Made by a program: the position numbers and the translations under genes
The notes under the pieces: model-generated
Told to the model about the DNA's origin: nothing
Database searches by the model: none
What the model saw: only the letters and a program-made list of their open reading frames with translations
Sequence record: OR525698.1
DNA: 64,000 bases
Strand: one strand, 5' to 3'
Origin: Escherichia phage vB-Eco-KMB43
Shown here: positions 1-64,000 of the stretch, in pieces
Layout: every line of letters starts with the position of its first letter
How positions within the stretch are numbered: the stretch's first letter is position 1

Positions 1-91
1 ATTAGCTTATGCAATTATTCGTTCTGATCATGCAATTAATCTGGTAAACAAAGTTAACCGTAGCGTTGATAATGTTTCTAGGAAGAAGTAA
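1..91 (+). CDS. 3' end of upstream late gene, probably major capsid protein gp23 (partial)
   Basis: Frame open from window edge to TAA 89-91; lies directly upstream of gene 24 as in T4; assignment by synteny only. Confidence 0.4.
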   Translation, partial: LAYAIIRSDHAINLVNKVNRSVDNVSRKK

Positions 92-130
92 GTTTATTTT
101 TGGAATCCTTTGGATTCCTTTTTCTTTTTG

Positions 131-138
131 TATAAATA
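131..138 (+). promoter_or_regulatory. T4-type late promoter TATAAATA upstream of gene 24
   Basis: Exact TATAAATA about 38 nt upstream of the gene 24 ATG. Confidence 0.6.
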
Positions 139-175
139 TGATATATCCATTAAGGCAAATACAGGATTCATAAAC

Positions 176-1417
176 ATGACTCATATTTTTACTGAACTGT
201 TGCGGGAATCTACTTCCTCAGTAGCTAACCAGACAGCGCGACCGCAACTATTATCATTAACTCGCGCGGTAAACAACCTGATTTTCTCTGATCTGGTAGC
301 AATCCAGCCAACGGATCAACCAGTATCTGCATTGTACGGCCTACGTTATCTTAATCATGATGGTCAGATGACTTTCCGAACTGCTGCAACCTACGGTGGT
401 GCGGTTGGTGATCGCACAGAGATTGAAGAGTTTTCAAAAGAAAAATCTTATGACGAAGGCGCACTATTCAAATCAGGCGATGTTGTATACGAAGTTGTGA
501 CCGCTGGTACAGTCGGTGAAGATGCCGAAACTCCAGAAGCTGCGATCTTTAAAGGCGTAATGACAAACAAAATTCGTTTCTATAGCGATTGTGCATCGGT
601 AGAATACTTTGAAGATAAAAACACCGAAATTGCGTCTACCTCTATGCAGTTTGACAAGTGGCAAGTTAATGTAGGTTCTCGTAAACTGAAAACCTCGTTC
701 ACCACTGAATTAATGCAGGATCTTGAGGCAAGCCAAATCAACTCTGAAAACTCTGTAATTGATCTTCTGGCTACTGTTGCTTCAGAAGAGATCAACAAAG
801 ATATTATTCAGAAGTTGATCACTGTATCATCTCGCTATAAAATTAAAGGGATCACCCCTGATGGCGTACTTTCTCTCGTTAGCGTTCAGGATGCACCAAC
901 ACAAGCGCGTGAACTTTACCGCTATGCTTGCGAGATGAGCAATCAAATGTTGCGGACTTCCTCCTTTGCTGGTACATACGTTTTGGCGTCTTCTCGCGTG
1001 GTTGGCCTCCTGCAATCTTCCGGTTGGATGGAAGAAACCGACAATGCTCTAAGCGAAGGTCGTCTACGTTGCGGTCTGGAAGTGTACGCAGACACGACAA
1101 CACCTTTCGATTATATGCTCGTTGGTTGTAAGCACATGATCGGTGATATGGAGAGTGTCGGTTCTCTGTTCTACTCCCCATATACAGAAGCCGACGGCGC
1201 TGGCGCGTATAAGAGCGTAATTGACCCTAATAGCTTCCAGCATCATGTAGCTATTATGAATCGTTATTCACTCTCTGTCAACCCATATACATCAAAAGTT
1301 GATCAGGAAGAACACCAGGTCATCAAGGGTGACGATTGGGGTAAAATGGCTGGACGTTCAGAAATGTCCTACATTTTAGGAATCGAACTGCCACCGCTTG
1401 AGATTGACAACGCTTAA
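176..1417 (+). CDS. 24: head vertex protein gp24
   Basis: Translation from ATG 176 (MTHIFTELLRESTSS...) aligns along its length with remembered T4 gp24; AGGA RBS upstream; ORF track start at 110 is an upstream in-frame extension. Confidence 0.9.
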   Translation: MTHIFTELLRESTSSVANQTARPQLLSLTRAVNNLIFSDLVAIQPTDQPVSALYGLRYLNHDGQMTFRTAATYGGAVGDRTEIEEFSKEKSYDEGALFKSGDVVYEVVTAGTVGEDAETPEAAIFKGVMTNKIRFYSDCASVEYFEDKNTEIASTSMQFDKWQVNVGSRKLKTSFTTELMQDLEASQINSENSVIDLLATVASEEINKDIIQKLITVSSRYKIKGITPDGVLSLVSVQDAPTQARELYRYACEMSNQMLRTSSFAGTYVLASSRVVGLLQSSGWMEETDNALSEGRLRCGLEVYADTTTPFDYMLVGCKHMIGDMESVGSLFYSPYTEADGAGAYKSVIDPNSFQHHVAIMNRYSLSVNPYTSKVDQEEHQVIKGDDWGKMAGRSEMSYILGIELPPLEIDNA

Positions 1418-2005
1418 CTAAATATCTAACCAAGACAAGTCAGATCCGCCCAAGATTTTTTCGACGGCGGATCTATTTTCTTGATGATATAAGTTAAAAC
1501 ATGGTATCCCATGTCTACGGGCAACATAAACAGCAATTCTAGTTCCTCCCGAAACGATTCCATTAACTTCTTTCGCCCAAAATATCACACAATCTACCGG
1601 ATCATCAAGTGTCTCACCTAAGACTTGAGCAACATTTCTAGAAAACAGATTTTGCATGTATAACGGTATAGAACGAGGATTATCATAAACATGTTCTAAT
1701 TCATCCATCGCCAGATTTTTTTGTTCTAAGGTTTGCCATGCAATCACATCATGACCGTTATGCTTGTGGTCATAAAACTTCCAATTTGGAATGAAAATTT
1801 TTCTATAATCTGGATCGTAATACTTCATGAAAGCATTGTCCATACCGTAAGCCCCTCCAGAATGCGCTACAACGCGATTTTCTGACAATACCCTCCCAAT
1901 GGTACTAGCCATTATCAAAATGTCGCTAGGCGCTTTTCTAGAGCCGATTAAAGCACATCTACGAAGTGGTTTTACTCCAAATAGATCTTGTAACTGGTCA
2001 AACAT
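1418..2005 (-). CDS. SLOG/DprA(Smf)-like Rossmann-fold protein
   Basis: 195 aa; segment LIGSRKAPSDILIMASTIGRVLSENRVVAHSGGAYGMDNAF resembles the DprA/SLOG GxR...SGGARGID nucleotide-binding signature; GGAGGAA RBS upstream of ATG. Confidence 0.45.
   Translation of the reverse strand: MFDQLQDLFGVKPLRRCALIGSRKAPSDILIMASTIGRVLSENRVVAHSGGAYGMDNAFMKYYDPDYRKIFIPNWKFYDHKHNGHDVIAWQTLEQKNLAMDELEHVYDNPRSIPLYMQNLFSRNVAQVLGETLDDPVDCVIFWAKEVNGIVSGGTRIAVYVARRHGIPCFNLYHQENRSAVEKILGGSDLSWLDI
1442..1479 (+). terminator. candidate rho-independent terminator after gene 24
   Basis: Inverted repeat AGATCCGCC...GGCGGATCT followed by ATTTTCTT; loop is long (15 nt), so moderate confidence. Confidence 0.45.
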
Positions 2006-2157
2006 AATATTTCCTCCATAGAAAGCAATATCATACTACAAGTTAATAACAAATACAAGTATCCGCGTAGCGGAAGCGAGCACAGCGAGCATTAAAAACA
2101 CTTCCAGTAATTGATTAATAAATGTTCGAAACAAATTTTTATTATTTTATAAGATAA

Positions 2158-2327
2158 GTCTTCGTTTTGATCATAATTTAAACATACATGTAAAACTACA
2201 CAAAAGGATATCGCTTCGCGAACTCCTACGGAGTATAACATTTGTGTTACAATATGTAGTGATTAATAATTAACCAAAGATACATTTTCTATGTTCTAAA
2301 GATCTTTCTTCGTTTTGATCATAATTT
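2158..2327. repeat. imperfect direct repeat pair in a 410-bp noncoding region
   Basis: TCTTCGTTTTGATCATAATTTA at 2158-2179 and 2306-2327, each followed by ACATGTAAA(A)CTA. Confidence 0.6.
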
Positions 2328-2390
2328 AATCAAACAGTATTAATATTGTGCACATGTAAACTAAAATTATGTTAATAATAGATACAAAAA

Positions 2391-2410
2391 AGCCGCCCAG
2401 AAGGACGGCT
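2391..2410 (-). terminator. candidate terminator downstream of ORF 2419-2856
   Basis: AGCCGCCCAGAAGGACGGCT hairpin flanked by an A-run on the plus strand (T-run on the transcribed minus strand). Confidence 0.5.
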
Positions 2411-2418
2411 AATGTTAA

Positions 2419-2856
2419 TTATTTGTTGATAACGATCTGATTTCGGCGAATGGTAACATTACTCTTAGAGATGATCAGATCATCCGGCACTACGTTAGTT
2501 TTGTATGGTTGGAATCGAACAAGCATCTGATTGCGTTTAGACCCTTCCTTAATCTTGATTTCCATCTGGATATTGTTGCCTACGTGAGCAACCGCAATTT
2601 CACCTTTATTCTCATAGACCCACTTGCTGGTAACGTCTCCAGCAAAAGCCTTAATAACTTGCAATGCTTCGTCGTATGCGGTAGAGCTGTGAACTTTCAG
2701 AAGGCCAGCCGTAGCAAGACGGGAGCAGGTGATCGCCGGAGATTGCCAAACATCAACATTAATTTGCTCAATCATAGTAACACCGCCCTGATCAACTGCT
2801 TTGAATGCTTCGAACATTGCCTTTTTCATTGCTACGTGGTTTTTACGGAATTTCAT
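2419..2856 (-). CDS. hypothetical protein (145 aa)
   Basis: Intact ORF with AGGTG RBS; no recognisable motif. Confidence 0.6.
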   Translation of the reverse strand: MKFRKNHVAMKKAMFEAFKAVDQGGVTMIEQINVDVWQSPAITCSRLATAGLLKVHSSTAYDEALQVIKAFAGDVTSKWVYENKGEIAVAHVGNNIQMEIKIKEGSKRNQMLVRFQPYKTNVVPDDLIISKSNVTIRRNQIVINK

Positions 2857-2902
2857 AATTATTCACCTCTATTGATTAGTTATTCAGAATATTAATTACA
2901 AA

Positions 2903-3178
2903 TTAGGACATTGCCCGTTTGAATGCGTCCATTATAACAGTGTTATTTGGCTTGTCAACACGTTTTTGAACTTTATTTTTAAATTTTTTGTTGATGTGGT
3001 GTTTACGATAAACAACCTTTTCACGGCTGGCGTAAGCCTCGCGTGCATCTTTTACCATCAACCATTCCTTAGCCGCATCTTGTCCGCTGATCCCGCCAAT
3101 CTTCTTAGCAATATCAACAAAATTAAGACCGTGGTCTTCGCGTAGCATGTAAACCATTAACGCTGTTTTCTTGTCCAT
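2903..3178 (-). CDS. hypothetical protein (about 91 aa)
   Basis: ORF 2903-3286 in track; likely start is the ATG at 3176-3178, which overlaps the stop of the upstream ORF as ATGA (translational coupling). Confidence 0.5.
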   Translation of the reverse strand: MDKKTALMVYMLREDHGLNFVDIAKKIGGISGQDAAKEWLMVKDAREAYASREKVVYRKHHINKKFKNKVQKRVDKPNNTVIMDAFKRAMS

Positions 3179-3375
3179 CACTTCGCCCCATTGACGATTA
3201 ACAGGATAGTGATCAGTACCGGAAACTGGATCATGACAGTACCAAAAAACCGGATAAACGCATTTTCCGACTTCCACACATGACATGCGACTAGCTGATA
3301 GACCATTGTTGCAACCAAAGCCAGAAAATACATCTCGATTGGTGCTTCTTTGATCAATCGTACAACCTCATTCAT
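3178..3375 (-). CDS. small hydrophobic/membrane protein (65 aa)
   Basis: ORF with two hydrophobic stretches (FLALVATMVYQLVA, VMIQFPVLITILLIV). Confidence 0.5.
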   Translation of the reverse strand: MNEVVRLIKEAPIEMYFLALVATMVYQLVACHVWKSENAFIRFFGTVMIQFPVLITILLIVNGAK

Positions 3376-3538
3376 ACTTCACCTCATACATTCATAAACA
3401 CAACAACGAATAGGACAGTAACAGTTATTAAAGCCATTTTCAACCCCATATTCATAATATTTTCCTCATAGGGTAACGCCCTGTCGATGCGTGCCATTAT
3501 AGGCATCTAAATCGCTCTGTCAAGCACAAAAACAAAAA

Positions 3539-3558
3539 AGCCACCCCGAAGGATGGCT
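3539..3558 (-). terminator. candidate terminator downstream of hoc
   Basis: AGCCACCCCGAAGGATGGCT hairpin preceded on the plus strand by an A-run. Confidence 0.55.
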
Positions 3559-3569
3559 GATAGATTTCA

Positions 3570-4784
3570 TTAAGCAGGATGCGTTTCACGAATGCGTAGA
3601 ACTCGCTCTAACGTCTCTCGGTCCAGTTTATGTAACTTTTTGGACTGATACATGAAACCATTGCGAGATTCCATGCAAGTGCAATCACTATATTTTTCTT
3701 CCGCTGCCGCGATTGTCTCCAGATCTTTGGCGTACTTGCTGGTTGAATAAACTTCTCGGTTACGCCACTCTAACCCAGCCTCATTGAATTTAACAATCTC
3801 GTCAAATACCCACCATCCAATGTAGATAAATGAAGTTTTGCGCCACGGGATCGGGTGTACGTAACGAAACATTTTAACAACTTCCATTGAACATTTTCTA
3901 CTTGTACTTGTTGCAACTTCTACTGTTTCATCTTCGATCTGTTGATATAGTTTAGCAACACACCAGAATTTGGCTGTGTCATCGTAAGTAGCACTCTCTT
4001 TGAACAGATGACCGTCTGGCATGATAGAAAATCCTTCCTGTGCTTCGCCGACCTCACTACCGATCAGAGTCGGTGACAGTTGCCCTTCGCGCTGCAAATA
4101 CCAGTTATATTTGATCGTCAATTCAGGCATACCGCTAGAATCGCCTACAATGTTCTCTGACACAACATAATTAAGTAAGATCTCATTACCTAGTGCCACG
4201 GTCTTTGATTCCACCACATCCTGATCTACGTTCATTGTTGCCAGCATGATTTTAGTCGATGCGCTAGCGGCTGAATCTTCCGACTCACCCCACACTTTTA
4301 CAGTATACACGCCGTTTTTATCTGCTGTAAATTTTTGGATCGTAATATCCTGTGTTGTGTCTATAACGTCTTCGCCCTTACTCCAACTATAATGTAGTTC
4401 ATAGTTGTCTGCTGGAGTATTCCCACCAGAAAATTTTACTGTTGCATGTAATTCTACGTCTGTTTGTGATGATACGTAGAAATGCTGCGGTTCGGTGATA
4501 TTTACGATTAATTCAGCTTCTTCCATGAGGAAAACTTCAGATTCTACTGATTCCGTCGTATCGGTATCTTGTACCGTTACTTTATAGCTACCCGCATTTT
4601 CACTTGTTGCACCTACTACAGATAGCGTAGCTGTGCTATTTTCATGTGGTTGGTCGTCTTTTGTCCATGTATATGTCAAATTGCTGGGTAATGGTTCGTC
4701 ACCCGCTACAGTCGCCGTTAAGGTGAAACCATCTCCAGCAAGAAAACATCTTTTGTCAGATTTAATTGATACTGTGAAAGTCAT
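3570..4784 (-). CDS. hoc: Hoc, highly immunogenic outer capsid decoration protein
   Basis: Starts MTFTV as T4 Hoc; C-terminal YVHPIPWRKTSFIYIGWWVFDEIVK...ESRNG matches the T4 Hoc capsid-binding region (YVHPLPHRSSAYIWCGWWVMDEIQK...ESRNG). Confidence 0.85.
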   Translation of the reverse strand: MTFTVSIKSDKRCFLAGDGFTLTATVAGDEPLPSNLTYTWTKDDQPHENSTATLSVVGATSENAGSYKVTVQDTDTTESVESEVFLMEEAELIVNITEPQHFYVSSQTDVELHATVKFSGGNTPADNYELHYSWSKGEDVIDTTQDITIQKFTADKNGVYTVKVWGESEDSAASASTKIMLATMNVDQDVVESKTVALGNEILLNYVVSENIVGDSSGMPELTIKYNWYLQREGQLSPTLIGSEVGEAQEGFSIMPDGHLFKESATYDDTAKFWCVAKLYQQIEDETVEVATSTSRKCSMEVVKMFRYVHPIPWRKTSFIYIGWWVFDEIVKFNEAGLEWRNREVYSTSKYAKDLETIAAAEEKYSDCTCMESRNGFMYQSKKLHKLDRETLERVLRIRETHPA

Positions 4785-4953
4785 ATAAAGCCACTCCCAT
4801 AGAAAATCCGAATTTAATTAATTGAAATAGTTGATTGCCATCAACCAGATAACCATTGCGAGATTCCAATACATGAGTATTAGAATAGTGATGTAACGAG
4901 GCCGAAATAGTATCGATCTCGTCTGGGTATTTGTTCTGTTTGATGTAATACAT
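4762..4953 (-). CDS. small ORF encoding a Hoc C-terminus-like peptide (63 aa)
   Basis: MYYIKQNKYPDEID...HVLESRNGYLVDG parallels the extreme C-terminus of T4 Hoc (KYYLHRY...DYPEVDVQESRNGYIIH); shares an 18-nt identical stretch AACCATTGCGAGATTCCA with the hoc 3' end; may be a gene remnant. Confidence 0.35.
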   Translation of the reverse strand: MYYIKQNKYPDEIDTISASLHHYSNTHVLESRNGYLVDGNQLFQLIKFGFSMGVALYDFHSIN

Positions 4954-5049
4954 TGATTTTGTTAGAAATGTAGTATCCTCTTTTTAATTGCATAACGGAA
5001 CTACAATTAAAATTATAACAAATATTTCACAACTTTTATCACCCAAAAA

Positions 5050-5775
5050 TTACTTGAGTGTGTGGAATTGGCTGTGTTTAGTCTCTCGCACCTTGACAGA
5101 CCCATCGCGTTTGATATAATAGATCAGCGACTTGAGGGTGTCGTGTACATACGCGTGCGGGAAACGTTCTGGATACTTCTTCCAATCTGGAGTATTAACG
5201 ATCCAGTCGAAAATCCACCACGGGCAGGAGTAGTAACCACGACCGCCACCGATCAAGCAAATGGTCGGACGGAAGCCAGTAAGATCGCAAAATGAATCAG
5301 TGTCATGTGCTGGGGAACGATGCTCTGCTTCGTTAGAGAAAATGTTGGCTACCGGAGATTCCACTTTAACTTCCGGTGCTTCTTCAACATCTGACTTAAC
5401 TTCTTCGACCACTGGTTCAACTGCCGGAGATTCTTCTTTTGTTTCTTCAATGACGATCTCAGGTTCTTTCATTGCTTCAACCAGAGACGGATCAACTTCG
5501 TCGAATACCACTTTATCATCTGCGGTGTCTGCTGCCAGAATAAGATCGTTAATACTGGTTCCTTCTGCCGGAGTTTCTTCTTCCATTTCGGAAGCCAGTT
5601 TAGTTAATTCTGTTTCTACGAACTCGATCATGTTCTCTAGCGAGAGCGTCTTTTTGACCTTTATATCAAATTGTTTTGCGTAGTCCGCTAATTCTGTTTT
5701 AGCGGCTTTCTGTGATTCTTTGTCGTCGGACGCCGCAATAGCGCGGAGTTCTTCGAAATATTCTTTATCAAACAT
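5050..5775 (-). CDS. inh: Inh-like head protein with acidic linker and Hoc-like C-terminal module
   Basis: Position between hoc and uvsW as T4 inh; acidic low-complexity centre; C-terminal CPWWIFDWIV resembles the Hoc GWWVFDEIV motif; identity by synteny. Confidence 0.45.
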   Translation of the reverse strand: MFDKEYFEELRAIAASDDKESQKAAKTELADYAKQFDIKVKKTLSLENMIEFVETELTKLASEMEEETPAEGTSINDLILAADTADDKVVFDEVDPSLVEAMKEPEIVIEETKEESPAVEPVVEEVKSDVEEAPEVKVESPVANIFSNEAEHRSPAHDTDSFCDLTGFRPTICLIGGGRGYYSCPWWIFDWIVNTPDWKKYPERFPHAYVHDTLKSLIYYIKRDGSVKVRETKHSQFHTLK

Positions 5776-5801
5776 GTTATTCTCCTGATTGGGGGTGTTT
5801 G

Positions 5802-5809
5802 TATAAATA
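5802..5809 (+). promoter_or_regulatory. T4-type late promoter TATAAATA upstream of uvsW
   Basis: Exact TATAAATA about 37 nt upstream of the uvsW ATG. Confidence 0.55.
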
Positions 5810-5845
5810 TTTGTATACTGTATTTATTGAGTGAGGCTATTCGCT

Positions 5846-7330
5846 ATGCAAGATATTAAAATTCACTTTCTGAACTATTCCCATGTTCAAATTGAATGTA
5901 GCGATTCAATTTTATTAGAAATGCGAGATTATTTTAGTTTTGAAGTCGAGGGAGCGCGGTTTCAAAAAAGATTTAAGTATGGTGGATGGGATGGGCGTAT
6001 TCGTCTTTTAGACTACAACGGAAAGTTGCCTATCGGCCTAACTAAAACCGTGGGAATCTTCGCTAAAAATATGGGCTATAGCGTATGGGTAGATCCTCGC
6101 TTATTCGAAAAAGAACAAGTTACAGAAGAAGAAATTACAAAATGGTGTAATGACTTAGAATTATATTCCGGTGCTAACAGGATCACCCCGCACTGGTATC
6201 AATCAAAGGCTGTCTTTGAAGGTATCCATCATAAACGCCGTATGTTAGTTTTGCCTACGTCCGCTGGTAAATCTGCGATTGCTTGTATGTTGTCTCGCTG
6301 GTACTTAGAGAACTACGAAGGGAAAGTGCTGATCATCGTTCCTACCACGTCGCTAGTGCTGCAAATGCGTGATGACTTTGTTGATTATCGCCAGTTTCCT
6401 TATGAAGCAATTCATACTATCATGAGCGGTACTAGTAAACACGTAGGTGATCGCCTGATCGTTGTTAGTACGTGGCAATCAGCATGTAAACAGCCTCGTG
6501 AGTGGTTCCAACAATTCGGGATGGTTATTGTTGACGAATGTCACAAAGCCACTGCTAAAAACCTGCTAAACATCGTTACTGATATGGATCATTGCCAATT
6601 TAAGATCGGTATGACTGGTTCCCCTCGTGACGGGAAAGCTAACATGATGCAGTATGTCGGGCTTTTCGGTGATATTTCTAAGATCGTGAGTATTGACCGC
6701 CTGATGGAAGAAGGGCAGGTGACAAAACTGAAAATTAACTGTCTTTTCCTTCGTTATACCGATGAGGAATGTAGCGCGGTTAAGGGTAGAGAATATGCGG
6801 AAGAGATCAAGTATATTACGTCTAACCCACGACGAAATAAGTTTGCTTGTAATTTGGCGCTAAAACTCGCTAAGAAGGGCGAAAACGTATTCCTTATGTT
6901 CCGCAATACTAAGCACGGAAAACTTATGTATGACGCGTTACAGAAGGTACACGACAAGGTTTATTATATTGACGGTGGAGTTAAGACAGAAGAACGTGAT
7001 GAATTTAAGAAATTAGCGGAAGGGGAAACCGGGATCATTTGCGTTGCATCCTATGGTGTGTTCTCTACTGGTGTTTCAATTAAGAATTTGCACCATGTTA
7101 TTTTCGGTCATCCAGTGAAGGAATCAACTATCGTTCGTCAGAGTATCGGTCGTGCATTGCGTAAACATGGTTCTAAGGATATTGCAACGGTCTGGGATCT
7201 TATAGATCATCTGGCGGTGAAGACAAAGAGCAAGAATGCTAAGAAACAGTTTAGTCACCTTAATTATGCTCTTAAACACGCGCTTTTGAGGATACAGCTT
7301 TACAATACCGATAAATTTGAGTATGCTTAA
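5846..7330 (+). CDS. uvsW: UvsW DNA/RNA helicase; 3' end altered by a 55-bp tandem duplication
   Basis: MQDIKIHFLNYSHVQIECSDS... aligns with T4 UvsW (MDIKVHFHDFSHVRIDC...) including helicase motifs (PTSAGKS, DECH); ORF stops at TAA 7328-7330 inside the second repeat copy; native C-terminus ...EYVTKTIEI with stop at 7401-7403 lies downstream. Confidence 0.85.
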   Translation: MQDIKIHFLNYSHVQIECSDSILLEMRDYFSFEVEGARFQKRFKYGGWDGRIRLLDYNGKLPIGLTKTVGIFAKNMGYSVWVDPRLFEKEQVTEEEITKWCNDLELYSGANRITPHWYQSKAVFEGIHHKRRMLVLPTSAGKSAIACMLSRWYLENYEGKVLIIVPTTSLVLQMRDDFVDYRQFPYEAIHTIMSGTSKHVGDRLIVVSTWQSACKQPREWFQQFGMVIVDECHKATAKNLLNIVTDMDHCQFKIGMTGSPRDGKANMMQYVGLFGDISKIVSIDRLMEEGQVTKLKINCLFLRYTDEECSAVKGREYAEEIKYITSNPRRNKFACNLALKLAKKGENVFLMFRNTKHGKLMYDALQKVHDKVYYIDGGVKTEERDEFKKLAEGETGIICVASYGVFSTGVSIKNLHHVIFGHPVKESTIVRQSIGRALRKHGSKDIATVWDLIDHLAVKTKSKNAKKQFSHLNYALKHALLRIQLYNTDKFEYA

Positions 7331-7380
7331 ACACGCGCTTTTGAGGATACAGCTTTACAATACCGATAAATTTGAGTATG
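7271..7380. repeat. perfect 55-bp tandem duplication (2 copies) at the uvsW 3' end
   Basis: 7271-7325 and 7326-7380 are identical: CTTAAACACGCGCTTTTGAGGATACAGCTTTACAATACCGATAAATTTGAGTATG. Confidence 0.95.
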
Positions 7381-7409
7381 TCACGAAAACCATCGAGATT
7401 TAATAAATA

Positions 7410-7431
7410 GGGGCTTTAATGCCCCTTTATT
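7410..7431 (+). terminator. candidate rho-independent terminator after uvsW
   Basis: GGGGC-TTTAAT-GCCCC hairpin followed by TTTATTCT, immediately after the native uvsW stop. Confidence 0.6.
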
Positions 7432-7446
7432 CTACGGAGATTAAAA

Positions 7447-7683
7447 ATGATTAGCTTTAAACGTTTTTTGGTTGAGGCCGCTATTGACGGTTTCATGCGT
7501 AAGATTTATTCTTGTAATACTATCGAGGGATTAAATGAACTTGAGGCATATTATGAGAAGCGCAAGAAAGAAACAGAATTGAAACCTGCTGATGATATTT
7601 CGATCCGTGATGCCATCGCTGGACGCCGTAAGCAACTGGAAGCGGACAACGAGCCAGAAGATGAGCCGGAAGAGGATTTTTAA
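7447..7683 (+). CDS. uvsW.1: UvsW.1-like small protein (78 aa)
   Basis: Intact ORF with GGAGA RBS directly downstream of uvsW, as in T4. Confidence 0.6.
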   Translation: MISFKRFLVEAAIDGFMRKIYSCNTIEGLNELEAYYEKRKKETELKPADDISIRDAIAGRRKQLEADNEPEDEPEEDF

Positions 7684-7694
7684 GATATAAAAAA

Positions 7695-7713
7695 GCCCCA
7701 TCATTGATGGGGC
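7695..7713 (-). terminator. candidate terminator between uvsW.1 and the uvsY cluster
   Basis: GCCCC...GGGGC hairpin flanked by A-runs on the plus strand (T-run on the minus strand). Confidence 0.45.
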
Positions 7714-7746
7714 AAAATAAACCAATTAAAATCGGTTATCAACAAA

Positions 7747-7923
7747 TTACATTAACAGCATTGTTTGCTCTACGAGTTGTTCTTGTTCTTCGCCGTTCGC
7801 ATCTTCACTAATCGAACGTTCTGTTACTAGCTGTAAGCAGTAGCCAGTGTGAACAACGCCGTTTTCTGTCTGGACGGATAACGCATCCTCGACAGGTTGT
7901 TTACAACAAATACAGATTTTCAT
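7747..7923 (-). CDS. small Cys-rich protein, UvsY.-2-like (58 aa)
   Basis: Manual translation MKICICCKQPVEDALSVQTENGVVHTGYCLQ...; below the ORF-track length cutoff; position as T4 uvsY.-2. Confidence 0.45.
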   Translation of the reverse strand: MKICICCKQPVEDALSVQTENGVVHTGYCLQLVTERSISEDANGEEQEQLVEQTMLLM

Positions 7924-7944
7924 AAAAATTCCTCCTGCATGTAT

Positions 7945-8352
7945 TTAGCGACCAGATTCCAGCATACGCAATTCTATAGCATTCTTGATCGCAAAGCCAC
8001 GAGATTTAACGATATCAAGTGCGCGACCAGCAAAATCCATTACCATCTGGTAATATGCAATTTTCGTATCAAGTGGTAAGATCTCGTCGTCTGCTGCCAT
8101 GACAACTTTCAATTCTGATTTCTCATATTCAGCACGACACCAGTCATCACTACGGTTAGTGTAAAAATCAAGACGATTTTTCATAGCCTTTTTCTTTTTA
8201 GCCTCAAGAGCAATCGTCTCTCTTTTCGCCTCGCTGTAAATCCTTAACCACTTTGAGTATACTACCGGATTATTCAGCGCCTCCCATTGCAACTTAGTCG
8301 CATCGATCTTCATGTCAGCTTCTAATTGTTCTTTCAAATCGTTTAGGTCCAT
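7945..8352 (-). CDS. uvsY: UvsY recombination mediator
   Basis: 135 aa; ...LQWEALNNPVVYSKWLRIY...KSRGFAIKNAIELRMLESG aligns with T4 UvsY. Confidence 0.85.
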   Translation of the reverse strand: MDLNDLKEQLEADMKIDATKLQWEALNNPVVYSKWLRIYSEAKRETIALEAKKKKAMKNRLDFYTNRSDDWCRAEYEKSELKVVMAADDEILPLDTKIAYYQMVMDFAGRALDIVKSRGFAIKNAIELRMLESGR

Positions 8353-8399
8353 AATATCCCCTTATTCACACTAAGACCTATATCATATCACACACAAAA

Positions 8400-8798
8400 T
8401 CACTTTGCAAGTCTTATGCGTAGTTGTTCAAGATCATCTGGGTTATCTATTACTGAAAAGTAGATTGATACTATGATTGAGTTATCGTCGTACTGCGGAG
8501 TTACTTCTACTGTCAGGTTTCGGACCCGTGGTTCATAGTTTCGGATCGCCTCATTGATGTTTTTTGATAAGGTGTCCACTGTCAGTGGGTTCATGTTCTC
8601 AAACAGTGATTTATTGAGATCGCATCCAAACAGTGGATCAAATGGACGAGATCCCTTGCGAGTAGTCACGATCAGTAGAATAGAATCCTTAACCGCTTTA
8701 ATCCCTATGTTCTTTTTAACGTCGTTATTCCACGATCTGGATATATTGAGATCCAAATCAGTATACATCTGATTAATAGTTGCCATGTTATACCTCAA
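8400..8798 (-). CDS. 25: baseplate wedge protein gp25
   Basis: 132 aa; TTRKGSRPFDPLFGCDL...FSVIDNPDDLEQLRIRL matches T4 gp25 almost motif for motif. Confidence 0.9.
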   Translation of the reverse strand: MRYNMATINQMYTDLDLNISRSWNNDVKKNIGIKAVKDSILLIVTTRKGSRPFDPLFGCDLNKSLFENMNPLTVDTLSKNINEAIRNYEPRVRNLTVEVTPQYDDNSIIVSIYFSVIDNPDDLEQLRIRLAK

Positions 8799-9424
8799 AG
8801 AATTTTAAGGAAACTGGATAGACCTGATAATGAATATACACCAGATTCCCCGCATTCGCACTTGATCGGTACTGCCAGCGTGATTTGATTTCTTGTTAGC
8901 TCGTCGATCACTTCTTCCACTTTATCCGTGGTAAGCATATCCAGCACACGGTCAAAGTCCTGTGCGTTCAGGTCGTCTATATTGAATTGCTGATCGCCGA
9001 TCACGATATATTCGATACATGCAATTACCATCTGCATAATATCAACATCTTCTGTAAATTTAGGTTGACGAAACTTGATTTTTACTTGTCCTAAGTCTAG
9101 AATATATGGTTCAACTTCTGGTATCTGTGTGCGTGAAACATCAAGAGAATATACTTTCTCTTTATTGCATACACCACACACCCAAGTAGCATCAATTTTC
9201 ATCTTATTGAGGCTGTGACACCATAAGAGAAGAAAAATATATTCTGCTTCGCATTTCTCTAGCTCTAATGCATTGATCCCCGTACATTCATGTATGATCT
9301 CTATAACAACCTCTGACAGCTTGCCAGTCTCTTTTGCTGCTACCAGTTTTTGAAATTCGCCGAAGGTGAAAGCACGGGCGTGTATCAACTTTTCGCCTAA
9401 TTGGATCTTGAAAAAGTATTGCAT
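8795..9424 (-). CDS. 26: baseplate hub protein gp26
   Basis: 209 aa ORF upstream of gene 25 and divergent from gene 51 as in T4; contains CGVCNKEK motif shared with the neighbouring gp51. Confidence 0.65.
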   Translation of the reverse strand: MQYFFKIQLGEKLIHARAFTFGEFQKLVAAKETGKLSEVVIEIIHECTGINALELEKCEAEYIFLLLWCHSLNKMKIDATWVCGVCNKEKVYSLDVSRTQIPEVEPYILDLGQVKIKFRQPKFTEDVDIMQMVIACIEYIVIGDQQFNIDDLNAQDFDRVLDMLTTDKVEEVIDELTRNQITLAVPIKCECGESGVYSLSGLSSFLKIL

Positions 9425-9466
9425 AATAAAACACCCTTTATAAACACATAGAATTATTTAGTATTT

Positions 9467-9474
9467 TATAAATA
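9467..9474 (+). promoter_or_regulatory. T4-type late promoter TATAAATA upstream of gene 51
   Basis: Exact TATAAATA 21 nt upstream of the gene 51 ATG. Confidence 0.6.
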
Positions 9475-9494
9475 CCCGAAAGGGGGATTATACC

Positions 9495-10265
9495 ATGAAT
9501 ATTATCCGAATAAAACTACCGGAAGGTGTGCAGAGATTTAAACCCTTCACGGTAAAAGATTATAGAGATTTCCTTCTGGTGTCAACTGAAATTAAGATGA
9601 ATCCAGAAGAAGAACAAACGATTCTGGATGAGCTATTAGAAGAAATATATCCAGAAGTAGATCCGGCATTTCGTGAATATATTTTCCTGAATGTCTTTAC
9701 TAGTTCAATTGGTAAAACTAAGATACCGCTTTGTTTTACTTGCCCGACTTGCAACAAAGAAAGAAAAATGTTGCTTAACTTACAGGTTGAAGCACTAAAA
9801 CCAATCGTTCTAGAGGCCGCAGGGCTTAAAATAACTTTCCGGTATGTTAAACCATCAACCGACTATGCAAAAACGTTTCTGGATGCGATAGAGCGTGTAT
9901 CTGATGGTATTAATGATTATCTATGGACTGAATTACCGGAAGAAGTTAGAGAACAGGTTATCGATTCAATCTCATTTGCTGAATTTGAAGAAGTTGTTAA
10001 GCAGATGCACACAATCAAGATCGAACAAAAGATATCTTGTTGTGAAAGTCATGACCTGAAATACATAGGTCTTCTTCCATTGTTCAAATTGTTGTTGAAT
10101 CCAGATGAGTTATTCATCTTTTATCGAATAAACCATCTATTGGCAAAATCAAATTATTCTATCAGTGATCTTATGGACATGTTACCCGTCGAGAGAAACA
10201 TTGCACTGACACTGGTCGAGAAAGACGTAAAAGAGGCAAACAATGCAAAGAACGGGGTTTCCTAA
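9495..10265 (+). CDS. 51: baseplate hub assembly protein gp51
   Basis: 256 aa ORF at the T4 gene 51 position; GGGGA RBS; CPTCNKERK motif paralogous to gp26. Confidence 0.65.
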   Translation: MNIIRIKLPEGVQRFKPFTVKDYRDFLLVSTEIKMNPEEEQTILDELLEEIYPEVDPAFREYIFLNVFTSSIGKTKIPLCFTCPTCNKERKMLLNLQVEALKPIVLEAAGLKITFRYVKPSTDYAKTFLDAIERVSDGINDYLWTELPEEVREQVIDSISFAEFEEVVKQMHTIKIEQKISCCESHDLKYIGLLPLFKLLLNPDELFIFYRINHLLAKSNYSISDLMDMLPVERNIALTLVEKDVKEANNAKNGVS

Positions 10266-11352
10266 TGTCTCAATAAAACTTTATCAGGATTATGAGGCAT
10301 TTCTAAATCATCGCTTTATAGAATTGGGTGCTACCTTTGTTACAATGACTCTGCGTGATTCGATTCGTGGGGTGAACGAAGGATTGTTGCAATTCTATGA
10401 TAATAAGGCGATGCATACAAAATTAAACGGGAGAGAGATCATTCAGATTTCTCTATCCACTGCTAATACAGATGAAGTGTTTAACCGAATCTATGGGATC
10501 TCTCATAGTAATGTAACAATTGACCAAAAATCAGACAACATTTTAACATTCCAGTTAAAGAGTTATCATGAAACCCTAAACCTTAAATTTTCTAGCTCAT
10601 TGACAAATAACGCTGTTAATAACGTAACTAGTATGATTGATGCCATCTATAAGGAAGTTCCTTTATGGAAACCTACTATAAAGGGTGATAACGTTGTTAT
10701 TCCTCGTTGTCCGTGGGTTAGTACCATAAATGACTATATGGATTTTGTTAGGGCATACGGGCAAAGCGTAGAAACCGAGTCTTTCGTGTATTGCTGGGAA
10801 GATTTTGATGGTATAACGATCGCTGGACACGATACAATATTAAAAAATGAGCCAATACCAGCTATAATCTGTGAGCCTAGACTCATGGGGCAATTTATTG
10901 ATATGTCGCCTAATCTGATGGTTTTTAATTTCGAGTGGCAGACTAAGAGCAATGCTAAAGTTAAAAATTCATTTAGCAATGTGACATACACAACTATTGA
11001 TTTTGTTACTAAGCAGTATAATAAAATTATTGTTGGTAATGGGGATAATATTGCACACTTTGCTCATGGCGGCGCTTATGGCGATTTAACTTATAAGAAT
11101 GCGTTTTTGGAAGGTTCTAAACTTGCCACAATAGAACAATATGATTCATATGCTACCGCCGTGTGTCACGGTAATTTTTCGTTGCGCCCTGGTATGGTTA
11201 TTCGATTCTTTGATGAGAAGCAACAAGCACGCAATGATTTTATTGTTGACGAAGTTGTGCATGAAATTAGCCGAGAGCAATCATTAACTCACCTGTATAT
11301 GATCGGTAACAGCGAAGAATTACAGGAAGTCAAATTTGAAGGTAAGATATAA
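10243..11352 (+). CDS. 27: baseplate hub protein gp27
   Basis: MQRTGFPNVSIKLYQDYEAFLNHRFIELGATFVTMTLRDS... aligns with T4 gp27 ([31 protein letters not shown]...). Confidence 0.9.
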   Translation: MQRTGFPNVSIKLYQDYEAFLNHRFIELGATFVTMTLRDSIRGVNEGLLQFYDNKAMHTKLNGREIIQISLSTANTDEVFNRIYGISHSNVTIDQKSDNILTFQLKSYHETLNLKFSSSLTNNAVNNVTSMIDAIYKEVPLWKPTIKGDNVVIPRCPWVSTINDYMDFVRAYGQSVETESFVYCWEDFDGITIAGHDTILKNEPIPAIICEPRLMGQFIDMSPNLMVFNFEWQTKSNAKVKNSFSNVTYTTIDFVTKQYNKIIVGNGDNIAHFAHGGAYGDLTYKNAFLEGSKLATIEQYDSYATAVCHGNFSLRPGMVIRFFDEKQQARNDFIVDEVVHEISREQSLTHLYMIGNSEELQEVKFEGKI

Positions 11353-13058
11353 TGACAGAAACTAAACCTATGTTAAAATTTGTTGTTCCTGTAAAAAAAT
11401 TAGAGATAAACGGGAAACATATCAAGATCCCAAAAATGGGGATTAAGCAACATCGATTATTAAAAGATGTTCGTAGCTGTGATGAAACATTAAAGATTCT
11501 TCTTGATTCAATCTGTCCTGGGTTAAACGCTGCCGAGTCTGAATTGGTTATGCTTAACCTTTGTGCGTATGAAGAATTGCAAAAACTCAATAATTTCTCT
11601 TCTCAGATGAATGAGAAATTACGTGGTTTTGGTGTTATGATGGAACGTAGATTTGGTGTTGTCAGTAAAATGGCTAGCGGTATTGGTGCGATTGAAGAAG
11701 CACTGAAAAAACCGGAACAACCGCAAACAATGCCATCACCTCAGCCAGTTTTGCCTACTGTACCGGAACAGCCTAATAATGACAACTATCAAGGTCTTCC
11801 AAAGAAAAAACCAGATGTTGAGGAACGGAAGAAAAAGAACGCCGCAGATAAGCGCAATGCGGATTCTATGGAAAATCTTCTTAAAGTTGTTCGTGGAGGA
11901 TTTAAAGAAACCATAGGTATCTCTAATAAGGTCTTAGGGATGTTATTTAAGATCACCTTGACCGCTATGGCAGAAGCCGCAAAATGGGGCGCTATTTTGA
12001 TGGGTATTGTTTTTGCCATTGATACCCTTATGATTCATTTCAGATATTGGAGTGATTTATTCGAAACAAAATTTGATGAATTTATGGATAAAGCCGGAGA
12101 ATGGGCTGGACCCATTAGTGATATTCTAACAACTATTCGTCAAGTTCGAGATTATTGGTCTAAAGGTGAATATGGAGAATTAATTAAATCTCTTGTTATG
12201 GGTATTGGTGATGCATTCTATAAAACCTTTATCCAACTTGATCGAATTATCACTACTGGTATTGCTAAAATTCTTCGCATGATCCCTGGTATGGGTGATT
12301 ATGCCGATAAGTTAGAATATGGTGCTTTAAAATCTGCTGTCGCTCAAGGTTATACGCCAAATGAAAGAGAACTCGAATTAATGGATAAGGTCGAGTCTGA
12401 ACACGAAGAGGACAAATACGGGGAGCGTACTGGTTGGACCGGAAAAGCCCGTGATATTGGTGAGGCTATCGGTGACTCCATTAAAGATAAAGTTAACGAG
12501 GGTCTTGTTAGTCTGGGTTGGAGAGATCAAAAGGATGTTGACGCAGAGAAGCGACAAGAAGAATTAAAGCGCGGAGAATATGAGTCTGTTTCTGCTGAAC
12601 AACGATCTGCTAGTCGTAAACTTAGAATTAAAAGTGAGGGCGCGATCAACAATATTAATGAAGTTATGGAGAATTTGAGCGGTGACTATGACAAAGAAAG
12701 AATGGGAGAGTTGAAAAAGGATATTGATGTTTACCGTGAGCAAGTTCAAGATCCTACATTAGTTGAAAGTGATCGTTCTCAGTTAGAGCGTCTTATTGAA
12801 AAATTTGATGAGATGTATGCTGATAAAACTAAGGGTGTTGTGCAAACACAGCCGGTTCCTGCAACTGAAACGGAAACAGCAAAACAAGCGGAACGTACTG
12901 AACAAATGCAGAAACAAGCTGCAATCCAGAAACAAACGACAAATCAGACCTCAAACGTAAATAATACACAAATTGTAACAAACAATAGAACTATTAAACA
13001 GGGTGCACCAACAACTAGAATTGATGCCCCCGGTACAATTAATATGGGGAACTTTTAA
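11352..13058 (+). CDS. 29: baseplate hub / tail-tube length determinant gp29-like (568 aa), occupying the T4 gene 28 and 29 positions
   Basis: Single ORF starting with ATGA overlap on the gene 27 stop; Pro/Gln-rich and charged low-complexity stretches typical of tape-measure-like proteins; no separate gene 28 ORF found. Confidence 0.6.
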   Translation: MTETKPMLKFVVPVKKLEINGKHIKIPKMGIKQHRLLKDVRSCDETLKILLDSICPGLNAAESELVMLNLCAYEELQKLNNFSSQMNEKLRGFGVMMERRFGVVSKMASGIGAIEEALKKPEQPQTMPSPQPVLPTVPEQPNNDNYQGLPKKKPDVEERKKKNAADKRNADSMENLLKVVRGGFKETIGISNKVLGMLFKITLTAMAEAAKWGAILMGIVFAIDTLMIHFRYWSDLFETKFDEFMDKAGEWAGPISDILTTIRQVRDYWSKGEYGELIKSLVMGIGDAFYKTFIQLDRIITTGIAKILRMIPGMGDYADKLEYGALKSAVAQGYTPNERELELMDKVESEHEEDKYGERTGWTGKARDIGEAIGDSIKDKVNEGLVSLGWRDQKDVDAEKRQEELKRGEYESVSAEQRSASRKLRIKSEGAINNINEVMENLSGDYDKERMGELKKDIDVYREQVQDPTLVESDRSQLERLIEKFDEMYADKTKGVVQTQPVPATETETAKQAERTEQMQKQAAIQKQTTNQTSNVNNTQIVTNNRTIKQGAPTTRIDAPGTINMGNF

Positions 13059-14116
13059 TGAAAATTAGTGTTATCAATGATGCCGTTGATAGCTTTAAAG
13101 CGGGGGTTAAAACCTCCGCTGGTTTTACCTCAAAAAATAAAGGGAAAACATTAACCGCTCAATTCCCCGCTGAACGTGCTAGCGGTAATGATGCTAGCGG
13201 TTATTATATCAACGACTTATATAATAATGGTCTGTTATTCACTGCATACGATTACACCTCTCGTACTACTGGATCGCTGCGTGATTTCAGGAAAAAGAAA
13301 AATGTTGCTAGCGGTTTTGGTGGTAGCGTTAATATCGCTGGTTTTGATTTAAATTTGGGTGGGAGAAATGCTGCATTTGACCGAGAGGCAATTGCTAATA
13401 TTCTTCTTCCTCGTAGTCAATCTGACGTTGACGCTGCCAGCCATAAGTTTAATGATGTTGGTGAATCTGTTATTTCTCGCGGCGGTGGTACTTTAGGCGG
13501 TGCTCTTTCTAATATGGCATCTACTGCCGTTTTTGGTGGTATCGAAAGTATTACTGGTGGATACCTTGCCGATCACGGTGAACAGATTTATAATACTGCG
13601 CGAAGCATGTATGCGGGTGCTGATGCACGAACTAAAAACTACGTATGGCATCTAACCCCACGTAGTATTGAAGACCTTCGCAATATTCTGATCATATACG
13701 AAACGTTTTTAGAATTGTCTTATGGTTCTAGTGGCATTTCCAGCACCGCAAAAGAATTAAAAGCGGAAGTTGATGCGTGGTATAAAAATACACTATTGAG
13801 AAAATCCACCCCAGAGGAAGCGAAGAGAAATGATACTCTGTTTGAAGGGATCACCGATTTTCTATCAAACGTAATTACTGTATCTAACCCGACAATATGG
13901 ATGATCTCTAACTTCGGCAAGCGTACATCGTTTGAAGGGCGTAGCGATGCATTTGGTCCCGCTCAGATCTCAAGTGTACGTCTGGACAAGTCGCCTGATG
14001 GTAAGTTTAATGGCCTTGCTATTTCTCCTAACTTGCCGAGTACCTTTGTTCTGGAAGTATCATTTAGAGAGATCTTGACACTTTCCCGTGGTACTATATT
14101 TGGGAGTGCGGCATAA
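13058..14116 (+). CDS. 48: baseplate tail-tube cap gp48
   Basis: 352 aa ORF (T4 gp48 is 364 aa) in syntenic position; start overlaps the upstream stop. Confidence 0.75.
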   Translation: MKISVINDAVDSFKAGVKTSAGFTSKNKGKTLTAQFPAERASGNDASGYYINDLYNNGLLFTAYDYTSRTTGSLRDFRKKKNVASGFGGSVNIAGFDLNLGGRNAAFDREAIANILLPRSQSDVDAASHKFNDVGESVISRGGGTLGGALSNMASTAVFGGIESITGGYLADHGEQIYNTARSMYAGADARTKNYVWHLTPRSIEDLRNILIIYETFLELSYGSSGISSTAKELKAEVDAWYKNTLLRKSTPEEAKRNDTLFEGITDFLSNVITVSNPTIWMISNFGKRTSFEGRSDAFGPAQISSVRLDKSPDGKFNGLAISPNLPSTFVLEVSFREILTLSRGTIFGSAA

Positions 14117-14568
14117 TGTTTGATTTAAATGACTTTAACGAACAAGCCGCTAACCTTGACTTTCAGCGATCGAACTTATTCAGCGTGGCATTTGCCACCA
14201 CTCCAAGTAATAAGACACAAGCGATCCTAGAAAGTATGGGTGGTGCGGTATATGATATTATACCAAATGCATTAAATGACTATTTCGGGATTACTCGTGG
14301 TGATTATACTGACGCATTAACAAATCTTGCTGTGCAGGGTGTTAGGCGTGCTGTTGATTCATCTGGTGTCAAAAAGTATCTTTTAGGTGCAATGTCATCC
14401 CGCGTAGTTCAATCTCTTCTGGGGCAATTTGATGTTGGTACATATGCGCTTGACTGGTTCAATCTGGCATATAAGACAAGCGGTCTTCTGGTGTATGCTG
14501 TTAAGGTTCCAGAAAACAGATTGAATTATGAAATGGACCGTAACCACAATGCGCCAAACATTCGATTA
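14116..14568 (+). CDS. 54: gp54 baseplate tail-tube initiator, N-terminal segment (gene interrupted)
   Basis: MFDLNDFNEQAANLDFQRSNLFSVAFATTPS...NRLNYEMDRNHNAPNIRL aligns with T4 gp54 residues 1 to about 150; homology ends at about 14568 and the frame then runs into junk and a stop at 14646. Confidence 0.8.
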
Positions 14569-14945
14569 ATGGTAAGTGTCTGGAAGAAAAAGATGGTCTT
14601 AAGCTGTCTGATGTGTATATTTGTACAGAGACTGAATTTACTTTAAATGGTAAAGTCTTTAAATTTAAAAATCCAATGTATACTTCTGACCCCATTATCG
14701 ATGACGCTGATTTCTTGAGTCATCATTATCACGATCCTAGTGTAGACTTCCATGATTTCCCAGCTTTTATTATGGATTGGGCTACAGGATTAAGAAAAAC
14801 TATTGCACTGGATACACCGGAAGGTACTATCTATGGTGGAATTAACATATTGGATCGCCTATCATGAATGACGCATTAACATCATTTCGCGGGATGCGCA
14901 AGGAAGCGGAAGAAAACCCGATTGATAAACTTAACAAATTAGATA
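14569..14945 (+). other. about 375-bp intervening sequence splitting gene 54 (candidate intron or insertion)
   Basis: gp54 homology stops after NIRL and resumes at NGRDFDPLVLSFRMDSS in a different frame; the insert contains in-frame stops; boundaries good to about 3 nt. Confidence 0.7.
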
Positions 14946-15425
14946 AACGGACGTGATTTCGATCCGCTTGTATTGAGCTTTAGAATGGACTCTAGCGCAT
15001 CAAACTATCGAGCAATGCAGGATTGGGTTAACTCAGTAGAAGACCCCGTTACAGGGCTTCGTGCGCTTCCTGTTGACGTTGAAGCAGATATTCAGGTTAA
15101 CTTACATAACCGAATGGGAGTTCCTCACACGATCATGATGTTTAATGGTTGTGTTCCTGTTGGTGTGAGTGCACCGGAATTAACCTATGAAAATAACAAC
15201 GAAATAACAACATTCGATGTTACTTTCGCATATCGTTCTATGCAAACTGGTGCTGTAGGAGAGCAAGCCGCGCGAGAATGGATTGAGGATAAGGCAATAA
15301 ACGCAATAACAAACACTTTCGGCAATAATTTACTTGATAGTGGGTTATCTGCTGCTGGTAATGCTTTATCGCGTCTAAATGGCGTTGGTGGGCGTGTGGT
15401 GAATACTGTCACTAACTGGTTCTGA
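14946..15425 (+). CDS. 54: gp54 baseplate tail-tube initiator, C-terminal segment
   Basis: GRDFDPLVLSFRMDSSASNYRAMQDWVNSVEDPVTGLRALPVDVEADIQVNLH... aligns with T4 gp54 ITGRELDPLVISFRMDSEACNYRAMQDWVNSVQDPVTGLRALP... to the C-terminus. Confidence 0.8.
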   Translation, partial: NGRDFDPLVLSFRMDSSASNYRAMQDWVNSVEDPVTGLRALPVDVEADIQVNLHNRMGVPHTIMMFNGCVPVGVSAPELTYENNNEITTFDVTFAYRSMQTGAVGEQAAREWIEDKAINAITNTFGNNLLDSGLSAAGNALSRLNGVGGRVVNTVTNWF

Positions 15426-15434
15426 TAATCGAAA

Positions 15435-15459
15435 GGCGGGGATTATCCCCGCCTTTTTA
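15435..15459 (+). terminator. rho-independent terminator after gene 54
   Basis: GGCGGGG-ATTAT-CCCCGCC hairpin followed by TTTTTAT. Confidence 0.7.
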
Positions 15460-15942
15460 TTTTGCTAAATCATTGCAATATTTTAGTGCCTTAGTTTGAA
15501 ATTCTGCGCTGTTAAGTTCTTCATAACGGTCATAATCACCGTTTAATGCTGCTTTTCTTGCTTCTTGCTCTATCTGCATGTCAGACATGATAATACAGCG
15601 ATCCCGTGCTTTCATCTTCTCAAGTTGTATAAACTCTTCTTTCTGTTTGCGCAATTCTTCTTGACGCTTCTTTTCTTCTCGTGCTTTCTCTTCCCGCGCT
15701 TCTTTGATTGCATCCTTGAACATCTGCGTTTGTGGTGCTAAACCAACTTTAACGCGACCCACGTCTCGACGTTCCATTTTAGAAATAAAGCATGATTCGA
15801 TCTGATCATCACTTGCATATGCTGCTTTACATTCACGAAGCAAGAAAACCGGATCTGATTTAGCATTCATCATAGCTTCCATGTTAGCACAACCAGTAAG
15901 CATGAATGCAGACGCAAGACCAATTAGTTTAATCATTTTCAT
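15457..15942 (-). CDS. predicted lipoprotein (161 aa)
   Basis: N-terminal signal peptide with lipobox LTGC; charged Lys/Glu-rich repeat region. Confidence 0.6.
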   Translation of the reverse strand: MKMIKLIGLASAFMLTGCANMEAMMNAKSDPVFLLRECKAAYASDDQIESCFISKMERRDVGRVKVGLAPQTQMFKDAIKEAREEKAREEKKRQEELRKQKEEFIQLEKMKARDRCIIMSDMQIEQEARKAALNGDYDRYEELNSAEFQTKALKYCNDLAK

Positions 15943-16763
15943 TTAGTCACCTCACCGAAAATTGTAAATTGTCTACGATTCTCATCGCCGAAAGATTCTA
16001 CTACGTCGTTTACCTTGACGCAAGTCCCGCGCGGTAAAATTACTTCACATTCGCAAGGATTCCATGCAATTGACCCAACAACAAAACCTTTATGATCTTT
16101 TACGTCAATTACCCACGATACATTACAAGAATGTTGCATCTTTCCGGTCATCGATTCATATCGATTCTCACAATAAAGGCTAGTGCTGTTTGATAGCCAT
16201 CCTCCAAAGATGATCGGTGTCATGCTGGTCGATACAAAGTTTTTAAAGGTAAACTCCTTATCTTCAATGATGCGCTCTATTGTCTGAATGTCAAGATGTT
16301 GACCGCGATAAAGAGTACCGTTTAACTTTTCGGTTTTATCCATGACACAATCCATCAAATCGACAATCTCTGATATCTCGTCGGTCATGTCTTCTTCCCC
16401 TAAGAGAGCACCATTTACCCATTCGTATTGTTCAGATACATAATCACAGATTGCATTATATTCTGCTGGGGTTATGTTGTTATGTTTGTAATGTTTGAAT
16501 ACATTATCTCCAAAGTCTTCGGAATGTACTTCATACATCACATTAATGATTTTCTTGACAAATCCATAATCTTGTGTCTCGCGCTCAAGGAAGCGGATAA
16601 CCTTCACATAATCATCAAAGTTAATCTGATCGCTGATCATCTCAGTGATCATGTAACCATTAATCCCCTCAATGTCATATGTTTCAATATAATTGTCCAT
16701 ACGTTCCATCATTGATTCGCGTGATTCTTCCGAAAGACGAAAATCCTGTAATTTCTTGAACAT
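15939..16763 (-). CDS. Alt-like ADP-ribosyltransferase paralogue (274 aa)
   Basis: C-terminal region YRGQ...FVSTSMTPIIFGG...ECEVILPRG parallels the Alt catalytic R-S-E region (YR..., FVSTSL, EILLPRG) seen in the adjacent alt gene. Confidence 0.6.
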   Translation of the reverse strand: MFKKLQDFRLSEESRESMMERMDNYIETYDIEGINGYMITEMISDQINFDDYVKVIRFLERETQDYGFVKKIINVMYEVHSEDFGDNVFKHYKHNNITPAEYNAICDYVSEQYEWVNGALLGEEDMTDEISEIVDLMDCVMDKTEKLNGTLYRGQHLDIQTIERIIEDKEFTFKNFVSTSMTPIIFGGWLSNSTSLYCENRYESMTGKMQHSCNVSWVIDVKDHKGFVVGSIAWNPCECEVILPRGTCVKVNDVVESFGDENRRQFTIFGEVTK

Positions 16764-16842
16764 TTTAAACCTCCCATATAACAGAAAACGGGGCTAGTAT
16801 AAAACTAGTCCCCGTTTGAGTCAACCATTATTTCTTAAAAAA

Positions 16843-18894
16843 TTACATTTTAAATTTATCTGGCATTGCGTCTACAGATACCAGATCAGCGATAAGCTGA
16901 CGTAGAGTTGCCTTATCTGCTTTCTTACGTTCGGTTTTAGCTTCGCTAATGAAGCTGGAGAAAGACAGGTCAGAAGCAGGTTTAATAACACCTTCACGGA
17001 TGAATGCATCACCGTCTGCGATCATCTCGCCAGATTCTTGTAATGCTGCCAGTTCATTTTTGTTCATAATATGTGCCTCAATGTAATAAGTTTCTTGTGA
17101 ATCCGTCGATGCCGTAGCACGAGTTACCGTATCAAAGGATAACACAACACCGCGAGGAAGTAAAATCTCGCATTCTTTGTAAGCAAATGCTTTGTTACCT
17201 ACTGGCAACACAGGGATGTTTTCCGCGCCAGCAATGGAGAAAGCAACATTAGCGCCACCTTCACCGCGAGAGCCAGCCATAGAATCAACACCAGCAACGG
17301 CACTAGCCACGTTTGCATTCCAGCCGCCAAAAATGTTAGGTGCAAGGGAAGTGCTCACATAGTTTTTAAAGTAAAACGCTTTTTGCTTACGTGCAGTTTC
17401 CCACATTTGAGTCCGGAAGTCCATACCACGATACAGAATAGTACCCGGATCAAGTTTAACGCCATAGTTGGAGAAGGCATTATCCAGTGCATCGCACATC
17501 TTGACCAATTCTTCTGGATCTGCGATGCCTTCAAACTCTTCCAGCTTACGATCAGTTAGGAAGTTGTTCATATTGATGTATGCTGCATCGGCATATTCGC
17601 TCAATACAAAACCTTCCGCGCCCGGCAGATCAAGATCAATATCTGCCATCATTTCACCCATGTTGCTAGCAATTGCTTCAAACATACCGGAAGCAACATT
17701 ACGTAGGGCATCGGTTTTAATCTGGGTGATATGACTACGCAGCATTTCAGCTTTTACATCTGCTGGCATAGACTGGTCTACTCGATCCATTGCCAGGGCG
17801 GTGATCTTGTTTTCGAATACTTCCTCGCTCATGATTTCTTTTAAGCGTTTGATTGATGCTGCGATAACTTCCGCAGACAACGGATCATATTGATCCTGAA
17901 CTTTTACCAGTTCGCTTACTGCGTATTTTGCATCTGCTTCGCTTTCAAAAATAGTACGCATGAAACCATAGCGAGTGATAATATCACTTGTCCAGTCATT
18001 CAGAGAACGGGCGGTTGAACGTTCTAATGCTTGACGATCAATCAGAGTATTAAACTGTTTCTTAGGTTCGGCTTCGGTGATATCTTCTTCCGGTTTAAGA
18101 TTAATTTTTTCTGGATGATTCACATAGTCGCTGTTATAGGTCGCTTGAGTTTTCAGCATTTCTTCTTTAGTCAAACGAGATTTAGCCGCTACGCGTTGTT
18201 CTGCTTCCGCGTTTCGTTCTTCTTCTGACACAAGACTAGCCGCATACGCCTCATCTTTAGTCAGAGATTCACCAGTAGCCTTAGATACCCAGCGATCACC
18301 TAAATCACTTTCTACTTTAGTGAACAAGGATTCATCAAGTTTAATCCCTTTAATCTTATCAATCGCCATCCCGCGACGCTTGACAACAACTAAAGCGATC
18401 TTTTTGCTGGTCATTACTTCCTGCTGGAATACTTCAAACTTCGGTGTACGACGCACCAAACGCTCTATAACGCGCTTAACCAGTTCGGTCTTACCTTTCA
18501 TGCGGGATACGTTAAAACGGAACATAACAGCGTCTAATTGCGCTTTACGGGCTGTTTCCATAACCACATCAAAAGCACTTGCCATAACTGCAATCGGGTT
18601 ATCTCCTAGACCATTTTTAAGCTGTACAATACGACCGCTTTTGTTCATTTCGCACAGTACAACATGTGCGGTCTTGTCACCCATACGAATGATTTTAGGT
18701 GTTTTGTTGGTGAAGTTACAAAGACGGACAATCACATCTTTATCGCGTGTCTGTACTGCAAAAAGCTGTTTAGGATTCTGCTTAGGCTTTAAGCACTGTA
18801 CCGGAGCAATACTGCCAAAGTTTTCTTCCTCTTCCGTCAACAGCCATTTCTCGAAAGATTCAATCATTAGATCGTCGATTTCTAAGTTAAACAT
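16843..18894 (-). CDS. alt: Alt ADP-ribosyltransferase (head-packaged)
   Basis: 683 aa (T4 Alt is 682 aa); LFTKVESDLGD and C-terminal FYFKNYVSTSLAPNIFGG...ECEILLPRG match T4 Alt. Confidence 0.85.
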   Translation of the reverse strand: MFNLEIDDLMIESFEKWLLTEEEENFGSIAPVQCLKPKQNPKQLFAVQTRDKDVIVRLCNFTNKTPKIIRMGDKTAHVVLCEMNKSGRIVQLKNGLGDNPIAVMASAFDVVMETARKAQLDAVMFRFNVSRMKGKTELVKRVIERLVRRTPKFEVFQQEVMTSKKIALVVVKRRGMAIDKIKGIKLDESLFTKVESDLGDRWVSKATGESLTKDEAYAASLVSEEERNAEAEQRVAAKSRLTKEEMLKTQATYNSDYVNHPEKINLKPEEDITEAEPKKQFNTLIDRQALERSTARSLNDWTSDIITRYGFMRTIFESEADAKYAVSELVKVQDQYDPLSAEVIAASIKRLKEIMSEEVFENKITALAMDRVDQSMPADVKAEMLRSHITQIKTDALRNVASGMFEAIASNMGEMMADIDLDLPGAEGFVLSEYADAAYINMNNFLTDRKLEEFEGIADPEELVKMCDALDNAFSNYGVKLDPGTILYRGMDFRTQMWETARKQKAFYFKNYVSTSLAPNIFGGWNANVASAVAGVDSMAGSRGEGGANVAFSIAGAENIPVLPVGNKAFAYKECEILLPRGVVLSFDTVTRATASTDSQETYYIEAHIMNKNELAALQESGEMIADGDAFIREGVIKPASDLSFSSFISEAKTERKKADKATLRQLIADLVSVDAMPDKFKM

Positions 18895-18940
18895 TTTATA
18901 TCCTCTAGTTGATAACCTATAAACCTATATTTATGAAAAA

Positions 18941-18955
18941 GGGGCTTAACGCCCC
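18941..18955 (-). terminator. candidate terminator between ORF 18962-19174 and alt
   Basis: GGGGC-TTAAC-GCCCC hairpin preceded on the plus strand by AAAAA. Confidence 0.55.
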
Positions 18956-18961
18956 CATTTA

Positions 18962-19174
18962 TTATAATGCACCATCGAGCAATTGCTCTAAGGTGTATCC
19001 TGAATAGTCTTTTTCAATCAGGATATATTTTCCTACTCGTTTAATACAACCGCGCATTTCAACGTATTCTGCGTAGTTGATGGTGCGAGTTGTTCCATCT
19101 TCCAGTAATGCAGTACCGATTTCGTTAATGCGGTCATAAGTTACGTCGGTAATGATGATTTCGATGTTAGCCAT
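18962..19174 (-). CDS. hypothetical protein (70 aa)
   Basis: ORF with AGGAG RBS downstream of a promoter cassette. Confidence 0.55.
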   Translation of the reverse strand: MANIEIIITDVTYDRINEIGTALLEDGTTRTINYAEYVEMRGCIKRVGKYILIEKDYSGYTLEQLLDGAL

Positions 19175-19204
19175 TTGATACTCCTTAGTAGTTCGTTTCG
19201 GTAT

Positions 19205-19245
19205 GGGTGTATTATGATATACACCCTCTGTTATGTCAACAACTT
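19205..19245 (-). promoter_or_regulatory. early promoter cassette (sigma70-like, PeSL-type)
   Basis: Reverse complement reads TTGACA, 17-nt spacer, CATAAT, then conserved leader ACACCCATACCGAAACG. Confidence 0.6.
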
Positions 19246-19425
19246 TTAGAACATTTTTGAAATCAATTCTGCTTTGATTTCGCAGAGAACATCTAAAGAT
19301 TTCTCGTCACCTGCTTTTGCTGCTTCTGCTTGCATTTTTGAAATGGCTTCAATGTCGGTGCAATTATAAGCCGCTTGAACTTTAGCGATTGCGATGATTG
19401 CCGATTCGATGGTTAAGTGTTTCAT
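19246..19425 (-). CDS. small hypothetical protein (59 aa)
   Basis: Manual translation MKHLTIESAIIAIAKVQAAYN...; preceded by promoter cassette and GGGGAATCAAAC RBS. Confidence 0.45.
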   Translation of the reverse strand: MKHLTIESAIIAIAKVQAAYNCTDIEAISKMQAEAAKAGDEKSLDVLCEIKAELISKMF

Positions 19426-19454
19426 GTTTGATTCCCCTTTCGTTTCGGTATGTG

Positions 19455-19490
19455 TGTATTATAGGGGATCACCGATCCCCCTGTCAACAA
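19455..19490 (-). promoter_or_regulatory. early promoter cassette with palindromic spacer
   Basis: Reverse complement TTGACA-GGGGGATCGGTGATCCCC-TATAAT; spacer is a perfect GGGGATC/GATCCCC palindrome. Confidence 0.65.
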
Positions 19491-19498
19491 CTTTTTAG

Positions 19499-20050
19499 TT
19501 ATTTTTTTAATTGCTCATCTTGCAATAGGGCAATCACATGCTGGCGATGTTCTTCCGATTGAGGCACACCGAAAAAGTTTGTTTTGTAGAAATACTCTAA
19601 TCGGTCTTCTCGTGTGCTCTCTTCCATCATGATCGCGGGTAGTCCGAGATTTCGGAAACGTCGCTTTTCTGCTGGCGTAAAATCACTGTAATACAACATA
19701 GAATCATCATTACCAGCAATGCTAAACTCATCCTTCATAAAGGAGAATATTGCGTTTAAACGCTGTTTACCGTCCACGATTTCGATCTCATAGCGAGAGC
19801 CATCATCAATCTTAGCCATTGCGATAGCACCGACCGGAAAATCATTAATCAGGTTTTCGATAAACATACGTTTGTTTTCGGTGTCCCATACCAAAGGACG
19901 CTGATAATCTGGGTTCATGTTGATATAGCCATCTTCTAACCATGCTTCGTAAACAGAGATGACAAAGTTTTTAGTATTGGTATAGTAACGGCGTTTAGGC
20001 GTTAAACGGTTCATGTTATAGTCTCCTGAATGGATCATCACGTAAATCAA
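19499..20050 (-). CDS. DUF262 (ParB-like nuclease domain) protein
   Basis: 183 aa; DYQRPLVW...FPVGAIAMAK...EIVDGKQRLNAI matches the DUF262 DGQQR signature region. Confidence 0.55.
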   Translation of the reverse strand: MIYVMIHSGDYNMNRLTPKRRYYTNTKNFVISVYEAWLEDGYINMNPDYQRPLVWDTENKRMFIENLINDFPVGAIAMAKIDDGSRYEIEIVDGKQRLNAIFSFMKDEFSIAGNDDSMLYYSDFTPAEKRRFRNLGLPAIMMEESTREDRLEYFYKTNFFGVPQSEEHRQHVIALLQDEQLKK

Positions 20051-20348
20051 TATCTTTTAAGAACTCATCCCATGAATGGCGGATATTGTTCTTAATTCTC
20101 CAGATAAGCGCAGGGATTGAACGCTCTCCCATCTGGAAGTATGGATCATATGATCCGTATGCCCAATATGCTACTACAATTCCACAATCAGCGCAATAGT
20201 ATTCTATTTCACTTGCTGGCGACCAAAGTCCATCAATATGATCGGTGATCTTGCTTTCGATGTTATGGCTATGACAATCAGGGCAACGGATGCAATGACC
20301 TTGTTTATCGTAATTTGACGTTAGCGAATACTTAAACAATCTCATCAT
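20016..20348 (-). CDS. small zinc-ribbon-like protein (110 aa)
   Basis: CxxC...CxxC arrangement (CIRCPDC, CADCG); start overlaps the upstream stop. Confidence 0.5.
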   Translation of the reverse strand: MMRLFKYSLTSNYDKQGHCIRCPDCHSHNIESKITDHIDGLWSPASEIEYYCADCGIVVAYWAYGSYDPYFQMGERSIPALIWRIKNNIRHSWDEFLKDIDLRDDPFRRL

Positions 20349-21061
20349 AGATCCTTATTTGCTTCAAATACTGCCTTTGCGAATCCTCGCGGGGTAAGTG
20401 ACCTGATAGTCTTTGTTTTCGTTCCTTTCCCGCCTAGCTTAGAATGCTGTTTACTGTACCCTTTATTAATCTGCAAAGGTTTCTTTTCTGGCATTATAAA
20501 GCCTTGTCCGGTCCATAAGCAAGTCTTTTTCGGGTACATATCACGGGCGGCGATATACTCAGGAAAAGTAGGATGTTTATCATCTTCCGGCAAATAACCG
20601 CCATATTCCCACGGATGGAACATATAATCAGGCTTACGCCACATGCTAGAGATAACGCTTACAGGATTCTCTATCATGTAGGGAACTCCTAGCCATTCAC
20701 CCAAATAAGCGGTTATTTTAGCTGCCCGTACATCATGAACTTGAATCAATGGTCCTTGCTCTCGTTTCTTTCGTTCAAAGTGTGCAGCGCCACTAACAGC
20801 TAAATTGGTGCACGGTGGGAATGCAAAGATAATATCCGGTTTCCCCCATTCAAGGTCCATTGCTCTTTCCAGCCAGTTCAAATCAATCCAGGTGTTTACA
20901 TAGGTAATGTTTGGATGTTCAAATCTGGTATTATACTTTTTGTATGTACCGTGGTCGGCGTCATCCGCATTAAAGCAGACTACCTTATGACCTGCTTTAG
21001 CCCATTCTAGCCCCATTATCCCCGATCCGTCAAAGTTACAGAATATTAATTTTTGTTTCAT
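20345..21061 (-). CDS. C5-cytosine methyltransferase-like protein (divergent, 238 aa)
   Basis: FCNFDGSG (motif I-like), IIFAFPPCTNLAVSG (motif IV-like Pro-Cys), MIENP (ENV-like); no clear motif VIII or X, so family assignment is tentative. Confidence 0.45.
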   Translation of the reverse strand: MKQKLIFCNFDGSGIMGLEWAKAGHKVVCFNADDADHGTYKKYNTRFEHPNITYVNTWIDLNWLERAMDLEWGKPDIIFAFPPCTNLAVSGAAHFERKKREQGPLIQVHDVRAAKITAYLGEWLGVPYMIENPVSVISSMWRKPDYMFHPWEYGGYLPEDDKHPTFPEYIAARDMYPKKTCLWTGQGFIMPEKKPLQINKGYSKQHSKLGGKGTKTKTIRSLTPRGFAKAVFEANKDL

Positions 21062-21303
21062 ATACGCCCCTTTAATCCAACACAGATTTTAGAAGGTTCT
21101 TTGCCGTGCCACATTAAGTAAAGTCCATTAATGCGGCCTTGTTTTGTATATGATTCTTTTCTGATCTTCTTATAGTGTCGTGCTTCCTCAGCCGATTGTT
21201 TAGAATACCAATCATAAAGGAAGAGGCACAAAGGCCAACCATTAGCGGCCTTAATGCAGTTATTAAGAAATTCCTTATTGCGTTTAATTAATTTTCTTTT
21301 CAC
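21058..21303 (-). CDS. hypothetical protein (81 aa)
   Basis: Intact ORF, start overlapping the upstream stop. Confidence 0.5.
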   Translation of the reverse strand: MKRKLIKRNKEFLNNCIKAANGWPLCLFLYDWYSKQSAEEARHYKKIRKESYTKQGRINGLYLMWHGKEPSKICVGLKGRI

Positions 21304-21551
21304 GCTGCCCCCATTGGTTTGATAGTAACAGAATCTAAAAGACCTTTGTTAGCCAGTTCGCGGCAAGTTTTCAGATCCGCAACTTCCCAGCCAGCCGCAA
21401 TCAGGTTATCGATGAGGCTGTTAGCAACTTCTTCGCTCATGAAAGAGCACTGTTTGCCGATGGTGTAGCGTACACGCTGTAATTTCAGTTTACGGAAGCC
21501 TTTAACGTTCAGGTCTTTAGCGATTTTCTTTGCGGTTTCGATGTTAGCCAT
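21300..21551 (-). CDS. hypothetical protein (83 aa)
   Basis: Intact ORF with GGAGAATCAAAC RBS downstream of a promoter cassette. Confidence 0.55.
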   Translation of the reverse strand: MANIETAKKIAKDLNVKGFRKLKLQRVRYTIGKQCSFMSEEVANSLIDNLIAAGWEVADLKTCRELANKGLLDSVTIKPMGAA

Positions 21552-21587
21552 TGTTTGATTCTCCTAAGTGGTATCTAGTCTTGATGG

Positions 21588-21622
21588 TTGTATTGTAGGG
21601 GAGTTATCCTCCCCTGTCAACA
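21588..21622 (-). promoter_or_regulatory. early promoter cassette with palindromic spacer
   Basis: Reverse complement TTGACA-GGGGAGGATAACTCCCC-TACAAT. Confidence 0.6.
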
Positions 21623-21634
21623 CTTTTTATAAAA

Positions 21635-21802
21635 TTATTTGTTAATTTCCGGTGCGTTGCTAGGATAGTAACCTTCTTTAACTCCGAGGTATTTCGCAAC
21701 CATCCCTACAATCTTCTGTGCTACTACAATGTCAAATTTCAGATAATCTTCGCCGTGGGTTTCAATGATATATGCTTCACATGCTGCTTTAGTCTCGAAC
21801 AT
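21635..21802 (-). CDS. small hypothetical protein, paralogue A (55 aa)
   Basis: MFETKAACEAYIIETHGEDYLKFDIVVAQKIVGMVAKYLGVKEGYYPSNAPEINK; near-identical second copy at 25256-25423. Confidence 0.55.
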   Translation of the reverse strand: MFETKAACEAYIIETHGEDYLKFDIVVAQKIVGMVAKYLGVKEGYYPSNAPEINK

Positions 21803-21832
21803 TTTGATTCTCCTATTTCGTTTCGGTATGTG

Positions 21833-21868
21833 TGTATTATAGGGGATCTCCCGATCCCCGTCAACAAC
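21833..21868 (-). promoter_or_regulatory. early promoter cassette with palindromic spacer
   Basis: Reverse complement TTGACG-GGGATCGGGAGATCCCC-TATAAT then conserved leader and GGAGAATCAAAATG. Confidence 0.65.
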
Positions 21869-21880
21869 TTTTTTTTAAAA

Positions 21881-22162
21881 TTATTCGTGATTAGTTTCGA
21901 TGTTGTGCATTTTGCACCAGTTCAGCCAATCACCCAGATCCTGATAGTTAATGCTTTTATCTGCTGCCATCGTTTTTGTCTTGATACCCATATGTGCGTT
22001 ATGAGTAAGCATTTTTACAGTGAACTCAATTTTATCACCTTTAGCTTTAACATCAACCAGTTTGGTCCACTGGCTACCAGCGCCGCGAATGTTCATACCA
22101 ACGATGTTTCCGATGTATGCTTCTTTGTTTTTCAGGATTTCGGTTGCTTTGATGAATTTCAT
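21881..22162 (-). CDS. hypothetical protein (93 aa)
   Basis: Intact ORF with GGAGAATCAAAAATG initiation context. Confidence 0.55.
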   Translation of the reverse strand: MKFIKATEILKNKEAYIGNIVGMNIRGAGSQWTKLVDVKAKGDKIEFTVKMLTHNAHMGIKTKTMAADKSINYQDLGDWLNWCKMHNIETNHE

Positions 22163-22192
22163 TTTTGATTCTCCAGTTCGTTTCGGTATGTG

Positions 22193-22226
22193 TGTATTAT
22201 GCTATTTTCTTACTTTGGTGTCAACA
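22193..22226 (-). promoter_or_regulatory. early promoter cassette
   Basis: Reverse complement TTGACA-N17-CATAAT with conserved leader. Confidence 0.6.
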
Positions 22227-22233
22227 ACTTTTT

Positions 22234-22503
22234 TTAGATATTTTCAGAAATAAATTTTAAAACTTGACGTAAATGTTTCTCATCTTTGATAGTCGCCGGA
22301 AGTTCTTCTTTTACTTCCTGTGCAAGATAGATATTTCCGTTCCAAGTGAAAGATCCGTCTTCGTTTACGCGATAGCTGAACATCCACTCGCAATCATTTT
22401 CGATTTCATATACACACAGAAGAGTGTAATCTTCAAAGCTATTGATTTCAAGGTCGAAGCCGTGACGTTTTGCAAAGTTGGTAGTGGTTTTAGTCAGTGC
22501 CAT
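22234..22503 (-). CDS. hypothetical protein (89 aa)
   Basis: Intact ORF with GGAGAATCAAACAATG initiation context. Confidence 0.55.
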   Translation of the reverse strand: MALTKTTTNFAKRHGFDLEINSFEDYTLLCVYEIENDCEWMFSYRVNEDGSFTWNGNIYLAQEVKEELPATIKDEKHLRQVLKFISENI

Positions 22504-22540
22504 TGTTTGATTCTCCTAAGTGGTATCTCGTCTTGATGGG

Positions 22541-22575
22541 TGTATTATGCTATAGGCGTGATCTGGTGTCAATGC
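22541..22575 (-). promoter_or_regulatory. early promoter cassette
   Basis: Reverse complement TTGACA-N17-CATAAT. Confidence 0.55.
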
Positions 22576-22820
22576 TTTTTTTAATTTTATGCAATAAAAA
22601 GACGACACTAAGGTCGGCACATTTTAAAAATTCTTGCCATATATGCAAGCCTCATAATCTAGAGGATGACCGCCAATCCTACCCGGCTTAATATTCCAAC
22701 CGCATCGATATTTGCTGACCATGCTAACAGTTTCGGTTCTTAGAGCATTTTCTTTGCAAATCATACCCCATAAATTCTTTTCTATAAGGACAGTCCGCTT
22801 TGCAAGTTGGCGGTTCTACG

Positions 22821-23012
22821 TCATTTAGCGGGTCGGAAGCAGTTGGCTTTATTATCAATTCTTTGTTTGCAATAATCATAAGCACATCCCATTGAAGACA
22901 ATTTAACATCTTCGCAATAAGTGTTGAATCCGTCAAACACGGTCACTTCGTATTTGACTCCATCAGCGATAGCTTTTACTTTATACCATCCATGCTTGTA
23001 TAAAATCTTCAT
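22821..23012 (-). CDS. small Cys-rich hypothetical protein (63 aa)
   Basis: ORF with promoter cassette and RBS upstream; overlapped in another frame by ORF 22724-22936, which may hold a second small gene from an internal ATG. Confidence 0.5.
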   Translation of the reverse strand: MKILYKHGWYKVKAIADGVKYEVTVFDGFNTYCEDVKLSSMGCAYDYCKQRIDNKANCFRPAK

Positions 23013-23041
23013 CTTTATTTCCTCAATCTCGTTTCGATGGG

Positions 23042-23077
23042 TGTATTATGCTATAGGCTAGACCAGGTTGTCAACAA
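23042..23077 (-). promoter_or_regulatory. early promoter cassette
   Basis: Reverse complement TTGACA-N18-CATAAT. Confidence 0.55.
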
Positions 23078-23104
23078 CTTTTTTAATTTTTTGGAAATAA
23101 AAAA

Positions 23105-23122
23105 GCCGACGCTAAGGTCGGC
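23105..23122 (-). terminator. candidate terminator downstream of ORF 23131-23439
   Basis: GCCGAC-GCTAAG-GTCGGC hairpin flanked by A-runs on the plus strand. Confidence 0.6.
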
Positions 23123-23130
23123 TAATAAAA

Positions 23131-23439
23131 TCATTTAGACAAATAATCATTCTGTGCAATCCGGTCGGCGTATGCTGGTGTTACGTCAATCGCCAACACT
23201 TTAACGCGTGCTTTCTTGCGACCTGGGTTTTCTCGTAACCAGTGCTCATGACCGTGCACATTTTTATATTTTGATGCGGTTTCGAAGGTACGGATCGGAC
23301 CTGGATAATCTGCGTAAAGGATCTCTAGGTCTTCGGTGATGTAAAAATATACATCATAATTACTGTTCTCTAGTTTAAGCAGAGAATTGCGAAATTGTGG
23401 TAAATTCTCGCGGGTAAATTCAACTACAAGATTTTTCAT
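23131..23439 (-). CDS. member 1 of a tandem paralogue family (HxHW...V.P..AD motif)
   Basis: Start taken at ATG 23437-23439 with GAGGA RBS (track ORF extends further upstream in frame); ...YFYITEDLEILYADY...HGHEHWL...KVLAIDVTPAYAD. Confidence 0.55.
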   Translation of the reverse strand: MKNLVVEFTRENLPQFRNSLLKLENSNYDVYFYITEDLEILYADYPGPIRTFETASKYKNVHGHEHWLRENPGRKKARVKVLAIDVTPAYADRIAQNDYLSK

Positions 23440-23488
23440 AGTGATATCCTCATTCAGATAGATTAAAAGGGGCTTAACGCCCCGTATA

Positions 23489-23776
23489 TTAAAACAGTCC
23501 TTCCTGTACACCGTAGTAGAGTTCGTCACTGATAATTTCATTAATGCGACGGTGTGCATATTCCTGATTTGCGAAGTTGTCAGCAAGTTCTACTTTAGTT
23601 TCGCCGTCATGAGTCCATTTAGTGATAACTTTACCATCTGCAAATTTGAAGTTGAACTCTTTAGCTACTGCATCGCGTACCAGACGTGCGAACTTGTTGT
23701 TACGGATTGCATTATCGGTTTCGTGTGCAGCGTGAGCAAATTTGTTAACTTTCAGAGTGATAGTAATGTATGCCAT
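23489..23776 (-). CDS. hypothetical protein (95 aa), paralogous to ORF 26658-26969
   Basis: Shares ...RLVRDAVAKEFNFK... with ...IREVRKALAKEFNTK... of ORF 26658-26969. Confidence 0.55.
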   Translation of the reverse strand: MAYITITLKVNKFAHAAHETDNAIRNNKFARLVRDAVAKEFNFKFADGKVITKWTHDGETKVELADNFANQEYAHRRINEIISDELYYGVQEGLF

Positions 23777-23819
23777 AATTTGATTCTCCTAGTTAGAAAG
23801 TGTATCTCGTTTCGATGGG

Positions 23820-23853
23820 TGTATTATGCTATACACCCGATCCATTGTCAACG
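23820..23853 (-). promoter_or_regulatory. early promoter cassette with palindrome over the -10 region
   Basis: Reverse complement TTGACA-N17-CATAAT; GGGTGTA...TACACCC inverted repeat. Confidence 0.55.
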
Positions 23854-24183
23854 CCTTTTTATAAAATAATTTTCGATATCTTTATGATGTTTTTCTCGTG
23901 CTTGGTCTGCCTCGGCTGGCGATACGTTGGAAGCGATAATCTTCACTACTGTTGCACCTTTTTCGGTGTCCGACACCCAATGATTATGGAAACCGCTATT
24001 ATTAAACACTTGATAAGAAAATGATTTAATGCTAGGGAAATTATATGTGTAATAGCGTACCTTTAATTCTGAATCTATGTATAGATAGATCACCGCACCT
24101 AGATAGACCGTCTCACTCGTTCCATCAACTAACAGTAGAGTATTTCGCAATTCTTCTAAATTGTCTTTTGTAAGAAAAATCAT
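23848..24183 (-). CDS. member 2 of the tandem paralogue family
   Basis: ...YLYIDSELKVRYYTYNF...GFHNHWVSDTEKGATVVKIIASNVSPAEADQAREKHH. Confidence 0.6.
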   Translation of the reverse strand: MIFLTKDNLEELRNTLLLVDGTSETVYLGAVIYLYIDSELKVRYYTYNFPSIKSFSYQVFNNSGFHNHWVSDTEKGATVVKIIASNVSPAEADQAREKHHKDIENYFIKRR

Positions 24184-24197
24184 AGTATAATCCTCAA

Positions 24198-24533
24198 TTA
24201 AACCAAATTAACTTTGGTGTTGTGGTGTTTTTCTCGTGCTTCGTCCGCTTCTTCCGGTGTCACGTTACGAGCGACTACAATAACACTTGCTGCCTCTCCG
24301 TGATGAGAGATCTCTACCCAATGGTTATGATTTGTGAATCCGTGTTTTATTGCGTAAGCGAACGGCTTGGACGTCCAGTAGTTACTATAATATCGTACAT
24401 TTAGATCGCTATCAATGTACAAATATGTGCTGTCGTTTACATTGCCACTAACAACAAAAACAAGACAATTGCGAAGATCTGGCAATATTTTGTCTGTCAA
24501 TTTTATAATGTGACTGTTCATAATTAACACCAC
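24198..24533 (-). CDS. member 3 of the tandem paralogue family
   Basis: ...YLYIDSDLNVRYYSNYW...HNHNHWVEISHHGEAASVIVVARNVTPEEADEAREKHH. Confidence 0.6.
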   Translation of the reverse strand: MVLIMNSHIIKLTDKILPDLRNCLVFVVSGNVNDSTYLYIDSDLNVRYYSNYWTSKPFAYAIKHGFTNHNHWVEISHHGEAASVIVVARNVTPEEADEAREKHHNTKVNLV

Positions 24534-24733
24534 TCAAGAGTTTTTGAAAACACATCTATCCATTGTTGAGTATATGCAGTTTCTTTCCACGAGACAATAC
24601 CAGTAGAATAATGATTCTTGTTTCCAGAAAAGGACGGGCATTTTGATGCATCTTCCATCATCTTTTCGGCGAACTCTGGTTCGTATACTCGCAAGATCTG
24701 TTGATATGCTTTGTAGTCTTTAAATTTGCTCAT
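24524..24733 (-). CDS. hypothetical protein (69 aa)
   Basis: Intact ORF between paralogue-family members. Confidence 0.45.
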   Translation of the reverse strand: MSKFKDYKAYQQILRVYEPEFAEKMMEDASKCPSFSGNKNHYSTGIVSWKETAYTQQWIDVFSKTLEWC

Positions 24734-24998
24734 AATCGTTAACTACCTTATCAGCTTCTTTTATTGTTTTTACATCAACTGCGATAACCCGTAAAGGTTC
24801 GTCGTGGTTCCACCAATGATCGTGAATATCAGCTTGTGATTTATCACCAAAGGAATCACGAATATCATTTTTACATTTATAGCTAATGTGACCGTCATAG
24901 TCAACATAAAGGTAATTATCGAAAATCGGCGTTTTTAAGATCATGCCGAAAAATCTTTCTTTGTGTGTCTTATCCAGTGTTGCAGTAATTCGCATCAT
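24720..24998 (-). CDS. member 4 of the tandem paralogue family
   Basis: ...YLYVDYDGHISYKC...DIHDHWWNHDEPLRVIAVDVKTIKEADK. Confidence 0.55.
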   Translation of the reverse strand: MMRITATLDKTHKERFFGMILKTPIFDNYLYVDYDGHISYKCKNDIRDSFGDKSQADIHDHWWNHDEPLRVIAVDVKTIKEADKVVNDYEQI

Positions 24999-25010
24999 AA
25001 TATATTCCTC

Positions 25011-25190
25011 TTAGAAAGGGATGGTCATTTCTTGAGCTTGTACATTCTCGTTAGGATTAAACTTCATCCAACCGATATTGTCTACCAGCATATGCACATT
25101 TTTATCATATCCTACGTGAGTAGTCAATACTAAATGTGCTTTACCTTCAACGATGATTTCCATGTACTTCTGAACTTCGATAGCTTTCAT
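25011..25190 (-). CDS. small hypothetical protein (59 aa)
   Basis: Manual translation MKAIEVQKYMEIIVEGKAHLVL...; GGAGAATCAAAAATG initiation context. Confidence 0.45.
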   Translation of the reverse strand: MKAIEVQKYMEIIVEGKAHLVLTTHVGYDKNVHMLVDNIGWMKFNPNENVQAQEMTIPF

Positions 25191-25214
25191 TTTTGATTCT
25201 CCGTTTGTTGTCTT

Positions 25215-25255
25215 GATGGGAGTATATTACTACTCCCTTTAATCATTGTCAACTA
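25215..25255 (-). promoter_or_regulatory. early promoter cassette, class with palindrome spanning the -10
   Basis: Reverse complement TTGACA-N17-TAATAT within GGGAGTAGTAATATACTCCC palindrome. Confidence 0.55.
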
Positions 25256-25423
25256 TTATTTGTTAATTTCCGGTGCGTTGCTCGGATAGTAACCTTCTTT
25301 AACACCCAGATATTTTGCGACCATTCCGGTGATCTTCTGTGCTACTACAATGTCAAATTTCAGGTAGTCTTCACCGTGGTTTGCTACAATGTATGCTTCG
25401 CATTCTGCTTTAGTCTGGAACAT
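25256..25423 (-). CDS. small hypothetical protein, paralogue B (55 aa)
   Basis: MFQTKAECEAYIVANHGEDYLKFDIVVAQKITGMVAKYLGVKEGYYPSNAPEINK; about 90 percent identical to ORF 21635-21802. Confidence 0.55.
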   Translation of the reverse strand: MFQTKAECEAYIVANHGEDYLKFDIVVAQKITGMVAKYLGVKEGYYPSNAPEINK

Positions 25424-25454
25424 TTTTGATTCTCCTATATCTCGTTGGTATGTG

Positions 25455-25488
25455 TGTAGTATAGGGGATCACCGATCCCCTGTCAACA
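25455..25488 (-). promoter_or_regulatory. early promoter cassette with palindromic spacer
   Basis: Reverse complement TTGACA-GGGGATCGGTGATCCCC-TATACT. Confidence 0.6.
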
Positions 25489-25493
25489 ACTTT

Positions 25494-25844
25494 TTATTCT
25501 TCATCTTCATCTTTATCTTGATATGCGTACGTCATAAATTTGTCTGCTACTTTGTCCGCGTTTTCAGGTTCTACGTCTGACGCTAGGACAACAGCTAGTT
25601 CTGTTTTGTCGTTTCCATCATACCAATGATTATGAGTGTCGTTTTCTTCGATATAAAACGAATCATTTGGAGTTGTGCGACAATATACGTCTAAATTCCC
25701 ATCGATATAAAAGATCCAATCCGAATACAAAATGATTGTTTTAGCAAGATTTTTATTGCCTTCAACGAAAGGTTCGGCTACAAACAAATTAGTATGTTCC
25801 ATAGTATTTTTCCTCAAAATTATACAGCTTCGTAAACTTCCCAA
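25494..25844 (-). CDS. member 5 of the tandem paralogue family
   Basis: ...IFYIDGNLDVYCR...DTHNHWYDGNDKTELAVVLASDVEPENADK. Confidence 0.55.
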   Translation of the reverse strand: MGSLRSCIILRKNTMEHTNLFVAEPFVEGNKNLAKTIILYSDWIFYIDGNLDVYCRTTPNDSFYIEENDTHNHWYDGNDKTELAVVLASDVEPENADKVADKFMTYAYQDKDEDEE

Positions 25845-26011
25845 TGTCCAACACCAGCACGCTTAACGAAAAGGTTTTCTTTTATGTTATTCATAAACGT
25901 CTGGATGGATTTAATTCGTTTGGAAGGTTTCCAGTCTTCGTTGGTATTGCGTCGATACATCATAACATTACCAGACCGCTTATATTCAGCAACCATTTTA
26001 AGACCACACAT
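25820..26011 (-). CDS. hypothetical protein (63 aa)
   Basis: Intact ORF; start overlaps the upstream stop. Confidence 0.45.
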   Translation of the reverse strand: MCGLKMVAEYKRSGNVMMYRRNTNEDWKPSKRIKSIQTFMNNIKENLFVKRAGVGHWEVYEAV

Positions 26012-26067
26012 AATATTATCCTCAATTTGTGGGAGAGTATTACCCTCCCGATTATTGTTATACTACA

Positions 26068-26388
26068 TTACGCAAAATGGCGTGTCAATGCTTCTTTTGC
26101 TGTTCCGCTAAGATTCTCTATCTCTCCTGGCATAACATCAACCGCCAGAACTTCTACAACATCCTCTGATCCTAACCAGTGAGTATGACCTTTGTAGAAC
26201 TTGATAATCAGACTACCTTCCTCATCCCATTTAACGCTATCGCTAGCCCACCACACATCACCGTCGATAAAGTTGATGTAAAGCACACTACGCCACATTG
26301 AATTAATTACTTTCAATACTGCGCCTTTCATATCTTCCACGGTGTGGTCTTCCATTTTGAAGACCTCGCCTACCTGAACTTTTGCCAT
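26068..26388 (-). CDS. member 6 of the tandem paralogue family (most divergent)
   Basis: ...YINFIDGDVWWASD...KGHTHWLGSEDVVEVLAVDVMPGEIE. Confidence 0.5.
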   Translation of the reverse strand: MAKVQVGEVFKMEDHTVEDMKGAVLKVINSMWRSVLYINFIDGDVWWASDSVKWDEEGSLIIKFYKGHTHWLGSEDVVEVLAVDVMPGEIENLSGTAKEALTRHFA

Positions 26389-26405
26389 TTAGTCACCTCT
26401 CTTTA

Positions 26406-26585
26406 TTACATAACAATTACGCCAGCCGTTGAAAGTTGATGTTTCAACTGAGCATTTTCTGCTACTGTCAAATCAATGATTTCTTGTGACGCTGCAATCA
26501 TATAGCCATTGGTGATATTGTTTTGCATCAGTTCAATGGTTTCTTCGTTGTAGCGGATTTTAGCGATGATTTCGTTGAAGTTCAT
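26406..26585 (-). CDS. small hypothetical protein (59 aa)
   Basis: Manual translation MNFNEIIAKIRYNEETIELMQNN...; GGAGAATCAATTATG context. Confidence 0.45.
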   Translation of the reverse strand: MNFNEIIAKIRYNEETIELMQNNITNGYMIAASQEIIDLTVAENAQLKHQLSTAGVIVM

Positions 26586-26617
26586 AATTGATTCTCCTAG
26601 TTCGTTTCGGTATGTGT

Positions 26618-26651
26618 GTATTATAGGGGAGTTTAACCTCCCCTGTCAACA
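26618..26651 (-). promoter_or_regulatory. early promoter cassette with palindromic spacer
   Basis: Reverse complement TTGACA-GGGGAGGTTAAACTCCCC-TATAAT. Confidence 0.65.
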
Positions 26652-26657
26652 ACTTTT

Positions 26658-26969
26658 TTAAAGTTTTTCCATGATAACGGTCATAATTACATCTTCTGCG
26701 CGAGCGGTCAGATTATCAGCGTCAGCATGTGGGCGGTTGGTTGTTACAGAGATAACACCGTTGCGCACTGGTTTGATATTGATATCAAGATGATCCGCGA
26801 AACGTTCGCCAGTTACAGAATGAATTTTGGTGTTAAATTCTTTTGCCAGTGCCTTGCGAACTTCACGAATCAGGATAGCGTTTTTCAGTTGGTTCTCCGC
26901 GCTCATGGTCTTCTGAGTGTTCATGGTTCCGTCGAAGTCAATCATTGGCAGCGTTACGATGTATTTCAT
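26658..26969 (-). CDS. hypothetical protein (103 aa), paralogous to ORF 23489-23776
   Basis: Shared ...VRKALAKEFNTK... block; GGAGAATCAAAAATG context. Confidence 0.55.
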   Translation of the reverse strand: MKYIVTLPMIDFDGTMNTQKTMSAENQLKNAILIREVRKALAKEFNTKIHSVTGERFADHLDINIKPVRNGVISVTTNRPHADADNLTARAEDVIMTVIMEKL

Positions 26970-27011
26970 TTTTGATTCTCCGTTTAAGAAAGTGTGTTTC
27001 GTTTTGATGTG

Positions 27012-27045
27012 TGTAGTATAGGGGATACGTGATCCCCTGTCAACA
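27012..27045 (-). promoter_or_regulatory. early promoter cassette with palindromic spacer
   Basis: Reverse complement TTGACA-GGGGATCACGTATCCCC-TATACT. Confidence 0.6.
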
Positions 27046-27056
27046 ACTTTTTTGAA

Positions 27057-27401
27057 TTATTTTTTCATGAGCTTAATGGCTTCTTCCATAGCCAGCACAT
27101 TTCGATAGTTAGGGTATCGTGTTAGATCGTCATACATTCGCTTAAGGGTGGAAACTTCCTCAAACTCTGGGTTTTCTAGATACAGTTGAACAAATTGTTT
27201 CTCTACCATCTCGGCTTTTAGCTTGTCTGCTTGTTCCTGTTCATATGATTTCGTTGGACCCAACACCAACAAAATGATAAAGGTGATCAACGGGCTAATG
27301 ATCAATGATAGGATAACATAACCAATAACGCTACGGTTTAAACGGCTTGCGTACATGCCTACAAGGAAAACAAAAAGGATATAGATAAACAGAAAGAACA
27401 T
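27057..27401 (-). CDS. small membrane protein (114 aa, two predicted TM segments)
   Basis: Hydrophobic stretches FFLFIYILFVFLVGMYA and VILSLIISPLITFIILLVLG. Confidence 0.55.
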   Translation of the reverse strand: MFFLFIYILFVFLVGMYASRLNRSVIGYVILSLIISPLITFIILLVLGPTKSYEQEQADKLKAEMVEKQFVQLYLENPEFEEVSTLKRMYDDLTRYPNYRNVLAMEEAIKLMKK

Positions 27402-27408
27402 ATAATGG

Positions 27409-27882
27409 TTACTCCTTATTTTCGCGCTCGTACTTTTCGAAATAAAATTCTACTGGCTGGTCGTGGATTGACAGCAAGCCAAAGCGTTTAGCCGCTCGCA
27501 ATCCCATATTGCGCTGAATGTACTTCTGGAAGTTCTCGCGTATACACTTACGCCAGGATTCTAAGCCCATGCAGCTTTTATAAAGATTGCATTGCACACA
27601 TGCCGGATTCATGTTATCAAGTATATCATGCTCCGGTTTATGCATTCCTACAACCTTATACTTCCACGATCCATCATCATTACGGACAATTCGTCCATTT
27701 TCATCATAGACTACCTTTGAGCGTCGCAATACTGGTTTGATGTGGTCTGCGTGCCAGCGATCCCCTAGTTCCTCGCCACAATAGGCACAACGTCCACCAT
27801 ATTTCATTTTCAGGATCTGGCGTTGCTCTTTCTTTGACAATTTTTTAGGTTTAGGGGCTTTCGCCCCTTCATTATCACACAT
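27409..27882 (-). CDS. HNH endonuclease (freestanding, homing-endonuclease-like)
   Basis: CAYCGEEL...HADHIKPV...NMNPACVQCN: canonical CxxC-HxxH-N-CxxC HNH motif; start overlaps the end of the ligase gene. Confidence 0.75.
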   Translation of the reverse strand: MCDNEGAKAPKPKKLSKKEQRQILKMKYGGRCAYCGEELGDRWHADHIKPVLRRSKVVYDENGRIVRNDDGSWKYKVVGMHKPEHDILDNMNPACVQCNLYKSCMGLESWRKCIRENFQKYIQRNMGLRAAKRFGLLSIHDQPVEFYFEKYERENKE

Positions 27883-29377
27883 CGAATACCTCTTTTACTG
27901 TATTTGCAGTGGTCTTGTCGTAGCGAATACGTTTGATGATTGGGAGAAATAAAGAGAACTCCGGTTCATCTTCTTTACGTGATTTGCTGCGAATGTACCC
28001 GTTGCATGTCATCTCAATGACTTTTCCAATCAGGTTATGACGGTCAGCCCATAACATTTCTCGGTCGAGTTCATTTCGACGATCGAACGGAATTACACGT
28101 TCAGTACCATCATCACCTTTTTCGGTTGTAGTGTCGGTTAATCCCGATCCGGTGTTAGTCATCATTCGTCCGCACGCACTACGGACAGTAAAACCGCCTA
28201 CCTTATTGGGGTCTTTACTATGCGGATATACATCAACAATTTCCGCGTCGAAGTCAATCACTTCTTTAAATTTAACCTGATCTTTACTACGGCGATCTTC
28301 AAATACACCATGTAAATTTTTAAGGATAATACCTTCTAAGCCCATGTTGACATAACGATGATATACTTCGCGAGCTTCATCGATATTGTTAACTACAGTG
28401 TTTTCTATGATCTGAACACGAGGATCGTTAAGTTCTTCAACAATCTGTTTTAGTTCTTCGAATCGATCTTTATATTGCTTCGTTGCTTTCTCGTTTCCGT
28501 AATACACATCACGGTCGATAACATCCCAGACAGTGTAAACAATACATTGGGCTTCTTCTTTTGGAATAGTTCCTTTAAGTGATTTGTTGAGGATACCATT
28601 TCCGGTCTGACGATCTGCAACAACGGATTCTTTCACTGCTTCCGCTACTGGCGTTAATGGCATTTCCTCTTCTTCAAATATCCATGACAGAGTACCATCA
28701 TAAACGCTTTCAACGAAGTTCTGCGCTGGTGTTTGCGAAAGGGTAGGCATATATACCAATTCGCCATCTAGAACAATTCCACGGCCTCGTAGACGCTCTA
28801 AAACCGCAAACAAATCATCAAGCCCTTGATAGGTATTACCTGAGCGGGTATAGATTGCTAATGTTTCCCCGTCAATATCAGCCATACCACGAGCGCCATC
28901 GCTTTTAAGTTGTGCATACGCCGGATACTTGATATTAGCAATAGTCTTATCAGAACATGACGATGCAAGGTGGCACGGTTGCTGGGGGATCAGTTTCTTC
29001 CATACCTTGTTTGCAGTGGTAGCGGAACAGCCGCATTCCAGATCACGATTCAGGACCATCATTGCAACTTTAGCATCATCCTCTGACAAGCAAGTCAGAG
29101 TATCGGTAACTAGCTGTAATGCTGCATTACCAGTTACTTGACGCGTGGCAAGTTTATTTTTAAAGACCTGTAATGCACCGGATAAAGACAATACAGACGA
29201 ATAGCGAGACGGTTTATCGTATTTCTTTACGCCAAACGTAACCTGTTTGCAATATGCCAGATAAAAGCATTCTTTCAGCGTTTCATTGCTCGCGGATTCT
29301 TTCAGAATCTTTTCTTTCAGCGATGTTTTGTCTGTTGCTGCAAGCTGATTAATGATATTAAGAATTGACATTTTCAC
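27875..29377 (-). CDS. 30: ATP-dependent DNA ligase gp30
   Basis: 500 aa; FAQLKSDGARG (KxDG adenylation site), LDGELVY, EGIILKN, and overall collinearity with T4 DNA ligase. Confidence 0.9.
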   Translation of the reverse strand: MKMSILNIINQLAATDKTSLKEKILKESASNETLKECFYLAYCKQVTFGVKKYDKPSRYSSVLSLSGALQVFKNKLATRQVTGNAALQLVTDTLTCLSEDDAKVAMMVLNRDLECGCSATTANKVWKKLIPQQPCHLASSCSDKTIANIKYPAYAQLKSDGARGMADIDGETLAIYTRSGNTYQGLDDLFAVLERLRGRGIVLDGELVYMPTLSQTPAQNFVESVYDGTLSWIFEEEEMPLTPVAEAVKESVVADRQTGNGILNKSLKGTIPKEEAQCIVYTVWDVIDRDVYYGNEKATKQYKDRFEELKQIVEELNDPRVQIIENTVVNNIDEAREVYHRYVNMGLEGIILKNLHGVFEDRRSKDQVKFKEVIDFDAEIVDVYPHSKDPNKVGGFTVRSACGRMMTNTGSGLTDTTTEKGDDGTERVIPFDRRNELDREMLWADRHNLIGKVIEMTCNGYIRSKSRKEDEPEFSLFLPIIKRIRYDKTTANTVKEVFDV

Positions 29378-29837
29378 CTCGTTTTGTTAAACGTTCACGA
29401 ATATCATTGAGGATACTACAAAATTCCGATTCAGTCAATATAGTCTTTAACGGATCAGTTCCACCTATGCTATGACGTAATTTCTTATTTCCGGTAGCAA
29501 GTAATGCTTTACAAAATTCTGGGTTATTCCGTGCCATCGTAACAAATGCCAGATGTACCAGTCTGTAATAATGCTCACTCATTCGATGAATCGGGCGACC
29601 CTGAAAATATAACATGTGATTCTCAATCTTTTCAGTTCTTCCGGTTCTTTTTGCTTTGCCACCGTGCATCAAAAAGATTTCTCTTTGTCTCTGAGGGTTC
29701 TTAAATCTTAGCCCCTGTAAAAATCCTTCTGTGCTGTTAATATCGCAGCCAAATAAACGGAATGGTCTTTTATTGAAATTACTCAATTCACCCGATGGAT
29801 AAGGTCCACCCGCATAGATATCAATTTCAGAAGTCAT
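29358..29837 (-). CDS. NADAR (DUF1768, YbiA-like) family protein
   Basis: IYAGGPYPSGELSNFNKRPFRLFGCDINSTEGFLQGLRF aligns with the E. coli YbiA core (INFYSTSDDYGDFSNFAAWPIKVDGKTWPTSEHYFQAQKF). Confidence 0.6.
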   Translation of the reverse strand: MTSEIDIYAGGPYPSGELSNFNKRPFRLFGCDINSTEGFLQGLRFKNPQRQREIFLMHGGKAKRTGRTEKIENHMLYFQGRPIHRMSEHYYRLVHLAFVTMARNNPEFCKALLATGNKKLRHSIGGTDPLKTILTESEFCSILNDIRERLTKRGENVNS

Positions 29838-29991
29838 TGAAACTAATCTCGCTAATCAGAGAGAACGGATCATAATCGTCATTAGGAATATCGATAGTAA
29901 TCGAATGAGGATTTACCCATACACCAAACTGGTCTTCTTCGGTGAATACTTCGGTATGGATTTCGTGGATGTTTACATTCATAGTTTTCAT
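29827..29991 (-). CDS. small hypothetical protein (54 aa)
   Basis: Manual translation MKTMNVNIHEIHTEVFTEEDQFGVWVNPHS...; overlaps the NADAR start by 11 nt. Confidence 0.35.
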   Translation of the reverse strand: MKTMNVNIHEIHTEVFTEEDQFGVWVNPHSITIDIPNDDYDPFSLISEISFNDF

Positions 29992-30044
29992 AATAAAATT
30001 TCCTTAATAATCAATAACTTACAAAATCATATAGCCAAAATATA

Positions 30045-30063
30045 GGCGGGATTATTTCCCGCC
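30045..30063 (-). terminator. candidate terminator downstream of gene 31
   Basis: GGCGGGA-TTATTT-CCCGCC hairpin. Confidence 0.45.
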
Positions 30064-30074
30064 GTTTAAAATCA

Positions 30075-30398
30075 TTAACCGTAAACTACCACAATATTCT
30101 GTTTGTGTGTTACAGTCCATTTCAGGTCGATCTCTTCTTCCTTCTTAACGCCGTTAATAACGTCTGGATGAGGAACTTTATTCATCTTGCCATGTGGCAG
30201 TAAAACAGTTTTACCCAGCAATTCTTTATCTACCGTTTCACCGATATCAATAATCTTACCTACCAGCGGAATCTCGCCCATAGTGCGCTTTTGCTCAATA
30301 ATGATCCCCATAGAGCTTTTTACTTCTGTCCCTGCGCTTTCTGCTTTAGCTTCAATGATCACATAGTCACCAAGTGCTTTAGGAGTTTTAACGGTCAT
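30075..30398 (-). CDS. 31: gp31 GroES-like co-chaperonin for capsid folding
   Basis: 107 aa; position between ligase and cd; GroES-like pattern ...GDYVIIEAKAESAG...GIIIE... comparable to T4 gp31. Confidence 0.75.
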   Translation of the reverse strand: MTVKTPKALGDYVIIEAKAESAGTEVKSSMGIIIEQKRTMGEIPLVGKIIDIGETVDKELLGKTVLLPHGKMNKVPHPDVINGVKKEEEIDLKWTVTHKQNIVVVYG

Positions 30399-30439
30399 AA
30401 TTTTATTACCTCTTCAAATCAATACAGTTTAATGATGAA

Positions 30440-30760
30440 TTATTTATAAATTTCGACGATCTGCGCTGGAGTCAGCCCGTCTACATTAATCAGACTATCA
30501 AGCCCAAAACTACGGAAACCTTCAACTGCAATTTCATATACTGGCAAAGATGTTTCTGATTCTTTACGCGGTTTTTCAACATTCGGAACTAACCACTTTT
30601 CGTATGTTTCAAACGGCATCAGTGCCGGATCTCGCGTGGCGATCATCTCACGGACAGTACCATCTTTCTTAGTAAACTGCAAAGAGTGAGTACCGACCGA
30701 AAACATTTTCTTTAGTGCTTCACGAAGTGCGATATTATCAACTTGTTCAGTCATTATCAA
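30440..30760 (-). CDS. hypothetical protein (106 aa), 31.1-like by position
   Basis: Intact ORF between gene 31 and cd. Confidence 0.5.
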   Translation of the reverse strand: MIMTEQVDNIALREALKKMFSVGTHSLQFTKKDGTVREMIATRDPALMPFETYEKWLVPNVEKPRKESETSLPVYEIAVEGFRSFGLDSLINVDGLTPAQIVEIYK

Positions 30761-31253
30761 TACCCTTCAAATCAGTCAATAATGCTTTTGGAATACGCGT
30801 GATTGTAATATCTGCATTATTCAGAATATCAGCCCAATCACGCCCACCATTTCGATCATATGTGTCGCAATAGTATAGATGTTTAATACCACTGTTTGCA
30901 ATTGCTTTAGCGCAATCTGGACACGGTGAAGCAGTACACCACATACTAGCGCCTTCAATCGATACACCGCTACGGGCAGCAAACAAAATAGCATTTAATT
31001 CAGCATGGATCTCGTTTTTCTGTGACCATGCACTATGCTCTGGTCGTTTTTCTGGGATCATTTTGCCGTCATCATCCAGCCAACCGTTTTTATGTGCATG
31101 ACAGCTACAATTTACTTGCCCTGCTGGAGTTCCGTTAAATCCAGTAGAAATGATTCGCCCGTCTTTTTCGATCAGTGCGCCTACCTTCCACGAAACGCAT
31201 TTAGAGTTCTTTGCGATTAGATAGGCGATCTGCATGTAAGTTTGTGACAACAT
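30747..31253 (-). CDS. cd: dCMP deaminase
   Basis: 168 aa; SWKVGALIEKDGRIISTGFNGTPAG, HAELNAILFAARSG and SPCPDCAKAIANSGIK zinc-binding motifs match T4 Cd. Confidence 0.9.
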   Translation of the reverse strand: MLSQTYMQIAYLIAKNSKCVSWKVGALIEKDGRIISTGFNGTPAGQVNCSCHAHKNGWLDDDGKMIPEKRPEHSAWSQKNEIHAELNAILFAARSGVSIEGASMWCTASPCPDCAKAIANSGIKHLYYCDTYDRNGGRDWADILNNADITITRIPKALLTDLKGIDND

Positions 31254-31274
31254 AATATAATCCTCACATAGTAA

Positions 31275-31478
31275 TTAACCGTATACGCGAAAGTATTCTA
31301 CTGATCCGTCGCTATACTGTTTTACATTGAATGTATTCACACCATGATTATTTCTCATGATGACATATACACTGCGACGTTCATCGCTAAACGGCATAAC
31401 TGGCGCTGGTTCAATATCAACACTAAAACCACGTTTAGCAAGTGCTTCGCCTAATTGCTTGAGTTTATCGGTAAACAT
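31275..31478 (-). CDS. hypothetical protein (67 aa)
   Basis: Intact ORF between cd and pseT. Confidence 0.45.
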   Translation of the reverse strand: MFTDKLKQLGEALAKRGFSVDIEPAPVMPFSDERRSVYVIMRNNHGVNTFNVKQYSDGSVEYFRVYG

Positions 31479-32377
31479 TAAAAGTCTCCGTAGTTAACCT
31501 GAAAACATTCTACACCAATTGAGCGGTACATGTCAACCACTTGATCACGGTCATCTACCGCCAAAACAACATGATAACGCGGTGCAATTTCAGAGAAGAA
31601 GATCTCTTTCTTCACTTCATGATCAGGACGACGATCATTAGTTTCACGTTGAAAGTGATCACTCGGTTCAATACCCTGTTCACGCAACCATTGCAGAGTA
31701 TCTTCTTCGCAAACATCCTCACGCCCTGAGCATGTAATGATACGATAACCATTATCACGATACAGTTTAAGCATTTCGACCACTTGCGGACGAGGTTTAT
31801 CTTCTTTGACCTTTGTCCAGTCAAACGGATGACGACCGCCCTTATCCGCTAATGTCCCATCAATATCAAAGATCACTGCCTTTGGCAGCATGGTATTCGG
31901 TTTGTATACTTCTTGACCCATATATTCCTGCATCAGATAAAATTGGTTGCGCAAATGAGAAAGTGGAATTGCTTTCTCACCGCGATATAAATTACGTTTC
32001 TTTAGTGTCTCAAATGATTCATTGAACACTTGTTCAGTATACACCGCGTTAAATTCTTTTGCAAGTTCTTTGTAGAATACACGATGTTTTTCTTTCAGGT
32101 TGGTATCGGAGATAATGATACTCAATCCGCGTGATAGAGTCTCACGAGCAATCATTCTCTGAATAGACTCTACCAGCTTTTCTTTTTCCTTAGTATACTT
32201 GTATTTCAAATGTGAGTCAACACCAAACAACATAAGACGAAGATCATCACGATTCACATTACGATAATTACTAAACCGTTTACATGTTTCCATCGCCCAT
32301 GTAGTTTTACCGGACCCAGAACAACCAACGGTTAAAATCACTTCACATTTCGGCATTATTTCTCCTTCGGTTTGCAC
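31478..32377 (-). CDS. pseT: polynucleotide 5'-kinase/3'-phosphatase
   Basis: ILTVGCSGSGKTT (P-loop), NRDD, and phosphatase IFDIDGTL...VDDR...VECWQV...GDF match T4 Pnk; true start may be the internal MPKC Met at 32354-32356. Confidence 0.9.
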   Translation of the reverse strand: MQTEGEIMPKCEVILTVGCSGSGKTTWAMETCKRFSNYRNVNRDDLRLMLFGVDSHLKYKYTKEKEKLVESIQRMIARETLSRGLSIIISDTNLKEKHRVFYKELAKEFNAVYTEQVFNESFETLKKRNLYRGEKAIPLSHLRNQFYLMQEYMGQEVYKPNTMLPKAVIFDIDGTLADKGGRHPFDWTKVKEDKPRPQVVEMLKLYRDNGYRIITCSGREDVCEEDTLQWLREQGIEPSDHFQRETNDRRPDHEVKKEIFFSEIAPRYHVVLAVDDRDQVVDMYRSIGVECFQVNYGDF

Positions 32378-32808
32378 CGTTCCTCATTAAGTTCTTTTCG
32401 ATAATAACACATGATCAACTTACTTTCAAGTGTATATCTCTTAATATCCGCAAGCCAGACTCTGAATTTTTGGGAGTCCTCCCACGACATAGAAACTCTA
32501 GGTTTACCGTCTATTGTATCCACTTTCAGGTCAATGTCAACTTTTTCTATTGGTGCTGGTAGTGGAGGATGTAATTTCGGTTCCTGTGAATAATGGTCCA
32601 TTGTACACGAAGAAAGCGCAAATACAATAGGCAAAGCGAAGACATGGATTATGGAGGTCTGAAAATTCTTATGTGCTTTCTTAAACATCCAGTGTATCAC
32701 GAAAATTGAAAACACCATCAGGATAATAATGCTTGCACCTATCCACAGATAATCAACCAGATTAAAATTGCTTATCTGCTCTTGTGTAGGCAATATTTCT
32801 ATGCTCAT
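32356..32808 (-). CDS. hypothetical membrane-associated protein (150 aa)
   Basis: N-terminal hydrophobic segment WIGASIIILMVFSIFVIHWMF and a second segment IIHVFALPIVFALSSC. Confidence 0.5.
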   Translation of the reverse strand: MSIEILPTQEQISNFNLVDYLWIGASIIILMVFSIFVIHWMFKKAHKNFQTSIIHVFALPIVFALSSCTMDHYSQEPKLHPPLPAPIEKVDIDLKVDTIDGKPRVSMSWEDSQKFRVWLADIKRYTLESKLIMCYYRKELNEERCKPKEK

Positions 32809-33179
32809 TTAGTAGCCTCCTTTAATTCTTCGGTAAACTCCTTAAATGAATCATTAAGCTGTTTCTCTACCAACTTTGGTTTTTGTGCTACTACATAGCC
32901 TCGTGTAGCGTCTTTCATTGCTTTGTTTTGTTCTTCTGCAAACTTAGTTCTTATTCCGTACATCTCCTTTTGTAGTGAGTCTACGACCTTCATCTTTTCA
33001 TCTGTCTTTTTCTTATACTCTGTAAATTCCTGATTCAGTCGATCTACCTCCTTTTTATTTTCCCACCACATATTACCACCTACCCCTAGCAACACAGAGA
33101 TGATAACAATGTATATCAGCTTTGACATATTACCCCCAACGACAAAAGGCGGGGAACTAGCCCCGCTTATTATTACCAA
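32805..33179 (-). CDS. hypothetical protein with N-terminal TM helix and coiled-coil region
   Basis: KLIYIVIISVLLGVGGNMWW followed by a charged helical region. Confidence 0.5.
   Translation of the reverse strand: MVIISGASSPPFVVGGNMSKLIYIVIISVLLGVGGNMWWENKKEVDRLNQEFTEYKKKTDEKMKVVDSLQKEMYGIRTKFAEEQNKAMKDATRGYVVAQKPKLVEKQLNDSFKEFTEELKEATK
33149..33166 (-). terminator. candidate terminator downstream of rnlA
   Basis: GCGGGG-AACTAG-CCCCGC hairpin with flanking A/T runs. Confidence 0.55.
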
Positions 33180-34342
33180 TCAATCTTATCAGCCGGAATA
33201 AGTTTCTTATAATTCCGTAGATAGTAAGTTTTCATTGAATCCAGAATACGGTCATAATCAAGACCATCAAATGCAATCATCAGACACATGAAAATATATG
33301 CTTGTGCATCACCATGTTTACGTGATTCGATAGTCGCATTTGATGCATATGTCTTTCTGTCTTCTCCCGCGTGTGCGTTATAAAATTCTGTTGCTGTCGT
33401 GAAGGCATTGCGAAGAATAGACCTGAATGCTTCCTCGAATAGCTCGATTCGTTCCAGTGCTTCCGGTTCGCCTTCATATGCAGCACGCAAATCATCGGTT
33501 TCGCTTTCTACGACATAGTAGATCAGGTTATTAGGAAACATCGATGTGTTTTTAATGTTATGCACACCAATATACCATTCACTCTTCACTTTGAACATTT
33601 GACCGTCTTTAGTGCGTGCAACAATTCCTTCGATACCTTCTGCGGTCCGAACTTCATCAAGAATATTGCTAAAACGCGCTGAATCAACCTGTAACGCATT
33701 TACCAGATGAGGACGTAGGATTGCGTCAGAAAATAGCATTTGATGCGGTACGTACTCTCCTGTGACGTTATGGCGTACATTCAGAAGTGTTAGCGACGGT
33801 TCAGAATATTCTACAACAATTCGGTTGCTGGGCGCTGTATATTCAAAGTTGAAAGTATAATCAGACCCAATATCAGCAATCTTAGCGCGTAGATCCGCAT
33901 ACTTCTCTGAATACAGAAGACCGTTTGCTCTCTCTGCCTGGCTTGAGTACAAGGCCGCTTTAGACTTCAACTGAACATAGCCGTTATCAATGTATGTGCT
34001 TACTAGACTACCGTCCATTTTGTCCATGACCATTTCCACATCTTCCGGCTTAAAGCGAGCGCGATCATTCTCACCCAAATTAAAAAACTTCTCCATAGGA
34101 CGAGATGCGATGCGGACCGGACGACCTTTATCGTCAATTTCAAACATGATCCCGCGACACTCTAACGCATCTGGTTTATTCCACATTTCCGGTTTGCTCA
34201 AGTACAGATAACTAAAAATGCGCATACGGGTTTGCATCGCCGTAATTTCATCTTTGTAATAGAACGTATCAGATCCGTCACATAGTGCCATCAGATTTTT
34301 GAACAATGCTAAAACTTTTTTGTTGTTTTCTTTTGTTGACAT
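33173..34342 (-). CDS. rnlA: RNA ligase 1
   Basis: LFKNLMALC..., IFSYLYLSKPEMWNKPDALECRGIMFE, RIASRPMEKFFNLGEN, DGSLVSTY, EGIVARTKDGQMFKVKSEWY align with T4 Rnl1; track start overlaps denA by 65 nt, so the true start may be an internal Met. Confidence 0.9.
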   Translation of the reverse strand: MSTKENNKKVLALFKNLMALCDGSDTFYYKDEITAMQTRMRIFSYLYLSKPEMWNKPDALECRGIMFEIDDKGRPVRIASRPMEKFFNLGENDRARFKPEDVEMVMDKMDGSLVSTYIDNGYVQLKSKAALYSSQAERANGLLYSEKYADLRAKIADIGSDYTFNFEYTAPSNRIVVEYSEPSLTLLNVRHNVTGEYVPHQMLFSDAILRPHLVNALQVDSARFSNILDEVRTAEGIEGIVARTKDGQMFKVKSEWYIGVHNIKNTSMFPNNLIYYVVESETDDLRAAYEGEPEALERIELFEEAFRSILRNAFTTATEFYNAHAGEDRKTYASNATIESRKHGDAQAYIFMCLMIAFDGLDYDRILDSMKTYYLRNYKKLIPADKIDW

Positions 34343-34739
34343 AATTTGTGTTCCATTCTGGTTTAAATTTGGTGATCAAAACAGGTTCTTCGATATCGGC
34401 AGTGCTTATAATATCCTTACCCGTTGGATTCTCGATGTACAACTCAAAGCACTGTCGGTAATAGAATGTTACTGTCTTACCTTCCTCTAGCGCCTTATGA
34501 ATATTCTTACTCTTGCGAGTATCCGCTGTTGGTGTTTGTCTGTTAATGCTAGTCCGGTAATAATTGATCCGCTTTCTGAGATTGACAGTCTGACCAATAT
34601 ATACCAGTTCATCATCAACAACAATAGCGTAAAGAACATTTAAACGGTTCTTCTGAGGCGGCAGAATCACATCACCATCTTTACACTCTAAACATGAATA
34701 TTTAACGAATCCATAGTTTTCTATTAGCTCATTAATCAT
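34278..34739 (-). CDS. denA: endonuclease II (GIY-YIG family)
   Basis: NRLNVLYAIVVDDELVYIGQTVNLRKRINYYRTSINRQ matches T4 DenA NKYNVIYAIAINDELVYIGKTKNLRKRINYYRTAINRK. Confidence 0.9.
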   Translation of the reverse strand: MINELIENYGFVKYSCLECKDGDVILPPQKNRLNVLYAIVVDDELVYIGQTVNLRKRINYYRTSINRQTPTADTRKSKNIHKALEEGKTVTFYYRQCFELYIENPTGKDIISTADIEEPVLITKFKPEWNTNYVNKRKQQKSFSIVQKSDGTM

Positions 34740-34764
34740 TATCCTTTCCTCACGTCACAACAAA

Positions 34765-34782
34765 GGCGGGATTTCTCCCGCC
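34765..34782 (-). terminator. candidate terminator downstream of ORF 34790-35188
   Basis: GGCGGGA-TTTC-TCCCGCC hairpin. Confidence 0.5.
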
Positions 34783-34789
34783 CGCCTTA

Positions 34790-35188
34790 TTAACTTTCCA
34801 GAATATCGCGAGCTTCGTTACGCTCCTTGATGATTTTCAGGACAAATTCCAGTTTTTCTTTGTTCAGTGTTCCGTTTTCCATTGCTTCTTTGACGGTAAA
34901 CACTCCGCCACCTTGCCCGTATACAGTGACAGTGATTTCACCTAACATCGTGGTATGAAAACCGCCAATTTTCGGTGATTCGAAAGAAACAATTACCTCG
35001 CGAACAGTATTACCGTCGTTGATTTCTGAGAGGGTAATGTCGTTTTTGTAGGCGGTTGCTTTAACCATACGGATCAACATAGTCTGATCTGGTGAGATGG
35101 TCATTTTGTCCATTGCATGTTGCAATGCAGCGTAACCGAAAACTTTAACGAAGTCCAGAACATCTTTGCGAGTTTGAAATTTAATCAT
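34790..35188 (-). CDS. hypothetical protein (132 aa)
   Basis: Intact ORF downstream of a promoter cassette. Confidence 0.55.
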   Translation of the reverse strand: MIKFQTRKDVLDFVKVFGYAALQHAMDKMTISPDQTMLIRMVKATAYKNDITLSEINDGNTVREVIVSFESPKIGGFHTTMLGEITVTVYGQGGGVFTVKEAMENGTLNKEKLEFVLKIIKERNEARDILES

Positions 35189-35212
35189 CTTGATACTCCT
35201 TAGTTGTTTTGG

Positions 35213-35252
35213 TATGGGAGTATCTTACTACTCCCGTGATATGCTGTCAACT
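35213..35252 (-). promoter_or_regulatory. early promoter cassette, class with palindrome spanning the -10
   Basis: Reverse complement TTGACA-N17-TAAGAT within GGGAGTAGTAAGATACTCCC palindrome. Confidence 0.55.
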
Positions 35253-35258
35253 GCTTTT

Positions 35259-35408
35259 TTATGCAACCGCAAACATCAACATTTGAACATTCTTGGCTGT
35301 CTGGCTTTCAAAGTTCTGACATTCTTTGATAATGTCCTCTACTTTCTCGCCGGAGATCTCCGCGTAAGTTTCGATTGCCATTTTCAGTACCGCGTCAAAG
35401 TTGTTCAT
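35259..35408 (-). CDS. small hypothetical protein (49 aa)
   Basis: Manual translation MNNFDAVLKMAIETYAEISGEKVED...; GGAGAATCAAATG context. Confidence 0.4.
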   Translation of the reverse strand: MNNFDAVLKMAIETYAEISGEKVEDIIKECQNFESQTAKNVQMLMFAVA

Positions 35409-35437
35409 TTGATTCTCCTTAAAGTTTATTTCGTTTC

Positions 35438-35478
35438 GATGGGGGTATATTAATACCCCCGTTATTCAGTGTCAACTA
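35438..35478 (-). promoter_or_regulatory. early promoter cassette
   Basis: GGGGGTATATTAATACCCCC palindrome; shares an identical 27-nt stretch CGTTATTCAGTGTCAACTACTTTTTAA with the cassette at 35720-35758. Confidence 0.55.
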
Positions 35479-35694
35479 CTTTTTAATGACAATTTCGAAT
35501 TTTGCTACCTTGCGTCCTCGTTTATTGAAAGCAACCCACGGACGGTTTTCAATATAGAACAATTCTTCGCCAATAATGAATACTGGCTGATTGTAAAGGC
35601 GACCCATCAGGTCACGCTGGCGAATGGTAGTAGATTCGTATACTTCGCCTACTACAAAGTGTTTGCTGATAGAGTCGGTGCAAGTAAATTTCAT
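35476..35694 (-). CDS. hypothetical protein (72 aa)
   Basis: Intact ORF flanked by promoter cassettes. Confidence 0.5.
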   Translation of the reverse strand: MKFTCTDSISKHFVVGEVYESTTIRQRDLMGRLYNQPVFIIGEELFYIENRPWVAFNKRGRKVAKFEIVIKK

Positions 35695-35719
35695 TTTGAT
35701 TCTCCTTTGTTTCGTTTCG

Positions 35720-35758
35720 ATGGGAGTATCTTACTACCCCCGTTATTCAGTGTCAACT
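35720..35758 (-). promoter_or_regulatory. early promoter cassette
   Basis: Near-duplicate of the cassette at 35438-35478. Confidence 0.55.
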
Positions 35759-35763
35759 ACTTT

Positions 35764-35982
35764 TTACTTGTTGTATTCATTCCACCATTGGGTGAGCTTA
35801 TCAATTATTTTTGTGTTTCTATCCAACTTATCCCACCGTTTTCGAGGGTTTATCAACCGTAATAGGTAAGGTGTACTTGTTAAGTGAACTCGGTCAATAT
35901 AGTGATTGATGTACTGCTTTTCGATTCTAAGTTTCATCTTTTTACGATGAAAATATGCAATGACTTGTTCTTCTGTTTCCAT
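35764..35982 (-). CDS. hypothetical protein (72 aa)
   Basis: Intact ORF with GGAGGAACATATG context. Confidence 0.5.
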   Translation of the reverse strand: METEEQVIAYFHRKKMKLRIEKQYINHYIDRVHLTSTPYLLRLINPRKRWDKLDRNTKIIDKLTQWWNEYNK

Positions 35983-36003
35983 ATGTTCCTCCGTTTCGAT
36001 GTG

Positions 36004-36038
36004 CGTATTATGCTATGGCAAGATCAGATTGTCAACAC
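36004..36038 (-). promoter_or_regulatory. early promoter cassette
   Basis: Reverse complement TTGACA-N17-CATAAT. Confidence 0.55.
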
Positions 36039-36082
36039 CCAATAACAAAAAAGTCGCCACTATGGGCGACTTTGAACAAACA

Positions 36083-36559
36083 TTAATCATGACCGTGATT
36101 TGCAATATCCGCTCGCGTCTTATCTTTGTGATTTCCTACGTCAAAGACACGATAACCATTTTCACGCAAAACTTTAATCACTTCTGGGTTATCCTCAAAG
36201 ACTCCGACAACTTCATCTTTATCAAAGGATTTAATTACCTCTAATTTGATGTGATAGTCTTTACGGGAATCGGTACGGCCTCTCATAAAGATTTTATCAA
36301 AACACACCCCGTTAGAAATTAACCAATCAATTGTTTCCATGTAAGCATGTGAACTTCGTCCTGTGAGGATGTAAATCAAATGCCCGTTGTCGGAAAGAGC
36401 ATTAATAACACGAATTACATCGTAAATGGGGGAATCTCCCCCACATGCTTTGTTATATTCGATCCATGACTCGACTTTATCAAGATTTTCGGTTGGCATC
36501 TTTGCTAGTCGATGCGTTGGATCTGTGATCGTAAAATCTAAATCGACAAAATATATCAT
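36083..36559 (-). CDS. HAD-superfamily phosphatase
   Basis: FVDLDFTIT (DxDxT motif I), LTGR (motif II), GVFEDNP (motif IV). Confidence 0.65.
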   Translation of the reverse strand: MIYFVDLDFTITDPTHRLAKMPTENLDKVESWIEYNKACGGDSPIYDVIRVINALSDNGHLIYILTGRSSHAYMETIDWLISNGVCFDKIFMRGRTDSRKDYHIKLEVIKSFDKDEVVGVFEDNPEVIKVLRENGYRVFDVGNHKDKTRADIANHGHD

Positions 36560-37719
36560 AGATATTTCCCGAATCGGTTGTAGTCATCGTCTGTTAAATC
36601 GGTATTAACCTGAGATACCAGATACATAATCTCTACTTCTTGCGCTGCATTCTGTACTTCGTCAGAGTTTAACCACTTACGCATCCACGGTAAAGGATGA
36701 CGACGAACACTAAACGGGCTTTTCAGTCCGACAGCACGCATACGGGAATCTGCCAGGTATTCTACATAAGTTTTCAGAATTTCCGGTGACAATCCAGGAA
36801 TTGACCCCATTGCGAATAGGTGGTCTACCCATTCTTTTTCTTGCTCGACAACATCCAGAAAGATTTTCGTTGCTTCGCCTTCAAGTTCTTCCGCAATCTG
36901 TTTCCACTCATCACCATCAGCCCCCGTTTGCCATTGACGAATAATGTATTGTGTGCCTTTTAAGTGAAGTTGTTCATCACGCGCAATAAATTTCATGATC
37001 TTCGCGTTACCTTCCAGTAAACCACGTTCGGCAAAGCTGAAAGTACATGCAAAGGACACATAAAAACGGATTGCCTCCAGTGCATTAACGCAATGCATAC
37101 ACAGATAGAGTGATTCCATCAGATTGCGTTTAGTTTCTTCCACGTACGAAATGCTATCAGAATATGCATCAAGGTCAAATTCATTTTCAGAAGAACGACT
37201 AAAACTTTCTTTAGCGTCCTCGTATTCACGGATTTTCACCAGAACATCATCATAATATTTCCCGATAGATTCCGCTCGCTTCATGATAGCAGGGTTATCG
37301 ATGATCTGGTCGAACTCACTAGCCGGATCAATGAAACAGTTACGCATAATGTGTGTATAGCTTCGGCTATGAATCGTTTCGCTGAATGTCCATGTTTGCA
37401 ACCATGTATCGAGAGTTGGATCAGATACAATTGGACCAAATGCTGCGGACGGTGCGCGACCTTGAATAGAATCAAGTAATGTCTGATACTTCAAGTTTTC
37501 GGTAAAGAAACGCTTTTCAACGTCACCCATATTAAGATATTGAATGCGGTCGGTTGCAAGTGAAATCTCTTCTGGACGCCAGAAAAATGACAATTGCTTT
37601 TCGATCAGTTCTTCAAATACTTGATGACGCTGAATATCATAGCGAGCGATACCCAACCCACTACCCAGAAACATCGGTTCGTTCATAATATCAACATGTT
37701 CGCGGTTAAATACGCTCAT
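36556..37719 (-). CDS. nrdB: ribonucleotide reductase small subunit
   Basis: 387 aa; di-iron/tyrosyl radical region ...CVNALEAIRFYVSFACTFSFAERGLLEGNAKIMKFIARDEQLHL...; continuous ORF with no intron. Confidence 0.9.
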   Translation of the reverse strand: MSVFNREHVDIMNEPMFLGSGLGIARYDIQRHQVFEELIEKQLSFFWRPEEISLATDRIQYLNMGDVEKRFFTENLKYQTLLDSIQGRAPSAAFGPIVSDPTLDTWLQTWTFSETIHSRSYTHIMRNCFIDPASEFDQIIDNPAIMKRAESIGKYYDDVLVKIREYEDAKESFSRSSENEFDLDAYSDSISYVEETKRNLMESLYLCMHCVNALEAIRFYVSFACTFSFAERGLLEGNAKIMKFIARDEQLHLKGTQYIIRQWQTGADGDEWKQIAEELEGEATKIFLDVVEQEKEWVDHLFAMGSIPGLSPEILKTYVEYLADSRMRAVGLKSPFSVRRHPLPWMRKWLNSDEVQNAAQEVEIMYLVSQVNTDLTDDDYNRFGKYL

Positions 37720-37734
37720 TAATTCACCTCACTA

Positions 37735-37902
37735 TCACTTTTTAACACAAAAGAACTTAGTATTTCTGTTTATTTCGCTATCCTGCTGCAATTCCTGCAC
37801 AGCTTCAAAACAATTTTGATATGATGAAAACTCTACGCTGGTAACAGTTCCTTTATTATATACGCCTACGCTAACGGAAAGCAATAACCATAATGTAGCC
37901 AT
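37735..37902 (-). CDS. small hydrophobic protein, paralogue 1 (55 aa)
   Basis: MATLWLLLSVSVGVYNKGTVTSVEFSSYQNCFEAVQEL...; TAATG overlap with the upstream paralogue. Confidence 0.45.
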   Translation of the reverse strand: MATLWLLLSVSVGVYNKGTVTSVEFSSYQNCFEAVQELQQDSEINRNTKFFCVKK

Positions 37903-38075
37903 TAGTTCACCTTTTGTTTTTCAACGCAATATAGATTCATAAAGCGTTTATTGTCTTCGCGGATAATCTCGCGAGCTTTAACGCAATCCTGCTTTGTTGC
38001 AAACTCAATGCTTGACATATTTCCGTAATTATACATTGAATTGCTTATTGCAATCAATAACCATACAGTAGCCAT
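37902..38075 (-). CDS. small hydrophobic protein, paralogue 2 (57 aa)
   Basis: MATVWLLIAISNSMYNYGNMSSIEFATKQDCVKAREII... Confidence 0.45.
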   Translation of the reverse strand: MATVWLLIAISNSMYNYGNMSSIEFATKQDCVKAREIIREDNKRFMNLYCVEKQKVN

Positions 38076-38242
38076 TATCCGACAACCTCAAAACATTTAT
38101 CATCAGGAAGAATCGCCCATTCTACACCGTATTCATCCTCAACGTAGTAGCAAGTCCCATCATGTCGAGCATCATATTCATCACCAACAACAAAGCTATC
38201 AGCTAGTTCAAAATCTACAGCAACACATTTTAATTTGGTCAT
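38075..38242 (-). CDS. small hypothetical protein (55 aa)
   Basis: Start taken at ATG 38240-38242 with GTGAGGA RBS (track ORF extends upstream in frame to 38302). Confidence 0.45.
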   Translation of the reverse strand: MTKLKCVAVDFELADSFVVGDEYDARHDGTCYYVEDEYGVEWAILPDDKCFEVVG

Positions 38243-38271
38243 AATAAAATCCTCACTTGTTTTTGATGGTT

Positions 38272-38305
38272 GTATTATAGCGGGGATTTCTCCCCGCGTC
38301 AACAG
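38272..38305 (-). promoter_or_regulatory. early promoter cassette, copy flanking the methyltransferase gene (downstream side)
   Basis: ATTATAGCGGGGATTTCTCCCCGCGTCAACAG, identical over 32 nt to the copy at 39169-39202. Confidence 0.65.
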
Positions 38306-39150
38306 CTATTTGACAATCCATCGCAAGCATCAATGTAAGCACCTACAAAACTTTCTATAAAAAGTGCTCCGACTTGAGGAACTATCGCATTGCCATAACC
38401 GCGCAATCGTCCCATTGTTGAGGATACCCCATCAGCCAACAAGGGAATCGTGGGTTCAACAATTCGTTTTTTCCCGTCTCTGCATAGATACTCTGTTCCA
38501 CTGTCCCAAAACCGTAATACATCTTCACTTGTTCTGATAAATTTCCCGGCGCTAGTGATTTCCTCCCCGTTGCAAGTCTCGCTTCCATTCTCCGTTGCAT
38601 TGCTTCCGGCGATCTTGCTGATATATTCGTTACAGTAGGTGTTTGCCAACTCGTTAATAGCCCCGAAGAAAAGTCTGTCCCGCTTGTGCGGCGCACCGAC
38701 GATATCACATGATAATACCGCAGCCCCGACACTGTAACCTTCTCTTTCCAATTCCTCGTGAAGATCATCCAACCACCCCGTTTCGATAGCTTTTGCAACC
38801 TGTTCCCCAAAGAGCATTGGAGGTTTGCACGCTGACACGAGTTTAAGAAATGTCGGTGCAAGGTGTCTTTCGTCGAACTTTCCTTTTTGCTTTCCGGCTC
38901 TTGAAAATGGTTGACATGGTGGCGATCCGGTCCATAGCCTTGTTGTTTCTGGTACTCCAGCGAGTTGCAATGCTCTTGACCACCCCCCAATCCCCGCGAA
39001 GAAGTGACATTGTGTAAATCCTTCCAGATCTCTAGGGGTGACTTCTGTAATTGATCTTTCATCGACATACCCATAAGGAATTAATTTGTTTGCTATAAGT
39101 TCACGTAACCAGTTAGCCGCGCCTTTATCCCACTCATTGTAATAATTCAT
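38299..39150 (-). CDS. DNA (cytosine-5)-methyltransferase
   Basis: 283 aa; FFAGIGGWS (motif I), GSPPCQPFS (motif IV, catalytic Pro-Cys), GEQV (ENV-like), KRDRLFF (motif VIII), GNAIVPQV (motif X) in canonical order. Confidence 0.8.
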   Translation of the reverse strand: MNYYNEWDKGAANWLRELIANKLIPYGYVDERSITEVTPRDLEGFTQCHFFAGIGGWSRALQLAGVPETTRLWTGSPPCQPFSRAGKQKGKFDERHLAPTFLKLVSACKPPMLFGEQVAKAIETGWLDDLHEELEREGYSVGAAVLSCDIVGAPHKRDRLFFGAINELANTYCNEYISKIAGSNATENGSETCNGEEITSAGKFIRTSEDVLRFWDSGTEYLCRDGKKRIVEPTIPLLADGVSSTMGRLRGYGNAIVPQVGALFIESFVGAYIDACDGLSNSC

Positions 39151-39168
39151 TCTTACAATTCACCTCAC

Positions 39169-39202
39169 ATTATTATAGCGGGGATTTCTCCCCGCGTCAA
39201 CA
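39169..39202 (-). promoter_or_regulatory. early promoter cassette, copy flanking the methyltransferase gene (upstream side)
   Basis: Reverse complement TTGACG-CGGGGAGAAATCCCCGC-TATAAT. Confidence 0.65.
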
Positions 39203-39208
39203 GTTATT

Positions 39209-41452
39209 TTACAGCTTACAGGATGAACACTCGCTAGCGTCTTCCGTACCATCTGCACCGTCGCGAACGTTCGCATAATACAGGGTTTTCAGACCGTAAT
39301 ATTGAGCAAACAACATATCATCTAACACATCAGCAATATCGACTTTACCAGTCTTATAAGTGCTTGGATCGTATGATGTATTGGAACTAATCGCCTGATC
39401 CACAAACTTCTGCATGATCGCTGCCAGTGTCAGATAAGGCTTGTTACCTTTCTTGATCAGTGTCCAAAGCAGGTCAATAACATCAGCATTATTCTCTACG
39501 TTCGGAATAACCTGATTAAATTGCCCTTCTTTCGATCCTTTAACCGATACAATCCCGCGAGGCGGTTCAATACCATTTGTGCTGTTAGACACCTGAGAAG
39601 ATGACTCACAAGGCATCAGCGCCGAAAGCGTACTGTTACGAATGCCATATTTTTTCAGGTCTTCGCGCAGTTCTTCCCAATCCATCTCATACACCGGATC
39701 AACCAGTTCATCTACTGTCTTTTTGTACCAGTCGATAGGAAGTTCACCGCGACCGTAGCGTGTTTCGTGCATCAGTTCGCAAGCACCCTTCTCTTTTGCG
39801 AGTTGCACACTAGCCTTAATCAGAGCATATTGCAAGCGTTCAAACGTTTTATGCGTAAACTCGTTAGCGTCTTCATATGTGAAGAAATTATCTGCTAGAT
39901 ATGATGCAAAGTTAGTAACACCAACGCCCAGAGAGCGACGTTTTTTGGCTGTCAGAGCTTGTTCTACAGGATAATCCTGATAATCTAACAGGTTGTCAAG
40001 TGCACGCACCATAACCATAGCAATGCGTTCTACTTCTTTCATGTTTTCGATATCGAAATTACCTAAAACATATGCTGCCAAAGTGCATAGGCTGATCTCT
40101 GAATCATCACGACCCATCGGTTTAGTAGGCAGTGCAATTTCACAACACAGGTTAGATTGTTTAATCGGTGCTACATTACGAATAAACGCCCCGTGATTGT
40201 TCATGTTGTCTGTGAACGTTGGGTAGATTCGACCAGTGTTAAAACGTTCAATTGCCACCGCTAAAAACAGGTCTTCGGCTTTAACACGAGTTTTACGAAC
40301 ACTCGGATCTTTTTCCAGTTTTTCGTAAAGCTGGCGGAAACCTTCCTCATCTCGGAAGTACAGATCCCACAACAAGCCACCTGCAACATCTGGACTAAAC
40401 AGAGTAATGTAATCCCGTTTAAGGAATCGCTCTACCATCAGGTTATTAATCTGTACGCCGTAGTCAAGATGGCGAATGCGGTTATCTTCCACGCCCTTAT
40501 TGTTCTTTAACACAATCAGACTTTCAAACTCTAAATGCCACATTGGGTAATAGAGTGTCGCTGCCCCGCCACGAATACCGCCTTGTGAGCATGACTTAAC
40601 GGCAGTCTGAAAATGTTTCCAGAATGGGATAACGCCAGTATGACGAACTTCACCATGCCCGATCTTAGATCCTTCCGCGCGAATCATACCAGCATTGATA
40701 CCGATACCAGCACGCTTGCTAATATACTTGATGATTGCATTTGCTGTTTCGTTGATGCCCTGCAATGAATCATCAGATTCGATCACCACACACGAACTAA
40801 ATTGGCGTGTTGGGGTACGCACACCTGCCATAATCGGAGTAGGCAGAGAGATTTGCTTATTCGCAACAGCATTATAAAAATCAATCACATGTTCAAGTCG
40901 ATTTTCTGTCTCTTCTTGATGCAAGCACATACCGATCAGCATATACGCAAATTGCGGTGTTTCGATGATTTTCTTAGTGCTGCGATCCTGAACAAGATAT
41001 TTCTCTTTTAACTGCATCGCACCAGCATAGGTCATTTTAAAATCAAGTTTATGGTCGATGAATTTCTCCAGATATTCCACTTCTTCACGGGAATATTTTT
41101 GCAGAATTTCGCGATCATATTTTCCGGTTGCAATATTACGCTCAATATGGCTATAAAAATCAATAGGTTGGAATTGACCGTATACTGATTTACGAAGCGC
41201 GAACATTGCAAGGTTACTTGCTACATATTGATAATCAGGTGTTTCTACAGTAATGTTATCTGCGGCGACCTTAATCAATACTTTCTGGATATCATTGGTA
41301 GACATACCTTCTGTCAGAAGTGGTTCAACCATATCAAACAATTCATATGGATCAACGTTATGACCTTCGGCTGCCGCTTCCAGAATTTTCATTACTTTTT
41401 CTTTTTCAAACGGAACAGTCAGACCGGAAGACTTAACAACATTTTTAATCAT
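39209..41452 (-). CDS. nrdA: ribonucleotide reductase large subunit
   Basis: 747 aa; N-terminal ATP-cone, catalytic-site motifs (NLCCEIALP, CESSSQ) and C-terminal redox cysteines (CSSCKL). Confidence 0.9.
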   Translation of the reverse strand: MIKNVVKSSGLTVPFEKEKVMKILEAAAEGHNVDPYELFDMVEPLLTEGMSTNDIQKVLIKVAADNITVETPDYQYVASNLAMFALRKSVYGQFQPIDFYSHIERNIATGKYDREILQKYSREEVEYLEKFIDHKLDFKMTYAGAMQLKEKYLVQDRSTKKIIETPQFAYMLIGMCLHQEETENRLEHVIDFYNAVANKQISLPTPIMAGVRTPTRQFSSCVVIESDDSLQGINETANAIIKYISKRAGIGINAGMIRAEGSKIGHGEVRHTGVIPFWKHFQTAVKSCSQGGIRGGAATLYYPMWHLEFESLIVLKNNKGVEDNRIRHLDYGVQINNLMVERFLKRDYITLFSPDVAGGLLWDLYFRDEEGFRQLYEKLEKDPSVRKTRVKAEDLFLAVAIERFNTGRIYPTFTDNMNNHGAFIRNVAPIKQSNLCCEIALPTKPMGRDDSEISLCTLAAYVLGNFDIENMKEVERIAMVMVRALDNLLDYQDYPVEQALTAKKRRSLGVGVTNFASYLADNFFTYEDANEFTHKTFERLQYALIKASVQLAKEKGACELMHETRYGRGELPIDWYKKTVDELVDPVYEMDWEELREDLKKYGIRNSTLSALMPCESSSQVSNSTNGIEPPRGIVSVKGSKEGQFNQVIPNVENNADVIDLLWTLIKKGNKPYLTLAAIMQKFVDQAISSNTSYDPSTYKTGKVDIADVLDDMLFAQYYGLKTLYYANVRDGADGTEDASECSSCKL

Positions 41453-41500
41453 ATTACCTCACTTCATATTTTAGCAGGAACAAGTTTTATCCTCCATATT

Positions 41501-41516
41501 GGGGGCTTTCGCCCCC
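41501..41516. other. GC-rich hairpin in the td-nrdA intergenic region
   Basis: GGGGGC-TTTC-GCCCCC; similar hairpins at 52008-52023 and 57737-57752. Confidence 0.4.
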
Positions 41517-41521
41517 TTTGT

Positions 41522-42754
41522 TTATACTGCCATTTGAGCGGTGATCGCTGGATGGCTTTGATAGTTGTGAATTTTAAAATCTTTCGGAGTCTTTGTCAAT
41601 ACCTCATCTAAAGATTTAAATTCCGGCAACTCAATTGTTGGTTTATCAAACGGAACACGGCTTAACTGTTCCATAACTTGATCAAAATGGTTTTTGTAAA
41701 TGTGAGTATCTCCACCAGAGAAAATCAGTTCTCCTACCTCAAGATCACACATTTTCGCTATGATGTGAGTTAACAGCGCATAGCTGGCGACGTTAAAGGG
41801 CAAGCCCAAAAAGCTGTCTACGCTTCGCTGAAACCACATACAAGACAGTTTACCTTCATTGACGTAGAATTGTACGAACGGATGACATACACCCAATACA
41901 GCATTATGTGTTCCTTGTACGTTCCATGAGTCAATGATGATACGTCGATCCGTTGGATTGTTTTTAATTTGTTCAATCACGTTTTGTAACTGGTCTTCCC
42001 AAATCTTCGGGCGATAGACATATTCTTCATCGTCTTTAGTGCTTGATGTGTCTACGTCCATACTAACAAACATCGTGGTATCCGGTGCTATAATATCCCC
42101 ACCCAGATAATCACTATCAAGCAGATAACCGAAATAACCATCATCTACCCATTCCTGGAATCCCCACAAGCAATATGCATCATTAACAAAATTAGATTGA
42201 GTCTTCCAGTGGTCTGCTACTAAGAATTGATTATATTCAGAATCAAACTCTTCATAACGCATACCACGCCAGATAGCACATAAACGGTCTTCTGTGTCAT
42301 TAGTTGGCGTAAAGTCTTCTACCCACGGGTGCTTAAATGTATGTGTATATTTGCTCTTAACGCGCTTAATTTTGATTTCACCATGTGGATGAATCGGTTT
42401 GCGTCGCCACGCCATACCATACATATTTCCGACATTATAACCATTGAATCGCAATGGATTCTTTTCTTTCATATCAAGACAGTTGCCGCGCCAAATATCA
42501 AAGGCTTCCTCGTCAAACTTGCCGCGTGTAATTTCCTGTAAGCGACGGCGGTCAAGTGATCCCTCCATAAACCATAGCAATTCGCCAATTACAGAGGCTG
42601 TAGCCATCTTTTTAGTGGTCAGTAATGGGAAACCCTTGCTTAAATCAATTCGCATCTCTGCGCCGAATTTAGAGAGCGTACCTACCCCCGTGCGGTCTTC
42701 ACGAGGACAGCCATTATCAAGAACATCACGCAATAGTTTCAAATATTCTTTCAT
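41522..42754 (-). CDS. td: thymidylate synthase with a large internal insertion
   Basis: 410 aa; N-terminal DRTGVGT and FPLLTTKK, catalytic CHPFVQFYV, DSFLGLPFNVASYALL and TS-like C-terminus ...AQMAV; extra segment between the YGMAWR and DRRIIIDSWN blocks; continuous ORF. Confidence 0.8.
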   Translation of the reverse strand: MKEYLKLLRDVLDNGCPREDRTGVGTLSKFGAEMRIDLSKGFPLLTTKKMATASVIGELLWFMEGSLDRRRLQEITRGKFDEEAFDIWRGNCLDMKEKNPLRFNGYNVGNMYGMAWRRKPIHPHGEIKIKRVKSKYTHTFKHPWVEDFTPTNDTEDRLCAIWRGMRYEEFDSEYNQFLVADHWKTQSNFVNDAYCLWGFQEWVDDGYFGYLLDSDYLGGDIIAPDTTMFVSMDVDTSSTKDDEEYVYRPKIWEDQLQNVIEQIKNNPTDRRIIIDSWNVQGTHNAVLGVCHPFVQFYVNEGKLSCMWFQRSVDSFLGLPFNVASYALLTHIIAKMCDLEVGELIFSGGDTHIYKNHFDQVMEQLSRVPFDKPTIELPEFKSLDEVLTKTPKDFKIHNYQSHPAITAQMAV

Positions 42755-43022
42755 CCCACATCACCTTTTTCTTATTGATTGCTTTCTTACGCAGTTTTGC
42801 TACTGTCTCGTCAATGTCTATAAAGATAACACCACGGTCGAATATAGTAGCAGGTCTTGATATATCGCTATTTTCTTGCACAGGAAGCCATGATGCGCTC
42901 GCTTCATCATAGAGATATTGTAAACCGTAATAATCTACGGCTACTGCGTAGTTTTCACTGGTAGCTGACCATAATTGAATAATACCGACTTTCATTATTG
43001 TTCCCGTCCACAATGTAAACAC
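42726..43022 (-). CDS. hypothetical protein (98 aa or shorter)
   Basis: ORF between frd and td; true start may be an internal Met. Confidence 0.45.
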   Translation of the reverse strand: MFTLWTGTIMKVGIIQLWSATSENYAVAVDYYGLQYLYDEASASWLPVQENSDISRPATIFDRGVIFIDIDETVAKLRKKAINKKKVMWDERIFETIA

Positions 43023-43088
43023 CGACTACCAGCAAACATCAAAGATTCACCACAATGTTTGCACTCATAATCTGTCAGAATTTTCATG

Positions 43089-43670
43089 TTACGCCTTCTT
43101 ACGTTCTAAAATTTGTTCGCTGATCAGGTAATCATCAAGGAAGTAATTATGTTCTTCTTTTGTTGCAAAGTCAAAATATAATTCCTGAATCATTTCCTTA
43201 GAGATGCCAACATCATATTCAAACGGATCATTAATTCCTGATCGTTGAACATACGTTAACACAATACGGTCCGCAAAGTCAACTGCTTTTTCAATCAGGG
43301 AAGGTCCGCCAATAACGCTTACCAAACCTTGCAATTTCTCTATGACTTCTAATAATTCCTTCAATCCACCATCATTAGTAATCGCGGTATACACATCTGG
43401 TTGGTCGCCGTTTTTTGCTTTCGGTGCTGGCTTACTGGTATCGGTGCTAACAACCACATTCACACGGCCTTCCAGTGCTTTAGGTAGACTTTCAAAGGTA
43501 TTACGTCCCATTACAACCGCCGCAAGATCAACATCTCCCATAGTGCGCATTTTAAAGTTTTCCATGTCCTTTTTGATTGGACGTCCCCACGGTAAACCGC
43601 CTTTAAAACCAAAAGCCCAATTTTCATCTGACATTTTAGTATCACCAATCGCAAATACACATTGAATCAT
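43089..43670 (-). CDS. frd: dihydrofolate reductase
   Basis: 193 aa; IQCVFAIGDTKM, GGLPWG, and overall DHFR pattern; position upstream of td as in T4. Confidence 0.85.
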   Translation of the reverse strand: MIQCVFAIGDTKMSDENWAFGFKGGLPWGRPIKKDMENFKMRTMGDVDLAAVVMGRNTFESLPKALEGRVNVVVSTDTSKPAPKAKNGDQPDVYTAITNDGGLKELLEVIEKLQGLVSVIGGPSLIEKAVDFADRIVLTYVQRSGINDPFEYDVGISKEMIQELYFDFATKEEHNYFLDDYLISEQILERKKA

Positions 43671-43685
43671 AATATAAATCTCCTA

Positions 43686-44015
43686 TCAAACCAGCTTGAG
43701 ATAGTTTTCGTTAACGTTTTCTTCTGTGATCTCGGTTTTAAACTCATTACCAACATCAGGAGAAACATAATAGCGTTCGGAATAATCACGCCACATTTTC
43801 AGTAGGCTGACACCAACATTAACACCATTTTCCCAGAAACGGAAGATAATTTTATTTGCGGTGTAGCGGTAATCGCTTTGAATCAAGCTGCCATCACCGC
43901 GACGTGATTCATAAACCGTAATACATTCACGGTTAGCGGCTTTAAGACATTCTTCAATAGTGCCGCATGAGATAATTTCGGTTGAGTCGTTTACGATTTG
44001 TTCTACAGTCCACAT
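43686..44015 (-). CDS. hypothetical protein (109 aa)
   Basis: Intact ORF downstream of a promoter cassette. Confidence 0.5.
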   Translation of the reverse strand: MWTVEQIVNDSTEIISCGTIEECLKAANRECITVYESRRGDGSLIQSDYRYTANKIIFRFWENGVNVGVSLLKMWRDYSERYYVSPDVGNEFKTEITEENVNENYLKLV

Positions 44016-44037
44016 AATATAATCCTCTCTTTGTTTC

Positions 44038-44070
44038 GATGTGTGTATTATACATTACCACATCAGCATG
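44038..44070 (-). promoter_or_regulatory. early promoter cassette
   Basis: Reverse complement TTGACA-N16/17-TATAAT with conserved leader. Confidence 0.55.
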
Positions 44071-44103
44071 TCAACACCTTTTTCATAAAATTTTAGGCAA
44101 TAA

Positions 44104-44124
44104 AAAGCCTCCCCGAAGGAAGGC
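44104..44124 (-). terminator. candidate terminator downstream of gene 32
   Basis: GCCTCC-CCGAAG-GAAGGC hairpin flanked by A-runs on the plus strand. Confidence 0.55.
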
Positions 44125-44136
44125 TTTAAAAATTCA

Positions 44137-45160
44137 TTACAGATTCAGAAGTGAGTCCAGGTCATCCAGATCAGAAGCGGAGGAAGTACCGCCACCCAGA
44201 TCCAGCGATGCCATCAGGTCATCAGCGGAAGAATCTAACGCCGTGCTAGCTGCGTTAATACCAACTACAGTGCTAGCTGCGGTAATACCAGAATCGAATG
44301 CATTCATCTGTGCGTCAAAATCGTCAAGCTGGCTGTTAATCGCTGCCGCAGCACTGGAAGCCGCAGCGCCAGCTACCATAGAAACGCCCATAGTTTTCTT
44401 AAATTTGGTTTCCAGTTCATCGAACGGTTTAAACTGGCTAGGCGCTACAATCTCACCCAGATCAACCATGTTTTCCATCAGATATTTCTGATATGCTTCG
44501 TCTTCAATTTTCGGAAGCTGTGATTGCTGCATGAAACGAGAATCATCATAGTTCTGGTGTTTATCAACCTTCTTAGCTTTCAGGAGGAAGTTAGCACCGG
44601 AGAACACACAAGTTACATCTACCGGAACTTCGCCCATGTCGGTATTCACGTTCACCATTGCAACGATCTTATCATAAATTTTCTGACCGAAGCGGAATTT
44701 GAATACCTTACCTTCATTTTCTGGTGCTTGAGGATCTTTCAGTACCAGAATATTTGCGTAGTAAGACGCTTTACGCTTAATCAGTTGCCATTCGGTTTTA
44801 TCGGTATTGTACAGGTCTTTTTCGTTAATATATTTGCACACAGGGCAAGAATCAAAATCACCGTGGGTGCTGGAGCAGTTTTCCCAATACCATTTGCCAT
44901 TAACTTTGAAGGAATGGTTTACCAGTTTCACAATCGGCAGACCGTCTTCTGTCTTAGACGGCAGGAAGCGAATCAGGGCTTCACCGTTACCTGCTGCATC
45001 AGTCTTAATCTTCCACTCTTTCGGATCTTCTTTGGAGAAACCGTTGCCACCTTTCAGTGTTAATCTTCCACTCTTTCGGATCTTCTTTGGAGAAACCGTT
45101 GCCACCTTTCAGTGAGGCCAGTTGAGCTTGCAGTTTGGAAGAATCTTGGCGTTTAAACAT
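44137..45160 (-). CDS. 32: gp32 single-stranded DNA-binding protein; reading frame broken near the 5' end by a 55-bp tandem duplication
   Basis: From ATG 45158-45160: [33 protein letters not shown] (T4: [33 protein letters not shown]), then frameshift and stop at 45005-45007; main frame (44137-45105) carries the rest of gp32 including zinc-site residues [10 protein letters not shown]. Confidence 0.85.
45005..45114. repeat. perfect 55-bp tandem duplication (2 copies) inside the gene 32 N-terminal coding region
   Basis: 45005-45059 and 45060-45114 identical: TTAATCTTCCACTCTTTCGGATCTTCTTTGGAGAAACCGTTGCCACCTTTCAGTG. Confidence 0.95.
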
Positions 45161-45193
45161 ATTCACTATTCCTTCTTTTGATTAATTTACTAG

Positions 45194-45226
45194 ACTATTA
45201 TACAGATTTAAATTTACTTGTCAACT
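45194..45226 (-). promoter_or_regulatory. sigma70-like promoter upstream of gene 32
   Basis: Reverse complement TTGACA-N16/17-TATAAT about 35 nt upstream of the gene 32 ATG; overlaps the 3' end of gene 59. Confidence 0.55.
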
Positions 45227-45901
45227 ATTTGTTTCGGCTTTTAATTGAGATATTTCTTTACACTCTTTAACTACTTTAACAAATAATGCTCTTGCTTTTG
45301 CGGCGTCAATAACAAGTAGTTTCTTGTACGCCTTCATTTTAACACTATAAGTTTGCCAAATCAAGTCTTTGGCTACCTTGTCGTGTTCGTCGATTATATT
45401 TAGAAAGCTATCTAACAACATAAACGACTCAAACGATATAATCCGATTTTGCAGTAGTTTAAAGATACCGCTTGTTTCGGTTGTGGGATTGTATGTAATT
45501 AGCTCTTTAAGAGTAACCCCGCGTTTCTCGGAGAAGTATACCAGACTTTTAATGTCATCGTCAAATCGTGTTGCTGCATCGGTTATCTTTCCTATGTATT
45601 CCATATAAAAGCCGTATGCGTCAACATCAGTGATTTCACCTACCCATGCATCGGTATTAGCTACCAGATTGCTTAGGAATAGGAAGTATAATTCTCTTAG
45701 ATTGTACTTTTCCGCTAATTTTGCGAAATAATACTTATCTCTGCGTTTATTGAATGCGGCATCAGACAACCGCATCCTCCAATTGTATTTTACGCAATCA
45801 TAACGCCCGTTCATGTGAGCTTTCATCATGCAATATAACATATACACAGATTTAGCATTAATTCGCATATCTGGATCTGGAGGAAGACGGTTTCTGATCA
45901 T
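45221..45901 (-). CDS. 59: gp59 helicase loader
   Basis: GKSVYMLYCMMKAHMNGRYDCVKYNWRMRLSDAAFNKRRDKYYF...IISFESFMLLDSFLNIIDEHD matches T4 gp59. Confidence 0.9.
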   Translation of the reverse strand: MIRNRLPPDPDMRINAKSVYMLYCMMKAHMNGRYDCVKYNWRMRLSDAAFNKRRDKYYFAKLAEKYNLRELYFLFLSNLVANTDAWVGEITDVDAYGFYMEYIGKITDAATRFDDDIKSLVYFSEKRGVTLKELITYNPTTETSGIFKLLQNRIISFESFMLLDSFLNIIDEHDKVAKDLIWQTYSVKMKAYKKLLVIDAAKARALFVKVVKECKEISQLKAETNS

Positions 45902-45910
45902 ACATACCCC

Positions 45911-46180
45911 TTAAATATCGAGAGTGTTGGTCGGTTCGTCGATCACTCCCTTCCTGAGCGTTCTATTTACTATACATTCTTGTGTGATCTTGTCAATAAT
46001 GGACACCGGAATATATTTCTGATAGTGACCATATTCGATAGAGTTTTCCTCTACAAACTGAGTGGTCGCTTCAAGATAAGTCAATCCCTCTTCAACAACC
46101 AGTTTTTCGATTGCAAGACCGTTTGCTGTTTTATTCGCGGCTTTTACCGCATGTTCATTAAGCATTGAACACCCGATCAT
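45911..46180 (-). CDS. 33: gp33 late-transcription co-activator
   Basis: ...EEGLTYLEATTQFVEENSIE...YIPVSIIDKI... matches T4 gp33 (...EEFGMSYLEATTAFLEENSIPE...FIPSGIIEKI...). Confidence 0.8.
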   Translation of the reverse strand: MIGCSMLNEHAVKAANKTANGLAIEKLVVEEGLTYLEATTQFVEENSIEYGHYQKYIPVSIIDKITQECIVNRTLRKGVIDEPTNTLDI

Positions 46181-46433
46181 AGAGTTCTACCGCTTCATCG
46201 CGTTCTGCTTCGAAGGTTTCGCGCTGTTGCTGGTGATACAGTTTAAACAGAATGCCCCACATTTTACCGTCTACGCCTAATTCTTCTTTAGCACGCTGTT
46301 TGATCTCTTTGATCTTATCGCCGTATGCTTCTTGAATGGTTTTCTGATCGCTGGCTTCTTTAATCAGTTGTGCCAGGGTATTTCCGTGTACATTTTCGTC
46401 AAATACTACTTTTTCTTTTTTCTGTTCAGTCAT
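46158..46433 (-). CDS. dsbA: DsbA dsDNA-binding late-transcription enhancer
   Basis: ...VVFDENVHGNTLAQLIKEASD...RAKEELGVDGKMW...ELYDRVF matches T4 DsbA. Confidence 0.8.
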   Translation of the reverse strand: MTEQKKEKVVFDENVHGNTLAQLIKEASDQKTIQEAYGDKIKEIKQRAKEELGVDGKMWGILFKLYHQQQRETFEAERDEAVELYDRVFNA

Positions 46434-46437
46434 AATA

Positions 46438-47037
46438 TTAACCCTCTTTCGTCATTAATTGAAAACCACGTTCAGCTTTTGAGATTTCGCTAGGACGTAA
46501 ATCGTCACCCACATATTCTAGCATCATTTCTCGGATAATGTCAAGTGCTTTTTCATCACCTGATTTTAACTCGAACTCAAGTTCATAATGAGCAGTGTCG
46601 CCCAATCCTTCGCCTACTTTGCCATAATAGAAAGTGTCTTTGCACATTTCCACTATACCACAACCCATATCTAGAGTCAATGACTTGCGATATGTCATTA
46701 CTTGCATTGTTGTAGTGATATAGTCTGAGTTTACCCCTATACTATCAATAAAATGGACAAACTCATCCCAATTTGAAAATGTAATTTCCTCGCGGTTGAA
46801 TAGTCCAGATTCATTATCACCCATTTTGACCATGATCTCTGATTTTCGACAGTCAAGTCGTGCATAAATTCCTTTTTGACGTAGCGCATGATCTTCGGTA
46901 TCATAATAAAATTCGTGTTTTAGAATGTTATCTCGGTCTAAGAGATTGTATCCGTCATACATTGCCACCCACAAATCACAGATGGTTTCGACGCCAATTT
47001 GTGAGTGTGCATAGTATTTTAATTCAAGTTCTTTCAT
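46438..47037 (-). CDS. CYTH-domain (triphosphate tunnel metalloenzyme-like) protein
   Basis: N-terminal ELELKYY (ExExK-like) and C-terminal HYELEFEL (acidic ExExE-like) bracketing a ~190-aa domain with conserved Arg/Lys positions. Confidence 0.5.
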   Translation of the reverse strand: MKELELKYYAHSQIGVETICDLWVAMYDGYNLLDRDNILKHEFYYDTEDHALRQKGIYARLDCRKSEIMVKMGDNESGLFNREEITFSNWDEFVHFIDSIGVNSDYITTTMQVMTYRKSLTLDMGCGIVEMCKDTFYYGKVGEGLGDTAHYELEFELKSGDEKALDIIREMMLEYVGDDLRPSEISKAERGFQLMTKEG

Positions 47038-47047
47038 ATGTCAACCC

Positions 47048-47995
47048 TTAGAACTCACCAATTTTCTGCAACATTTTAACTAACGCATTTGTTACAAAAT
47101 AGTTATAAATTTTACCGCGTGGTGCTGGTTTAGATTTTTCCCATGACTCCAGAATCTGATTCTGAATATCATCTGGGATGTAATCGAAATCAATAAGTTC
47201 GCGGTTTTCGTCAAATCGTCGTGCTTCTTCCTCTGTCATCAAAGACTTTGGATCTTCGGCATCGAAAATTTGCTCCAACCATTTGGTTGGAACTGGTTTA
47301 GCTCGTTCCCCTTCCAGTCGAGAGATAATGAAATCACTACGACACTTGACAGAAGCCACACCGTCTTTTGCGTCACCCTTAACACATTTTACCATAAGGT
47401 CTTTGTAAGGGCTACCATATTTGCATTTCTTCCATGCTTTCTGTACTGGCGCCCACTGTTTCACATTTTTGTATTTGTGCAACTGTGTGTAGTCACCATC
47501 GCCGGAGTTGATTAGCACCTGACGACCTTCTACAGAAAACTTTTTAGTTAACACAGCGATTATATCATCTGCTTCAACTTTGTCAACCTTAATAACGTGA
47601 TAAGGCATGTTCTCTTTAAACTCTTCGGTGATCTTATTGATCGCAGCAAAGATCATCTCCCAATCACGCGGATCTGCGTCTCGTTTTTCCTTACGGTTGC
47701 GTTTATAGTAAGGTGCGATATCACGTCGCCAGTAACCTTTGCTTGAATCAAAAGCAAGTACCGTGATTGGGTATTGATCTTTGAATTTTGTCATATTATA
47801 ACGCATGGTGTCAAGAATAAGATGACGGATCATGCCTTCATTAATAGGATCTTCCGGTTTAAAGGTATGCGAGATAGTAGCAATCATAAGCTGCGACATA
47901 TCAATCAAATGCACACCTTCCGGCAGTTTATCTTCTGGATCATCAAAGAAATCATTAAGTGTAGCGGTAGTTTTTGTAAACGGGTTATACGTCAT
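47048..47995 (-). CDS. rnh: RNase H (FEN-family 5'-3' exonuclease)
   Basis: VRHLILDTMRYN, KGYWRRDIAPYYKRNR, EADDIIAVLTKKFS, DGDYTQLHKYKNVKQW, DFDYIPD match T4 RNase H. Confidence 0.9.
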   Translation of the reverse strand: MTYNPFTKTTATLNDFFDDPEDKLPEGVHLIDMSQLMIATISHTFKPEDPINEGMIRHLILDTMRYNMTKFKDQYPITVLAFDSSKGYWRRDIAPYYKRNRKEKRDADPRDWEMIFAAINKITEEFKENMPYHVIKVDKVEADDIIAVLTKKFSVEGRQVLINSGDGDYTQLHKYKNVKQWAPVQKAWKKCKYGSPYKDLMVKCVKGDAKDGVASVKCRSDFIISRLEGERAKPVPTKWLEQIFDAEDPKSLMTEEEARRFDENRELIDFDYIPDDIQNQILESWEKSKPAPRGKIYNYFVTNALVKMLQKIGEF

Positions 47996-47997
47996 AA

Positions 47998-48183
47998 TTA
48001 AGTTCTCTCCACTCTCACAACAACAGACTCATCAAACGAGCTAGATACTTCACGATCATACCCGTATTTCTCCATAACTCGCAGAATTGCATTGTTTAGT
48101 TCTGCGCGAAAATAATTGTAATCCTTATCAGGGATTCGGTCAACTACCCATTTTGCACCGTCTGACAAATCAACTTTAACCAT
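47998..48183 (-). CDS. hypothetical protein (61 aa)
   Basis: Intact small ORF abutting rnh. Confidence 0.4.
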   Translation of the reverse strand: MVKVDLSDGAKWVVDRIPDKDYNYFRAELNNAILRVMEKYGYDREVSSSFDESVVVRVERT

Positions 48184-48221
48184 AATATATCATCCTCTTT
48201 TGTTTCTATCAAGCCTTATTT

Positions 48222-48229
48222 TATAAATA
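48222..48229 (+). promoter_or_regulatory. T4-type late promoter TATAAATA upstream of gene 34
   Basis: Exact TATAAATA 29 nt upstream of the gene 34 ATG. Confidence 0.6.
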
Positions 48230-48257
48230 TGAACATACTATAAAAGGAGACCCAATA

Positions 48258-51200
48258 ATGGCAGATTTTTCTCAACATTTCAAGGCCACATTTGGCTTTG
48301 ACGCTGGTAATGAAAAGGTCGTCAATGTAGCATACGCAGATAAAAACACATCAACGGATGCGGTCAACGTTGAATTTTTCAATTACCATAATGGTATTAC
48401 TCAGTATGACACAACTCGCGGTTATGATCAATACGGAACTACAATCTATCAAAACCGTCCGTATTATGCAAAAGAAGATATCGCAAAACCAGCAGGTGAC
48501 TTTGACCCGACTAAATGGCAAGCACTGCGCACGGACCCACGTTGGGATTATGTTGCAGCAACTTCCGGCGATACTCCTTTAAAGTCCGGTGATTATATCG
48601 CAGCGGACTGTCAGTTTGCAAACTTGACATTCTCAATGCCTACTAATCCGGCAGAGGGCGACACTATAACAGTAAAAGATATCGGTGGCAAGTGCGGTGT
48701 TAATGAGTTATCGTTCCTTGCGGCTGGTCATGAGTTCTATCATAACGGTGTGGTAAACAACCGCAAATGGTATTGTACTACCCCTTATGCAATGAACTAC
48801 TTCATTTTTGTTCGCAATCGCTGGCACGTTTACCAGACGGGAACGGAGCCGCGCGGGGTATATGCACAGCCATCTATTGATCCGATTCAGATGCAAAACG
48901 GTGATCAGGTATTCCGTCGTAGTTCTTTAGGTAACATTGTTTTGATGCTTCCTAAGTTTGCTAATAACGGTGATATGATCCAGACTACCGATCTTGACGG
49001 ATTGACTGCAACCAACCATGTTACAGTAAAAGTACATGAAGGTGCGCAAGAACAATCGATCGGTACTTTCGGGGTAAAAGAAATTGTTGGTAAGCGTAGC
49101 GGTCATGGTGTATTCATCTTTGACAAACCGGAAAACTTATGGCGTTTGTGGGATGGCGATCAGTCTGTTCGCTTGAATCCTATCATTAGTGATACTCGCT
49201 TATCCCCTAATAGCTATGTTGCAGTATTTGGTGATCGTGATGTTACCTTGACTTTACCGACCAATGTCGAGCCGGGTGATCGTATCCAAGTTTCTATGCA
49301 GTATATGCACGGAAACCAGACTTGCCGAATCGTTACCTCAGAAGAGGATACAAAAATCCTTATGCAGAAAAACATGGTTCAGTTTCCTAAGCGTAGCGAG
49401 TACCCATTCAATGGGACCGATACATGGACGGGAGTGTCTGAATTGTCTTTCAACGCTGCAAATGATTATGTACCTTATCTGGAGTTCTCTTATTCAGAAG
49501 GTGATGATGGTAAGAAATACTGGTTGGTTGCACATGCTCACCCGATTGTAGAACGAGTAGATCCTACACGTAAAGATCGTGTTGGTGTAATTGCACTGGC
49601 TACCCAGGATGAAACAAACAAAAACCATGAAGATAATCCTAGCGACGAAGTTGCGGTGACCCCAAAGGTTCTGGCTAATAAAACAGCCAACGAAACTCGA
49701 CGCGGTATTGCTCGCATTGCAACTCAAGCGGAAACGCATCAAGATACTGGTTCCAGCTTCCTGGATGATGTTATCGTTACACCTAAAAAGTTAAATAACT
49801 GTGTTGCTACCGAAGACCGTCGTGGTGTGGTGGAAATTGCAACTCAACATGAAACAAACGAAGGTTTAGACGATACCCGCGCAATCACTCCTAAGAAGTT
49901 AGAAGAACGTCGCGCGTCCGAGGATCTTGCTGGTATCGCTGAAATTGTTCAGGTAGGCGGTAATGCTGCCGCTCTAAGGGGTGAAGCTGGTACGGGGATC
50001 TATAACATCAACGACCACGCTAAAATAGTTACTCCGCAAAACATCAACGAAGTTAAGGCGACCGAAACTTCCCGTGGTGTTGGCTATCTGGCAACTGATG
50101 CGGAAGTGCAAGGGGCTACAGAATCAACCCCGCAAGATGCTTTACTAATCACGACTCGCACGCTAACGAAACGTACTGCTACCGAATCGCGTACTGGTAT
50201 CGCTGAAATTGCAACGCAGGAAGAAACAAACTTAGGTCAAAGTGATAACCATATCATCACGCCTAAAAAGCTGCATACTCGCCGCGCAACGGAAACTTTA
50301 CACGGTTTAGCAGAAATTGCAACTCAACCGGAATTTGACGCAGGTCGTGACGATTCTCGCATTTCTACCCCATTGAAGATTAAAACCTTCTTTGAGAATG
50401 CACAGCGTTTGAAAGTAGATCCGACTCAGGGGCTTAACCTTACTGGTGATTTGTGGCAAGGTATCATGATCAGCGGTCTGGATGCAACCGAAGACACAAA
50501 AGGTGTCGCTAAAGTTGCTACTACTCAGCTTACTGACGCTGGTCAAGATGATACTACAATCATCACGCCTAAAAAGCTGCAAGGCAAAAAGGCCACCGAA
50601 GGTAAAGAAGGTATTATCCGAGTTGGTACTCAAGCCGAAACCGTGGCTGGTACACTGGCTAATGTAGCAATTTCTCCGAAGAACTTCAAATATGTTGTTC
50701 AGACAGAGGATACATGGAAAGCAACCGAAGCGCGTCGTGGATTCTTGAAAGTTGCTACTCAGGAAAACTGTTTTGTTGGTGATAATCTGCAAGGTTCTAC
50801 TCAAGAACTAGGAAACTACCAGCATGACGGAATTGCTGTTACCCCGAAAGGATTAAACTACGCACTTGCTAATTTCTTACCTAAGATGGCAACCGCTCAG
50901 AATAGTTTGAAATTAGGTAACGTAGAGGCCGCTAAATGGGCGCGTAGAGACATTGACCAGACCATAGAGAGCAATTACACGTTTAATAAAAACGTTAACG
51001 TGAAGGGCGATTTAGAGTGCTTAAAATCTGGTTCCTTTGAAACTCTGTCTGTGACTAAGAACTCGACCGATGATCCGAGTAATGGTCATCTGGTGTTGGG
51101 TGAGCGTGGAGTTGACGGTCACACCGGAATTACTCTGCATGGCACAACCGCATCGGAAGGCATGGAAAACTCATGGTCTATTATCGTTGGTGGCACGGGA

Positions 51201-51998
51201 ACAGCGCAAGTTGTTGATAGTAATGCTATCGCTTTCGGTAAAATCAATGATGGTGGATTAGTCGAGCATTACGCCTTTGCTATGGAACACAATGGCGACG
51301 CGACAGCATATAGAGACTTTATTGCAGGTCGTAACCTGTATGCGAAACAAGGCGGTTTATACATTGTTGACCAGTCTAATCCGGCAATGACTCGTTCCCC
51401 AGATGGTATGCTGAATATCGGTCACGGTGGAAGTGTTAACATCAAGGCAGGTCATCAAACGTTAACTACAGAGATCGCCGGACAGAAATATCAGATCGTA
51501 CACGCAGGAAACGCTGACGAAGTTCTTAACCGTCAGTTTGTTAAGAATGCTGGCGATACAATGGTCGGTAAGCTGACTATGGATAATGCGCCTATTGTTT
51601 CTGTTAAGCATGAAGCTAGCGCGGCAACCGCTCCGGCAATCGGTAACATCGGTTTCTGGAATATGCGAGTTACTACCCAGAACATCAAAGAAACTTATCC
51701 AGAGAAGAAAAACGGTACTCTGATGCAATGGGGTACTGACGCGGACGGGCTTACCCAGCTTTGGTCCCCTGATGGTACTCATAAACATTATATCCGTTCC
51801 GGTACTGGTGGTCAATGGACCGCATGGGGCGAAATTTACACCAAACAGAACAAGCCTACCGCTCAGGAAATCGGGGCAGTTGTTGCCGAAGGTGGTTTAA
51901 TGAACTCTATGACGGTTCGTGACTGGATCAAGGTTGGTAATGTTAAAATCATCGCCAATAATCTGACTCGTACCGTAGATTTTATCTGGGAAGACTAA
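48258..51998 (+). CDS. 34: long tail fibre proximal subunit gp34
   Basis: 1246 aa; N-terminus, internal repeats (RRGIARIATQAET..., RRGVVEIATQHETN..., TPKKL...) and C-terminus RDWIKVGNVKIIAN...FIWED match T4 gp34. Confidence 0.9.
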   Translation: MADFSQHFKATFGFDAGNEKVVNVAYADKNTSTDAVNVEFFNYHNGITQYDTTRGYDQYGTTIYQNRPYYAKEDIAKPAGDFDPTKWQALRTDPRWDYVAATSGDTPLKSGDYIAADCQFANLTFSMPTNPAEGDTITVKDIGGKCGVNELSFLAAGHEFYHNGVVNNRKWYCTTPYAMNYFIFVRNRWHVYQTGTEPRGVYAQPSIDPIQMQNGDQVFRRSSLGNIVLMLPKFANNGDMIQTTDLDGLTATNHVTVKVHEGAQEQSIGTFGVKEIVGKRSGHGVFIFDKPENLWRLWDGDQSVRLNPIISDTRLSPNSYVAVFGDRDVTLTLPTNVEPGDRIQVSMQYMHGNQTCRIVTSEEDTKILMQKNMVQFPKRSEYPFNGTDTWTGVSELSFNAANDYVPYLEFSYSEGDDGKKYWLVAHAHPIVERVDPTRKDRVGVIALATQDETNKNHEDNPSDEVAVTPKVLANKTANETRRGIARIATQAETHQDTGSSFLDDVIVTPKKLNNCVATEDRRGVVEIATQHETNEGLDDTRAITPKKLEERRASEDLAGIAEIVQVGGNAAALRGEAGTGIYNINDHAKIVTPQNINEVKATETSRGVGYLATDAEVQGATESTPQDALLITTRTLTKRTATESRTGIAEIATQEETNLGQSDNHIITPKKLHTRRATETLHGLAEIATQPEFDAGRDDSRISTPLKIKTFFENAQRLKVDPTQGLNLTGDLWQGIMISGLDATEDTKGVAKVATTQLTDAGQDDTTIITPKKLQGKKATEGKEGIIRVGTQAETVAGTLANVAISPKNFKYVVQTEDTWKATEARRGFLKVATQENCFVGDNLQGSTQELGNYQHDGIAVTPKGLNYALANFLPKMATAQNSLKLGNVEAAKWARRDIDQTIESNYTFNKNVNVKGDLECLKSGSFETLSVTKNSTDDPSNGHLVLGERGVDGHTGITLHGTTASEGMENSWSIIVGGTGTAQVVDSNAIAFGKINDGGLVEHYAFAMEHNGDATAYRDFIAGRNLYAKQGGLYIVDQSNPAMTRSPDGMLNIGHGGSVNIKAGHQTLTTEIAGQKYQIVHAGNADEVLNRQFVKNAGDTMVGKLTMDNAPIVSVKHEASAATAPAIGNIGFWNMRVTTQNIKETYPEKKNGTLMQWGTDADGLTQLWSPDGTHKHYIRSGTGGQWTAWGEIYTKQNKPTAQEIGAVVAEGGLMNSMTVRDWIKVGNVKIIANNLTRTVDFIWED

Positions 51999-52031
51999 TT
52001 AAAGGGGGCGAAAGCCCCCTATGGGGTTATT

Positions 52032-53171
52032 ATGACACAAGATATAGAATTACGCAACACCGGAATTAAGTTTGCGCATTTCGACGAAGACTCCGCGACA
52101 TTTACAAGCATTTCAGAAAATAACTCTGTGATGTATAAGCTGGAAGTGCGCGGATCTAATGCGGATTCTACCAAACCAGCAAGGATTAGATTTAATGGAG
52201 TGGAGATAGTTGGCACTGGCTATGAAAATGGCCTAAATTTTAAAGTTCTTACTCCAACTGGACAACTACACGAAGAAAAGGTATTCTATGGTCGCGGTGC
52301 TGTTTTGGCAATGCGTGATTATCTCTCTTTGCTGAAAGGTGACTATATCATTGCGATGGCAACGCATGGAGAATTGTTTGCAGATCCGATAAGTGATGTT
52401 GTATTCTCTAAGATGGGATCTGTATCATTCCCGAATCACATTTTGCTACAGCAAATGCCTCGTGTATCCTATGCAGCAATTTATTCTACTAAAATGGGCA
52501 AAATTGTGTGCGAAGGGATGCAAGCAACGAACGGGGAAGGTCAAGATTCGTCTATACAGATCGAGAAAGTTTATGATACTATAGACGATCTTGCAATAAC
52601 AGGAACACCACAACGATTTTTAGATTATCCGGTTGAATATGTTAGCGAAGATGCCGAACATTTCGAGCTAATACAATGGCCTCATGATGAGATCAGCTCA
52701 CCACTTGAAGATTTTAACATAAAGGCAGGTGACAAACTATCAATATCCTTTGAATTGTTCCGTGATAGTGCCGCAGCCGCAGCCAACGTAACAGCGCGTT
52801 TCTATCACAACTACTTCACTGATGGACAATATCAAACTGGCGTTCGTTATAATGCCAGCCAGAAAGATCAATGGGAAAAGTTTGAAGCCGTCTATACCGT
52901 ACCGGAAGGAGTTGATAGTGTTACCACTGGTTGTATCAGATATCCAACCAACTCAAATGAAGGTATTGTTAAAATTAGAAACATACTAATAACGCCGATC
53001 AGTGGAGTCGTCAAAACTACTGGTCCTACTTCATTTGGTGTTAACGGTATTAGAACAACTCACATTCAGGATAACGGCAATTTCGATAACCCTGTTATGA
53101 GTCTTCTTAAATTACCTAGAGACAATAAACATATCACATCCAACAACTTTAAAGAGTTCGATGTTGATTAA
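52032..53171 (+). CDS. 35: long tail fibre hinge protein gp35
   Basis: 379 aa (T4 gp35 is 372 aa) in syntenic position between 34 and 36. Confidence 0.75.
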   Translation: MTQDIELRNTGIKFAHFDEDSATFTSISENNSVMYKLEVRGSNADSTKPARIRFNGVEIVGTGYENGLNFKVLTPTGQLHEEKVFYGRGAVLAMRDYLSLLKGDYIIAMATHGELFADPISDVVFSKMGSVSFPNHILLQQMPRVSYAAIYSTKMGKIVCEGMQATNGEGQDSSIQIEKVYDTIDDLAITGTPQRFLDYPVEYVSEDAEHFELIQWPHDEISSPLEDFNIKAGDKLSISFELFRDSAAAAANVTARFYHNYFTDGQYQTGVRYNASQKDQWEKFEAVYTVPEGVDSVTTGCIRYPTNSNEGIVKIRNILITPISGVVKTTGPTSFGVNGIRTTHIQDNGNFDNPVMSLLKLPRDNKHITSNNFKEFDVD

Positions 53172-53182
53172 CATTTTTAACA

Positions 53183-53210
53183 AGCCGATCCTCGTGGTCG
53201 GCTTTATTTT
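53183..53210 (+). terminator. rho-independent terminator after gene 35
   Basis: AGCCGA-TCCTCGTGG-TCGGCT hairpin followed by TTATTTTTAT. Confidence 0.65.
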
Positions 53211-53332
53211 TATACAGTTGGTTAAAACATAACCAAAACGAAGAAAGATCTTTAGAATAATAGAAAATTTGTTTCGGTTAAAAAGTAGTCAGTGCCTACG
53301 GCACGTCGCGAAGCGATATTTTGTTAACATTC

Positions 53333-53340
53333 TATAAATA
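53333..53340 (+). promoter_or_regulatory. T4-type late promoter TATAAATA upstream of gene 36
   Basis: Exact TATAAATA 34 nt upstream of the gene 36 ATG. Confidence 0.6.
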
Positions 53341-53373
53341 CTCGGAACTATAACTAATTTTTGAGGTTACTTT

Positions 53374-54864
53374 ATGGCAGATTTGAAACATGGATCTACT
53401 GTAGGCGGATCTCCCATTTGGACGCAAGGAAACTTGACGATCCAGCCAGCGGGTGATCAGCTTTTCTATAAAGGTCATAAAATCTATACCGCTTTTGATA
53501 AACCTTCGGCTGCCGATTTTGATGCTGTTAGTGCATCTGAGGGTGGTACATTTCAGAAACTGGTCCATTTTGAGGAAGGTTTAAGCGTAGGTAGCGCATC
53601 CGGTGGAGAAACCAAAAAGAACGGGATCTTTAAAGGAAAGAGCGATGCGGCTAACTTTGATGGTGTAAGTTGGGGTTTGCATTCGTGGAAATCTATTGGT
53701 TTTGTTAATGCTCGTGATGATGTTATCATGGCTTATATTGACACTACCACAGGTGATTTTAAAACTAAAGGGACCATCGAAGGGACAACCATTAAAGACA
53801 CTGGTCAACGCGTCTATAGTCCTGTTAATAAGCCGACAAACAATGATTTGGATTTGGTGTCTCGTCGCGGTGATACTCTCACGGGAACGTATAATTTAAA
53901 CACGGCTACATTTAAACTTGATGTTAATTCGAAAATACTTGCGCGGGATCGTGGTTTCATTGCTTTCGATTCTAATGCCATTTATTTTGGAAATAGTCTT
54001 GATACTTTGGCATTCAGTAGCAAAAACGAGCCGACAATTTCTGTTAATGGCAAGGCAGGTAGATTCTACCACACCAACAATAAACCGACTAAAGCCGATG
54101 TTGGACTAGGTAATGTCACCAATGATGCACAGGTTAAACGTGCTGGTGATATTATGGAAGGTAACTTGCAAGCGCCTAGAATGTTGGCGACAAACGATCC
54201 TGCTGGTCCTAATGAATTGGTTCGTTTGAGCTACTTTGAGAAAAAATCAATGGTAGCAAATCCAACAATCATTGGAAACGTTGATTGGAACACTCTTATT
54301 AATCGCGGTATCTATCGTGTGGAAAATGCTGGATCAGGTACTAATAAACCGTCTGATAGCTATTATAACGGCGTTTTGATGGTATATCGCCCAGAAGATG
54401 CGGTCGGTACTCGTCGAATTGTTCAGGTATACTATCCTGAATCTATTGATCATCCGATGTGCTGGCGTTCTTGTTCTAATGAATCATGGACCGCATGGAA
54501 CTATGTAGATCACCGTAAATTGGCTGATGCTCGCTATGTTAATGTGACTGGCGATACCATGAGAGGTGCTTTGACAGTTCCCGCTGCAAACGGCGTTCGT
54601 ACCGCAAAAGCTAACTATAATGGTGATAATTGCTACGCTGGACTTAATAGCTTAGATGGCACAGCAATGATTCATCGTGTTAGTGATATTAAAGCGCACG
54701 AGAAACTAGGCATCACACATGATTCTAAAATTATTTTCGTTAAATCACGCAACAATACTCAGGACACCGATACATTTGAATTATACCACGAAGGACACAA
54801 ACCAACTCCTGATGATGTTGGCGCTGTTCCGCTTAATGCGGTAATTGATTTTGGTACTTTCTAA
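53374..54864 (+). CDS. 36: long tail fibre distal connector gp36 (extended, 496 aa)
   Basis: MADLKHGSTVGGSPIWTQGNLTIQPAGDQLFYKGHKIY matches T4 gp36 MADLKVGSTTGGSVIWHQGNFPLNPAGDDVLYKSFKIY; more than twice the T4 length. Confidence 0.85.
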   Translation: MADLKHGSTVGGSPIWTQGNLTIQPAGDQLFYKGHKIYTAFDKPSAADFDAVSASEGGTFQKLVHFEEGLSVGSASGGETKKNGIFKGKSDAANFDGVSWGLHSWKSIGFVNARDDVIMAYIDTTTGDFKTKGTIEGTTIKDTGQRVYSPVNKPTNNDLDLVSRRGDTLTGTYNLNTATFKLDVNSKILARDRGFIAFDSNAIYFGNSLDTLAFSSKNEPTISVNGKAGRFYHTNNKPTKADVGLGNVTNDAQVKRAGDIMEGNLQAPRMLATNDPAGPNELVRLSYFEKKSMVANPTIIGNVDWNTLINRGIYRVENAGSGTNKPSDSYYNGVLMVYRPEDAVGTRRIVQVYYPESIDHPMCWRSCSNESWTAWNYVDHRKLADARYVNVTGDTMRGALTVPAANGVRTAKANYNGDNCYAGLNSLDGTAMIHRVSDIKAHEKLGITHDSKIIFVKSRNNTQDTDTFELYHEGHKPTPDDVGAVPLNAVIDFGTF

Positions 54865-54868
54865 TTCT

Positions 54869-54890
54869 AGCGGGGATTATCCCCGCTTTT
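54869..54890 (+). terminator. rho-independent terminator after gene 36
   Basis: AGCGGGGA-TTAT-CCCCGCT hairpin followed by TTTT. Confidence 0.65.
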
Positions 54891-54931
54891 CTAAATAATA
54901 TTATTCTAACAACCGTTAAGGATTTTATAAA

Positions 54932-57730
54932 ATGGCAGATTTACAGAGAATCCAATTTAAAAGAACAAGTACGGCAGGTCGCAAGCCGGATGCGAATATT
55001 CTAACTCCGGGTGAACTTGCTATTAACCTAGCGGATCGAGAACTATATACAAAAGATGACAGCAATAATGTAATTACTTTGGGACACTTTCGCGGTGAGT
55101 TGCCATCTGATGCAAATTTAGATAATTATGGACCTACTGGTAAATTTACTGGCGTTTGGTCTAAATCAACTTCAACAAATGCGCAGCCAGCAAATAAATT
55201 CCCAGAAGAGAATGCTGTAGGTGTATTAGAAGTATTTGTGGCTGGTCAATTTGCTGGCACTCAGCGTTATACTGTTCGGTCTGGTAACGTTTATATCCGT
55301 TCTTTGTCTGCGAAATGGAATGGCGTAGATGGTCCATGGGGTCCGTGGCGCAATATTCAAACTGGCACACGTCCACTATCAACTACACTAGACTTGAATA
55401 CTTTAGGTGATGCTTCTCATTTTGGGTTATGGCGAAATAGTTTAAGTTCCATTGCATCATTTTCTCGAAATTACCCAGAAGAAGGTGGTCTCGCGCAAGG
55501 TCTTTTAGAAATTTATGAAGGTGGTAACTATTCTCGCACGCAACGTTATACTACCCGAATGGGTGTTGTATATGTTCGTTGTCTTGCTGGTGCATGGGAT
55601 CCAGAAGCTCCGAATTGGGGACCGTGGCAACAAGTAGGTATGGTTACTCCAAACACATTCTATGACGGGGATCTTAATAATTTTCGTTCTCCTGGCTTGT
55701 ATAACATTTTAGGGACTGATGCCGTTATTAACCGTCCAGTTGCAGAAGGTGTTCCGGTTGAGATGACCGGATTGCTTGAGGTTAAACAGCGTGCTTCCGG
55801 TGCCGCTATTTTCCAACGTTTCACTACCGCAGGAACGGGTGCAACTACGCGATCTCGCGTGTTTGAACGTGCGATGACAAATAACATCTGGGGAAATTGG
55901 TACGAAGTATATACGTCCTATTCTATGCCGATCACTCTGGGTATGGGTGGTGTTAAATCTCAATTAGCGGAGCTAGACTGGCAAACCTTTGATTTTGTCC
56001 CTGGTAGTATGTTTAGTGTTCCTTTGAACAAAATAAAGAATATGCCAGCAAATATGGATTGGGGGACGATTGACGGAAACTTGGTTATGTTTTCTGTCGG
56101 TCCTAGCGAACATACCGGAACGGGTCGAACTGTTCAAGTGTGGCGCGGTACTGTATCTCAGGCGAACTATCGTTATTTCGTTGTTCGTATCGCTGGTAAT
56201 CCAGGAAGTAGGACTAATACTTGTCGTCGTGTTGTTGTGGAAGATGGTCGCCACACATGGACAGCGCAACAAGATTTTAATGGTGCAGTTAACTTCGGTG
56301 CTCCTACCAATTTTAACTCTACTGTTAACCTTAATAACACTACCACATTTAAAACAGAAGTTAAATTCCGCTCATCTAATGCATTCCGTATGTATGGCGG
56401 TAATTTTGGCACAATTTTCCGTAATGATGGTGAAAGTCTTTATATTCTTTCCACCGACGAAAATGATCAAGATGGAAACTTTAATACAAATAGACCTTTC
56501 CGCTATCAATTAAAAACTGGCGATGTTACTTTGGGTGGCACTAGCGGTGCTAACGCTTTAGTATTAAAAGGCGGTTCTCTTGCTGCTACCTTTAGCGGTG
56601 ATGTTAATTTAAGTAAAGGTACGCTGACGTTTGAAGCGGGTGGTAAGCAATCACGCGATTATTTCCGGTTTAATCATTGGGGTGATAGCAATAACGCTCG
56701 TGATAACATTATTCAGTTAGAAGATAGTAAAGGCGCTCATTTTTCCACTGAACGTACTTTAGCGACGGGCGCAATTAAAACTAAGTTCTTTGGTGAAGTT
56801 GAATCCGATGGTCGATTGACTATTAAACGTCCTGGTGATGCTATTGTATTATCAACAACTGCTGGTAATGCTTTGCATATTCGCGGTGATATAGACGGGA
56901 GTGGTAACTGGTATATTGGCAAGGGTGGTGCTGATAATTCGCTAGCATTTTATAGCTATGCTACTCAGGCGGCAGTACATATAACAAACAATGGTGAGAT
57001 TGCGTTAAACCCGCAAAATACCGCAATGGTTAACGTTAACCGCGACCGTGTACACATTAACGGTTCTGGATGGATTGCTAGACAACCGGGTGATTGGGGC
57101 AACCAATGGCGAGTAGAAGCTCCATTATTCGTTGATCATGGTTATGTTGGTCAAGATAGTTATTATCCTATTCTTAAAGCAAGAAGCGTTATAACCAATC
57201 AAGGATATAGCACCGCTGTTGACTTTGGTATGCGTCGTATTCCATCACAGTGGGGGCAAGCAATCATTCGCGTCGGATCCACGGAGGCTTCTCCTGATGC
57301 TGGACACCCACAAGCTATATTTGAATTCCATCATGATGGATTCTTTTATACACCAGGAAATGGTAGCTTTAGCGATGTGTATATTCGTTCTGACTCCCGT
57401 CTCAAGATTAATAAAGAAGAATTAGAATATGGAGCGGTCGAAAAAGTTTGCCGACTGAAAGTTTATACATACGATAAGGTTAAGTCTATTAAAGATCGTA
57501 GTGTTATTAAACGTGAAGTTGGTATTATTGCTCAGGATCTTGAAAAAGAATTACCGGAAGCTGTGTCTAAAGTTGAAGTTGATGGTTCTGATGTTCTGAC
57601 AATTTCTAACTCGGCAGTGAATGCTCTTTTAATTAAGGCTATTCAGGAAATGAGTGAAGAAATTAAAGAATTGAAAACGCCTCTCTTTACTAAAATTGCT
57701 CGCAAAATTAGTAAATATTTTAAATTCTAA
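54932..57730 (+). CDS. 37: long tail fibre distal subunit gp37 with C-terminal intramolecular chaperone (peptidase S74-like) domain
   Basis: MADLQRIQFKRTSTAGRKPDANILTPGELAINLADRELYTKDDSNNVITLG matches the T4 gp37 N-terminus; C-terminal ...IRSDSRLKINKEELEYG...VGIIAQDLEKELPEAV... matches the endosialidase-chaperone signature. Confidence 0.85.
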   Translation: MADLQRIQFKRTSTAGRKPDANILTPGELAINLADRELYTKDDSNNVITLGHFRGELPSDANLDNYGPTGKFTGVWSKSTSTNAQPANKFPEENAVGVLEVFVAGQFAGTQRYTVRSGNVYIRSLSAKWNGVDGPWGPWRNIQTGTRPLSTTLDLNTLGDASHFGLWRNSLSSIASFSRNYPEEGGLAQGLLEIYEGGNYSRTQRYTTRMGVVYVRCLAGAWDPEAPNWGPWQQVGMVTPNTFYDGDLNNFRSPGLYNILGTDAVINRPVAEGVPVEMTGLLEVKQRASGAAIFQRFTTAGTGATTRSRVFERAMTNNIWGNWYEVYTSYSMPITLGMGGVKSQLAELDWQTFDFVPGSMFSVPLNKIKNMPANMDWGTIDGNLVMFSVGPSEHTGTGRTVQVWRGTVSQANYRYFVVRIAGNPGSRTNTCRRVVVEDGRHTWTAQQDFNGAVNFGAPTNFNSTVNLNNTTTFKTEVKFRSSNAFRMYGGNFGTIFRNDGESLYILSTDENDQDGNFNTNRPFRYQLKTGDVTLGGTSGANALVLKGGSLAATFSGDVNLSKGTLTFEAGGKQSRDYFRFNHWGDSNNARDNIIQLEDSKGAHFSTERTLATGAIKTKFFGEVESDGRLTIKRPGDAIVLSTTAGNALHIRGDIDGSGNWYIGKGGADNSLAFYSYATQAAVHITNNGEIALNPQNTAMVNVNRDRVHINGSGWIARQPGDWGNQWRVEAPLFVDHGYVGQDSYYPILKARSVITNQGYSTAVDFGMRRIPSQWGQAIIRVGSTEASPDAGHPQAIFEFHHDGFFYTPGNGSFSDVYIRSDSRLKINKEELEYGAVEKVCRLKVYTYDKVKSIKDRSVIKREVGIIAQDLEKELPEAVSKVEVDGSDVLTISNSAVNALLIKAIQEMSEEIKELKTPLFTKIARKISKYFKF

Positions 57731-57766
57731 CAACAAGGGGGCATTGCCCCCTTTGGAGTATAAATT

Positions 57767-58549
57767 ATGGCAGTAGTTGGTGTTCCTGGTTGGATTGGAA
57801 GTTCAGCCGCAAATGAAACAGGACAAAGATGGATGAGTCAAGCGGCTGGTCAATTAAGATTGGGTGTTCCTTGCTGGATGATTCAATTTGCAGGTCGCTC
57901 GCGAGAAATTATTCATACACTTGGTGCAGACCATAACTTCAACGGTCAGTGGTTCCGTGATAGATGCTTTGAAGCAGGTAGTACACCTATAGTGTTTAAT
58001 ATCACTGGAGATTTAGTATCATATTCTAAAGATGTTCCTTTATTCTTTATGTACGGAGATACACCGAATGAATATGTTCAGTTGAATATACATGGCGTAA
58101 CGATGTATGGTCGTGGCGGGAATGGCGGTAGCAATGGTCCTGGATCAGCCGGGGGGCATTGTATTCAAAATGATATTGGTGGGAGACTAAGAATTAATAA
58201 TGGTGGAGCTATTGCAGGTGGCGGTGGCGGTGGCGGTGGTGGGTATTATTCTCCTTTTTCACAAATGAGATTAACCTTTGGCGGTGGCGGTGGGCGTCCG
58301 TTTGGTGCGCCGGGCGGATCTATTGATATGCAATCAGGCGCAACTGCTGGTACTCTTTATGCGCCCGGTTCGGGGTCCGTGAACGGTATCTATAATGGTG
58401 GAAGCGGTGGTGAGGTAGGCGCCGCAGGAGGTAGATGTAATATTCGTGGTCAAGGATCTGAATATAATGGCGGCGATTCTGGATATGCTGTTATAGGGTC
58501 TTCTCCAACGTGGCAAAATCGCGGAGCTATTTACGGACCGGCTGTTTAG
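57767..58549 (+). CDS. 38: gp38-type tail fibre adhesin with glycine-rich motifs
   Basis: 260 aa; poly-Gly islands ([37 protein letters not shown]) typical of T2/T6-type gp38 adhesins; position after gene 37. Confidence 0.75.
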
Positions 58550-58612
58550 ACGCAATTATAAAAAGAATTAAGGAAAACTCCCACGGAAGGGAACTACTAA
58601 GGAGAAACGGCT

Positions 58613-58852
58613 ATGGTCTATAATATCGTCATTGGTGCTTTGTCTAATTTCGGAATGAAACTATTGTCAAAGTTAATTAGTGAAAAGATGCTCACTAAAA
58701 TTTTCTTCTATTGCGCTCGTCGTCTTGCGGCTTATACCAATACGCCAATTGATGATCGTTTTGTGGAAGAACTTTATAAGGAGTTTAATAAAGATCAGTC
58801 AGAAGATAGTAACGAGCAAGATAAACCTAATGATAGTCAACTACCTAAATAA
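58613..58852 (+). CDS. hypothetical protein (79 aa) between gene 38 and holin
   Basis: Intact ORF with hydrophobic N-terminal segment and acidic C-terminus. Confidence 0.45.
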   Translation: MVYNIVIGALSNFGMKLLSKLISEKMLTKIFFYCARRLAAYTNTPIDDRFVEELYKEFNKDQSEDSNEQDKPNDSQLPK

Positions 58853-58885
58853 GAGTACACTGTCATAGTTATCTTAGGGCATTAT

Positions 58886-59542
58886 ATGCAAGTTTCTGAA
58901 AAAGGGAAAGACTTTGCTATCTCAAATGTCCTGCGCGCTATTTTCACAACTAAAAGCACGGAGTTGCTCGTACTTCGTGTTTTTGCTGCCGTCGTGTTGT
59001 CCATATTAGCATTTGTCGTTTATAGTAAAAACGAGTTATTTGCGCTTTATAAAGAGACTCGTTATGAGACTTATGCTCACATTCTCCAGGTAGAGAAAGA
59101 CCGCAATTTTGATAATGCAGCACAGGAGCAGTTACAGATAGTTCATGTGTCGGCTGATGCCGATTTTTCTGCTGTTTTTAGTTTTCGTCCGAAAAACCTA
59201 AACTATTTTGTTGATTTGGTGGCATATGAAGGAAAGTTACCGCATACAATCGATGAAAAAAATTTAGGCGGATTCCCTATCAATAAAACGAGTGAAGAAT
59301 ATCGTAGGCATCTTTTAGGTAAATCATATTTTACCGATAAAGATTTCCAGTATATTCCATCAAGAGAAAAGAAATTAGAGAGTATCGATATAGGGTTTAT
59401 GTATTCTTGCCCTATATTCAATCTCGATAATGTCTATTCTGGTAGTATCTCCATTGCATGGAAGAATAAACCGGATATTGACATTGAGAATTTAGATACT
59501 CTTTGCAATCAATCTGCCAGAATCCTCGGTAGGATTAGATAA
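58886..59542 (+). CDS. t: holin T
   Basis: 218 aa; ...EQLQIVHVSADADFSAVFSFRPKNLNYFVDLVAYEGKLP...YSCPIFNLDNVYSGSI...ARILGR matches T4 holin. Confidence 0.9.
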   Translation: MQVSEKGKDFAISNVLRAIFTTKSTELLVLRVFAAVVLSILAFVVYSKNELFALYKETRYETYAHILQVEKDRNFDNAAQEQLQIVHVSADADFSAVFSFRPKNLNYFVDLVAYEGKLPHTIDEKNLGGFPINKTSEEYRRHLLGKSYFTDKDFQYIPSREKKLESIDIGFMYSCPIFNLDNVYSGSISIAWKNKPDIDIENLDTLCNQSARILGRIR

Positions 59543-59550
59543 CTTAAAGG

Positions 59551-59580
59551 GGGAAGCCTTTCGGCCTCCCCTTCTTTTTT
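59551..59580 (+). terminator. rho-independent terminator after t
   Basis: Imperfect GGGGGAAGCC...GGCCTCCCC hairpin followed by TTCTTTTTT. Confidence 0.6.
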
Positions 59581-59827
59581 ATTGACGCATAGACGCGCCT
59601 GAATCGCATTTTGACGCTGTATGATGAAAACATGTAGCGTACCAGTCATCGGCTTGTTTGTCTTCGTCAGAAAACGCGTAATTTCGTTGTATGCCGTTTT
59701 CTACTTTGACCAGTGCAATAGCTGTTTCTGGAAGATCAATCAATCGGACAAAATCACCATCTTCCCACTCTACACGAGCAATATCATAGCCCATCTCAAA
59801 GTATACAATCGCTTGTTCTAATTTCAT
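59579..59827 (-). CDS. hypothetical protein (82 aa)
   Basis: Intact ORF; start overlaps the upstream stop. Confidence 0.5.
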   Translation of the reverse strand: MKLEQAIVYFEMGYDIARVEWEDGDFVRLIDLPETAIALVKVENGIQRNYAFSDEDKQADDWYATCFHHTASKCDSGASMRQ

Positions 59828-60153
59828 TCTGGAAACTTCCCGTAAACATTCTCTGCCAACTTACGTGCATCGTTTACAATATCTTTCATGTAATGACTAT
59901 AATTTTTAGCTAGATCAATGATGCAATCAACAAAGAAGTAATAGCGTCGCAGTGCTACCAGCTCAACATCTTCAAGATGACCATTTTCTCCAATCGCTGA
60001 AATATGTTTAAATTCCTTTCGGATCGCGTCCATCGCTACATTAACTTCTTTTATAATATCTTTCGTATTATATGCACCTCGACTAATCAAAATTTTGGTT
60101 AGGTCTTCTGCTTTTTCGTGAAAGTTGTCAATTTCAAACTCGATCATAATCAC
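59824..60153 (-). CDS. hypothetical protein (109 aa), paralogous to ORF 60262-60594
   Basis: C-termini ...DARKLAENVYGKFPE and ...DEARIMTENIFGKF align between the two ORFs. Confidence 0.55.
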   Translation of the reverse strand: MIMIEFEIDNFHEKAEDLTKILISRGAYNTKDIIKEVNVAMDAIRKEFKHISAIGENGHLEDVELVALRRYYFFVDCIIDLAKNYSHYMKDIVNDARKLAENVYGKFPE

Positions 60154-60261
60154 CTCTCATAATTTCACGCTGTTGTGTCAACATTTTTTCGTGGTTTGCT
60201 AATTCTATACCTTGTAATAGCATAACCAGTGCAATTTTCAATGATTCATCATCTTTCATAA

Positions 60262-60594
60262 TCAAAATTTACCGAAAATATTCTCTGTCATAATTCTTGC
60301 TTCGTCGATTATTTTCGTCATGTTCATGGTGTAGTTATGATCATTTAGTGCTTTAATGACAACGAGCAAGGAATCTAAAAACACTCGATACCGGGTATAT
60401 TCTACGCTATTTGTGAATACCGATGTTTTCTCTACTTTATCGATCAGATAGCCTAAAACCGATAGAGCCTCGTTTACTTCCCTTGTTACTTTATCGGCGC
60501 TAAACAACACCGGATAAAGACGCGGTGTGATTAACCGCGCTGCCTCTTTCAATTCGGTCGCTTTCCATGATTCATATTTGTCATAGTTAAACAT
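60262..60594 (-). CDS. hypothetical protein (110 aa), paralogous to ORF 59824-60153
   Basis: See paralogue; intact ORF. Confidence 0.55.
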   Translation of the reverse strand: MFNYDKYESWKATELKEAARLITPRLYPVLFSADKVTREVNEALSVLGYLIDKVEKTSVFTNSVEYTRYRVFLDSLLVVIKALNDHNYTMNMTKIIDEARIMTENIFGKF

Positions 60595-60606
60595 TGTATA
60601 ATGTCC

Positions 60607-60939
60607 TTACAGATGAAAACCTGTTACAATCACCGCATCGATCATACCGCTAGGAATAAACGGTTCACCCTCTTTTATTTCAACTTTGAATTGATGCCAT
60701 TTCGCTAATACTTCTTCCAGTACACCCAGCGATTCGGCGTCTGCTTTGGTGTCATCTGTCACCCATTCCGGATTCATGAGAGCATAGTTTACATAGTCCA
60801 TTTCTGGGGTCATGTCATCAATGTTAATATATTTGTAGTTGACGCGTTTCAGAATTTCAAATTCTTTATTATCAACCTGTACCATGTATAATTCAGTAGT
60901 TTCTGGAATCAGTTCCCACACAATCAGTACATTTTTCAT
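60607..60939 (-). CDS. hypothetical protein (110 aa)
   Basis: Intact ORF. Confidence 0.5.
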   Translation of the reverse strand: MKNVLIVWELIPETTELYMVQVDNKEFEILKRVNYKYINIDDMTPEMDYVNYALMNPEWVTDDTKADAESLGVLEEVLAKWHQFKVEIKEGEPFIPSGMIDAVIVTGFHL

Positions 60940-60947
60940 AGTTCACC

Positions 60948-61316
60948 TCACTTAACAAAGATTTTCTTTAATGCTTTCAGGATCGTTGCTTCCGGTGCTT
61001 CCTCCGGTGGAGGAAGCAATTCTACCACTTCCTCTTCCAACTCGATATAGTCTACCAGATATTCTACATAGAATGCAAGTGCTTCCATGAAATTAAATGC
61101 TACATCCGATTCACCACAAGCGCCTACATGCATTGTATAAACATCACTGCGATCAAGTTTGTGGATGCTTCCCAGATAGTTCCGGTTATACCAGACTTCC
61201 CACACTTTCAGCTTTCCGGTTTTGGTTGCTGTTTTATAATCGGTTTCGTAATGATGCAATTGACGTTGCAGATCATTGATAATAACACATTTTTCGTAAT
61301 TGTTTTGAATTTCCAT
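60948..61316 (-). CDS. hypothetical protein (122 aa)
   Basis: Intact ORF. Confidence 0.5.
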   Translation of the reverse strand: MEIQNNYEKCVIINDLQRQLHHYETDYKTATKTGKLKVWEVWYNRNYLGSIHKLDRSDVYTMHVGACGESDVAFNFMEALAFYVEYLVDYIELEEEVVELLPPPEEAPEATILKALKKIFVK

Positions 61317-61326
61317 GATGTAATCC

Positions 61327-61518
61327 TCACTTATCGTTAAGAAGTTCTAAAACTTTCTGTCGTACTTTGTCAATATTAGTTGATTCAAAAACTGTATGGT
61401 ATCCCCAACTTTGACCGTATGATCGCGAGCAATCCCCATATCCCCATTGTTCAACCTGATAGTATTCAAGGAATGGGTGCTGCCGAACTATGATACCATC
61501 GCGATTAAAAATTACCAT
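61327..61518 (-). CDS. hypothetical protein (63 aa)
   Basis: Intact small ORF. Confidence 0.4.
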   Translation of the reverse strand: MVIFNRDGIIVRQHPFLEYYQVEQWGYGDCSRSYGQSWGYHTVFESTNIDKVRQKVLELLNDK

Positions 61519-61541
61519 AATATAATCCTCACGTCAACAAC

Positions 61542-61829
61542 TTATTTTCGGTTGTGGTCACGATATGTTTTAAAATATCCCTCGTACCACGGTAAAATAT
61601 CTGGATTTTTACCACTATACAGACCTTTAACCATCATGTCAATAAGACCGTCCGGTGTTTGATAATTACCAGCTTTTATAAGCTCTCTGATTAAAATCTC
61701 TCTGTATATGTCTTTCGGATCTTCGTAATCAACTTGTATTGTTGTTGTGGTCTCATTCAATTTGGTTTCTGGAGTATCTCGCATCGCATCCCACCAATCT
61801 TTTGTGATCTTCATGTTATTGAATTTCAT
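61542..61829 (-). CDS. hypothetical protein (95 aa)
   Basis: Intact ORF. Confidence 0.5.
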   Translation of the reverse strand: MKFNNMKITKDWWDAMRDTPETKLNETTTTIQVDYEDPKDIYREILIRELIKAGNYQTPDGLIDMMVKGLYSGKNPDILPWYEGYFKTYRDHNRK

Positions 61830-61840
61830 AATTTAACCTC

Positions 61841-62599
61841 TTACTTGCAAACGTATTGATCTACATCAATTGCGCCACCGAATGTAGGATGACGTTTTTC
61901 GAATCGAATAGTTCCGTCGTTTGGTTCGAAAACGGAGTATTCATATAGATCTTTCTTGCCAACATTCTTATAAAACCCGCCTTTAGTCATAAGGGTTTCT
62001 TGTACGTTTGCTTTGTGTACGTTGTATTCATCAATGTATACAAAATCAACCATCTTCCCATTTTTAATGGTTACTTTAAGATCTCCTGGTTGATTTCCAT
62101 ATTTGGCATACAGTGGCGCTTCTTTAATTTTTGTGGAAATTCCATCTTTCATACTCCACTCATAACGAACGGTGCATTGATAGGTAAAAGTTTCGACCTT
62201 CGGTTCTTCTACCACTTTTGCTTCCTGTTTCGGTTGTTCTTCTTCAACCTTCGCAGAAGTCTCTGAATCGCTTTCTGACGCGGTTTCTTCTTTAGGTAAT
62301 ACATTCATCAAGTTTTGGATTTGAGCGTTGTATACAGCCTCCAGTGGCTGAATCTGCCCGATATTGATCATTGTATCACGAACAGTTTTATTCCAGTTAC
62401 GTTGCTCTTGTTTCAGAGACGGATCAATCTTAACAGCCTTAACATACACCTCATGAAGTTTAGAGTCCAGTGCGGAGATAGACTCATTAGCACAAATAAA
62501 CTTCTCTGATTTGGTAGTAGCTTTAGCGCAATCAAAGGACGCAGCGTTAGCACCGAAAGCAGTAGCAGAAAGAACGATAGCAGCGATAATGTTTTTCAT
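61841..62599 (-). CDS. secreted protein with LprI/DUF1311-like N-terminal domain
   Basis: Signal peptide MKNIIAAIVLSATAFGANA; CAKATTKSEKFICANESISALDSKL...EQRNWNKTVRD resembles the DUF1311 Cys-x-Cys helical domain. Confidence 0.55.
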   Translation of the reverse strand: MKNIIAAIVLSATAFGANAASFDCAKATTKSEKFICANESISALDSKLHEVYVKAVKIDPSLKQEQRNWNKTVRDTMINIGQIQPLEAVYNAQIQNLMNVLPKEETASESDSETSAKVEEEQPKQEAKVVEEPKVETFTYQCTVRYEWSMKDGISTKIKEAPLYAKYGNQPGDLKVTIKNGKMVDFVYIDEYNVHKANVQETLMTKGGFYKNVGKKDLYEYSVFEPNDGTIRFEKRHPTFGGAIDVDQYVCK

Positions 62600-62612
62600 A
62601 ATATATTCCTCA

Positions 62613-62653
62613 GTGTTTTGTCTTGATGGGAGTATCTTACTACTCCCTTAATC
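62613..62653 (-). promoter_or_regulatory. early promoter cassette, class with palindrome spanning the -10
   Basis: GGGAGTATCTTACTACTCCC palindrome and TGTCAA (reverse complement TTGACA). Confidence 0.55.
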
Positions 62654-62674
62654 CTGTGTCAACAACTATTTTTT

Positions 62675-62887
62675 TTAATTTTTACCCGCTCGTGCATTAA
62701 TACGCATTTTCTGCATAGCCATGATCTGGCTTACTACTTCTTCTTTACGTTCTTGCGTGATAACGTGACCAGATTCCGCAAACTCTCCCGCAACTTCTTC
62801 TACGATCTCGCGAACTTGAGAACGTCCAAAGATGCGGTTTCCTTCGTAGCTCATAAATTCAGTCACTACTTGCTCAATAGATTTCAT
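62675..62887 (-). CDS. hypothetical protein (70 aa)
   Basis: Intact ORF with GGAGAATCACATG context. Confidence 0.5.
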   Translation of the reverse strand: MKSIEQVVTEFMSYEGNRIFGRSQVREIVEEVAGEFAESGHVITQERKEEVVSQIMAMQKMRINARAGKN

Positions 62888-62907
62888 GTGATTCTCCTTT
62901 CGTTTGG

Positions 62908-62947
62908 TATGGGAGTATATTACTACTCCCTTATCTTTACGTCAACT
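62908..62947 (-). promoter_or_regulatory. early promoter cassette
   Basis: Reverse complement TTGACG-N17-TAATAT within GGGAGTAGTAATATACTCCC. Confidence 0.55.
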
Positions 62948-62952
62948 AGTTT

Positions 62953-63195
62953 TTAGAAATTTTTCGCTTCTTCTTCGGTCATCATAACCGCGCATTCGTG
63001 CATAACTTTGAAAACCGGATCAATCATGTCGAATGCTTCGCGGGACAGTTTACGAGAAGCGATTTTGATTGCTTCATCGTCTTCGACTACAGGAACAAAA
63101 ACAGTTTTCAGTTCATCGAGCACGGCAGCTTCTTTTTCATTCAGGAAGATCCCAGCGTCGTACAGTGCAACTTCGATAACATTCACTTTAACCAT
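62953..63195 (-). CDS. hypothetical protein (about 80 aa)
   Basis: Start taken at ATG 63193-63195 with GGAGG RBS; track ORF extends upstream in frame to 63258. Confidence 0.45.
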   Translation of the reverse strand: MVKVNVIEVALYDAGIFLNEKEAAVLDELKTVFVPVVEDDEAIKIASRKLSREAFDMIDPVFKVMHECAVMMTEEEAKNF

Positions 63196-63220
63196 TTTTA
63201 TTTCCTCCAGTTCGTTTCGG

Positions 63221-63260
63221 TATGGGAGTATAATACTACCGATGACCTTTGGCGTCAACT
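63221..63260 (-). promoter_or_regulatory. early promoter cassette
   Basis: GGGAGTATAATACTACC with CGTCAA (reverse complement TTGACG). Confidence 0.5.
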
Positions 63261-63460
63261 AGTTTTTTGTTATTTTCGTGAAAATTTTTCGTCGCCTCAA
63301 GTGCTTTTCGCTGGGCTTCTTGTTGTGCTTGCTGGCGTGCTGCCTCTTGCGATGCCATAACGGAAGCATTTGCGGCAGTTACAGCCGCGACCATCGCTGC
63401 GGTGTTAGCATTTACAGTACATGCGCTCGCCAACAAAGCAATCGCAATCATTTTCTTCAT
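63236..63460 (-). CDS. small secreted or lipoprotein-like protein (74 aa)
   Basis: N-terminal MKKMIAIALLASACTVNA signal-like segment followed by Ala/Gln-rich helix. Confidence 0.45.
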   Translation of the reverse strand: MKKMIAIALLASACTVNANTAAMVAAVTAANASVMASQEAARQQAQQEAQRKALEATKNFHENNKKLVDAKGHR

Positions 63461-63696
63461 AGTTTCCTCTTTAGGTTATCTTCGACCTTCACCCATTCCG
63501 CGTATTCTTGCGCGGCTACTTTCGGATTTAGTCCGTCTTCATACATTGCATCAAGTAATTCTTTGTCGGTGGGCTTATACCCTAGATAAGCCTCCACCTG
63601 ATTTTTCCAAATTTTATACCAGTTCATATTATCACCAATCAAGAGCGCGTGTCTCTGCGTCTTCCCATGCTTGATCCATAACAGCCTTGAAAACAT
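63457..63696 (-). CDS. hypothetical protein (79 aa)
   Basis: Intact ORF; start overlaps the upstream stop. Confidence 0.45.
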   Translation of the reverse strand: MFSRLLWIKHGKTQRHALLIGDNMNWYKIWKNQVEAYLGYKPTDKELLDAMYEDGLNPKVAAQEYAEWVKVEDNLKRKL

Positions 63697-63904
63697 ATTC
63701 TAGAGTATCATCTTTAGAGAATCCGAAGACCTTAGACGGGATATCTTCAATTGCTACTCCAGCAACTTCTGCATTACGCGCTTGGCAATAATGCAACTCT
63801 AAGTTATCGAGATAGCGACCGCCTAATTTCTCCATATCATCCCAGCATTTCCAGTAACCTACTTTATTTGCAATTGCTAACACTTTGCTGTTTTCGTTGC
63901 TCAT
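63632..63904 (-). CDS. hypothetical protein (about 90 aa)
   Basis: Start taken at ATG 63902-63904 (MSNENSK...) with GGAGAATCAAAGATG context; track ORF extends upstream in frame to 63964. Confidence 0.45.
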   Translation of the reverse strand: MSNENSKVLAIANKVGYWKCWDDMEKLGGRYLDNLELHYCQARNAEVAGVAIEDIPSKVFGFSKDDTLEYVFKAVMDQAWEDAETRALDW

Positions 63905-63926
63905 CTTTGATTCTCCTTTTGTTTGG

Positions 63927-63965
63927 AATGGGAGTATATTACTACTCCCATTATTCAGTGTCAAT
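63927..63965 (-). promoter_or_regulatory. early promoter cassette
   Basis: GGGAGTATATTACTACTCCC palindrome and TGTCAA. Confidence 0.5.
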
Positions 63966-64000
63966 AGATTTTATTCGATTATTTCAAATTTTGCTACCGG

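Follow-up and report, generated by a model that had tools for sequence, protein, structure and literature searches.

Next to the capsid vertex gene 24, the DNA analysed here (a 64,000-nucleotide stretch of Escherichia phage vB-Eco-KMB43, record OR525698.1; hereafter the window) encodes a 195-amino-acid (aa) protein that, as judged from profile comparisons and a predicted structure, is a stand-alone, minimal, single-domain relative of the Rossmann domain of DprA. We tentatively read this SLOG protein as a helper in repair or counter-defence that binds single-stranded nucleic acid; this is the best of the readings weighed below, and we give it somewhat less than an even chance.

Comparison with phage records identifies the window as part of an RB49-type T4-like phage of the genus Krischvirus: its first 6 kb matched 58 phage records from this genus with at least 90% nucleotide identity (54 of them at 95–99%). 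The SLOG protein itself is present in 58 Krischvirus genomes at 95% aa identity or higher and is 100% identical to the protein of Krischvirus RB49. Its coding sequence, stop codon included, occupies 1418..2005 on the minus strand and begins with ATG (at 2005), with a Shine–Dalgarno GGAGG read directly from the sequence 7 nt 5' of the start codon (2013..2017, minus strand). Compared with a relative of 87% aa identity (locus L008), the gene is under purifying selection (dN/dS 0.11, dS 0.75). Given this ratio, the conservation of the locus in Krischvirus and the recovery by tblastn of relatives in 1354 of the ~50,700 phage records searched, from many host genera, the ORF is a genuine conserved gene and no chance ORF. 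An earlier note on this DNA had described an ORF of 195 aa with the signature GSR…HSGGAYGMD, lying convergent with gene 24. The signature is present as claimed (G21-S22-R23 and H48-S49-G50-G51-A52-Y53-G54-M55-D56 in the translation), and the two genes do converge, the stop codon of gene 24 (176..1417, plus strand; PHROG 138, E = 5e-114, and annotation in relatives) abutting that of the SLOG gene.

The protein matched PHROG 768, named 'DprA-like DNA recombination-mediator protein', with E = 1.2e-60 and 205 bits (residues 15–187 on profile positions 4–181 of 191), and identical proteins in public records already carry this label. Matches to the bacterial DprA profiles were below threshold, at 22.3 bits for Pfam DprA PF02481 (gathering cut-off 29.6; residues 15–60 only) and 14.4 bits for TIGR00732 (cut-off 191), and a sub-threshold DprA match was common to 28 of 32 family members. 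Direct sequence searches of the PDB returned DprA only marginally, over ~50 residues (E = 0.7 with the single sequence and 3e-4 with a profile), so profile–profile comparison was needed; for this we reconstructed the sequences of the Rossmann domains of E. coli Smf, of DprA from R. palustris, S. pneumoniae and H. pylori, and of ShosA. The phage family aligned to this set by hhalign with a probability of 91.2% (E = 1e-6; 144 columns, query residues 14–173), and its motifs fell in register with those of DprA: GSR with G[ST]R, SGGAxGxD with SGLAxGID, RN with RNR, GGT with SG[ST], and GIPxxN with GRxVFA. It is this match, with the motifs in register, that points to a relative of the DprA Rossmann domain.

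AlphaFold2, given 32 homologues, predicted with confidence (pLDDT 93.9, pTM 0.89) a three-layer alpha/beta Rossmannoid fold whose five parallel strands match solved SLOG structures. The 195 aa form one domain flanked only by short terminal helices, with no accessory domains. In BFVD, the SLOG protein grouped with phage 'DprA-like' proteins (TM 0.6–0.8), at a distance from YAcAr/DUF2493 (TM about 0.45), the second major SLOG family of viruses. The earlier interpretation as a SLOG/DprA-like nucleotide-binding protein is thus supported by the PHROG 768 match, the hhalign comparison with DprA and the AlphaFold2 fold, nucleotide binding being predicted.

To gauge the extent of the family, we searched all of 1.84 billion cluster representatives (metagenomic protein clusters at 50% identity) exhaustively with HMMER and recovered 4319 relatives at E ≤ 1e-3 and 2731 at E ≤ 1e-10, mostly stand-alone proteins of 170–200 aa. 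A scan of bacterial genomes with the family alignment gave three loci only, two of them contigs of metagenome-assembled genomes (MAGs). The family was also found on 23 plasmids, 12 of which are conjugative.

Conservation, counted over 227 distinct family members (the number of aligned residues varies by column), was near absolute around one pocket. G21, R23, D56, R123, G153, G154 and T155 are essentially invariant, and N124, Q127, N171, P26, P73 and A158 are more than 92% conserved. The loop after strand 1 carries G21-S22-R23 (codons at 1937..1945, minus strand; R23 in 222/223), and the loop after strand 2 carries the SLOG/DprA signature SGGAxGxD, aligned to SGLAxGID of DprA (S49 to D56, 1838..1861, minus strand; D56 in 226/226, G50 in 224/224 and G54 in 222/224). 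The loops after strands 4 and 5 contribute RNxxQ (R123-N124-V-A-Q127, 1625..1639, minus strand; R123 in 226/226, N124 and Q127 each in 219 of 227), GGTxxA (G153-G154-T155-R-I-A158, 1532..1549, minus strand; GGT in 225/225, A158 in 217/225), which corresponds to SG[ST] of DprA, and N171. Since all of these sit at the C-terminal ends of strands, they are predicted to ring a single pocket. Three arginines bind ssDNA in H. pylori DprA, R52, R143 and R170, equivalent to R139, R234 and R261 of ShosA, where R139 and R234 are essential for antitoxin function and R261 is dispensable (PMC12961424). They map to R23, R123 and position 160 of the SLOG protein; at position 160, RB49 has Y, and ~40% of members have a basic residue.

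Enzymes of the LOG family share the motif PGGxGTxxE, in which the Glu is catalytic. Where LOG (cytokinin riboside 5'-monophosphate phosphoribohydrolase) has this motif, the phage family has GGTxxA: the segment reads S-G-G-T-R-I-A in the SLOG protein, with A158 at the position of the catalytic Glu. This substitution excludes an N-glycosidase mechanism of the LOG type, and the Pfam LOG family gave no match to the SLOG protein; we therefore rejected a LOG-type hydrolase. Net charge proved uninformative about DNA binding: at pI 6.4 the RB49 protein is mildly acidic, the family median is ~8–8.8, and true DprAs themselves span pI 5.8–9.2.

DprA/Smf (PF02481, TIGR00732) is the bacterial ssDNA-binding, RecA-loading protein of natural transformation. 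The phage protein, although it scores under the Pfam and TIGRFAM cut-offs, is homologous to DprA across the whole Rossmann domain, but it lacks both the SAM domain and the C-terminal DML1/winged-helix domain. The two also differ between strand 3 and the RN helix, where the phage family has its own conserved P..F motif, and the family-specific invariants P26, P73, Q127 and N171 are absent from DprA. DprA is encoded in competence regulons, the phage protein by lytic phages. The anti-phage systems ShosTA and PsyrTA have DprA-like antitoxins, ShosA and PsyrA; unlike these, the SLOG protein is stand-alone and phage-encoded and has neither a SAM domain nor the C-terminal helix alpha-14. The PADLOC profiles of ShosA and PsyrA matched residues 15–61 only (E = 4e-5 and 3.5e-4), and no PRTase or helicase toxin gene lies beside the SLOG gene, which is flanked by gene 24 on one side and non-coding DNA on the other. 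ThsA, the type I Thoeris sensor of 3'cADPR, carries a SLOG domain that resembles the phage protein less closely in structure than DprA does, and no SIR2 or other effector is fused to the phage protein. DprA was reportedly placed in a 'YpsA-like' clade by Burroughs and colleagues in 2015.

Fusion proteins offer a view of the company the domain keeps. SLOG–NADAR fusions comprised three proteins of ~330 aa and two of ~1480 aa that also contain YAcAr and LDcluster4 SLOG domains, and the SLOG domain was further fused to DUF4326 and to a complete RecJ (DHH-DHHA1-OB). It is internal in giant viral proteins of the polyvalent type, together with an AlkB-like 2OG-Fe(II) oxygenase or with DUF7831 and DUF4326 (L078, 3051–12221, 3056 aa; L034, 414–10631, 3405 aa; L070, 5643–9983, 1446 aa; L026, 5319–9128, 1269 aa); most of their length has no Pfam match. 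A SLOG–Macro fusion is found on sphingomonad plasmids, for example Sphingosinicella plasmid p1 (L087, 5040–6071). On a Novosphingobium conjugative plasmid, the SLOG gene (L088, 5007–5519) lies near a gene for an SOS-response-associated peptidase (SRAP). Within the window, a stand-alone NADAR of the gp30.3/AdfN type is encoded at 29358–29837 on the minus strand (Pfam Phage_30_3, E = 1e-38); some of the SLOG-fused NADAR domains in other viruses gave weak Phage_30_3 matches too. NADAR enzymes strip ADP-ribose from guanine in ssDNA, T4 gp30.3 (AdfN) neutralises DarTG1, and DarG-type Macro acts on ADP-ribosylated ssDNA. The fusion partners RecJ, AlkB-like, NADAR and Macro all act on single-stranded nucleic acid, and because NADAR and DarG-type Macro work on ADP-ribosylated ssDNA, such fusions are no longer specific to soluble ligands. 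The same NADAR, Macro and DUF4326 fusions appear in the viral SLOG surveys of Iyer, Burroughs, Anantharaman and Aravind (Viruses 2021, 2022), to which the present analysis adds the structural split from YAcAr/DUF2493, a linkage to RNA ligase 2 (Rnl2), and the RecJ and AlkB-like fusions.

To describe gene context, we took 82 loci from IMG/VR and GenBank, which fall into 60 groups at 80% identity, and sorted the genes around them into clusters. The commonest same-strand neighbour of the SLOG gene was Rnl2 (Pfam RNA_ligase and T4_Rnl2_C). In 12 of 13 loci it immediately preceded the SLOG gene, its stop codon in most cases overlapping the SLOG start codon (gaps of -22 to +9), and gene 24 lay convergent downstream of the pair. 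The linkage was present in 10 of the 60 groups, lacking in the other 50 and confined to enterobacterial T4-like phages; we found no description of it in the literature searched. Examples are Klebsiella phage JD18 (L003; Rnl2 at 2991–3998, SLOG at 3998–4546) and phage Matisse, where the pair occupies a different genomic locus (L002; 2953–3972 and 4067–4543), and further pairs occur in L010–L017, L037 and L049. This arrangement indicates that the SLOG gene is translationally coupled to Rnl2 in related T4-like phages. Other recurrent neighbours were a GapR-like DNA-binding protein and a Dda-like helicase (six groups each), and contexts were heterogeneous overall. NADAR was rejected as a conserved neighbour, being adjacent to the SLOG gene in just one of about 80 loci.

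The SLOG gene of the window has the locus and the orientation to gene 24 seen in JD18 and its relatives, but rnlB is absent: we found no Rnl2 ORF in the window and detected no rnlB remnant in the spacer at 2006–2418. A complete Krischvirus genome encoding the identical SLOG protein likewise had no Rnl2 by tblastn (best E = 0.067; T4 control 6e-149). An obligate partnership with Rnl2 is thereby rejected, and since Krischvirus keeps the SLOG gene without Rnl2, the two proteins are mutually dispensable. T4 has rnlB, 24.2 and 24.3 between gene 24 and hoc, so the earlier note was right to place rnlB and small ORFs at this locus in T4. From these gene orders, the ancestral arrangement in enterobacterial T4-like phages seems to have been rnlB–SLOG convergent with gene 24, of which T4 seems to have retained rnlB alone and Krischvirus the SLOG gene alone. 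In MW748999 (phage Skers) and MT341500 (phage EBPL), a gene in this place is labelled 'RNA ligase' or 'putative RNA ligase'; as Krischvirus lacks Rnl2, the T4 name rnlB was probably carried over to the SLOG gene in error, on the strength of position.

The 3' end of the SLOG gene appears to serve gene 24 as well. A hairpin followed by ATTTTCTT on the plus strand (1442..1482), a candidate intrinsic terminator of late gene 24, lies within the last ~60 nt of the SLOG ORF and has a GC-rich stem of 9 bp (1442–1450/1466–1474). The 81-nt hairpin region folds at -25.4 kcal/mol (z = -5.9), and none of 200 shuffles was as stable, which bears out the suggestion in the earlier note that the SLOG gene overlaps a terminator hairpin of gene 24. 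In L008 both stem arms are identical, whereas the loop and many synonymous sites have changed, and this pattern fits a functional gene 24 terminator embedded in coding sequence. A consensus terminator scan did not pick up the hairpin because its loop exceeds 8 nt. Upstream of gene 24, an exact T4-type late promoter motif, TATAAATA, lies ~38 nt from the gene (131–138, plus strand), and a second exact copy lies ~22 nt 5' of a uvsW-like helicase ORF (5802–5809, plus strand); the window contains six copies, a total not above chance, so for these two sites it is the placement alone that is suggestive.

The spacer upstream of the SLOG gene (2006–2418) comprises ~410 nt of non-coding DNA. Its minus strand contains no T4-type late promoter, and the gene is therefore probably of the early or middle expression class. 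A consensus scan gave no convincing sigma-70 promoter for the SLOG gene; a weak candidate read from the sequence, TTGTAT-17-TATGAT (2030..2058, minus strand), fell below the scan threshold and was not listed. At the far end of the spacer, a terminator-like hairpin with an 8-bp stem (six GC pairs) and a TTTTTT tail (2385..2410, minus strand) ends the upstream gene for a 145-aa protein and would set its transcription unit apart from the SLOG gene. The spacer also holds a direct repeat of 77 nt with 71% identity (2112–2188 and 2260–2336), which has the conserved core TTAAATTATGATCAAAACGAAG on the minus strand and of which each copy starts a tiny ORF (MIKTK...); these repeats are possibly regulatory or promoter elements, or duplicated gene-start remnants. 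A 32-aa hydrophobic ORF with a TTG start, MFRTFINQLLEVFLMLAVLASATRILVFVINL (2036–2134, minus strand), overlaps the weak sigma-70-like candidate described above. It is an annotated CDS in relatives and had no PHROG match, and we consider it doubtful as a true gene.

In the reading we prefer, a helper that binds single-stranded nucleic acid, R23 and R123 would hold a nucleotide of the strand, as in DprA and ShosA, and the likeliest target would be ssDNA exposed in intermediates of phage replication, recombination or repair. Because it has no LOG-type catalytic residue, the SLOG protein would be a binding or targeting factor and not a hydrolase. It may mark or protect the ssDNA and so aid the enzymes that process lesions there, namely the ADP-ribose-removing NADAR and Macro, AlkB-type oxidases and RecJ-type nucleases that are fused to it in other viruses and plasmids. 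RB49 encodes its gp30.3/AdfN-type NADAR as a protein of its own, and the SLOG protein does not rely on Rnl2. Literature searches found no experimental work on phage DprA-like or SLOG proteins. Several observations count against such a helper: the third DprA arginine (H. pylori R170) is not conserved, the DprA SAM and C-terminal domains are absent, gp32, UvsX and UvsY are already present in Krischvirus, gene contexts are heterogeneous, and the RB49 protein is mildly acidic. The strict conservation of a single small pocket, together with the invariants P26, P73, Q127 and N171 that are missing from DprA, would suit a specific small ligand or an enzyme equally, and Iyer et al. (2022) took the fusions with NADAR, Macro and DUF4326 to mean that soluble derivatives of ADP-ribose are processed. 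We think it unlikely that stand-alone phage DprA-type SLOG proteins are, more broadly, a widespread and unrecognised counter-defence acting on ssDNA. In one version, the SLOG protein would recruit or assist an AdfN-type NADAR or Macro in taking host-inflicted ADP-ribose off phage ssDNA, as an anti-DarTG factor; in the other, it would stand in for the labile antitoxins ShosA and PsyrA, which counteract their toxins with no physical contact.

The main alternative, though a doubtful one, is that the protein senses, sequesters or processes soluble NAD+/ADP-ribose-derived immune signals, such as cADPR isomers, and so blunts Thoeris-like defences. A role of viral SLOG domains against such signals was predicted by Iyer et al. 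(2022), who cited the Macro, NADAR and DUF4326 fusions, and a very tight, family-specific pocket suits a small ligand just as well. However, the nearest relative by sequence and structure is DprA and not the SLOG domain of ThsA or YpsA, the LOG catalytic Glu is absent (A158 in 217/225), the fusions have become less specific now that NADAR and DarG-type Macro are known on ADP-ribosylated ssDNA, and only one of about 80 loci has an adjacent NADAR gene. Homology to the DprA Rossmann domain could instead mark a true recombination mediator that loads UvsX or host RecA on ssDNA as DprA does in transformation. In S. pneumoniae DprA, this domain bears the ssDNA, RecA and dimer contacts. ShosA binds RecA as well, and for the DprA homologues of phages Iyer et al. 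(2021) proposed a role as additional ssDNA-binding proteins. We nevertheless regard a mediator as decidedly unlikely: Krischvirus has its own mediator, UvsY, along with UvsX and gp32, T4 thrives without a SLOG gene, and the RecA contacts of ShosA (K200 and R206) come after strand 3, where the phage segment has its own P..F motif and falls in a low-confidence part of the hhalign alignment.

ShosA neutralises ShosT by binding ssDNA, dimerising and binding RecA, but does not bind the toxin, and a phage-encoded surrogate antitoxin for ShosTA or PsyrTA could replace the labile host antitoxin during infection and avert abortive infection. Such a role is very unlikely, as the PADLOC matches cover shared SLOG motifs only, the SAM domain on which ShosA depends for its stability is missing, no toxin partner is nearby, and the family is far wider than the known ShosTA and PsyrTA hosts. 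Least probable of all is an accessory factor of Rnl2 in RNA repair, for instance one holding broken RNA ends. Rnl2 does lie directly upstream in 12 of 13 loci (10 of 60 groups), and the pair is kept together elsewhere in Matisse, but Krischvirus has the identical SLOG protein in a complete genome without Rnl2, T4 has Rnl2 without a SLOG gene, and the linkage, lacking in 50 of 60 groups and seen in enterobacterial T4-like phages only, may be inherited synteny.

As annotation, the finding is ordinary, since PHROG 768 and the Aravind-group surveys already cover the family and public records label identical proteins 'DprA-like'; for the genome, the existing 'DprA-like' label is confirmed, and 'recombination mediator' is an unproven name. 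Two incompatible predictions for the family are in print, an ssDNA binder and a processor of ADP-ribose-derived immune signals, and it was after both that NADAR and Macro were shown to repair ssDNA ADP-ribosylation and to act as phage anti-DarTG factors. Because of this activity on ADP-ribosylated ssDNA, the NADAR, Macro, RecJ and AlkB fusions can be re-read as an ssDNA-lesion enzyme plus an ssDNA-binding module, a proposal that is testable. RB49 and other Krischvirus members, tractable E. coli phages with a SLOG gene and a separate AdfN-like NADAR, offer a convenient system in which to test it.

Follow-up and report, generated by a model that had tools for sequence, protein, structure and literature searches.

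The uvsW region and its duplicated segment

The window, by which we mean the whole 64-kb stretch of DNA analysed here, belongs to an RB49-like T4-type coliphage (genus Krischvirus). Among the matches listed in the phage collection, the closest deposited genome is LF73P4, which is 97-99.7% identical to the window over the two sites described below. The product of uvsW carries the Pfam domains UvsW_N, ResIII and Helicase_C, and the intact UvsW of LF73P4 matches T4 UvsW (PDB 2OCA) with E = 1e-196. The gene is followed by a terminator-like hairpin (folding at -12.5 kcal/mol, z = -2.2) and by the intact gene uvsW.1. Coordinates of all these features are collected in Table 1.

Close to the 3´ end of uvsW, a segment of 55 bp is written twice in direct succession. 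Reading of the sequence, Tandem Repeats Finder, an exact-periodicity scan and a repeat-family search all agree that 7271-7325 and 7326-7380 are identical, which bears out the perfect duplication described in an earlier note on this DNA. Tandem Repeats Finder reports 2.0 copies of period 55 over 7271-7380, with 100% matches and 0 indels. The copies abut directly, without a spacer, at a start-to-start distance of 55, and the periodic run found by the exact-periodicity scan is exactly 110 bases long. As written, the site reads …TATGCT[CTTAAACACGCGCTTTTGAGGATACAGCTTTACAATACCGATAAATTTGAGTATG] x 2 TCACGAAAACC…. By our estimate, the chance of an exact 55-bp tandem copy in 64 kb is about 64000 x 4^-55 and hence negligible. 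The period is broken on either side of the repeat (T at 7270 versus G at 7325, T at 7381 versus C at 7326). Because these flanking bases mismatch, the borders of the repeat are unambiguous, and there is no short flanking repeat or microhomology at them.

The duplication has a direct consequence for the protein. As the earlier note had also claimed, the uvsW frame meets a TAA at 7328-7330 and UvsW ends in …KFEYA, while the native ending (…KFEYVTKTIEI, with its stop at 7401-7403) and the hairpin persist just downstream; reading of the open reading frames agrees on each of these points. In the relatives, the C-terminus of UvsW is …KFEY(V/A)TKTIEI, and this tail is conserved out to T4, where it reads …KFNYVMKTVN. 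Deletion of one copy in silico yields a UvsW of 500 aa with the same C-terminal ending as in LF73P4.

The 3´ end of uvsW is variable in its own right. At 7279-7321, inside the duplicated unit, two sharply different haplotypes occur among Krischvirus strains, separated by 13-15 differences per 43 bp. One of them is found in the window, LF73P4 and Makalu_002, the other in nine further strains. Upstream of this patch lies a fine mosaic of small patches.

Table 1. Features at the two duplication sites. Positions refer to the window; a slash marks the seam between copies, and a dot means that no strand is given.
Feature	Position	Strand	Remarks
uvsW as written	5846..7330	+	494 aa from the ATG annotated in relatives; ends in KFEYA and stop, six residues short
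First copy of the 55-bp unit	7271..7325	+	Genuine 3´ part of uvsW, codons …LKHALLRIQLYNTDKFEY + G; aligned to the single copy of relatives
Second, identical copy (extra sequence)	7326..7380	+	Frame shift +1; TAA 7328-7330 brought in frame
Copy-to-copy junction in uvsW	7325/7326		…AAATTTGAGTATG/CTTAAACACGCGC…
The same junction, longer context	7310-7338		GATAAATTTGAGTATG/CTTAAACACGCGC
Native end of uvsW, left orphaned (…V T K T I E I stop)	7381..7403	+	TAA 7401-7403; separated from the ORF by the duplication
Terminator-like hairpin 3´ of uvsW	7409..7426	+	GGGGC-loop-GCCCC, then T-rich tail; invariant in aligned relatives
uvsW.1, next gene, intact	7447..7683	+	Pfam UvsW-1, E = 1e-21; annotated uvsW.1 in RB49 and JSE
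Gene 32 (ssDNA-binding protein), broken as written	44137..45160	-	ATG 45160; stop after 51 aa
First copy of the twin 55-bp unit	45005..45059	.	Within gene 32, which is on the minus strand; about codons 16-34
Twin 55-bp unit, second copy (identical)	45060..45114	.	Frameshifts gene 32
Junction in gene 32	45046-45071, seam 45059/45060		GCCACCTTTCAGTG/TTAATCTTCCAC
Putative assembled piece between the joins	7326..45059	.	37,734 bp; 55-mers at start and end

A twin duplication in gene 32

The exact-periodicity scan revealed a second exact run of 55 x 2 bases at 45005-45114, confirming that a duplication of equal unit length lies in gene 32. Its periodic run is again exactly 110 bases and its flanking bases are again mismatched on either side; Tandem Repeats Finder and the repeat-family search place the same repeat in another register (44999-45114, 98%). 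The motif TCAGT upstream of the unit resembles the end of the unit and was considered as possible microhomology; it is separated by a mismatch and lies off the junction, and we regard the resemblance as chance.

The gene product is recognized by Pfam gp32 with E = 4e-51, and as written its DNA-binding core is out of frame. When one copy is deleted in silico, a gp32 of 322 aa is obtained, in which 315 of the 323 translated positions (stop included) are identical to gp32 of RB49. Since gene 32 is an essential gene of T4, a frameshift in it should not be found in a phage that forms plaques.

The two duplications stand alone in the window. Across spacings of up to 2 kb, the exact-periodicity scan detected no other exact repeat run longer than 33 bases, so that exact tandems of period 55 number just two within the 64 kb.

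Search for the duplications in related genomes

Both sites were compared with the phage collection, using queries of 901 bases each. In every relative listed (the best 40 of 58 matching records), the uvsW site spans 846 bases, i.e. it contains a single copy. The gene 32 site is likewise single-copy in every relative listed (the best 40 of 65), spanning 846 bases or, in ELT3 with its 11-bp insertion, 857. The relatives listed match each query in two pieces and are 55 bp shorter. Base-by-base alignment of 11 strains at the uvsW site and 14 at the gene 32 site confirmed the single copy. In addition, exact searches of IMG/VR, JGI metagenome contigs and GTDB genomes with 26- to 37-mers covering the junctions of both sites gave no match. 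A shared duplication, which would have spoken for a real conserved feature, is thus absent from all relatives listed and from these three collections.

In the examined parts of the relatives, no 55-bp tandem was found; the sole tandem there is one of 79 bp in vB_Eco_SAP (OZ034687.1), an exact duplication at about 39625-39784 of the record, lying over a small annotated hypothetical ORF. It may be another untrimmed join.

Other structural features of the window

One further rearrangement is peculiar to the window. All 54 relatives with a match carry five segments in the order A, B (383 bp), X (158 bp), C (about 3 kb) and D, segment B containing the last part of gene 28 and the first part of gene 29. 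The order in the window is A-C-B-D, with A reaching to 11568, C at 11569-14565 and B at 14566-14948, inside gene 54, while relatives have B between 11568 and 11569. Lost in the process were X, the 158 bp of gene 29 adjoining B, and 5 bp (ATTAC) at one junction. At each of the three junctions, at most 1 nt is shared, and among the 54 relatives the arrangement is found in none. Three baseplate genes, 28, 29 and 54, are broken by it: genes 28 and 29 form an in-frame fusion ORF (11352-13058, 568 aa) and gene 54 is split. Comparison with relatives brought up no other inversion or relocation confined to the window. At the level of single bases the quality is otherwise good: few small indels set the window apart, and most of them fall in variable regions, so the defects of the window look to be structural only.

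At 38273-39213, the window shares with LF73P4 (99.4%) a cassette of 855 bp (38316-39170) that is missing in five relatives. Direct repeats of 43 nt lie on either side, and the cassette carries, on the minus strand, an ORF of 283 aa (38299-39150), in which motifs resembling those of cytosine-5 DNA methyltransferases (FAGIGG, PPCQPFS) can be recognized by eye; it looks like a natural gene cassette. Two stretches, 23893-24514 and 55038-58558, are unmatched by the six long relatives compared. In the former, 622 bp of the early-gene region stand in place of the 762-785 bp of relatives; the latter covers some 3.5 kb of the distal tail-fibre region. Both have the appearance of ordinary hypervariable regions.

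Intergenic repeat families of about 60-80 nt (D1-D7) are present at 19190-27056, 35188-35790 and 62594-63998. Each repeat consists of a GC-rich hairpin followed by GTCAACAACTTTTT, and these repeats seem to resemble the promoter-early stem-loop repeats described for RB49-type phages.

The record of LF73P4 (OZ035795.1) has a peculiarity of its own. In its region at about 37.7-83.3 kb, the block that matches 26966-53327 of the window is reversed relative to the window and to five other Krischvirus genomes, and about 88 bp (window 26966-27053) overlap at both borders. Either the record contains a large inversion or OZ035795.1 is misassembled.

Origin of the duplications

The earlier note had proposed that the two duplications share a common origin, and named an assembly artefact, slippage or recombination at microhomology, and deliberate modification as candidates. 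A common origin is well supported by our results. Of the proposed sources, the assembly artefact gained most: the unit equals the 55-bp overlap of SPAdes contigs, the relatives checked have a single copy and an essential gene is destroyed. We consider it most likely that the duplication is absent from the phage DNA and represents a data-quality problem, not a biological feature; that the duplications are physically real in any form appears very unlikely.

The SPAdes assembler uses k = 55 as its default largest k for short reads, as does metaSPAdes. In our view, both duplications are probably overlaps of k = 55 that were left untrimmed where contigs were joined or the genome was re-opened. If short reads were assembled through a de Bruijn graph whose final k is 55, the ends of neighbouring pieces would share exactly 55 bases, and a circularly permuted T4-type genome would close on itself in the same manner. 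Had such pieces been placed one after another, or had a circular contig been re-opened at a new start, with the shared 55-mer left untrimmed, each seam would have turned into a perfect 55-bp tandem duplication. The two seams, 7325/7326 and 45059/45060, would then bound one piece of 37.7 kb. As 55 is not divisible by 3, the reading frame is shifted at each seam, which accounts for a UvsW without its last six residues and for a gp32 of 51 aa. Which assembler was used, with what k, and how the pieces were joined, we infer from the sequence.

Several observations agree with this scheme. The repeat length is 55 at both sites, matching the overlap reported for SPAdes; the seams are of equal length and form the only long exact tandems of the window; and removal of one copy gives the sequence of the relatives, with the genes restored. 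Moreover, the base immediately following the 55-mer is polymorphic among relatives at both sites. At 7381 (T/C), the window has T and Makalu_002 has C, and at 45115 (A/C), A is shared by the window and LF73P4, against C in 13 other strains. This has the look of a branching graph vertex, where contigs end. We give it little weight: the joint chance of both next bases being polymorphic is about 0.01-0.02, for a test chosen post hoc.

Two elaborations of the scheme were rejected. If the window were a chimera of different strains, its nearest relative should switch at the seams; the mismatch profiles, in bins of 250 bp and 1 kb, show the nearest relative unchanged at 7326 and 45060, within the usual fine mosaic. 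For the same reason, they offer no explanation why the contigs should have ended there. A k = 55 bubble at uvsW was also considered, because the unit contains the patch with two haplotypes (7279-7321). The borders of this patch disagree with such a bubble, and in uvsW only the T/C site at 7381 is compatible with a branching vertex.

Alternative explanations

The relocation at 11568-14948 is not accounted for by untrimmed overlaps. It sits inside the putative 37.7-kb piece, and an overlap model fails for it, given its clean abutments, the loss of 5 bp and the lack of any 55-bp overlap. Some other editing process must therefore have touched the sequence, and could in principle have made the duplications too. 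For this reason we retain, as unlikely but not negligible, the possibility that both duplications were introduced in silico after assembly, accidentally or deliberately, by something other than untrimmed overlaps and in the same set of edits as the relocation; cut-and-paste slips during re-orientation or curation and simulated structural variants are examples. The deliberate modification envisaged in the earlier note gains some weight in this way, namely from the homology-free nature of the relocation. A graph assembler would not yield such a rearrangement, unique to the window and breaking three genes across junctions with next to no shared sequence, and the duplications have equally clean, homology-free junctions. 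The good base-level quality, which leaves structural defects only, fits editing as well. On the other hand, it would be a coincidence if an editor had hit upon a standard assembler k as the unit length, and the sizes involved in the relocation (383, 158 and 5 bp) are unrelated to 55. That both 55-mers end at a polymorphic site is expected of graph vertices, not of arbitrary edits. Untrimmed overlaps hence remain the reading we prefer.

Real mutations in the phage DNA, i.e. short tandem duplications produced by replication slippage or illegitimate recombination, are highly improbable. T4-type phages do generate tandem duplications, and the change in uvsW, taken alone, might be tolerated, as it removes only six residues and uvsW is non-essential in T4; the uvsW unit also overlaps the mosaic patch at 7279-7321, so the region is recombinationally active. 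But slippage or recombination at microhomology, as suggested in the earlier note, finds nothing to act upon, since neither junction has any microhomology and no short direct repeat borders either unit. Two independent events of identical length would be needed, with zero divergence between the copies in both, and neither duplication recurs in the relatives listed or in the three large collections. A gp32 cut to 51 aa should be lethal, gene 32 being essential by T4 genetics, and a viable genome is not to be expected.

For the duplications to be physically present, there would have to be a process that copies a fixed stretch of 55 bp without microhomology, and the phage would have to tolerate the frameshifted gene 32 or get around it, perhaps with the aid of a helper genome or by a restart at GTG 45105; this combination strikes us as extremely improbable. 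It is hardly more credible that the duplications exist in a subpopulation only (defective genomes or amplification chimeras) and were picked up by the consensus, which would reconcile a lethal lesion in gene 32 with a junction present in some molecules but leaves the equal length of 55 bp at two loci unexplained, amplification chimeras being, besides, mostly inverted and dependent on microhomology. The window itself offers no minority-variant signal to examine.

Significance

The significance of untrimmed overlaps is one of quality control only, and the record should be flagged. If the sequence is used uncorrected, it provides a truncated UvsW and a split gp32, to which the relocation adds broken genes 28, 29 and 54, and such errors spread to protein databases and pan-genome comparisons. 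A cheap screen suggests itself: exact tandems with the length of an assembler k (55, 77, 79 or 127), without microhomology and absent in relatives, are a sign that joins were left untrimmed in a deposited phage genome. The 79-bp tandem of vB_Eco_SAP was found here as a candidate.

Comparison with known systems

Directly repeated sequence is a regular property of T4-type phages in the form of terminal redundancy. This redundancy measures kilobases, is found at the ends of every packaged molecule and, being permuted, differs from molecule to molecule in the population. In a consensus it does not show up as an internal 55-bp tandem, whereas both repeats described here are internal and lie within conserved genes.

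Spontaneous short tandem duplications and frameshifts in T4 arise at short direct repeats, through slipped mispairing or illegitimate recombination. With them, our case shares a frame-shifting tandem duplication in a T4-type phage. It differs in that flanking short repeats are missing, the length is identical at two loci, an essential gene is hit and neither duplication occurs in the relatives listed.

The closest likeness is to the overlap of contig ends in SPAdes assemblies with k = 55: the unit measures 55 bp exactly, its two identical copies abut, and the length is equal at each seam. A contig of a T4-like phage, also circularly permuted, had ends overlapping by 55 bp, which were trimmed before the genome was re-opened (PMC8483715), and in another phage seven SPAdes contigs were joined via overlaps of 55 bp (PMC12697093). 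In the window, the overlap was apparently kept and is internal rather than terminal, and there are two seams, implying at least two pieces from a presumed SPAdes assembly.

Sanger sequencing has exposed as artefacts the internal repeats of about 79 bp in phage genomes assembled from short reads only (PMC10438801). They differ from ours in length (79 versus 55 bp) and in phage group, and the artefact status of our repeats is deduced from sequence. In both cases, a spurious repeat of fixed length would lie inside a re-oriented phage genome, and a comparable exact tandem of 79 bp is present in vB_Eco_SAP, a deposited relative of the window.

Follow-up and report, generated by a model that had tools for sequence, protein, structure and literature searches.

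Baseplate gene 54 in the sequence record of Escherichia phage vB-Eco-KMB43 is interrupted by a displaced piece of genes 28 and 29, most likely through an assembly or record error

Introduction

Several kinds of interrupted gene have been described in the T4-type phages. Group I introns interrupt td, nrdB and nrdD (sunY) in these phages, and in some T4-like phages genes are known to be split, for example by homing-endonuclease genes, so that an essential gene lies in two pieces around inserted DNA. In T4 gene 60, a coding gap of 50 nt with matching take-off and landing codons, and with a stop codon shortly past its beginning, is dealt with by translational bypass. T4-type phages also recombine heavily and tolerate duplications. 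In T4, assembly of the baseplate and tail depends on genes 28, 29 and 54, each of them essential, and gene 32 is essential as well. A further source of interrupted genes is the building of the record itself; a 55-bp end overlap produced by SPAdes, corresponding to a final k of 55, has been reported and trimmed in the assembly of a T4-like phage (PMC8483715).

Here we analyse the interruption of gene 54 in the window, the whole 64-kb stretch of phage DNA that was compared with its relatives. The first-pass annotation, made from the letters alone, had described the gene as split by an insert of about 375 bp and had offered four readings: a new intron location, a different intervening element, a two-piece gp54 or an insertion artefact. 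The split is real in the sequence, and as in the homing-endonuclease-split genes of T4-like phages an essential gene stands in two pieces around inserted DNA. The insert itself is displaced gene 28/29 DNA and not an intron, and the last of the four readings comes close to what the evidence shows: the interruption is most likely an assembly or record error and not a real biological feature such as an intron.

Results

Relatives of the window and its state outside gene 54

The region around the gene 54 interruption was 98-99% identical to 58 phage-collection records, all of them RB49/JSE-like T4-type coliphages (Krischvirus), and we assign the window, as read from its sequence, to an RB49/JSE-like T4-type coliphage of the genus Krischvirus. 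According to the annotation of JSE and RB49, the gene order here is 51, 27, 28, 29, 48 and 54, followed by two small genes and alt on the opposite strand. A whole-window comparison revealed that the rest of the window is collinear with JSE, with zero inversions. When 90 JSE ORFs were searched against the window with tblastn, only uvsW, 28, 29, 54 and 32 were structurally broken, and five other ORFs deviated merely by a few residues at one end. Base-level quality elsewhere is high, with no scattered frameshifts across the 90 ORFs.

Other parts of the window show features of their own. Families of intergenic repeats of about 60-80 nt lie between small early genes at 19190-27056, 35188-35790 and 62594-63998, and JSE has them too. 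The repeat unit consists of a hairpin, then GTCAACAACTTTTT, then a minus-strand ribosome-binding region, and the repeats are probably the known early promoter/terminator cassette repeats of RB49-like phages. The nrdB/nrdA interval at 37713-39171 is unlike JSE, where a homing endonuclease is annotated, and a 43-nt repeat stands on both sides of the difference (38273-38315 and 39171-39213, 95% identical); natural variation in homing-endonuclease content is the probable source. The stretch at 55029-58559, within the distal long tail fibre gene region, has no similarity, or weak similarity, to JSE (74% over 57368-57668), a divergence that probably represents natural host-range variation.

Gene 54 as written

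The features on which the analysis rests are as follows.

11352-11567, plus strand: gene 28 (encoding gp28, the baseplate hub distal subunit), 5' portion with codons 1-72, in its native place; 100% identical to JSE gp28 1-72, PF11110 profile 1-49.
11567/11568, no strand: deletion junction where 542 nt are missing (JSE L003 3529-4070; gp28 codon 73 onward and gp29 codons 1-81); from blastn against JSE and ten relatives.
11568-13058, plus strand: gene 29 (tail length determinator), codon 82 to stop, fused in frame to gp28(1-72); from the ORF list, PF25671 and collinearity with JSE from 4070 onward.
14116-14565, plus strand: gene 54 (baseplate tail tube initiator), codons 1-150; 98.7% identical to JSE gp54 residues 1-151.
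14566-14948, plus strand: displaced 383-nt block, equal to JSE L003 3529-3911, replacing ATTACC; from its match to the gene 28/29 junction.
14568-14867, plus strand, inside the block: gp28 codons 74-172 and stop; 100% amino acid identity to JSE gp28 74-172, PF11110 profile 60-151.
14864-14948, plus strand, inside the block: gp29 codons 1-28 (MNDALTSFRGMRKEAEENPIDKLNKLDK); tblastn of JSE gp29 1-28 gives 100% at 14864-14947.
14949-15425, plus strand: gene 54 codons 153-310 and stop; from a PF06841 match, the ORF list and the JSE comparison.

The gene 54 frame that begins at 14116 runs into foreign DNA and stops at 14646, giving a 176-aa product, while the C-terminal half of gp54 lies in a different frame from the N-terminal half and ends at 15425. 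In all 11 related sequences read at the site, gene 54 has AAC ATT CGA ATT ACC (or ACG) GGA CGT, encoding N-I-R-I-T-G-R, and the native hexamer is ATTACC (Ile-Thr), or ATTACG in two relatives. The window has AAC ATT CGA, then a block reading TTAATGG...GATAAAC, then GGA CGT, so that a 383-nt block stands in place of six native bases and the net gain is 377 nt. By base-by-base reading the block extends from 14566 to 14948, with its right end ambiguous by 1 nt, and the true ends of gene 54 are ...NIR to 14565 and GRDFDPL... from 14949. Comparison with related phages, a check put forward with the original observation, found gene 54 uninterrupted in 58 of 58 related records, to which the window query aligns as two pieces skipping about 377 nt, and 10 further contigs likewise have a contiguous gene 54. 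A contiguous gene 54 in related phages is the outcome that the first-pass annotation itself had named as refuting its observation.

Cutting out 377 nt yields 310 codons, which is the gp54 length in the relatives, and leaves the two block ends, TTA and AAC (Leu-Asn), where the relatives have ATT ACC. The boundaries first proposed, 14568 and 14946, do give 310 codons when joined; the true limits are 14565 and 14949, with the 383-nt block replacing six bases, and the 'L' and 'N' at the join that had been assigned to gp54 are both encoded by the block ends. The apparent repair of the frame is a coincidence of arithmetic (383 - 6 = 377) and is no evidence of splicing. A parent gene 54 that naturally read TTAAAC (Leu-Asn), which would have provided microhomology, was also considered and is ruled out by the ATTACC or ATTACG of 11 of 11 relatives.

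Directly after the gene 54 stop, at 15426-15465, there is a GC-rich hairpin with a T run (AAAGGCGGGGATTATCCCCGCCTTTTTATTTT) that resembles a bidirectional intrinsic terminator. The sole Rfam matches over 14000-15500, weak sRNA matches of terminator type at 15420-15490, are all due to this gene 54 terminator hairpin.

The block is the gene 28/29 junction

BLAST of the insert, another of the checks proposed at the outset, matched the gene 28/29 junction of the relatives and not their gene 54. With 386 nt aligned at an identity of 99-99.7% (E = 0) in 54 Krischvirus records, and weaker agreement in four more, the match lies well outside what chance would give. In the relatives the block has its home at one place per record, about 2.9 kb upstream of gene 54 and spanning the gene 28/29 boundary, and in the window it occurs once.

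Within the block, JSE gp28 residues 74-172 are encoded at 14568-14864, and the ORF at 14613-14867 is the gene 28 frame, listed from an internal GTG. The two short ORFs with an ATGA overlap that had been reported in the insert were confirmed (14613-14867 and 14864-14956), and in the RB49 and JSE annotation this ATGA is the native gene 28/29 stop/start overlap. Two other motifs have an equally plain origin. The GTAAGT that had been taken for a boundary consists of ordinary gp28 codons (N-G-K-C) and is there in every related gene 28 read, and the supposed P7-like stretch, GTACAGAGACTGAAT, aligns with JSE gp28 as the ordinary codons C-T-E-T-E-F. The block evolves as gp28/gp29 coding DNA. It carries the 3' 100 codons of gene 28, followed by the overlap with gene 29 and by the 28 codons with which that gene opens. 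This identity, the source of the block and its breakpoints were read directly and are essentially certain.

A matching deletion at the gene 28/29 locus

At the native locus, the ORF at 11352-13058 is a chimera of 568 aa that joins gp28 residues 1-72 to gp29 residues 82-577. By Pfam, this ORF combines PF25671 (T4_Tape_measure) with the N-terminal part of PF11110 (Phage_hub_GP28), whose C-terminal part falls in the block. A gene caller would label the ORF as a slightly short tape-measure protein, and the loss of gene 28 could escape notice.

Alignment of 8000-19000 with JSE L003 gave four collinear pieces: 8042-11568 with 1-3528, 11568-14568 with 4070-7071, 14563-14948 with 3526-3911 and 14948-19000 with 7073-11124. 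The deletion at 11567/11568 and the insertion in gene 54 share their left breakpoint at L003 3528/3529 and are therefore read as one linked event. Identical breakpoints were obtained against 11 relatives, namely JSE and ten others from ENA, NCBI and Logan contigs; these ten were recovered through exact look-ups of the gp48 and Alt proteins, and all have the normal arrangement. In every relative examined the three genes are intact, with gp28 of 172 aa, gp29 of 577 aa (in one contig called at 567 aa) and gp54 of 310 aa. The lost 159 nt (gp29 codons 29-81) are absent throughout the window, and no second copy of the block was found within its 64 kb. Thus, the block is near-identical to the locus of its own lineage and that locus is deleted with a common breakpoint, which is the pattern of a relocated segment, whether by cut-and-paste rearrangement or by misassembly.

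Compared with all known relatives, the order a-b-c-d-e-f has become a-d-b-f here, where b is the 383-nt block, c the lost 159 nt, d the sequence running from codon 82 of gene 29 to codon 150 of gene 54, and e the hexamer ATTACC. The gene 28/29 piece is gone from its home about 3 kb upstream and stands in gene 54 in place of six bases, and no splicing takes part.

The arrangement is unique among the collections searched

The left insertion junction and the deletion junction had no exact match in IMG/VR, nor had the left insertion junction any in JGI metagenome contigs, while the native gene 54 junction, our positive control, does occur in IMG/VR. At the protein level, neither the gp28/gp29 chimera nor the truncated gp54 had an exact match in a 153-billion-gene index. 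In no other genome matched does the block lie away from the 28/29 locus. The arrangement is unique among the collections searched.

Two 55-nt tandem duplications in uvsW and gene 32

The remaining two broken genes carry tandem duplications of the same length. At the 3' end of uvsW, a 55-nt tandem duplication occupies 7271-7380 (7271-7325 equals 7326-7380), with copies that are 100% identical, and the ORF ends early at 7330 as the frame is shifted. Gene 32, which encodes the ssDNA-binding protein on the minus strand, has in its 5' part a 55-nt tandem duplication at 44999-45108 that contains one mismatch and splits gp32 into a 53-aa ORF at 45166-45005 and a 322-aa ORF at 45105-44137. Since 55 is not a multiple of 3, both duplications shift the frame. 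Both are missing from the relatives, whose matches, among those listed, are exactly 55 nt shorter.

These duplications look like untrimmed assembler overlaps with k = 55, and our inference is that the record was put together from pieces whose overlaps had been left untrimmed. They show that the record has construction errors, yet they do not by themselves explain the three rearrangement junctions.

Record error or real rearrangement

Taken at face value, the sequence specifies a gp28N::gp29(delta 1-81) chimera together with a truncated gp54 and some orphan fragments, and three tail/baseplate genes are broken. Because genes 28, 29 and 54 are essential and are all broken here, a phage with exactly this sequence should be non-viable. 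In our judgement it is quite probable that the cause is an error in record construction (misassembly, mis-stitching or editing) and that the sequence is not that of a viable phage genome. We judge this likeliest on three grounds: the expected lethality of the arrangement, the undecayed state of its fragments and the two frame-breaking 55-nt duplications in the window; the confinement of the arrangement to one record lends it indirect support as well. Counting against an artefact, none of the three rearrangement junctions has a 55-nt overlap, and all three fall between the two putative contig joins, and the gp28N::gp29 fusion is in frame, although this has a chance of one in three. The additional loss of 159 nt and 6 nt counts against a simple cut-and-paste. 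We also considered wrong contig order with k = 55 overlaps as the full story and rejected it, as it fits the two duplications but not the three overlap-free junctions.

It is rather unlikely that the rearrangement is physically real and belongs to a defective or mutant genome, in which illegitimate recombination, such as a tandem duplication with two subsequent deletions, led to a-d-b-f. Such a genome would be kept up through complementation by wild-type genomes at high multiplicity or by a second, intact copy of genes 28-54 outside the window. The high base-level quality, with the 90 ORFs free of scattered frameshifts, speaks for a real event, the common breakpoint of deletion and insertion is what a single linked event predicts, and the heavy recombination and tolerance of duplications among T4-type phages count in the same direction. 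However, a real event needs three novel junctions and two losses, with microhomology at the junctions that is essentially nil (0-1 nt). It would also disrupt genes 28, 29 and 54, none of which has another copy anywhere in the 64 kb; no other genome or contig shows the arrangement, and the uvsW and gene 32 duplications of 55 nt point to a problem in the building of the record.

That the rearranged molecule is both real and propagated, whether as a Krischvirus that tolerates or is complemented for the chimera and the splits or as a defective genome accompanied by a helper in the lysate, we consider very improbable. If true, the propagated molecule would be an unusual natural case of transposase-free segment transposition in a T4-type phage.

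Split proteins, introns and mobile elements

There is scarcely any likelihood that a viable phage uses a two-piece gp54, a two-piece gp28 and a gp29 with a replaced N-terminus, even though the gp28N::gp29 fusion is in frame and split genes in some T4-like phages count in favor of this reading. For the C-terminal half of gp54 there is no start at the boundary, where an in-frame TAG stands at 14940-14942; its first listed start is TTG at 14973, and no Shine-Dalgarno-like sequence was seen in the bases preceding that TTG. The two-piece gp54 of the first-pass annotation is not supported as a functional arrangement. The C-terminal fragment of gp28 has just the internal GTG at 14613, gp29 residues 29-81 are wholly missing, and the arrangement occurs in no other genome.

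A self-splicing group I or II intron at a new location, which would restore gp54 on removal, has a negligible probability, and for practical purposes the intron reading is already refuted. In its favor, removal of 377 nt restores the 310-codon frame, and T4-type phages do carry group I introns in other genes. However, the block codes for parts of gp28 and gp29 and matches the native locus in the relatives at 99-100% identity, and the restored frame would read Leu-Asn against the Ile-Thr of all relatives read, with six native bases gone; moreover, splicing would leave genes 28 and 29 unrepaired. The Rfam scan and RNA folding suggested for this locus did not bring out an intron either. With cmscan over 14000-15500 on both strands (E <= 10, permissive filters), we obtained 19 weak matches, none of them to an intron family. 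The minimum free energy of the block was -79 kcal/mol, compared with a mean of -79.5 kcal/mol for dinucleotide shuffles (z = 0.08), showing no excess structure. Group I boundaries are not found at any of the four placements that restore the frame: with exon 1 ending at 14566-14569, the last intron base (14943-14946) is A, T, A or A and never G, and the exon ends in U in only two of the four. The claim of a new group I site thus fails in model match, structure and boundaries alike. Group II features (GUGYG, AY, domain V and a typical length above 600 nt) are lacking too, with no Rfam match and a block of 383 nt that reads UUAAUGG...AUAAAC. Nothing on an intron in RB49 gene 54 was found in the literature.

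A mobile element inserted in gene 54 (a miniature transposon, a homing-endonuclease cassette or something intein-like) has practically no probability: a discrete block in one genome, lacking from the same site in the relatives, would suit it, but the block has no terminal inverted repeats, end direct repeats or target-site duplication and six target bases are deleted instead, it is single-copy in every genome and otherwise always at the 28/29 locus, its ORFs are C-terminal gp28 (74-172) and N-terminal gp29 (1-28) fragments with no endonuclease or transposase domain, and it is out of frame with gene 54 (377-nt net shift) and therefore no intein. The 'different intervening element' of the earlier reading is thus displaced gp28/gp29 coding DNA.

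Discussion

An error in record construction is the explanation that we favor for the interrupted gene 54. Its practical value is that of a quality flag: the record has at least three structural errors, which break uvsW, 28, 29, 54 and 32, and this concerns its use for annotation, comparative genomics and phage-therapy safety assessment. The locus also teaches caution, as a misplaced block of a genome's own coding DNA can mimic a frame-restoring 'intervening sequence'. A self-splicing intron at this place would have had no precedent among T4-type baseplate genes, but the intron reading fails.

Compared with the known systems, the locus shares with the T4-type group I introns (td, nrdB, nrdD/sunY) a block of a few hundred bases that is absent from the gene of the relatives and whose removal restores the frame length, but it differs from them in having no catalytic core, no excess structure and no U/G boundaries, in its protein-coding homology and in the six missing exon bases. 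Unlike the homing-endonuclease-split genes, it has no endonuclease in the block and no translation starts for the pieces, and the block is a relocated part of two essential genes that are destroyed thereby. With the translational bypass of T4 gene 60 it has in common a coding gap in a T4-type gene and a stop codon shortly past the beginning of that gap. The gap here, however, measures 377 nt against 50 nt, lacks matching take-off and landing codons and consists of displaced coding DNA.

The closest counterpart is a misassembly or record artefact. The locus departs from it in having no 55-nt overlap at the three junctions and in the extra loss of 159 nt and 6 nt. It agrees with such an artefact in that a segment is misplaced and its place of origin is correspondingly deleted, the fragments are undecayed, essential genes are broken and one record alone is affected, and in that two perfect or near-perfect 55-nt tandem duplications co-occur, 55 bp being the length of the SPAdes end overlap (PMC8483715).

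Follow-up and report, generated by a model that had tools for sequence, protein, structure and literature searches.

The short open reading frame beside the alt gene of an RB49-type T4-like coliphage encodes a second ADP-ribosyltransferase (ART) of the Alt sequence family, with intact catalytic residues. Our preferred interpretation, to which we assign a probability of roughly 0.55, is that this short ART is an early-made, cytoplasmic, arginine-specific enzyme that resembles Mod in timing and belongs to the Alt family by sequence. The open reading frames, homology, catalytic residues, fold, promoter/stem-loop, and synteny were observed; from these we infer the enzymatic activity, arginine specificity, early timing, absence from virions, and target of the short ART.

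Locus and previous annotation

The window, 64,000 nucleotides of Escherichia phage vB-Eco-KMB43 (OR525698.1), is a Krischvirus sequence (RB49/Phi1/JSE type; 98-99% nucleotide identity), and 58 Krischvirus genomes match the locus with 98-99% identity. The gene order, 29-48-54/(ORF182, ORF183)/alt, agrees with that of Phi1, T2, and T4. In the window, gene 54 is broken by a relocated piece of genes 28/29. An earlier note on this DNA had called two neighboring ART genes at 15939-18894, and both open reading frames lie exactly there. The catalytic motifs YRG, FVSTS, and ECEVILPRG that it had read in the shorter one are all present. The genes and motifs are as follows.

15457..15942, minus strand: ORF182 homologue, a predicted lipoprotein of 161 amino acids (signal peptide and lipobox MLTGC)
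15939..16763, minus strand: short ART, the RB49 ORF183c homologue, 274 amino acids (open reading frame; PF03496; PHROG 15144)
16302..16310, 16224..16232, and 16026..16052, minus strand: YRG, STS, and ECEVILPRG motifs of the short ART
16843..18894, minus strand: alt, encoding an Alt-like ART of 683 amino acids (open reading frame; PHROG 802; Pfam PF03496)
17425..17433, 17347..17355, and 17149..17175, minus strand: YRG, STS, and ECEILLPRG motifs of alt

The pairing of alt with a short ART gene is not a discovery: it was published in 2006 and is routinely annotated. Nolan et al. described RB49ORF183c as a paralogous duplication of alt (PMC1524935), and the ADP-ribosyltransferase label is already attached to the short open reading frame in PHROG 15144 and RefSeq. 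The present work corrects the view that the short protein is a packaged toxin and makes a specific, testable prediction on its timing and localization.

Sequence, fold, and conservation of the two ARTs

The 683-amino-acid protein is a full-length Alt. It matched positions 2 to 674 of the 674 positions of PHROG 802 (E value, 3e-179), and Pfam PF03496 was found at residues 425 to 610 (E value, 2e-9; 37.5 bits). The homologue in Phi1 and JSE is annotated as alt in RefSeq. The full-length profile match and the position beside gene 54 place the protein in the T4 Alt family; the orthologous T4 gene likewise adjoins gene 54, the domain order and catalytic motifs match, and a late-promoter-like motif is also shared. 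The motifs YRG, STS, and ECEILLPRG occupy residues 488 to 490, 514 to 516, and 574 to 582. This Alt is a T4 Alt orthologue with a late-type promoter and a conserved N-terminal gp21-cleavage-like motif; by homology to T4, the protein is presumably packaged in the head and then injected along with the DNA.

The short ART was 37% identical to alt across 109 amino acids (BLASTP E value, 7e-17) and matched PHROG 15144 over its full length (E value, 3e-198). PF03496 was found at residues 82 to 266 (E value, 4e-16; 59.3 bits), and both proteins exceeded the Pfam gathering cutoff of 23.4 bits. In a profile-profile comparison (hhalign), residues 67 to 273 of the short ART aligned with residues 395 to 610 of Alt (E value, 6.6e-41); residues 1 to 89 alone did not resemble Alt (hhalign probability, 0.15%). 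The earlier note had described an N-terminal half unrelated to Alt. An unrelated part does exist, but it comprises only the first ca. 66 residues, roughly one-quarter of the sequence; "half" is an overstatement because residues 67 to 273 align with Alt 395 to 610 and the Pfam ART domain begins at residue 82. The ca. 66 N-terminal residues form family-specific helices, and residues 67 to 273 form an Alt-type, C3-like ART core. The ca. 390-residue N-terminal region of Alt (PF26846, Tevenvirinae_ADPRT) is missing, and in precomputed Pfam content the short family has PF03496 only, whereas long Alts have PF26846 plus PF03496. At the other end, the short ART stops 4 residues past the last core strand and lacks the C-terminal tail of Alt (residues 611 to 683; YDGD..ETG ... 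MPxKF), which was found in the window Alt, T4 Alt, both T2 Alts, P0007, and P0008.

The AF2 model of the short ART (pLDDT, 89.9; pTM, 0.88) has a C3-like R-S-E fold. Its best Foldseek matches in the PDB were Vis, C3bot (C3bot2), Plx2a, Certhrax, and CDTa, with E values down to 8e-11. The C3-like toxins (C3bot, Vis, Plx2a, and Certhrax; PF03496, ADPrib_exo_Tox) share the fold across ca. 210 to 220 columns (Foldseek E values, 1e-10 to 1e-8) and the catalytic arrangement, but sequence identity is just 15 to 20%. Furthermore, they are secreted bacterial proteins rather than phage enzymes of host takeover, and the C3 enzymes have Q-x-E (asparagine targets), whereas the short ART has E-x-E. The arginine specificity of the short ART is predicted from that E-x-E motif only. 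Residues 181 to 211, between STS and ExE, are family specific (STSLYCENRY) and were modeled with lower confidence.

The triad of Arg, S-T-S, and E-x-E is retained in both proteins. In the short ART, the motifs are at residues 152 to 154 (YRG), 178 to 180 (STS, preceded by FV), and 238 to 246 (ECEVILPRG), and the catalytic Arg of Y-R-G is R153 (R489 in alt). R153, S178-T-S180, and E238-x-E240 were invariant in the short family, including relatives with as little as 41% identity. In an alignment of 47 Alt-family sequences, R153, S178, and T179 were invariant and S180 was at least 90% conserved. Both Glu residues of E-x-E (E238/E240 in the short ART and E574/E576 in alt) were invariant in all alignments, T4 Alt, ModA, and ModB included. 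The loss of the catalytic Arg or Glu that would have undermined the earlier proposal of a second ART was not found in these alignments. Arg, STS, E-x-E, and the PF03496 score assign both proteins to the R-S-E family, to which the fold adds for the short ART. The intact residues and the fold bear out the claim that a second ART with the same catalytic arrangement lies beside alt.

The short ART gene was intact, with at least 97% identity, in all 58 Krischvirus isolates. The order alt, short ART, lipoprotein was also kept in metagenomic relatives, in which the short ART is 41 to 63% identical. This conservation indicates that the short ART is under clear purifying selection. In the phylogeny, the short family forms a deep monophyletic clade to which its own neighboring Alt is the most distant of all. 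Only 3 other 50%-identity clusters were found among 1.84 billion representatives. These observations are consistent with an old, separately evolving paralogue that joined the Alt core (the equivalent of residues 395 to 610) to a private, helical N terminus of ca. 66 residues.

Expression signals

The signals around the two genes were located at the following positions.

18936..18956, minus strand: intrinsic-terminator-like hairpin (GGGGGCGTTAAGCCCC plus a T-run) that parts upstream early genes from alt
18928..18935, minus strand: late-promoter-like CATAAATA, 33 nt 5' of the alt ATG (geometry, conservation)
16780..16824, minus strand: PeSL cassette between alt and the short ART (sequence, folding, conservation)
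16819..16824 and 16796..16801, minus strand: -35 (TTGACT) and -10 (TATACT) boxes of the PeSL, 17-nt spacing
16788..16815, minus strand: PeSL stem-loop ACGGGGACTAG-TTTTATA-CTAGCCCCGT, overlapping the -10 box (MFE, -18.9 kcal/mol)
16780..16787, minus strand: T-tract (TTTTCT) after the stem-loop
16770..16775, minus strand: Shine-Dalgarno sequence GGGAGG of the short ART (GGGAG/GGGAT/GAGGA in relatives)
15431..15457, no strand assigned: GC-rich hairpin (GAAAGGCGGGGATTATCCCCGCCTTTT) at the convergent ORF182/gene 54 junction

The element ahead of the short ART has sigma-70 boxes and, over the -10 box, a GGGG/CCCC stem-loop, in agreement with the definition published for PeSLs (PMC2839356). It shares with the PeSLs of RB49 and Phi1 (Arbiol et al. 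2010; Comeau et al. 2014) the sigma-70 boxes, an AT-rich upstream region, the polyG/polyC stem-loop over -10, and a 3' end carrying a Shine-Dalgarno sequence and ATG. Where it differs is in what it heads: not a mobile ORFan but a conserved pair of genes whose function is partly known. The same strand of the window carries eight canonical PeSLs. The promoter, AAGAAATAATGG-TTGACT-17 nt-TATACT, agrees with the consensus at 10 of 12 positions. For early RB49 promoters, the preferred -35 sequence is GTTGAC (PMC1524935); the element here reads GGTTGACT. The PeSL element is common to six lineages whose ART proteins share just 41 to 63% identity, and across these lineages 91.7% of the stem was paired, versus at most 53% when the stem was slid, with three compensatory pairs. 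In lacZ fusions, representative PeSLs were strong promoters and effective terminators (PMC2839356). Only PeSL193/192, 206/205, and 211/210 were assayed by Arbiol et al. 2010 (PMC2839356), and the short-ART element is not named in the text of that paper.

The late-promoter-like motif of alt shares its geometry with the NATAAATA motifs located 20 to 45 nt upstream of the structural genes in the window, and it is kept as AATAAATA in a divergent relative, L006, which also has an equivalent of the hairpin at 18936..18956. RB49 late promoters vary at -13, commonly A or T (PMC1524935); the C at -13 in the alt motif is outside the variants listed for RB49 in that study. No late promoter (NATAAATA; gp55-type, TATAAATA-like) was found within 80 nt upstream of the short open reading frame. 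The terminator stem-loop of the PeSL suggests that the short ART is insulated from alt transcription, and its own early promoter suggests that it is made in the cell after infection and not packaged. Read-through of the terminator from the alt late promoter could provide some late expression.

The short ART and ORF182 are probably cotranscribed and translationally coupled because the ORF182 ATG overlaps the short-ART stop codon (ATGA). ORF182 falls in PHROG 16112, which has no assigned function, and its counterpart in phage W115 is annotated as a putative lipoprotein. In five divergent relatives, the gene is likewise conserved 3' of the short ART, together with its lipobox, L[TF]GC. The GC-rich hairpin at 15431..15457 probably acts as a terminator in both directions and marks the end of the early ART-lipoprotein unit.

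Proposed role of the short ART

In the mechanism that we propose, the two Alt-family R-S-E ARTs of the phage would be expressed and deployed differently. Transcription arriving from alt would be halted at the PeSL stem-loop, and the strong sigma-70 promoter inside it would drive the short ART and the coupled lipoprotein gene immediately after infection. In the cytoplasm, the short ART would use NAD+ to mono-ADP-ribosylate arginines (E-x-E type) in proteins of the host and perhaps of the phage. This role would be Mod-like in its timing, with a catalytic domain from the Alt family.

The resemblance to the Mod family, with its early sigma-70 promoter and small stand-alone ART, is functional only, as judged from sequence signals. 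ModA and ModB of T4 (R-S-E Mod family) are small, stand-alone, early, unpackaged, cytoplasmic ARTs with the same R-S-E logic. However, the short ART had no specific similarity to Mod (BLASTP E values, 1.2 for T4 ModB and 0.07 for Phi1 Mod), and no Mod PHROG was among its profile matches. It has 274 residues, belongs to the Alt/VIP2 sequence family, and lies beside alt, whereas Mod has ca. 200 residues and lies beside srd. Krischvirus has only one Mod homologue, which is ModB-like, and therefore has three ARTs in total, equal to T4. T4 Alt (gpAlt; Alt/VIP2 family, R-S-E clade; PHROG 802; PF26846 plus PF03496) has the core and triad in common with the short ART but differs in that the short ART has a private 66-residue N terminus, a PeSL early promoter rather than a late one, and a separate deep clade.

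It is tentatively suggested, as something short of probable, that the short ART and the lipoprotein form a PeSL-driven early module for host takeover or counter-defense, in which the Alt core was freed from virion delivery and retargeted. If so, the short ART may replace the missing second Mod in Krischvirus or neutralize a host defense protein, and it would represent a third functional class among the ARTs of T4-like phages, distinct from both packaged Alt and the Mod family.

We consider it unlikely that the short ART is active and early but serves counter-defense instead of the takeover of transcription, for example, by acting against a host toxin-antitoxin or immunity protein or, like ModB, on something other than protein (nucleic acid or NAD-capped RNA transfer). 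There are precedents: T4 Alt modifies MazF, according to a reference cited in PMC9697503; ModB RNAylates host proteins (PMC10468400); and AcrIF11 is a phage ART working as an anti-CRISPR (PMC12421852). PeSL-headed cassettes are a class associated with adaptive accessory genes (PMC2839356), and the family-specific residues 181 to 211 lie where some C3-like substrate recognition elements are found. However, there were no PADLOC matches and no adjoining defense-related partner of the short ART, and E-x-E with a C3/Vis/iota-like fold favors modification of protein arginine over nucleic acid.

Phage ARTs are a model of host takeover, with renewed interest from ModB RNAylation, the action of Alt on MazF, and ART-type anti-CRISPRs. 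A minimal Alt catalytic domain with its own early promoter would be convenient for studying target choice in the Alt family and also informative on the roles of the noncatalytic parts of Alt, such as packaging.

Packaging of the short ART

The earlier note had suggested that the short ART is a second head-packaged toxin, injected like Alt and with a different target range. We regard this as improbable: the short protein lacks Alt residues 1 to 394 and 611 to 683, and its gene has an early promoter and no late motif. The conserved sigma-70 promoter of the short ART and its stem-loop insulation from alt also count against packaging. A T4 head contains about 40 copies of Alt. The alt gene of T4 is expressed late and its product is packaged, whereas ModA and ModB are early and unpackaged (PMC9697503, PMC9958956). 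The context is nevertheless of a kind that Iyer et al. (PMC9503650) counted as suggestive of packaging, since the short ART directly adjoins alt on the margin of the block of late baseplate genes, and T2 has two full-length Alt genes in tandem at the same position.

The N terminus bears on both sides of this question. The short ART begins MFKKLQDFRLSE↓E, with L-x-E at residues 10 to 12, placed like M-I-E of the neighboring Alt, and the gp21 recognition motif is kept in the genus (GFIAE↓AE in gp23 and LLRE↓ST in gp24). N-terminal processing is possible because an aligned, gp21-site-like hydrophobic-x-Glu occurs at residues ca. 8 to 13 in four of the six short-family lineages, without the following F-D/E of Alt. 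However, the looser L/I-x-E is missing from two of the six, whereas 102 of 106 long Alts have it within the first 11 residues. The short ART lacks the full Alt motif, L-x-E↓(V/L/A)-F-(D/E), which was likewise seen in 102 of 106 long Alts. Early synthesis of the short ART may be compatible with later uptake into proheads.

Paralogues in the alt-gene 54 slot

Paralogues of alt recur in the slot that separates alt from gene 54 across T4-like phages. It is very hard to credit that the short open reading frame is a functionless, decaying remnant of an alt duplication, like alt.-1/alt.-2, which occupy the same slot in T4 according to annotation notes and with which Nolan et al. grouped RB49ORF183c as paralogous duplications (PMC1524935): conservation largely refutes this, in the full-length open reading frame of the 58 isolates, the invariant catalytic residues, and the old clade, as do the compact high-confidence model and the dedicated, conserved promoter and Shine-Dalgarno sequence.

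Other alt duplications take different forms. The second alt of T2 (685 amino acids) is full length; the T4 remnant is degenerate and has retained just the N-terminal portion of alt. In the Krischvirus short form, only the catalytic portion remains, under clear purifying selection and with its own early promoter cassette. Further tandem or partial duplications are ORF187c/ORF188c of 44RR and, in the Acinetobacter phages ZZ1 and Henu6, the "split RNA polymerase ADP-ribosylase"; stand-alone catalytic halves are also known elsewhere.

Two adjacent ADP-ribosyltransferase genes

The earlier note described two adjacent ADP-ribosyltransferase (ART) genes, alt and a short Alt-like gene. Both open reading frames are present, and every catalytic motif that had been quoted was found in both of them. 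The genes discussed here are as follows.

Genes of the alt locus
16843..18894, minus strand: alt, 683 aa, with YRG at aa 488-490, STS at aa 514-516, and the ExE...LPRG motif (ECEILLPRG) at aa 574-582
15939..16763, minus strand: short ART gene, 274 aa, with YRG at aa 152-154, STS at aa 178-180, and the ExE...LPRG motif (ECEVILPRG) at aa 238-246
15457..15942, minus strand: homologue of ORF182 (Phi1), 161 aa, PHROG 16112

When the catalytic regions were aligned with T4 Alt, both T2 Alt paralogues, and T4 ModA and ModB, both glutamates were invariant and the arginine and STS lined up in all Alt-type sequences. The larger gene encodes a full-length Alt (PHROG 802 positions 2-674 of 674, E 3e-179). 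Pfam PF03496 was found at aa 425-610 of Alt and at aa 82-266 of the short ART (E 4e-16), which is spanned end to end by phrog_15144, "ADP-ribosyltransferase" (E 3e-198). NCBIfam and PADLOC searches gave no match. The window belongs to a Krischvirus, a genus of "pseudo-T-even" T4-like coliphages that includes RB49, Phi1, and JSE. The 3.8 kb surrounding both genes is 98-99% identical to 58 Krischvirus genomes, and the short ART is 100% identical to the RB49 protein. The pairing of the two genes is ordinary and already published: Nolan et al. (2006) regarded RB49ORF183c as a paralogous duplication of alt. RefSeq names the short gene "ADP-ribosyltransferase" in Phi1, JSE, RB49, GEC-3S, ECD7, and KFS-EC, and many GenBank submitters label it "RNA polymerase-ADP-ribosyltransferase."

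Domain anatomy of the short ART

Pairwise BLASTP aligned the short ART with the neighboring Alt over aa 151-257 only (37% identity, E 7e-17), which is probably why its N-terminal half had been described as unrelated to Alt. When the profile of the short family was compared with that of 61 long Alts, residues 67-273 matched Alt 395-610 (probability 100%, E 6.6e-41), and residues 1-89 alone matched nothing in Alt (probability 0.15%). Therefore, a family-specific N terminus does exist, but it makes up about a quarter of the protein rather than half. The opposite reading, that the whole N-terminal half is homologous to the central region of Alt, came from the envelope of the PHROG 802 match, in which aa 8-268 align to profile positions 330-602, and was rejected because profile-profile homology begins at residue 67. 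The N-terminal relation to Alt thus lies somewhere between "half unrelated" and "none unrelated." The short ART lacks Alt residues 1-394 as well as the conserved C-terminal tail, residues 611-683.

A confident AlphaFold2 model of the short ART (47-sequence alignment as input; pLDDT 89.9, pTM 0.88) is all helical over aa 1-143, followed by a beta core. The nearest solved structures, aligned over about 210-220 columns, are C3-like R-S-E ARTs, namely Vis (4xzk, E 8e-11), C3bot2, Plx2a, Certhrax, CDTa/iota, and Tre1. Alt-type viral models, among them Acinetobacter phage proteins annotated "split RNA polymerase ADP-ribosylase" and one of 298 aa from Aeromonas phage phiAS4, cover more of the model (TMq 0.69-0.75) than do the C3-type toxins (about 0.5). 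A sequence search of the PDB found no close relative of the short ART, the best match being Tre1 (E 0.07). In the C3/VIP2 family the E-x-E motif is linked to arginine specificity, and by analogy its presence suggests that the short ART may modify arginine.

A probable early promoter and stem-loop before the short ART

Between alt and the short ART gene lie 79 nt, which contain the following elements.

Elements upstream of the short ART gene
16824..16819, minus strand: -35 box TTGACT, 17 nt from the -10 box
16815..16788, minus strand: stem-loop ACGGGGACTAG-TTTTATA-CTAGCCCCGT, followed by TTTTCT
16801..16796, minus strand: -10 box TATACT, inside the stem-loop
3' of the stem-loop and T-tract, minus strand: GGGAGG, then the ATG of the short ART

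Promoter-early stem-loops (PeSLs) combine a strong sigma-70-like promoter with an effective terminator stem-loop that usually lies between the -35 and -10 boxes or across the -10 box; they have been reported for RB49 and Phi1, where lacZ fusions confirmed representative examples (Arbiol et al. 2010, PMC2839356). The sequence before the short ART fits this published definition. The element has hardly changed across six lineages, even though their ART proteins have only 41-63% identity. Stem pairing is retained in 91.7% of cells, compared with at most 53% when the register is slid, and compensatory double changes occur at three pairs, a level reached by 10 of 500 shuffles. The supplements of Nolan et al. 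2006 and Arbiol et al. 2010 make no mention of ORF183, the short ART gene.

Upstream of alt, a terminator hairpin is followed by CATAAATA, 33 nt ahead of the alt ATG. One divergent relative (L006) has AATAAATA at the equivalent place, and the geometry is that of the NATAAATA motifs ahead of the baseplate and tail-fiber genes in the window. Late promoters of RB49 are reported to vary at -13, where A or T is common (PMC1524935). The C in the alt motif is not among the reported variants, so the late-promoter call for alt is made from position and similarity only. No late-promoter motif was found upstream of the short ART.

Two other minus-strand genes were noted upstream of alt. A 183-aa open reading frame (19499..20050) carries the motif DYQRPLVWD, which we take to resemble DUF262/ParB-like nuclease domains, and a 238-aa open reading frame (20345..21061) has a Phi1 counterpart, ORF189, that is annotated as a DNA methyltransferase.

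Packaged with the virion or made in the cell

T4 Alt is encoded by a late gene. About 40 copies of the protein are placed in the prohead core, and gp21 cuts off a small N-terminal peptide (PMC9958956, PMC9697503). ModA and ModB are early proteins (PMC9697503). Near the N terminus of long Alts, the motif L-x-E|(V/L/A)-F-(D/E) is strikingly conserved, and 102 of the 106 sequences have L/I-x-E in the first 11 residues, compared with a background frequency of 0.013 per residue. This pattern is consistent with a gp21 cleavage site, and the cleavage contexts of Krischvirus gp23 (GFIAE|AE) and gp24 (LLRE|ST) indicate that the protease specificity is conserved. In the short family, a hydrophobic-x-Glu is loosely aligned at residues 8-13 in four of six lineages, without the following F-D/E. 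A capsid-targeting sequence of the T4 type, which we took to be MKTYQEFIAE, was also considered for the N terminus of the short ART (MFKKLQDFRLSE) and was rejected because the two sequences are only loosely alike and the likeness is not kept across the family. No annotated IP genes, as a source for a genus-specific targeting sequence, were found in Phi1 1-100 kb. A search of the accessible literature turned up neither a virion proteome nor an infection transcriptome for any Krischvirus.

Because the short ART lacks the Alt-specific regions, has a conserved predicted early promoter, would be insulated from alt by a terminator, and is not preceded by a late promoter, the most likely reading, with a probability of roughly 0.55, is that the infected cell makes it as soon as infection begins. 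A variant of this reading, in which the enzyme serves in anti-defense or acts on a noncanonical substrate, is also possible. The same features of the gene argue against the suggestion in the earlier note that the protein is a second packaged toxin. That suggestion is unlikely, although early synthesis would still be compatible with encapsidation afterwards. What stands is a second ART that looks active; what probably does not is its packaging.

Synthesis early in infection would make deployment of the short ART analogous to that of the Mod enzymes, to which it has no specific sequence similarity (E 1.2 and 0.07). In Phi1 there is a single Mod homologue (167 aa, positions 9096..9599 of the Phi1 record L012), which adjoins srd and has the motifs LYRG and E-R-E. 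It shares 33% identity with T4 ModB (E 8e-11) and 23% with ModA. T4, in contrast, has two Mod genes, modA and modB. The single Mod in Phi1 therefore brings the genus total to three ARTs: Alt, the Alt-core paralogue, and one Mod. T4 also has three, but the composition of the set is different.

Conservation and ancestry

In the stricter search, the short ART was full length and at least 97% identical in 58 of 58 sequenced isolates, and a swap of divergent alleles within the genus was rejected on that basis. The tblastn identity bands of 80-90% and 60-80%, which had suggested such a swap, were short-ART hits merged with the adjoining alt. Metagenomic members of the family are proteins of 271-288 aa (83, 63, 48, 45, 45, and 44% identity) in which the arginine, STS, and ExE are invariant and STSLYCENRY is a shared private motif. 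Exhaustive searching of 1.84 billion representatives with phmmer added only three more 50%-identity clusters and a fragment; E values then jumped from 1e-55 to 1e-17, where ordinary Alts start. The short family forms a deep monophyletic branch in a distance tree of the shared core, and the sequence most distant from it is its own neighbor Alt (0.81 versus about 0.74). Conservation across isolates, the metagenomic family, and the deep branch indicate that the short ART is an old paralogue or an old acquisition and neither a recent tandem copy nor a decaying gene. That it is a functionless remnant of alt is very improbable.

The most divergent homologue, P0021, is encoded at L016:1530..2345 (metagenome contig ERZ27260015 k141_207255). 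Its called start ("MMSPFSVIGRFK...") falls within the -10 box and stem-loop of its own PeSL. Translation probably begins instead at the downstream ATG ("MFSVDW..."), preceded, as in other members, by the Shine-Dalgarno sequence GGGAGG.

Every relative with enough sequence has the order alt, short ART, a protein of about 160 aa, and convergent gene 54. Paralogues of alt have been placed repeatedly between alt and gene 54. For example, T2 has two full-length alt copies there, and T4 has a degenerate N-terminal remnant, alt.-1/alt.-2.

The downstream gene for a predicted lipoprotein

The start of the ORF182 homologue overlaps the stop codon of the short ART (ATGA). The protein has a signal peptide and the lipobox MLTGC and is a predicted lipoprotein. 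The lipobox, L[TF]GC, is kept in five relatives, and the gene, its lipobox, and a C-terminal RDRC(I/L)(I/L)MSD are present 3' of the short ART in most of the divergent relatives examined. The product could be an early protein for superinfection exclusion or envelope modification. Homology to T4 alt.-3 was rejected (E 9.8).

Other observations in the window

Gene 54, which encodes the baseplate tail-tube initiator, is 1310 nt long in the window (14116..15425) versus 933 nt in Phi1. An insert of about 386 nt (14563..14948) matches the gene 28/29 junction of all 58 Krischvirus records at 99.7-100% identity. That piece is single copy in those records, and in the window it is found inside gene 54 only. 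The window lacks 544 nt of RB49 (22503..23046) at the native gene 28/29 site (about 11568), which leaves an in-frame gp28-gp29 fusion of 568 aa (11352..13058). The arrangement affects three essential genes of the baseplate and tail and is matched by no public genome; it is likely a misassembly, a processing artifact, or a defective variant. A group I intron was rejected because there was no Rfam match and the insert is the relocated gene 28/29 piece.

The distal tail-fiber gene 37 (932 aa) and adhesin gene 38 (260 aa), at 54932..58549 on the plus strand, are of a T-even-type allele, with about 90% nucleotide identity to the Tequatrovirus phages C2-3 and KarlGJung, 93% to Krischvirus FL04 and LF73P4, and no match to RB49. 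The pair represents a host-range cassette exchanged between genera.

The window has eight canonical PeSLs on the same strand as the short ART, and the most stable hairpin is that of the PeSL before the short ART (-18.9 kcal/mol). The array (TTGAC-GGGGA...TCCCC-TATAAT) heads small early open reading frames in hyperplastic regions, an arrangement already known from RB49 and Phi1.

PeSL array in the window
19239..19211, minus strand: further PeSL
19487..19458, minus strand: canonical PeSL
21620..21592, minus strand: canonical PeSL
21864..21836, minus strand: canonical PeSL
25486..25458, minus strand: canonical PeSL
26649..26620, minus strand: canonical PeSL
27043..27015, minus strand: canonical PeSL
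38302..38274, minus strand: canonical PeSL
39200..39172, minus strand: canonical PeSL

The PeSLs at 38302 and 39200 have identical promoter and stem-loop cores, and the stretch between them (about 38315..39171) has no RB49 counterpart, a pattern consistent with PeSL-mediated cassette insertion.
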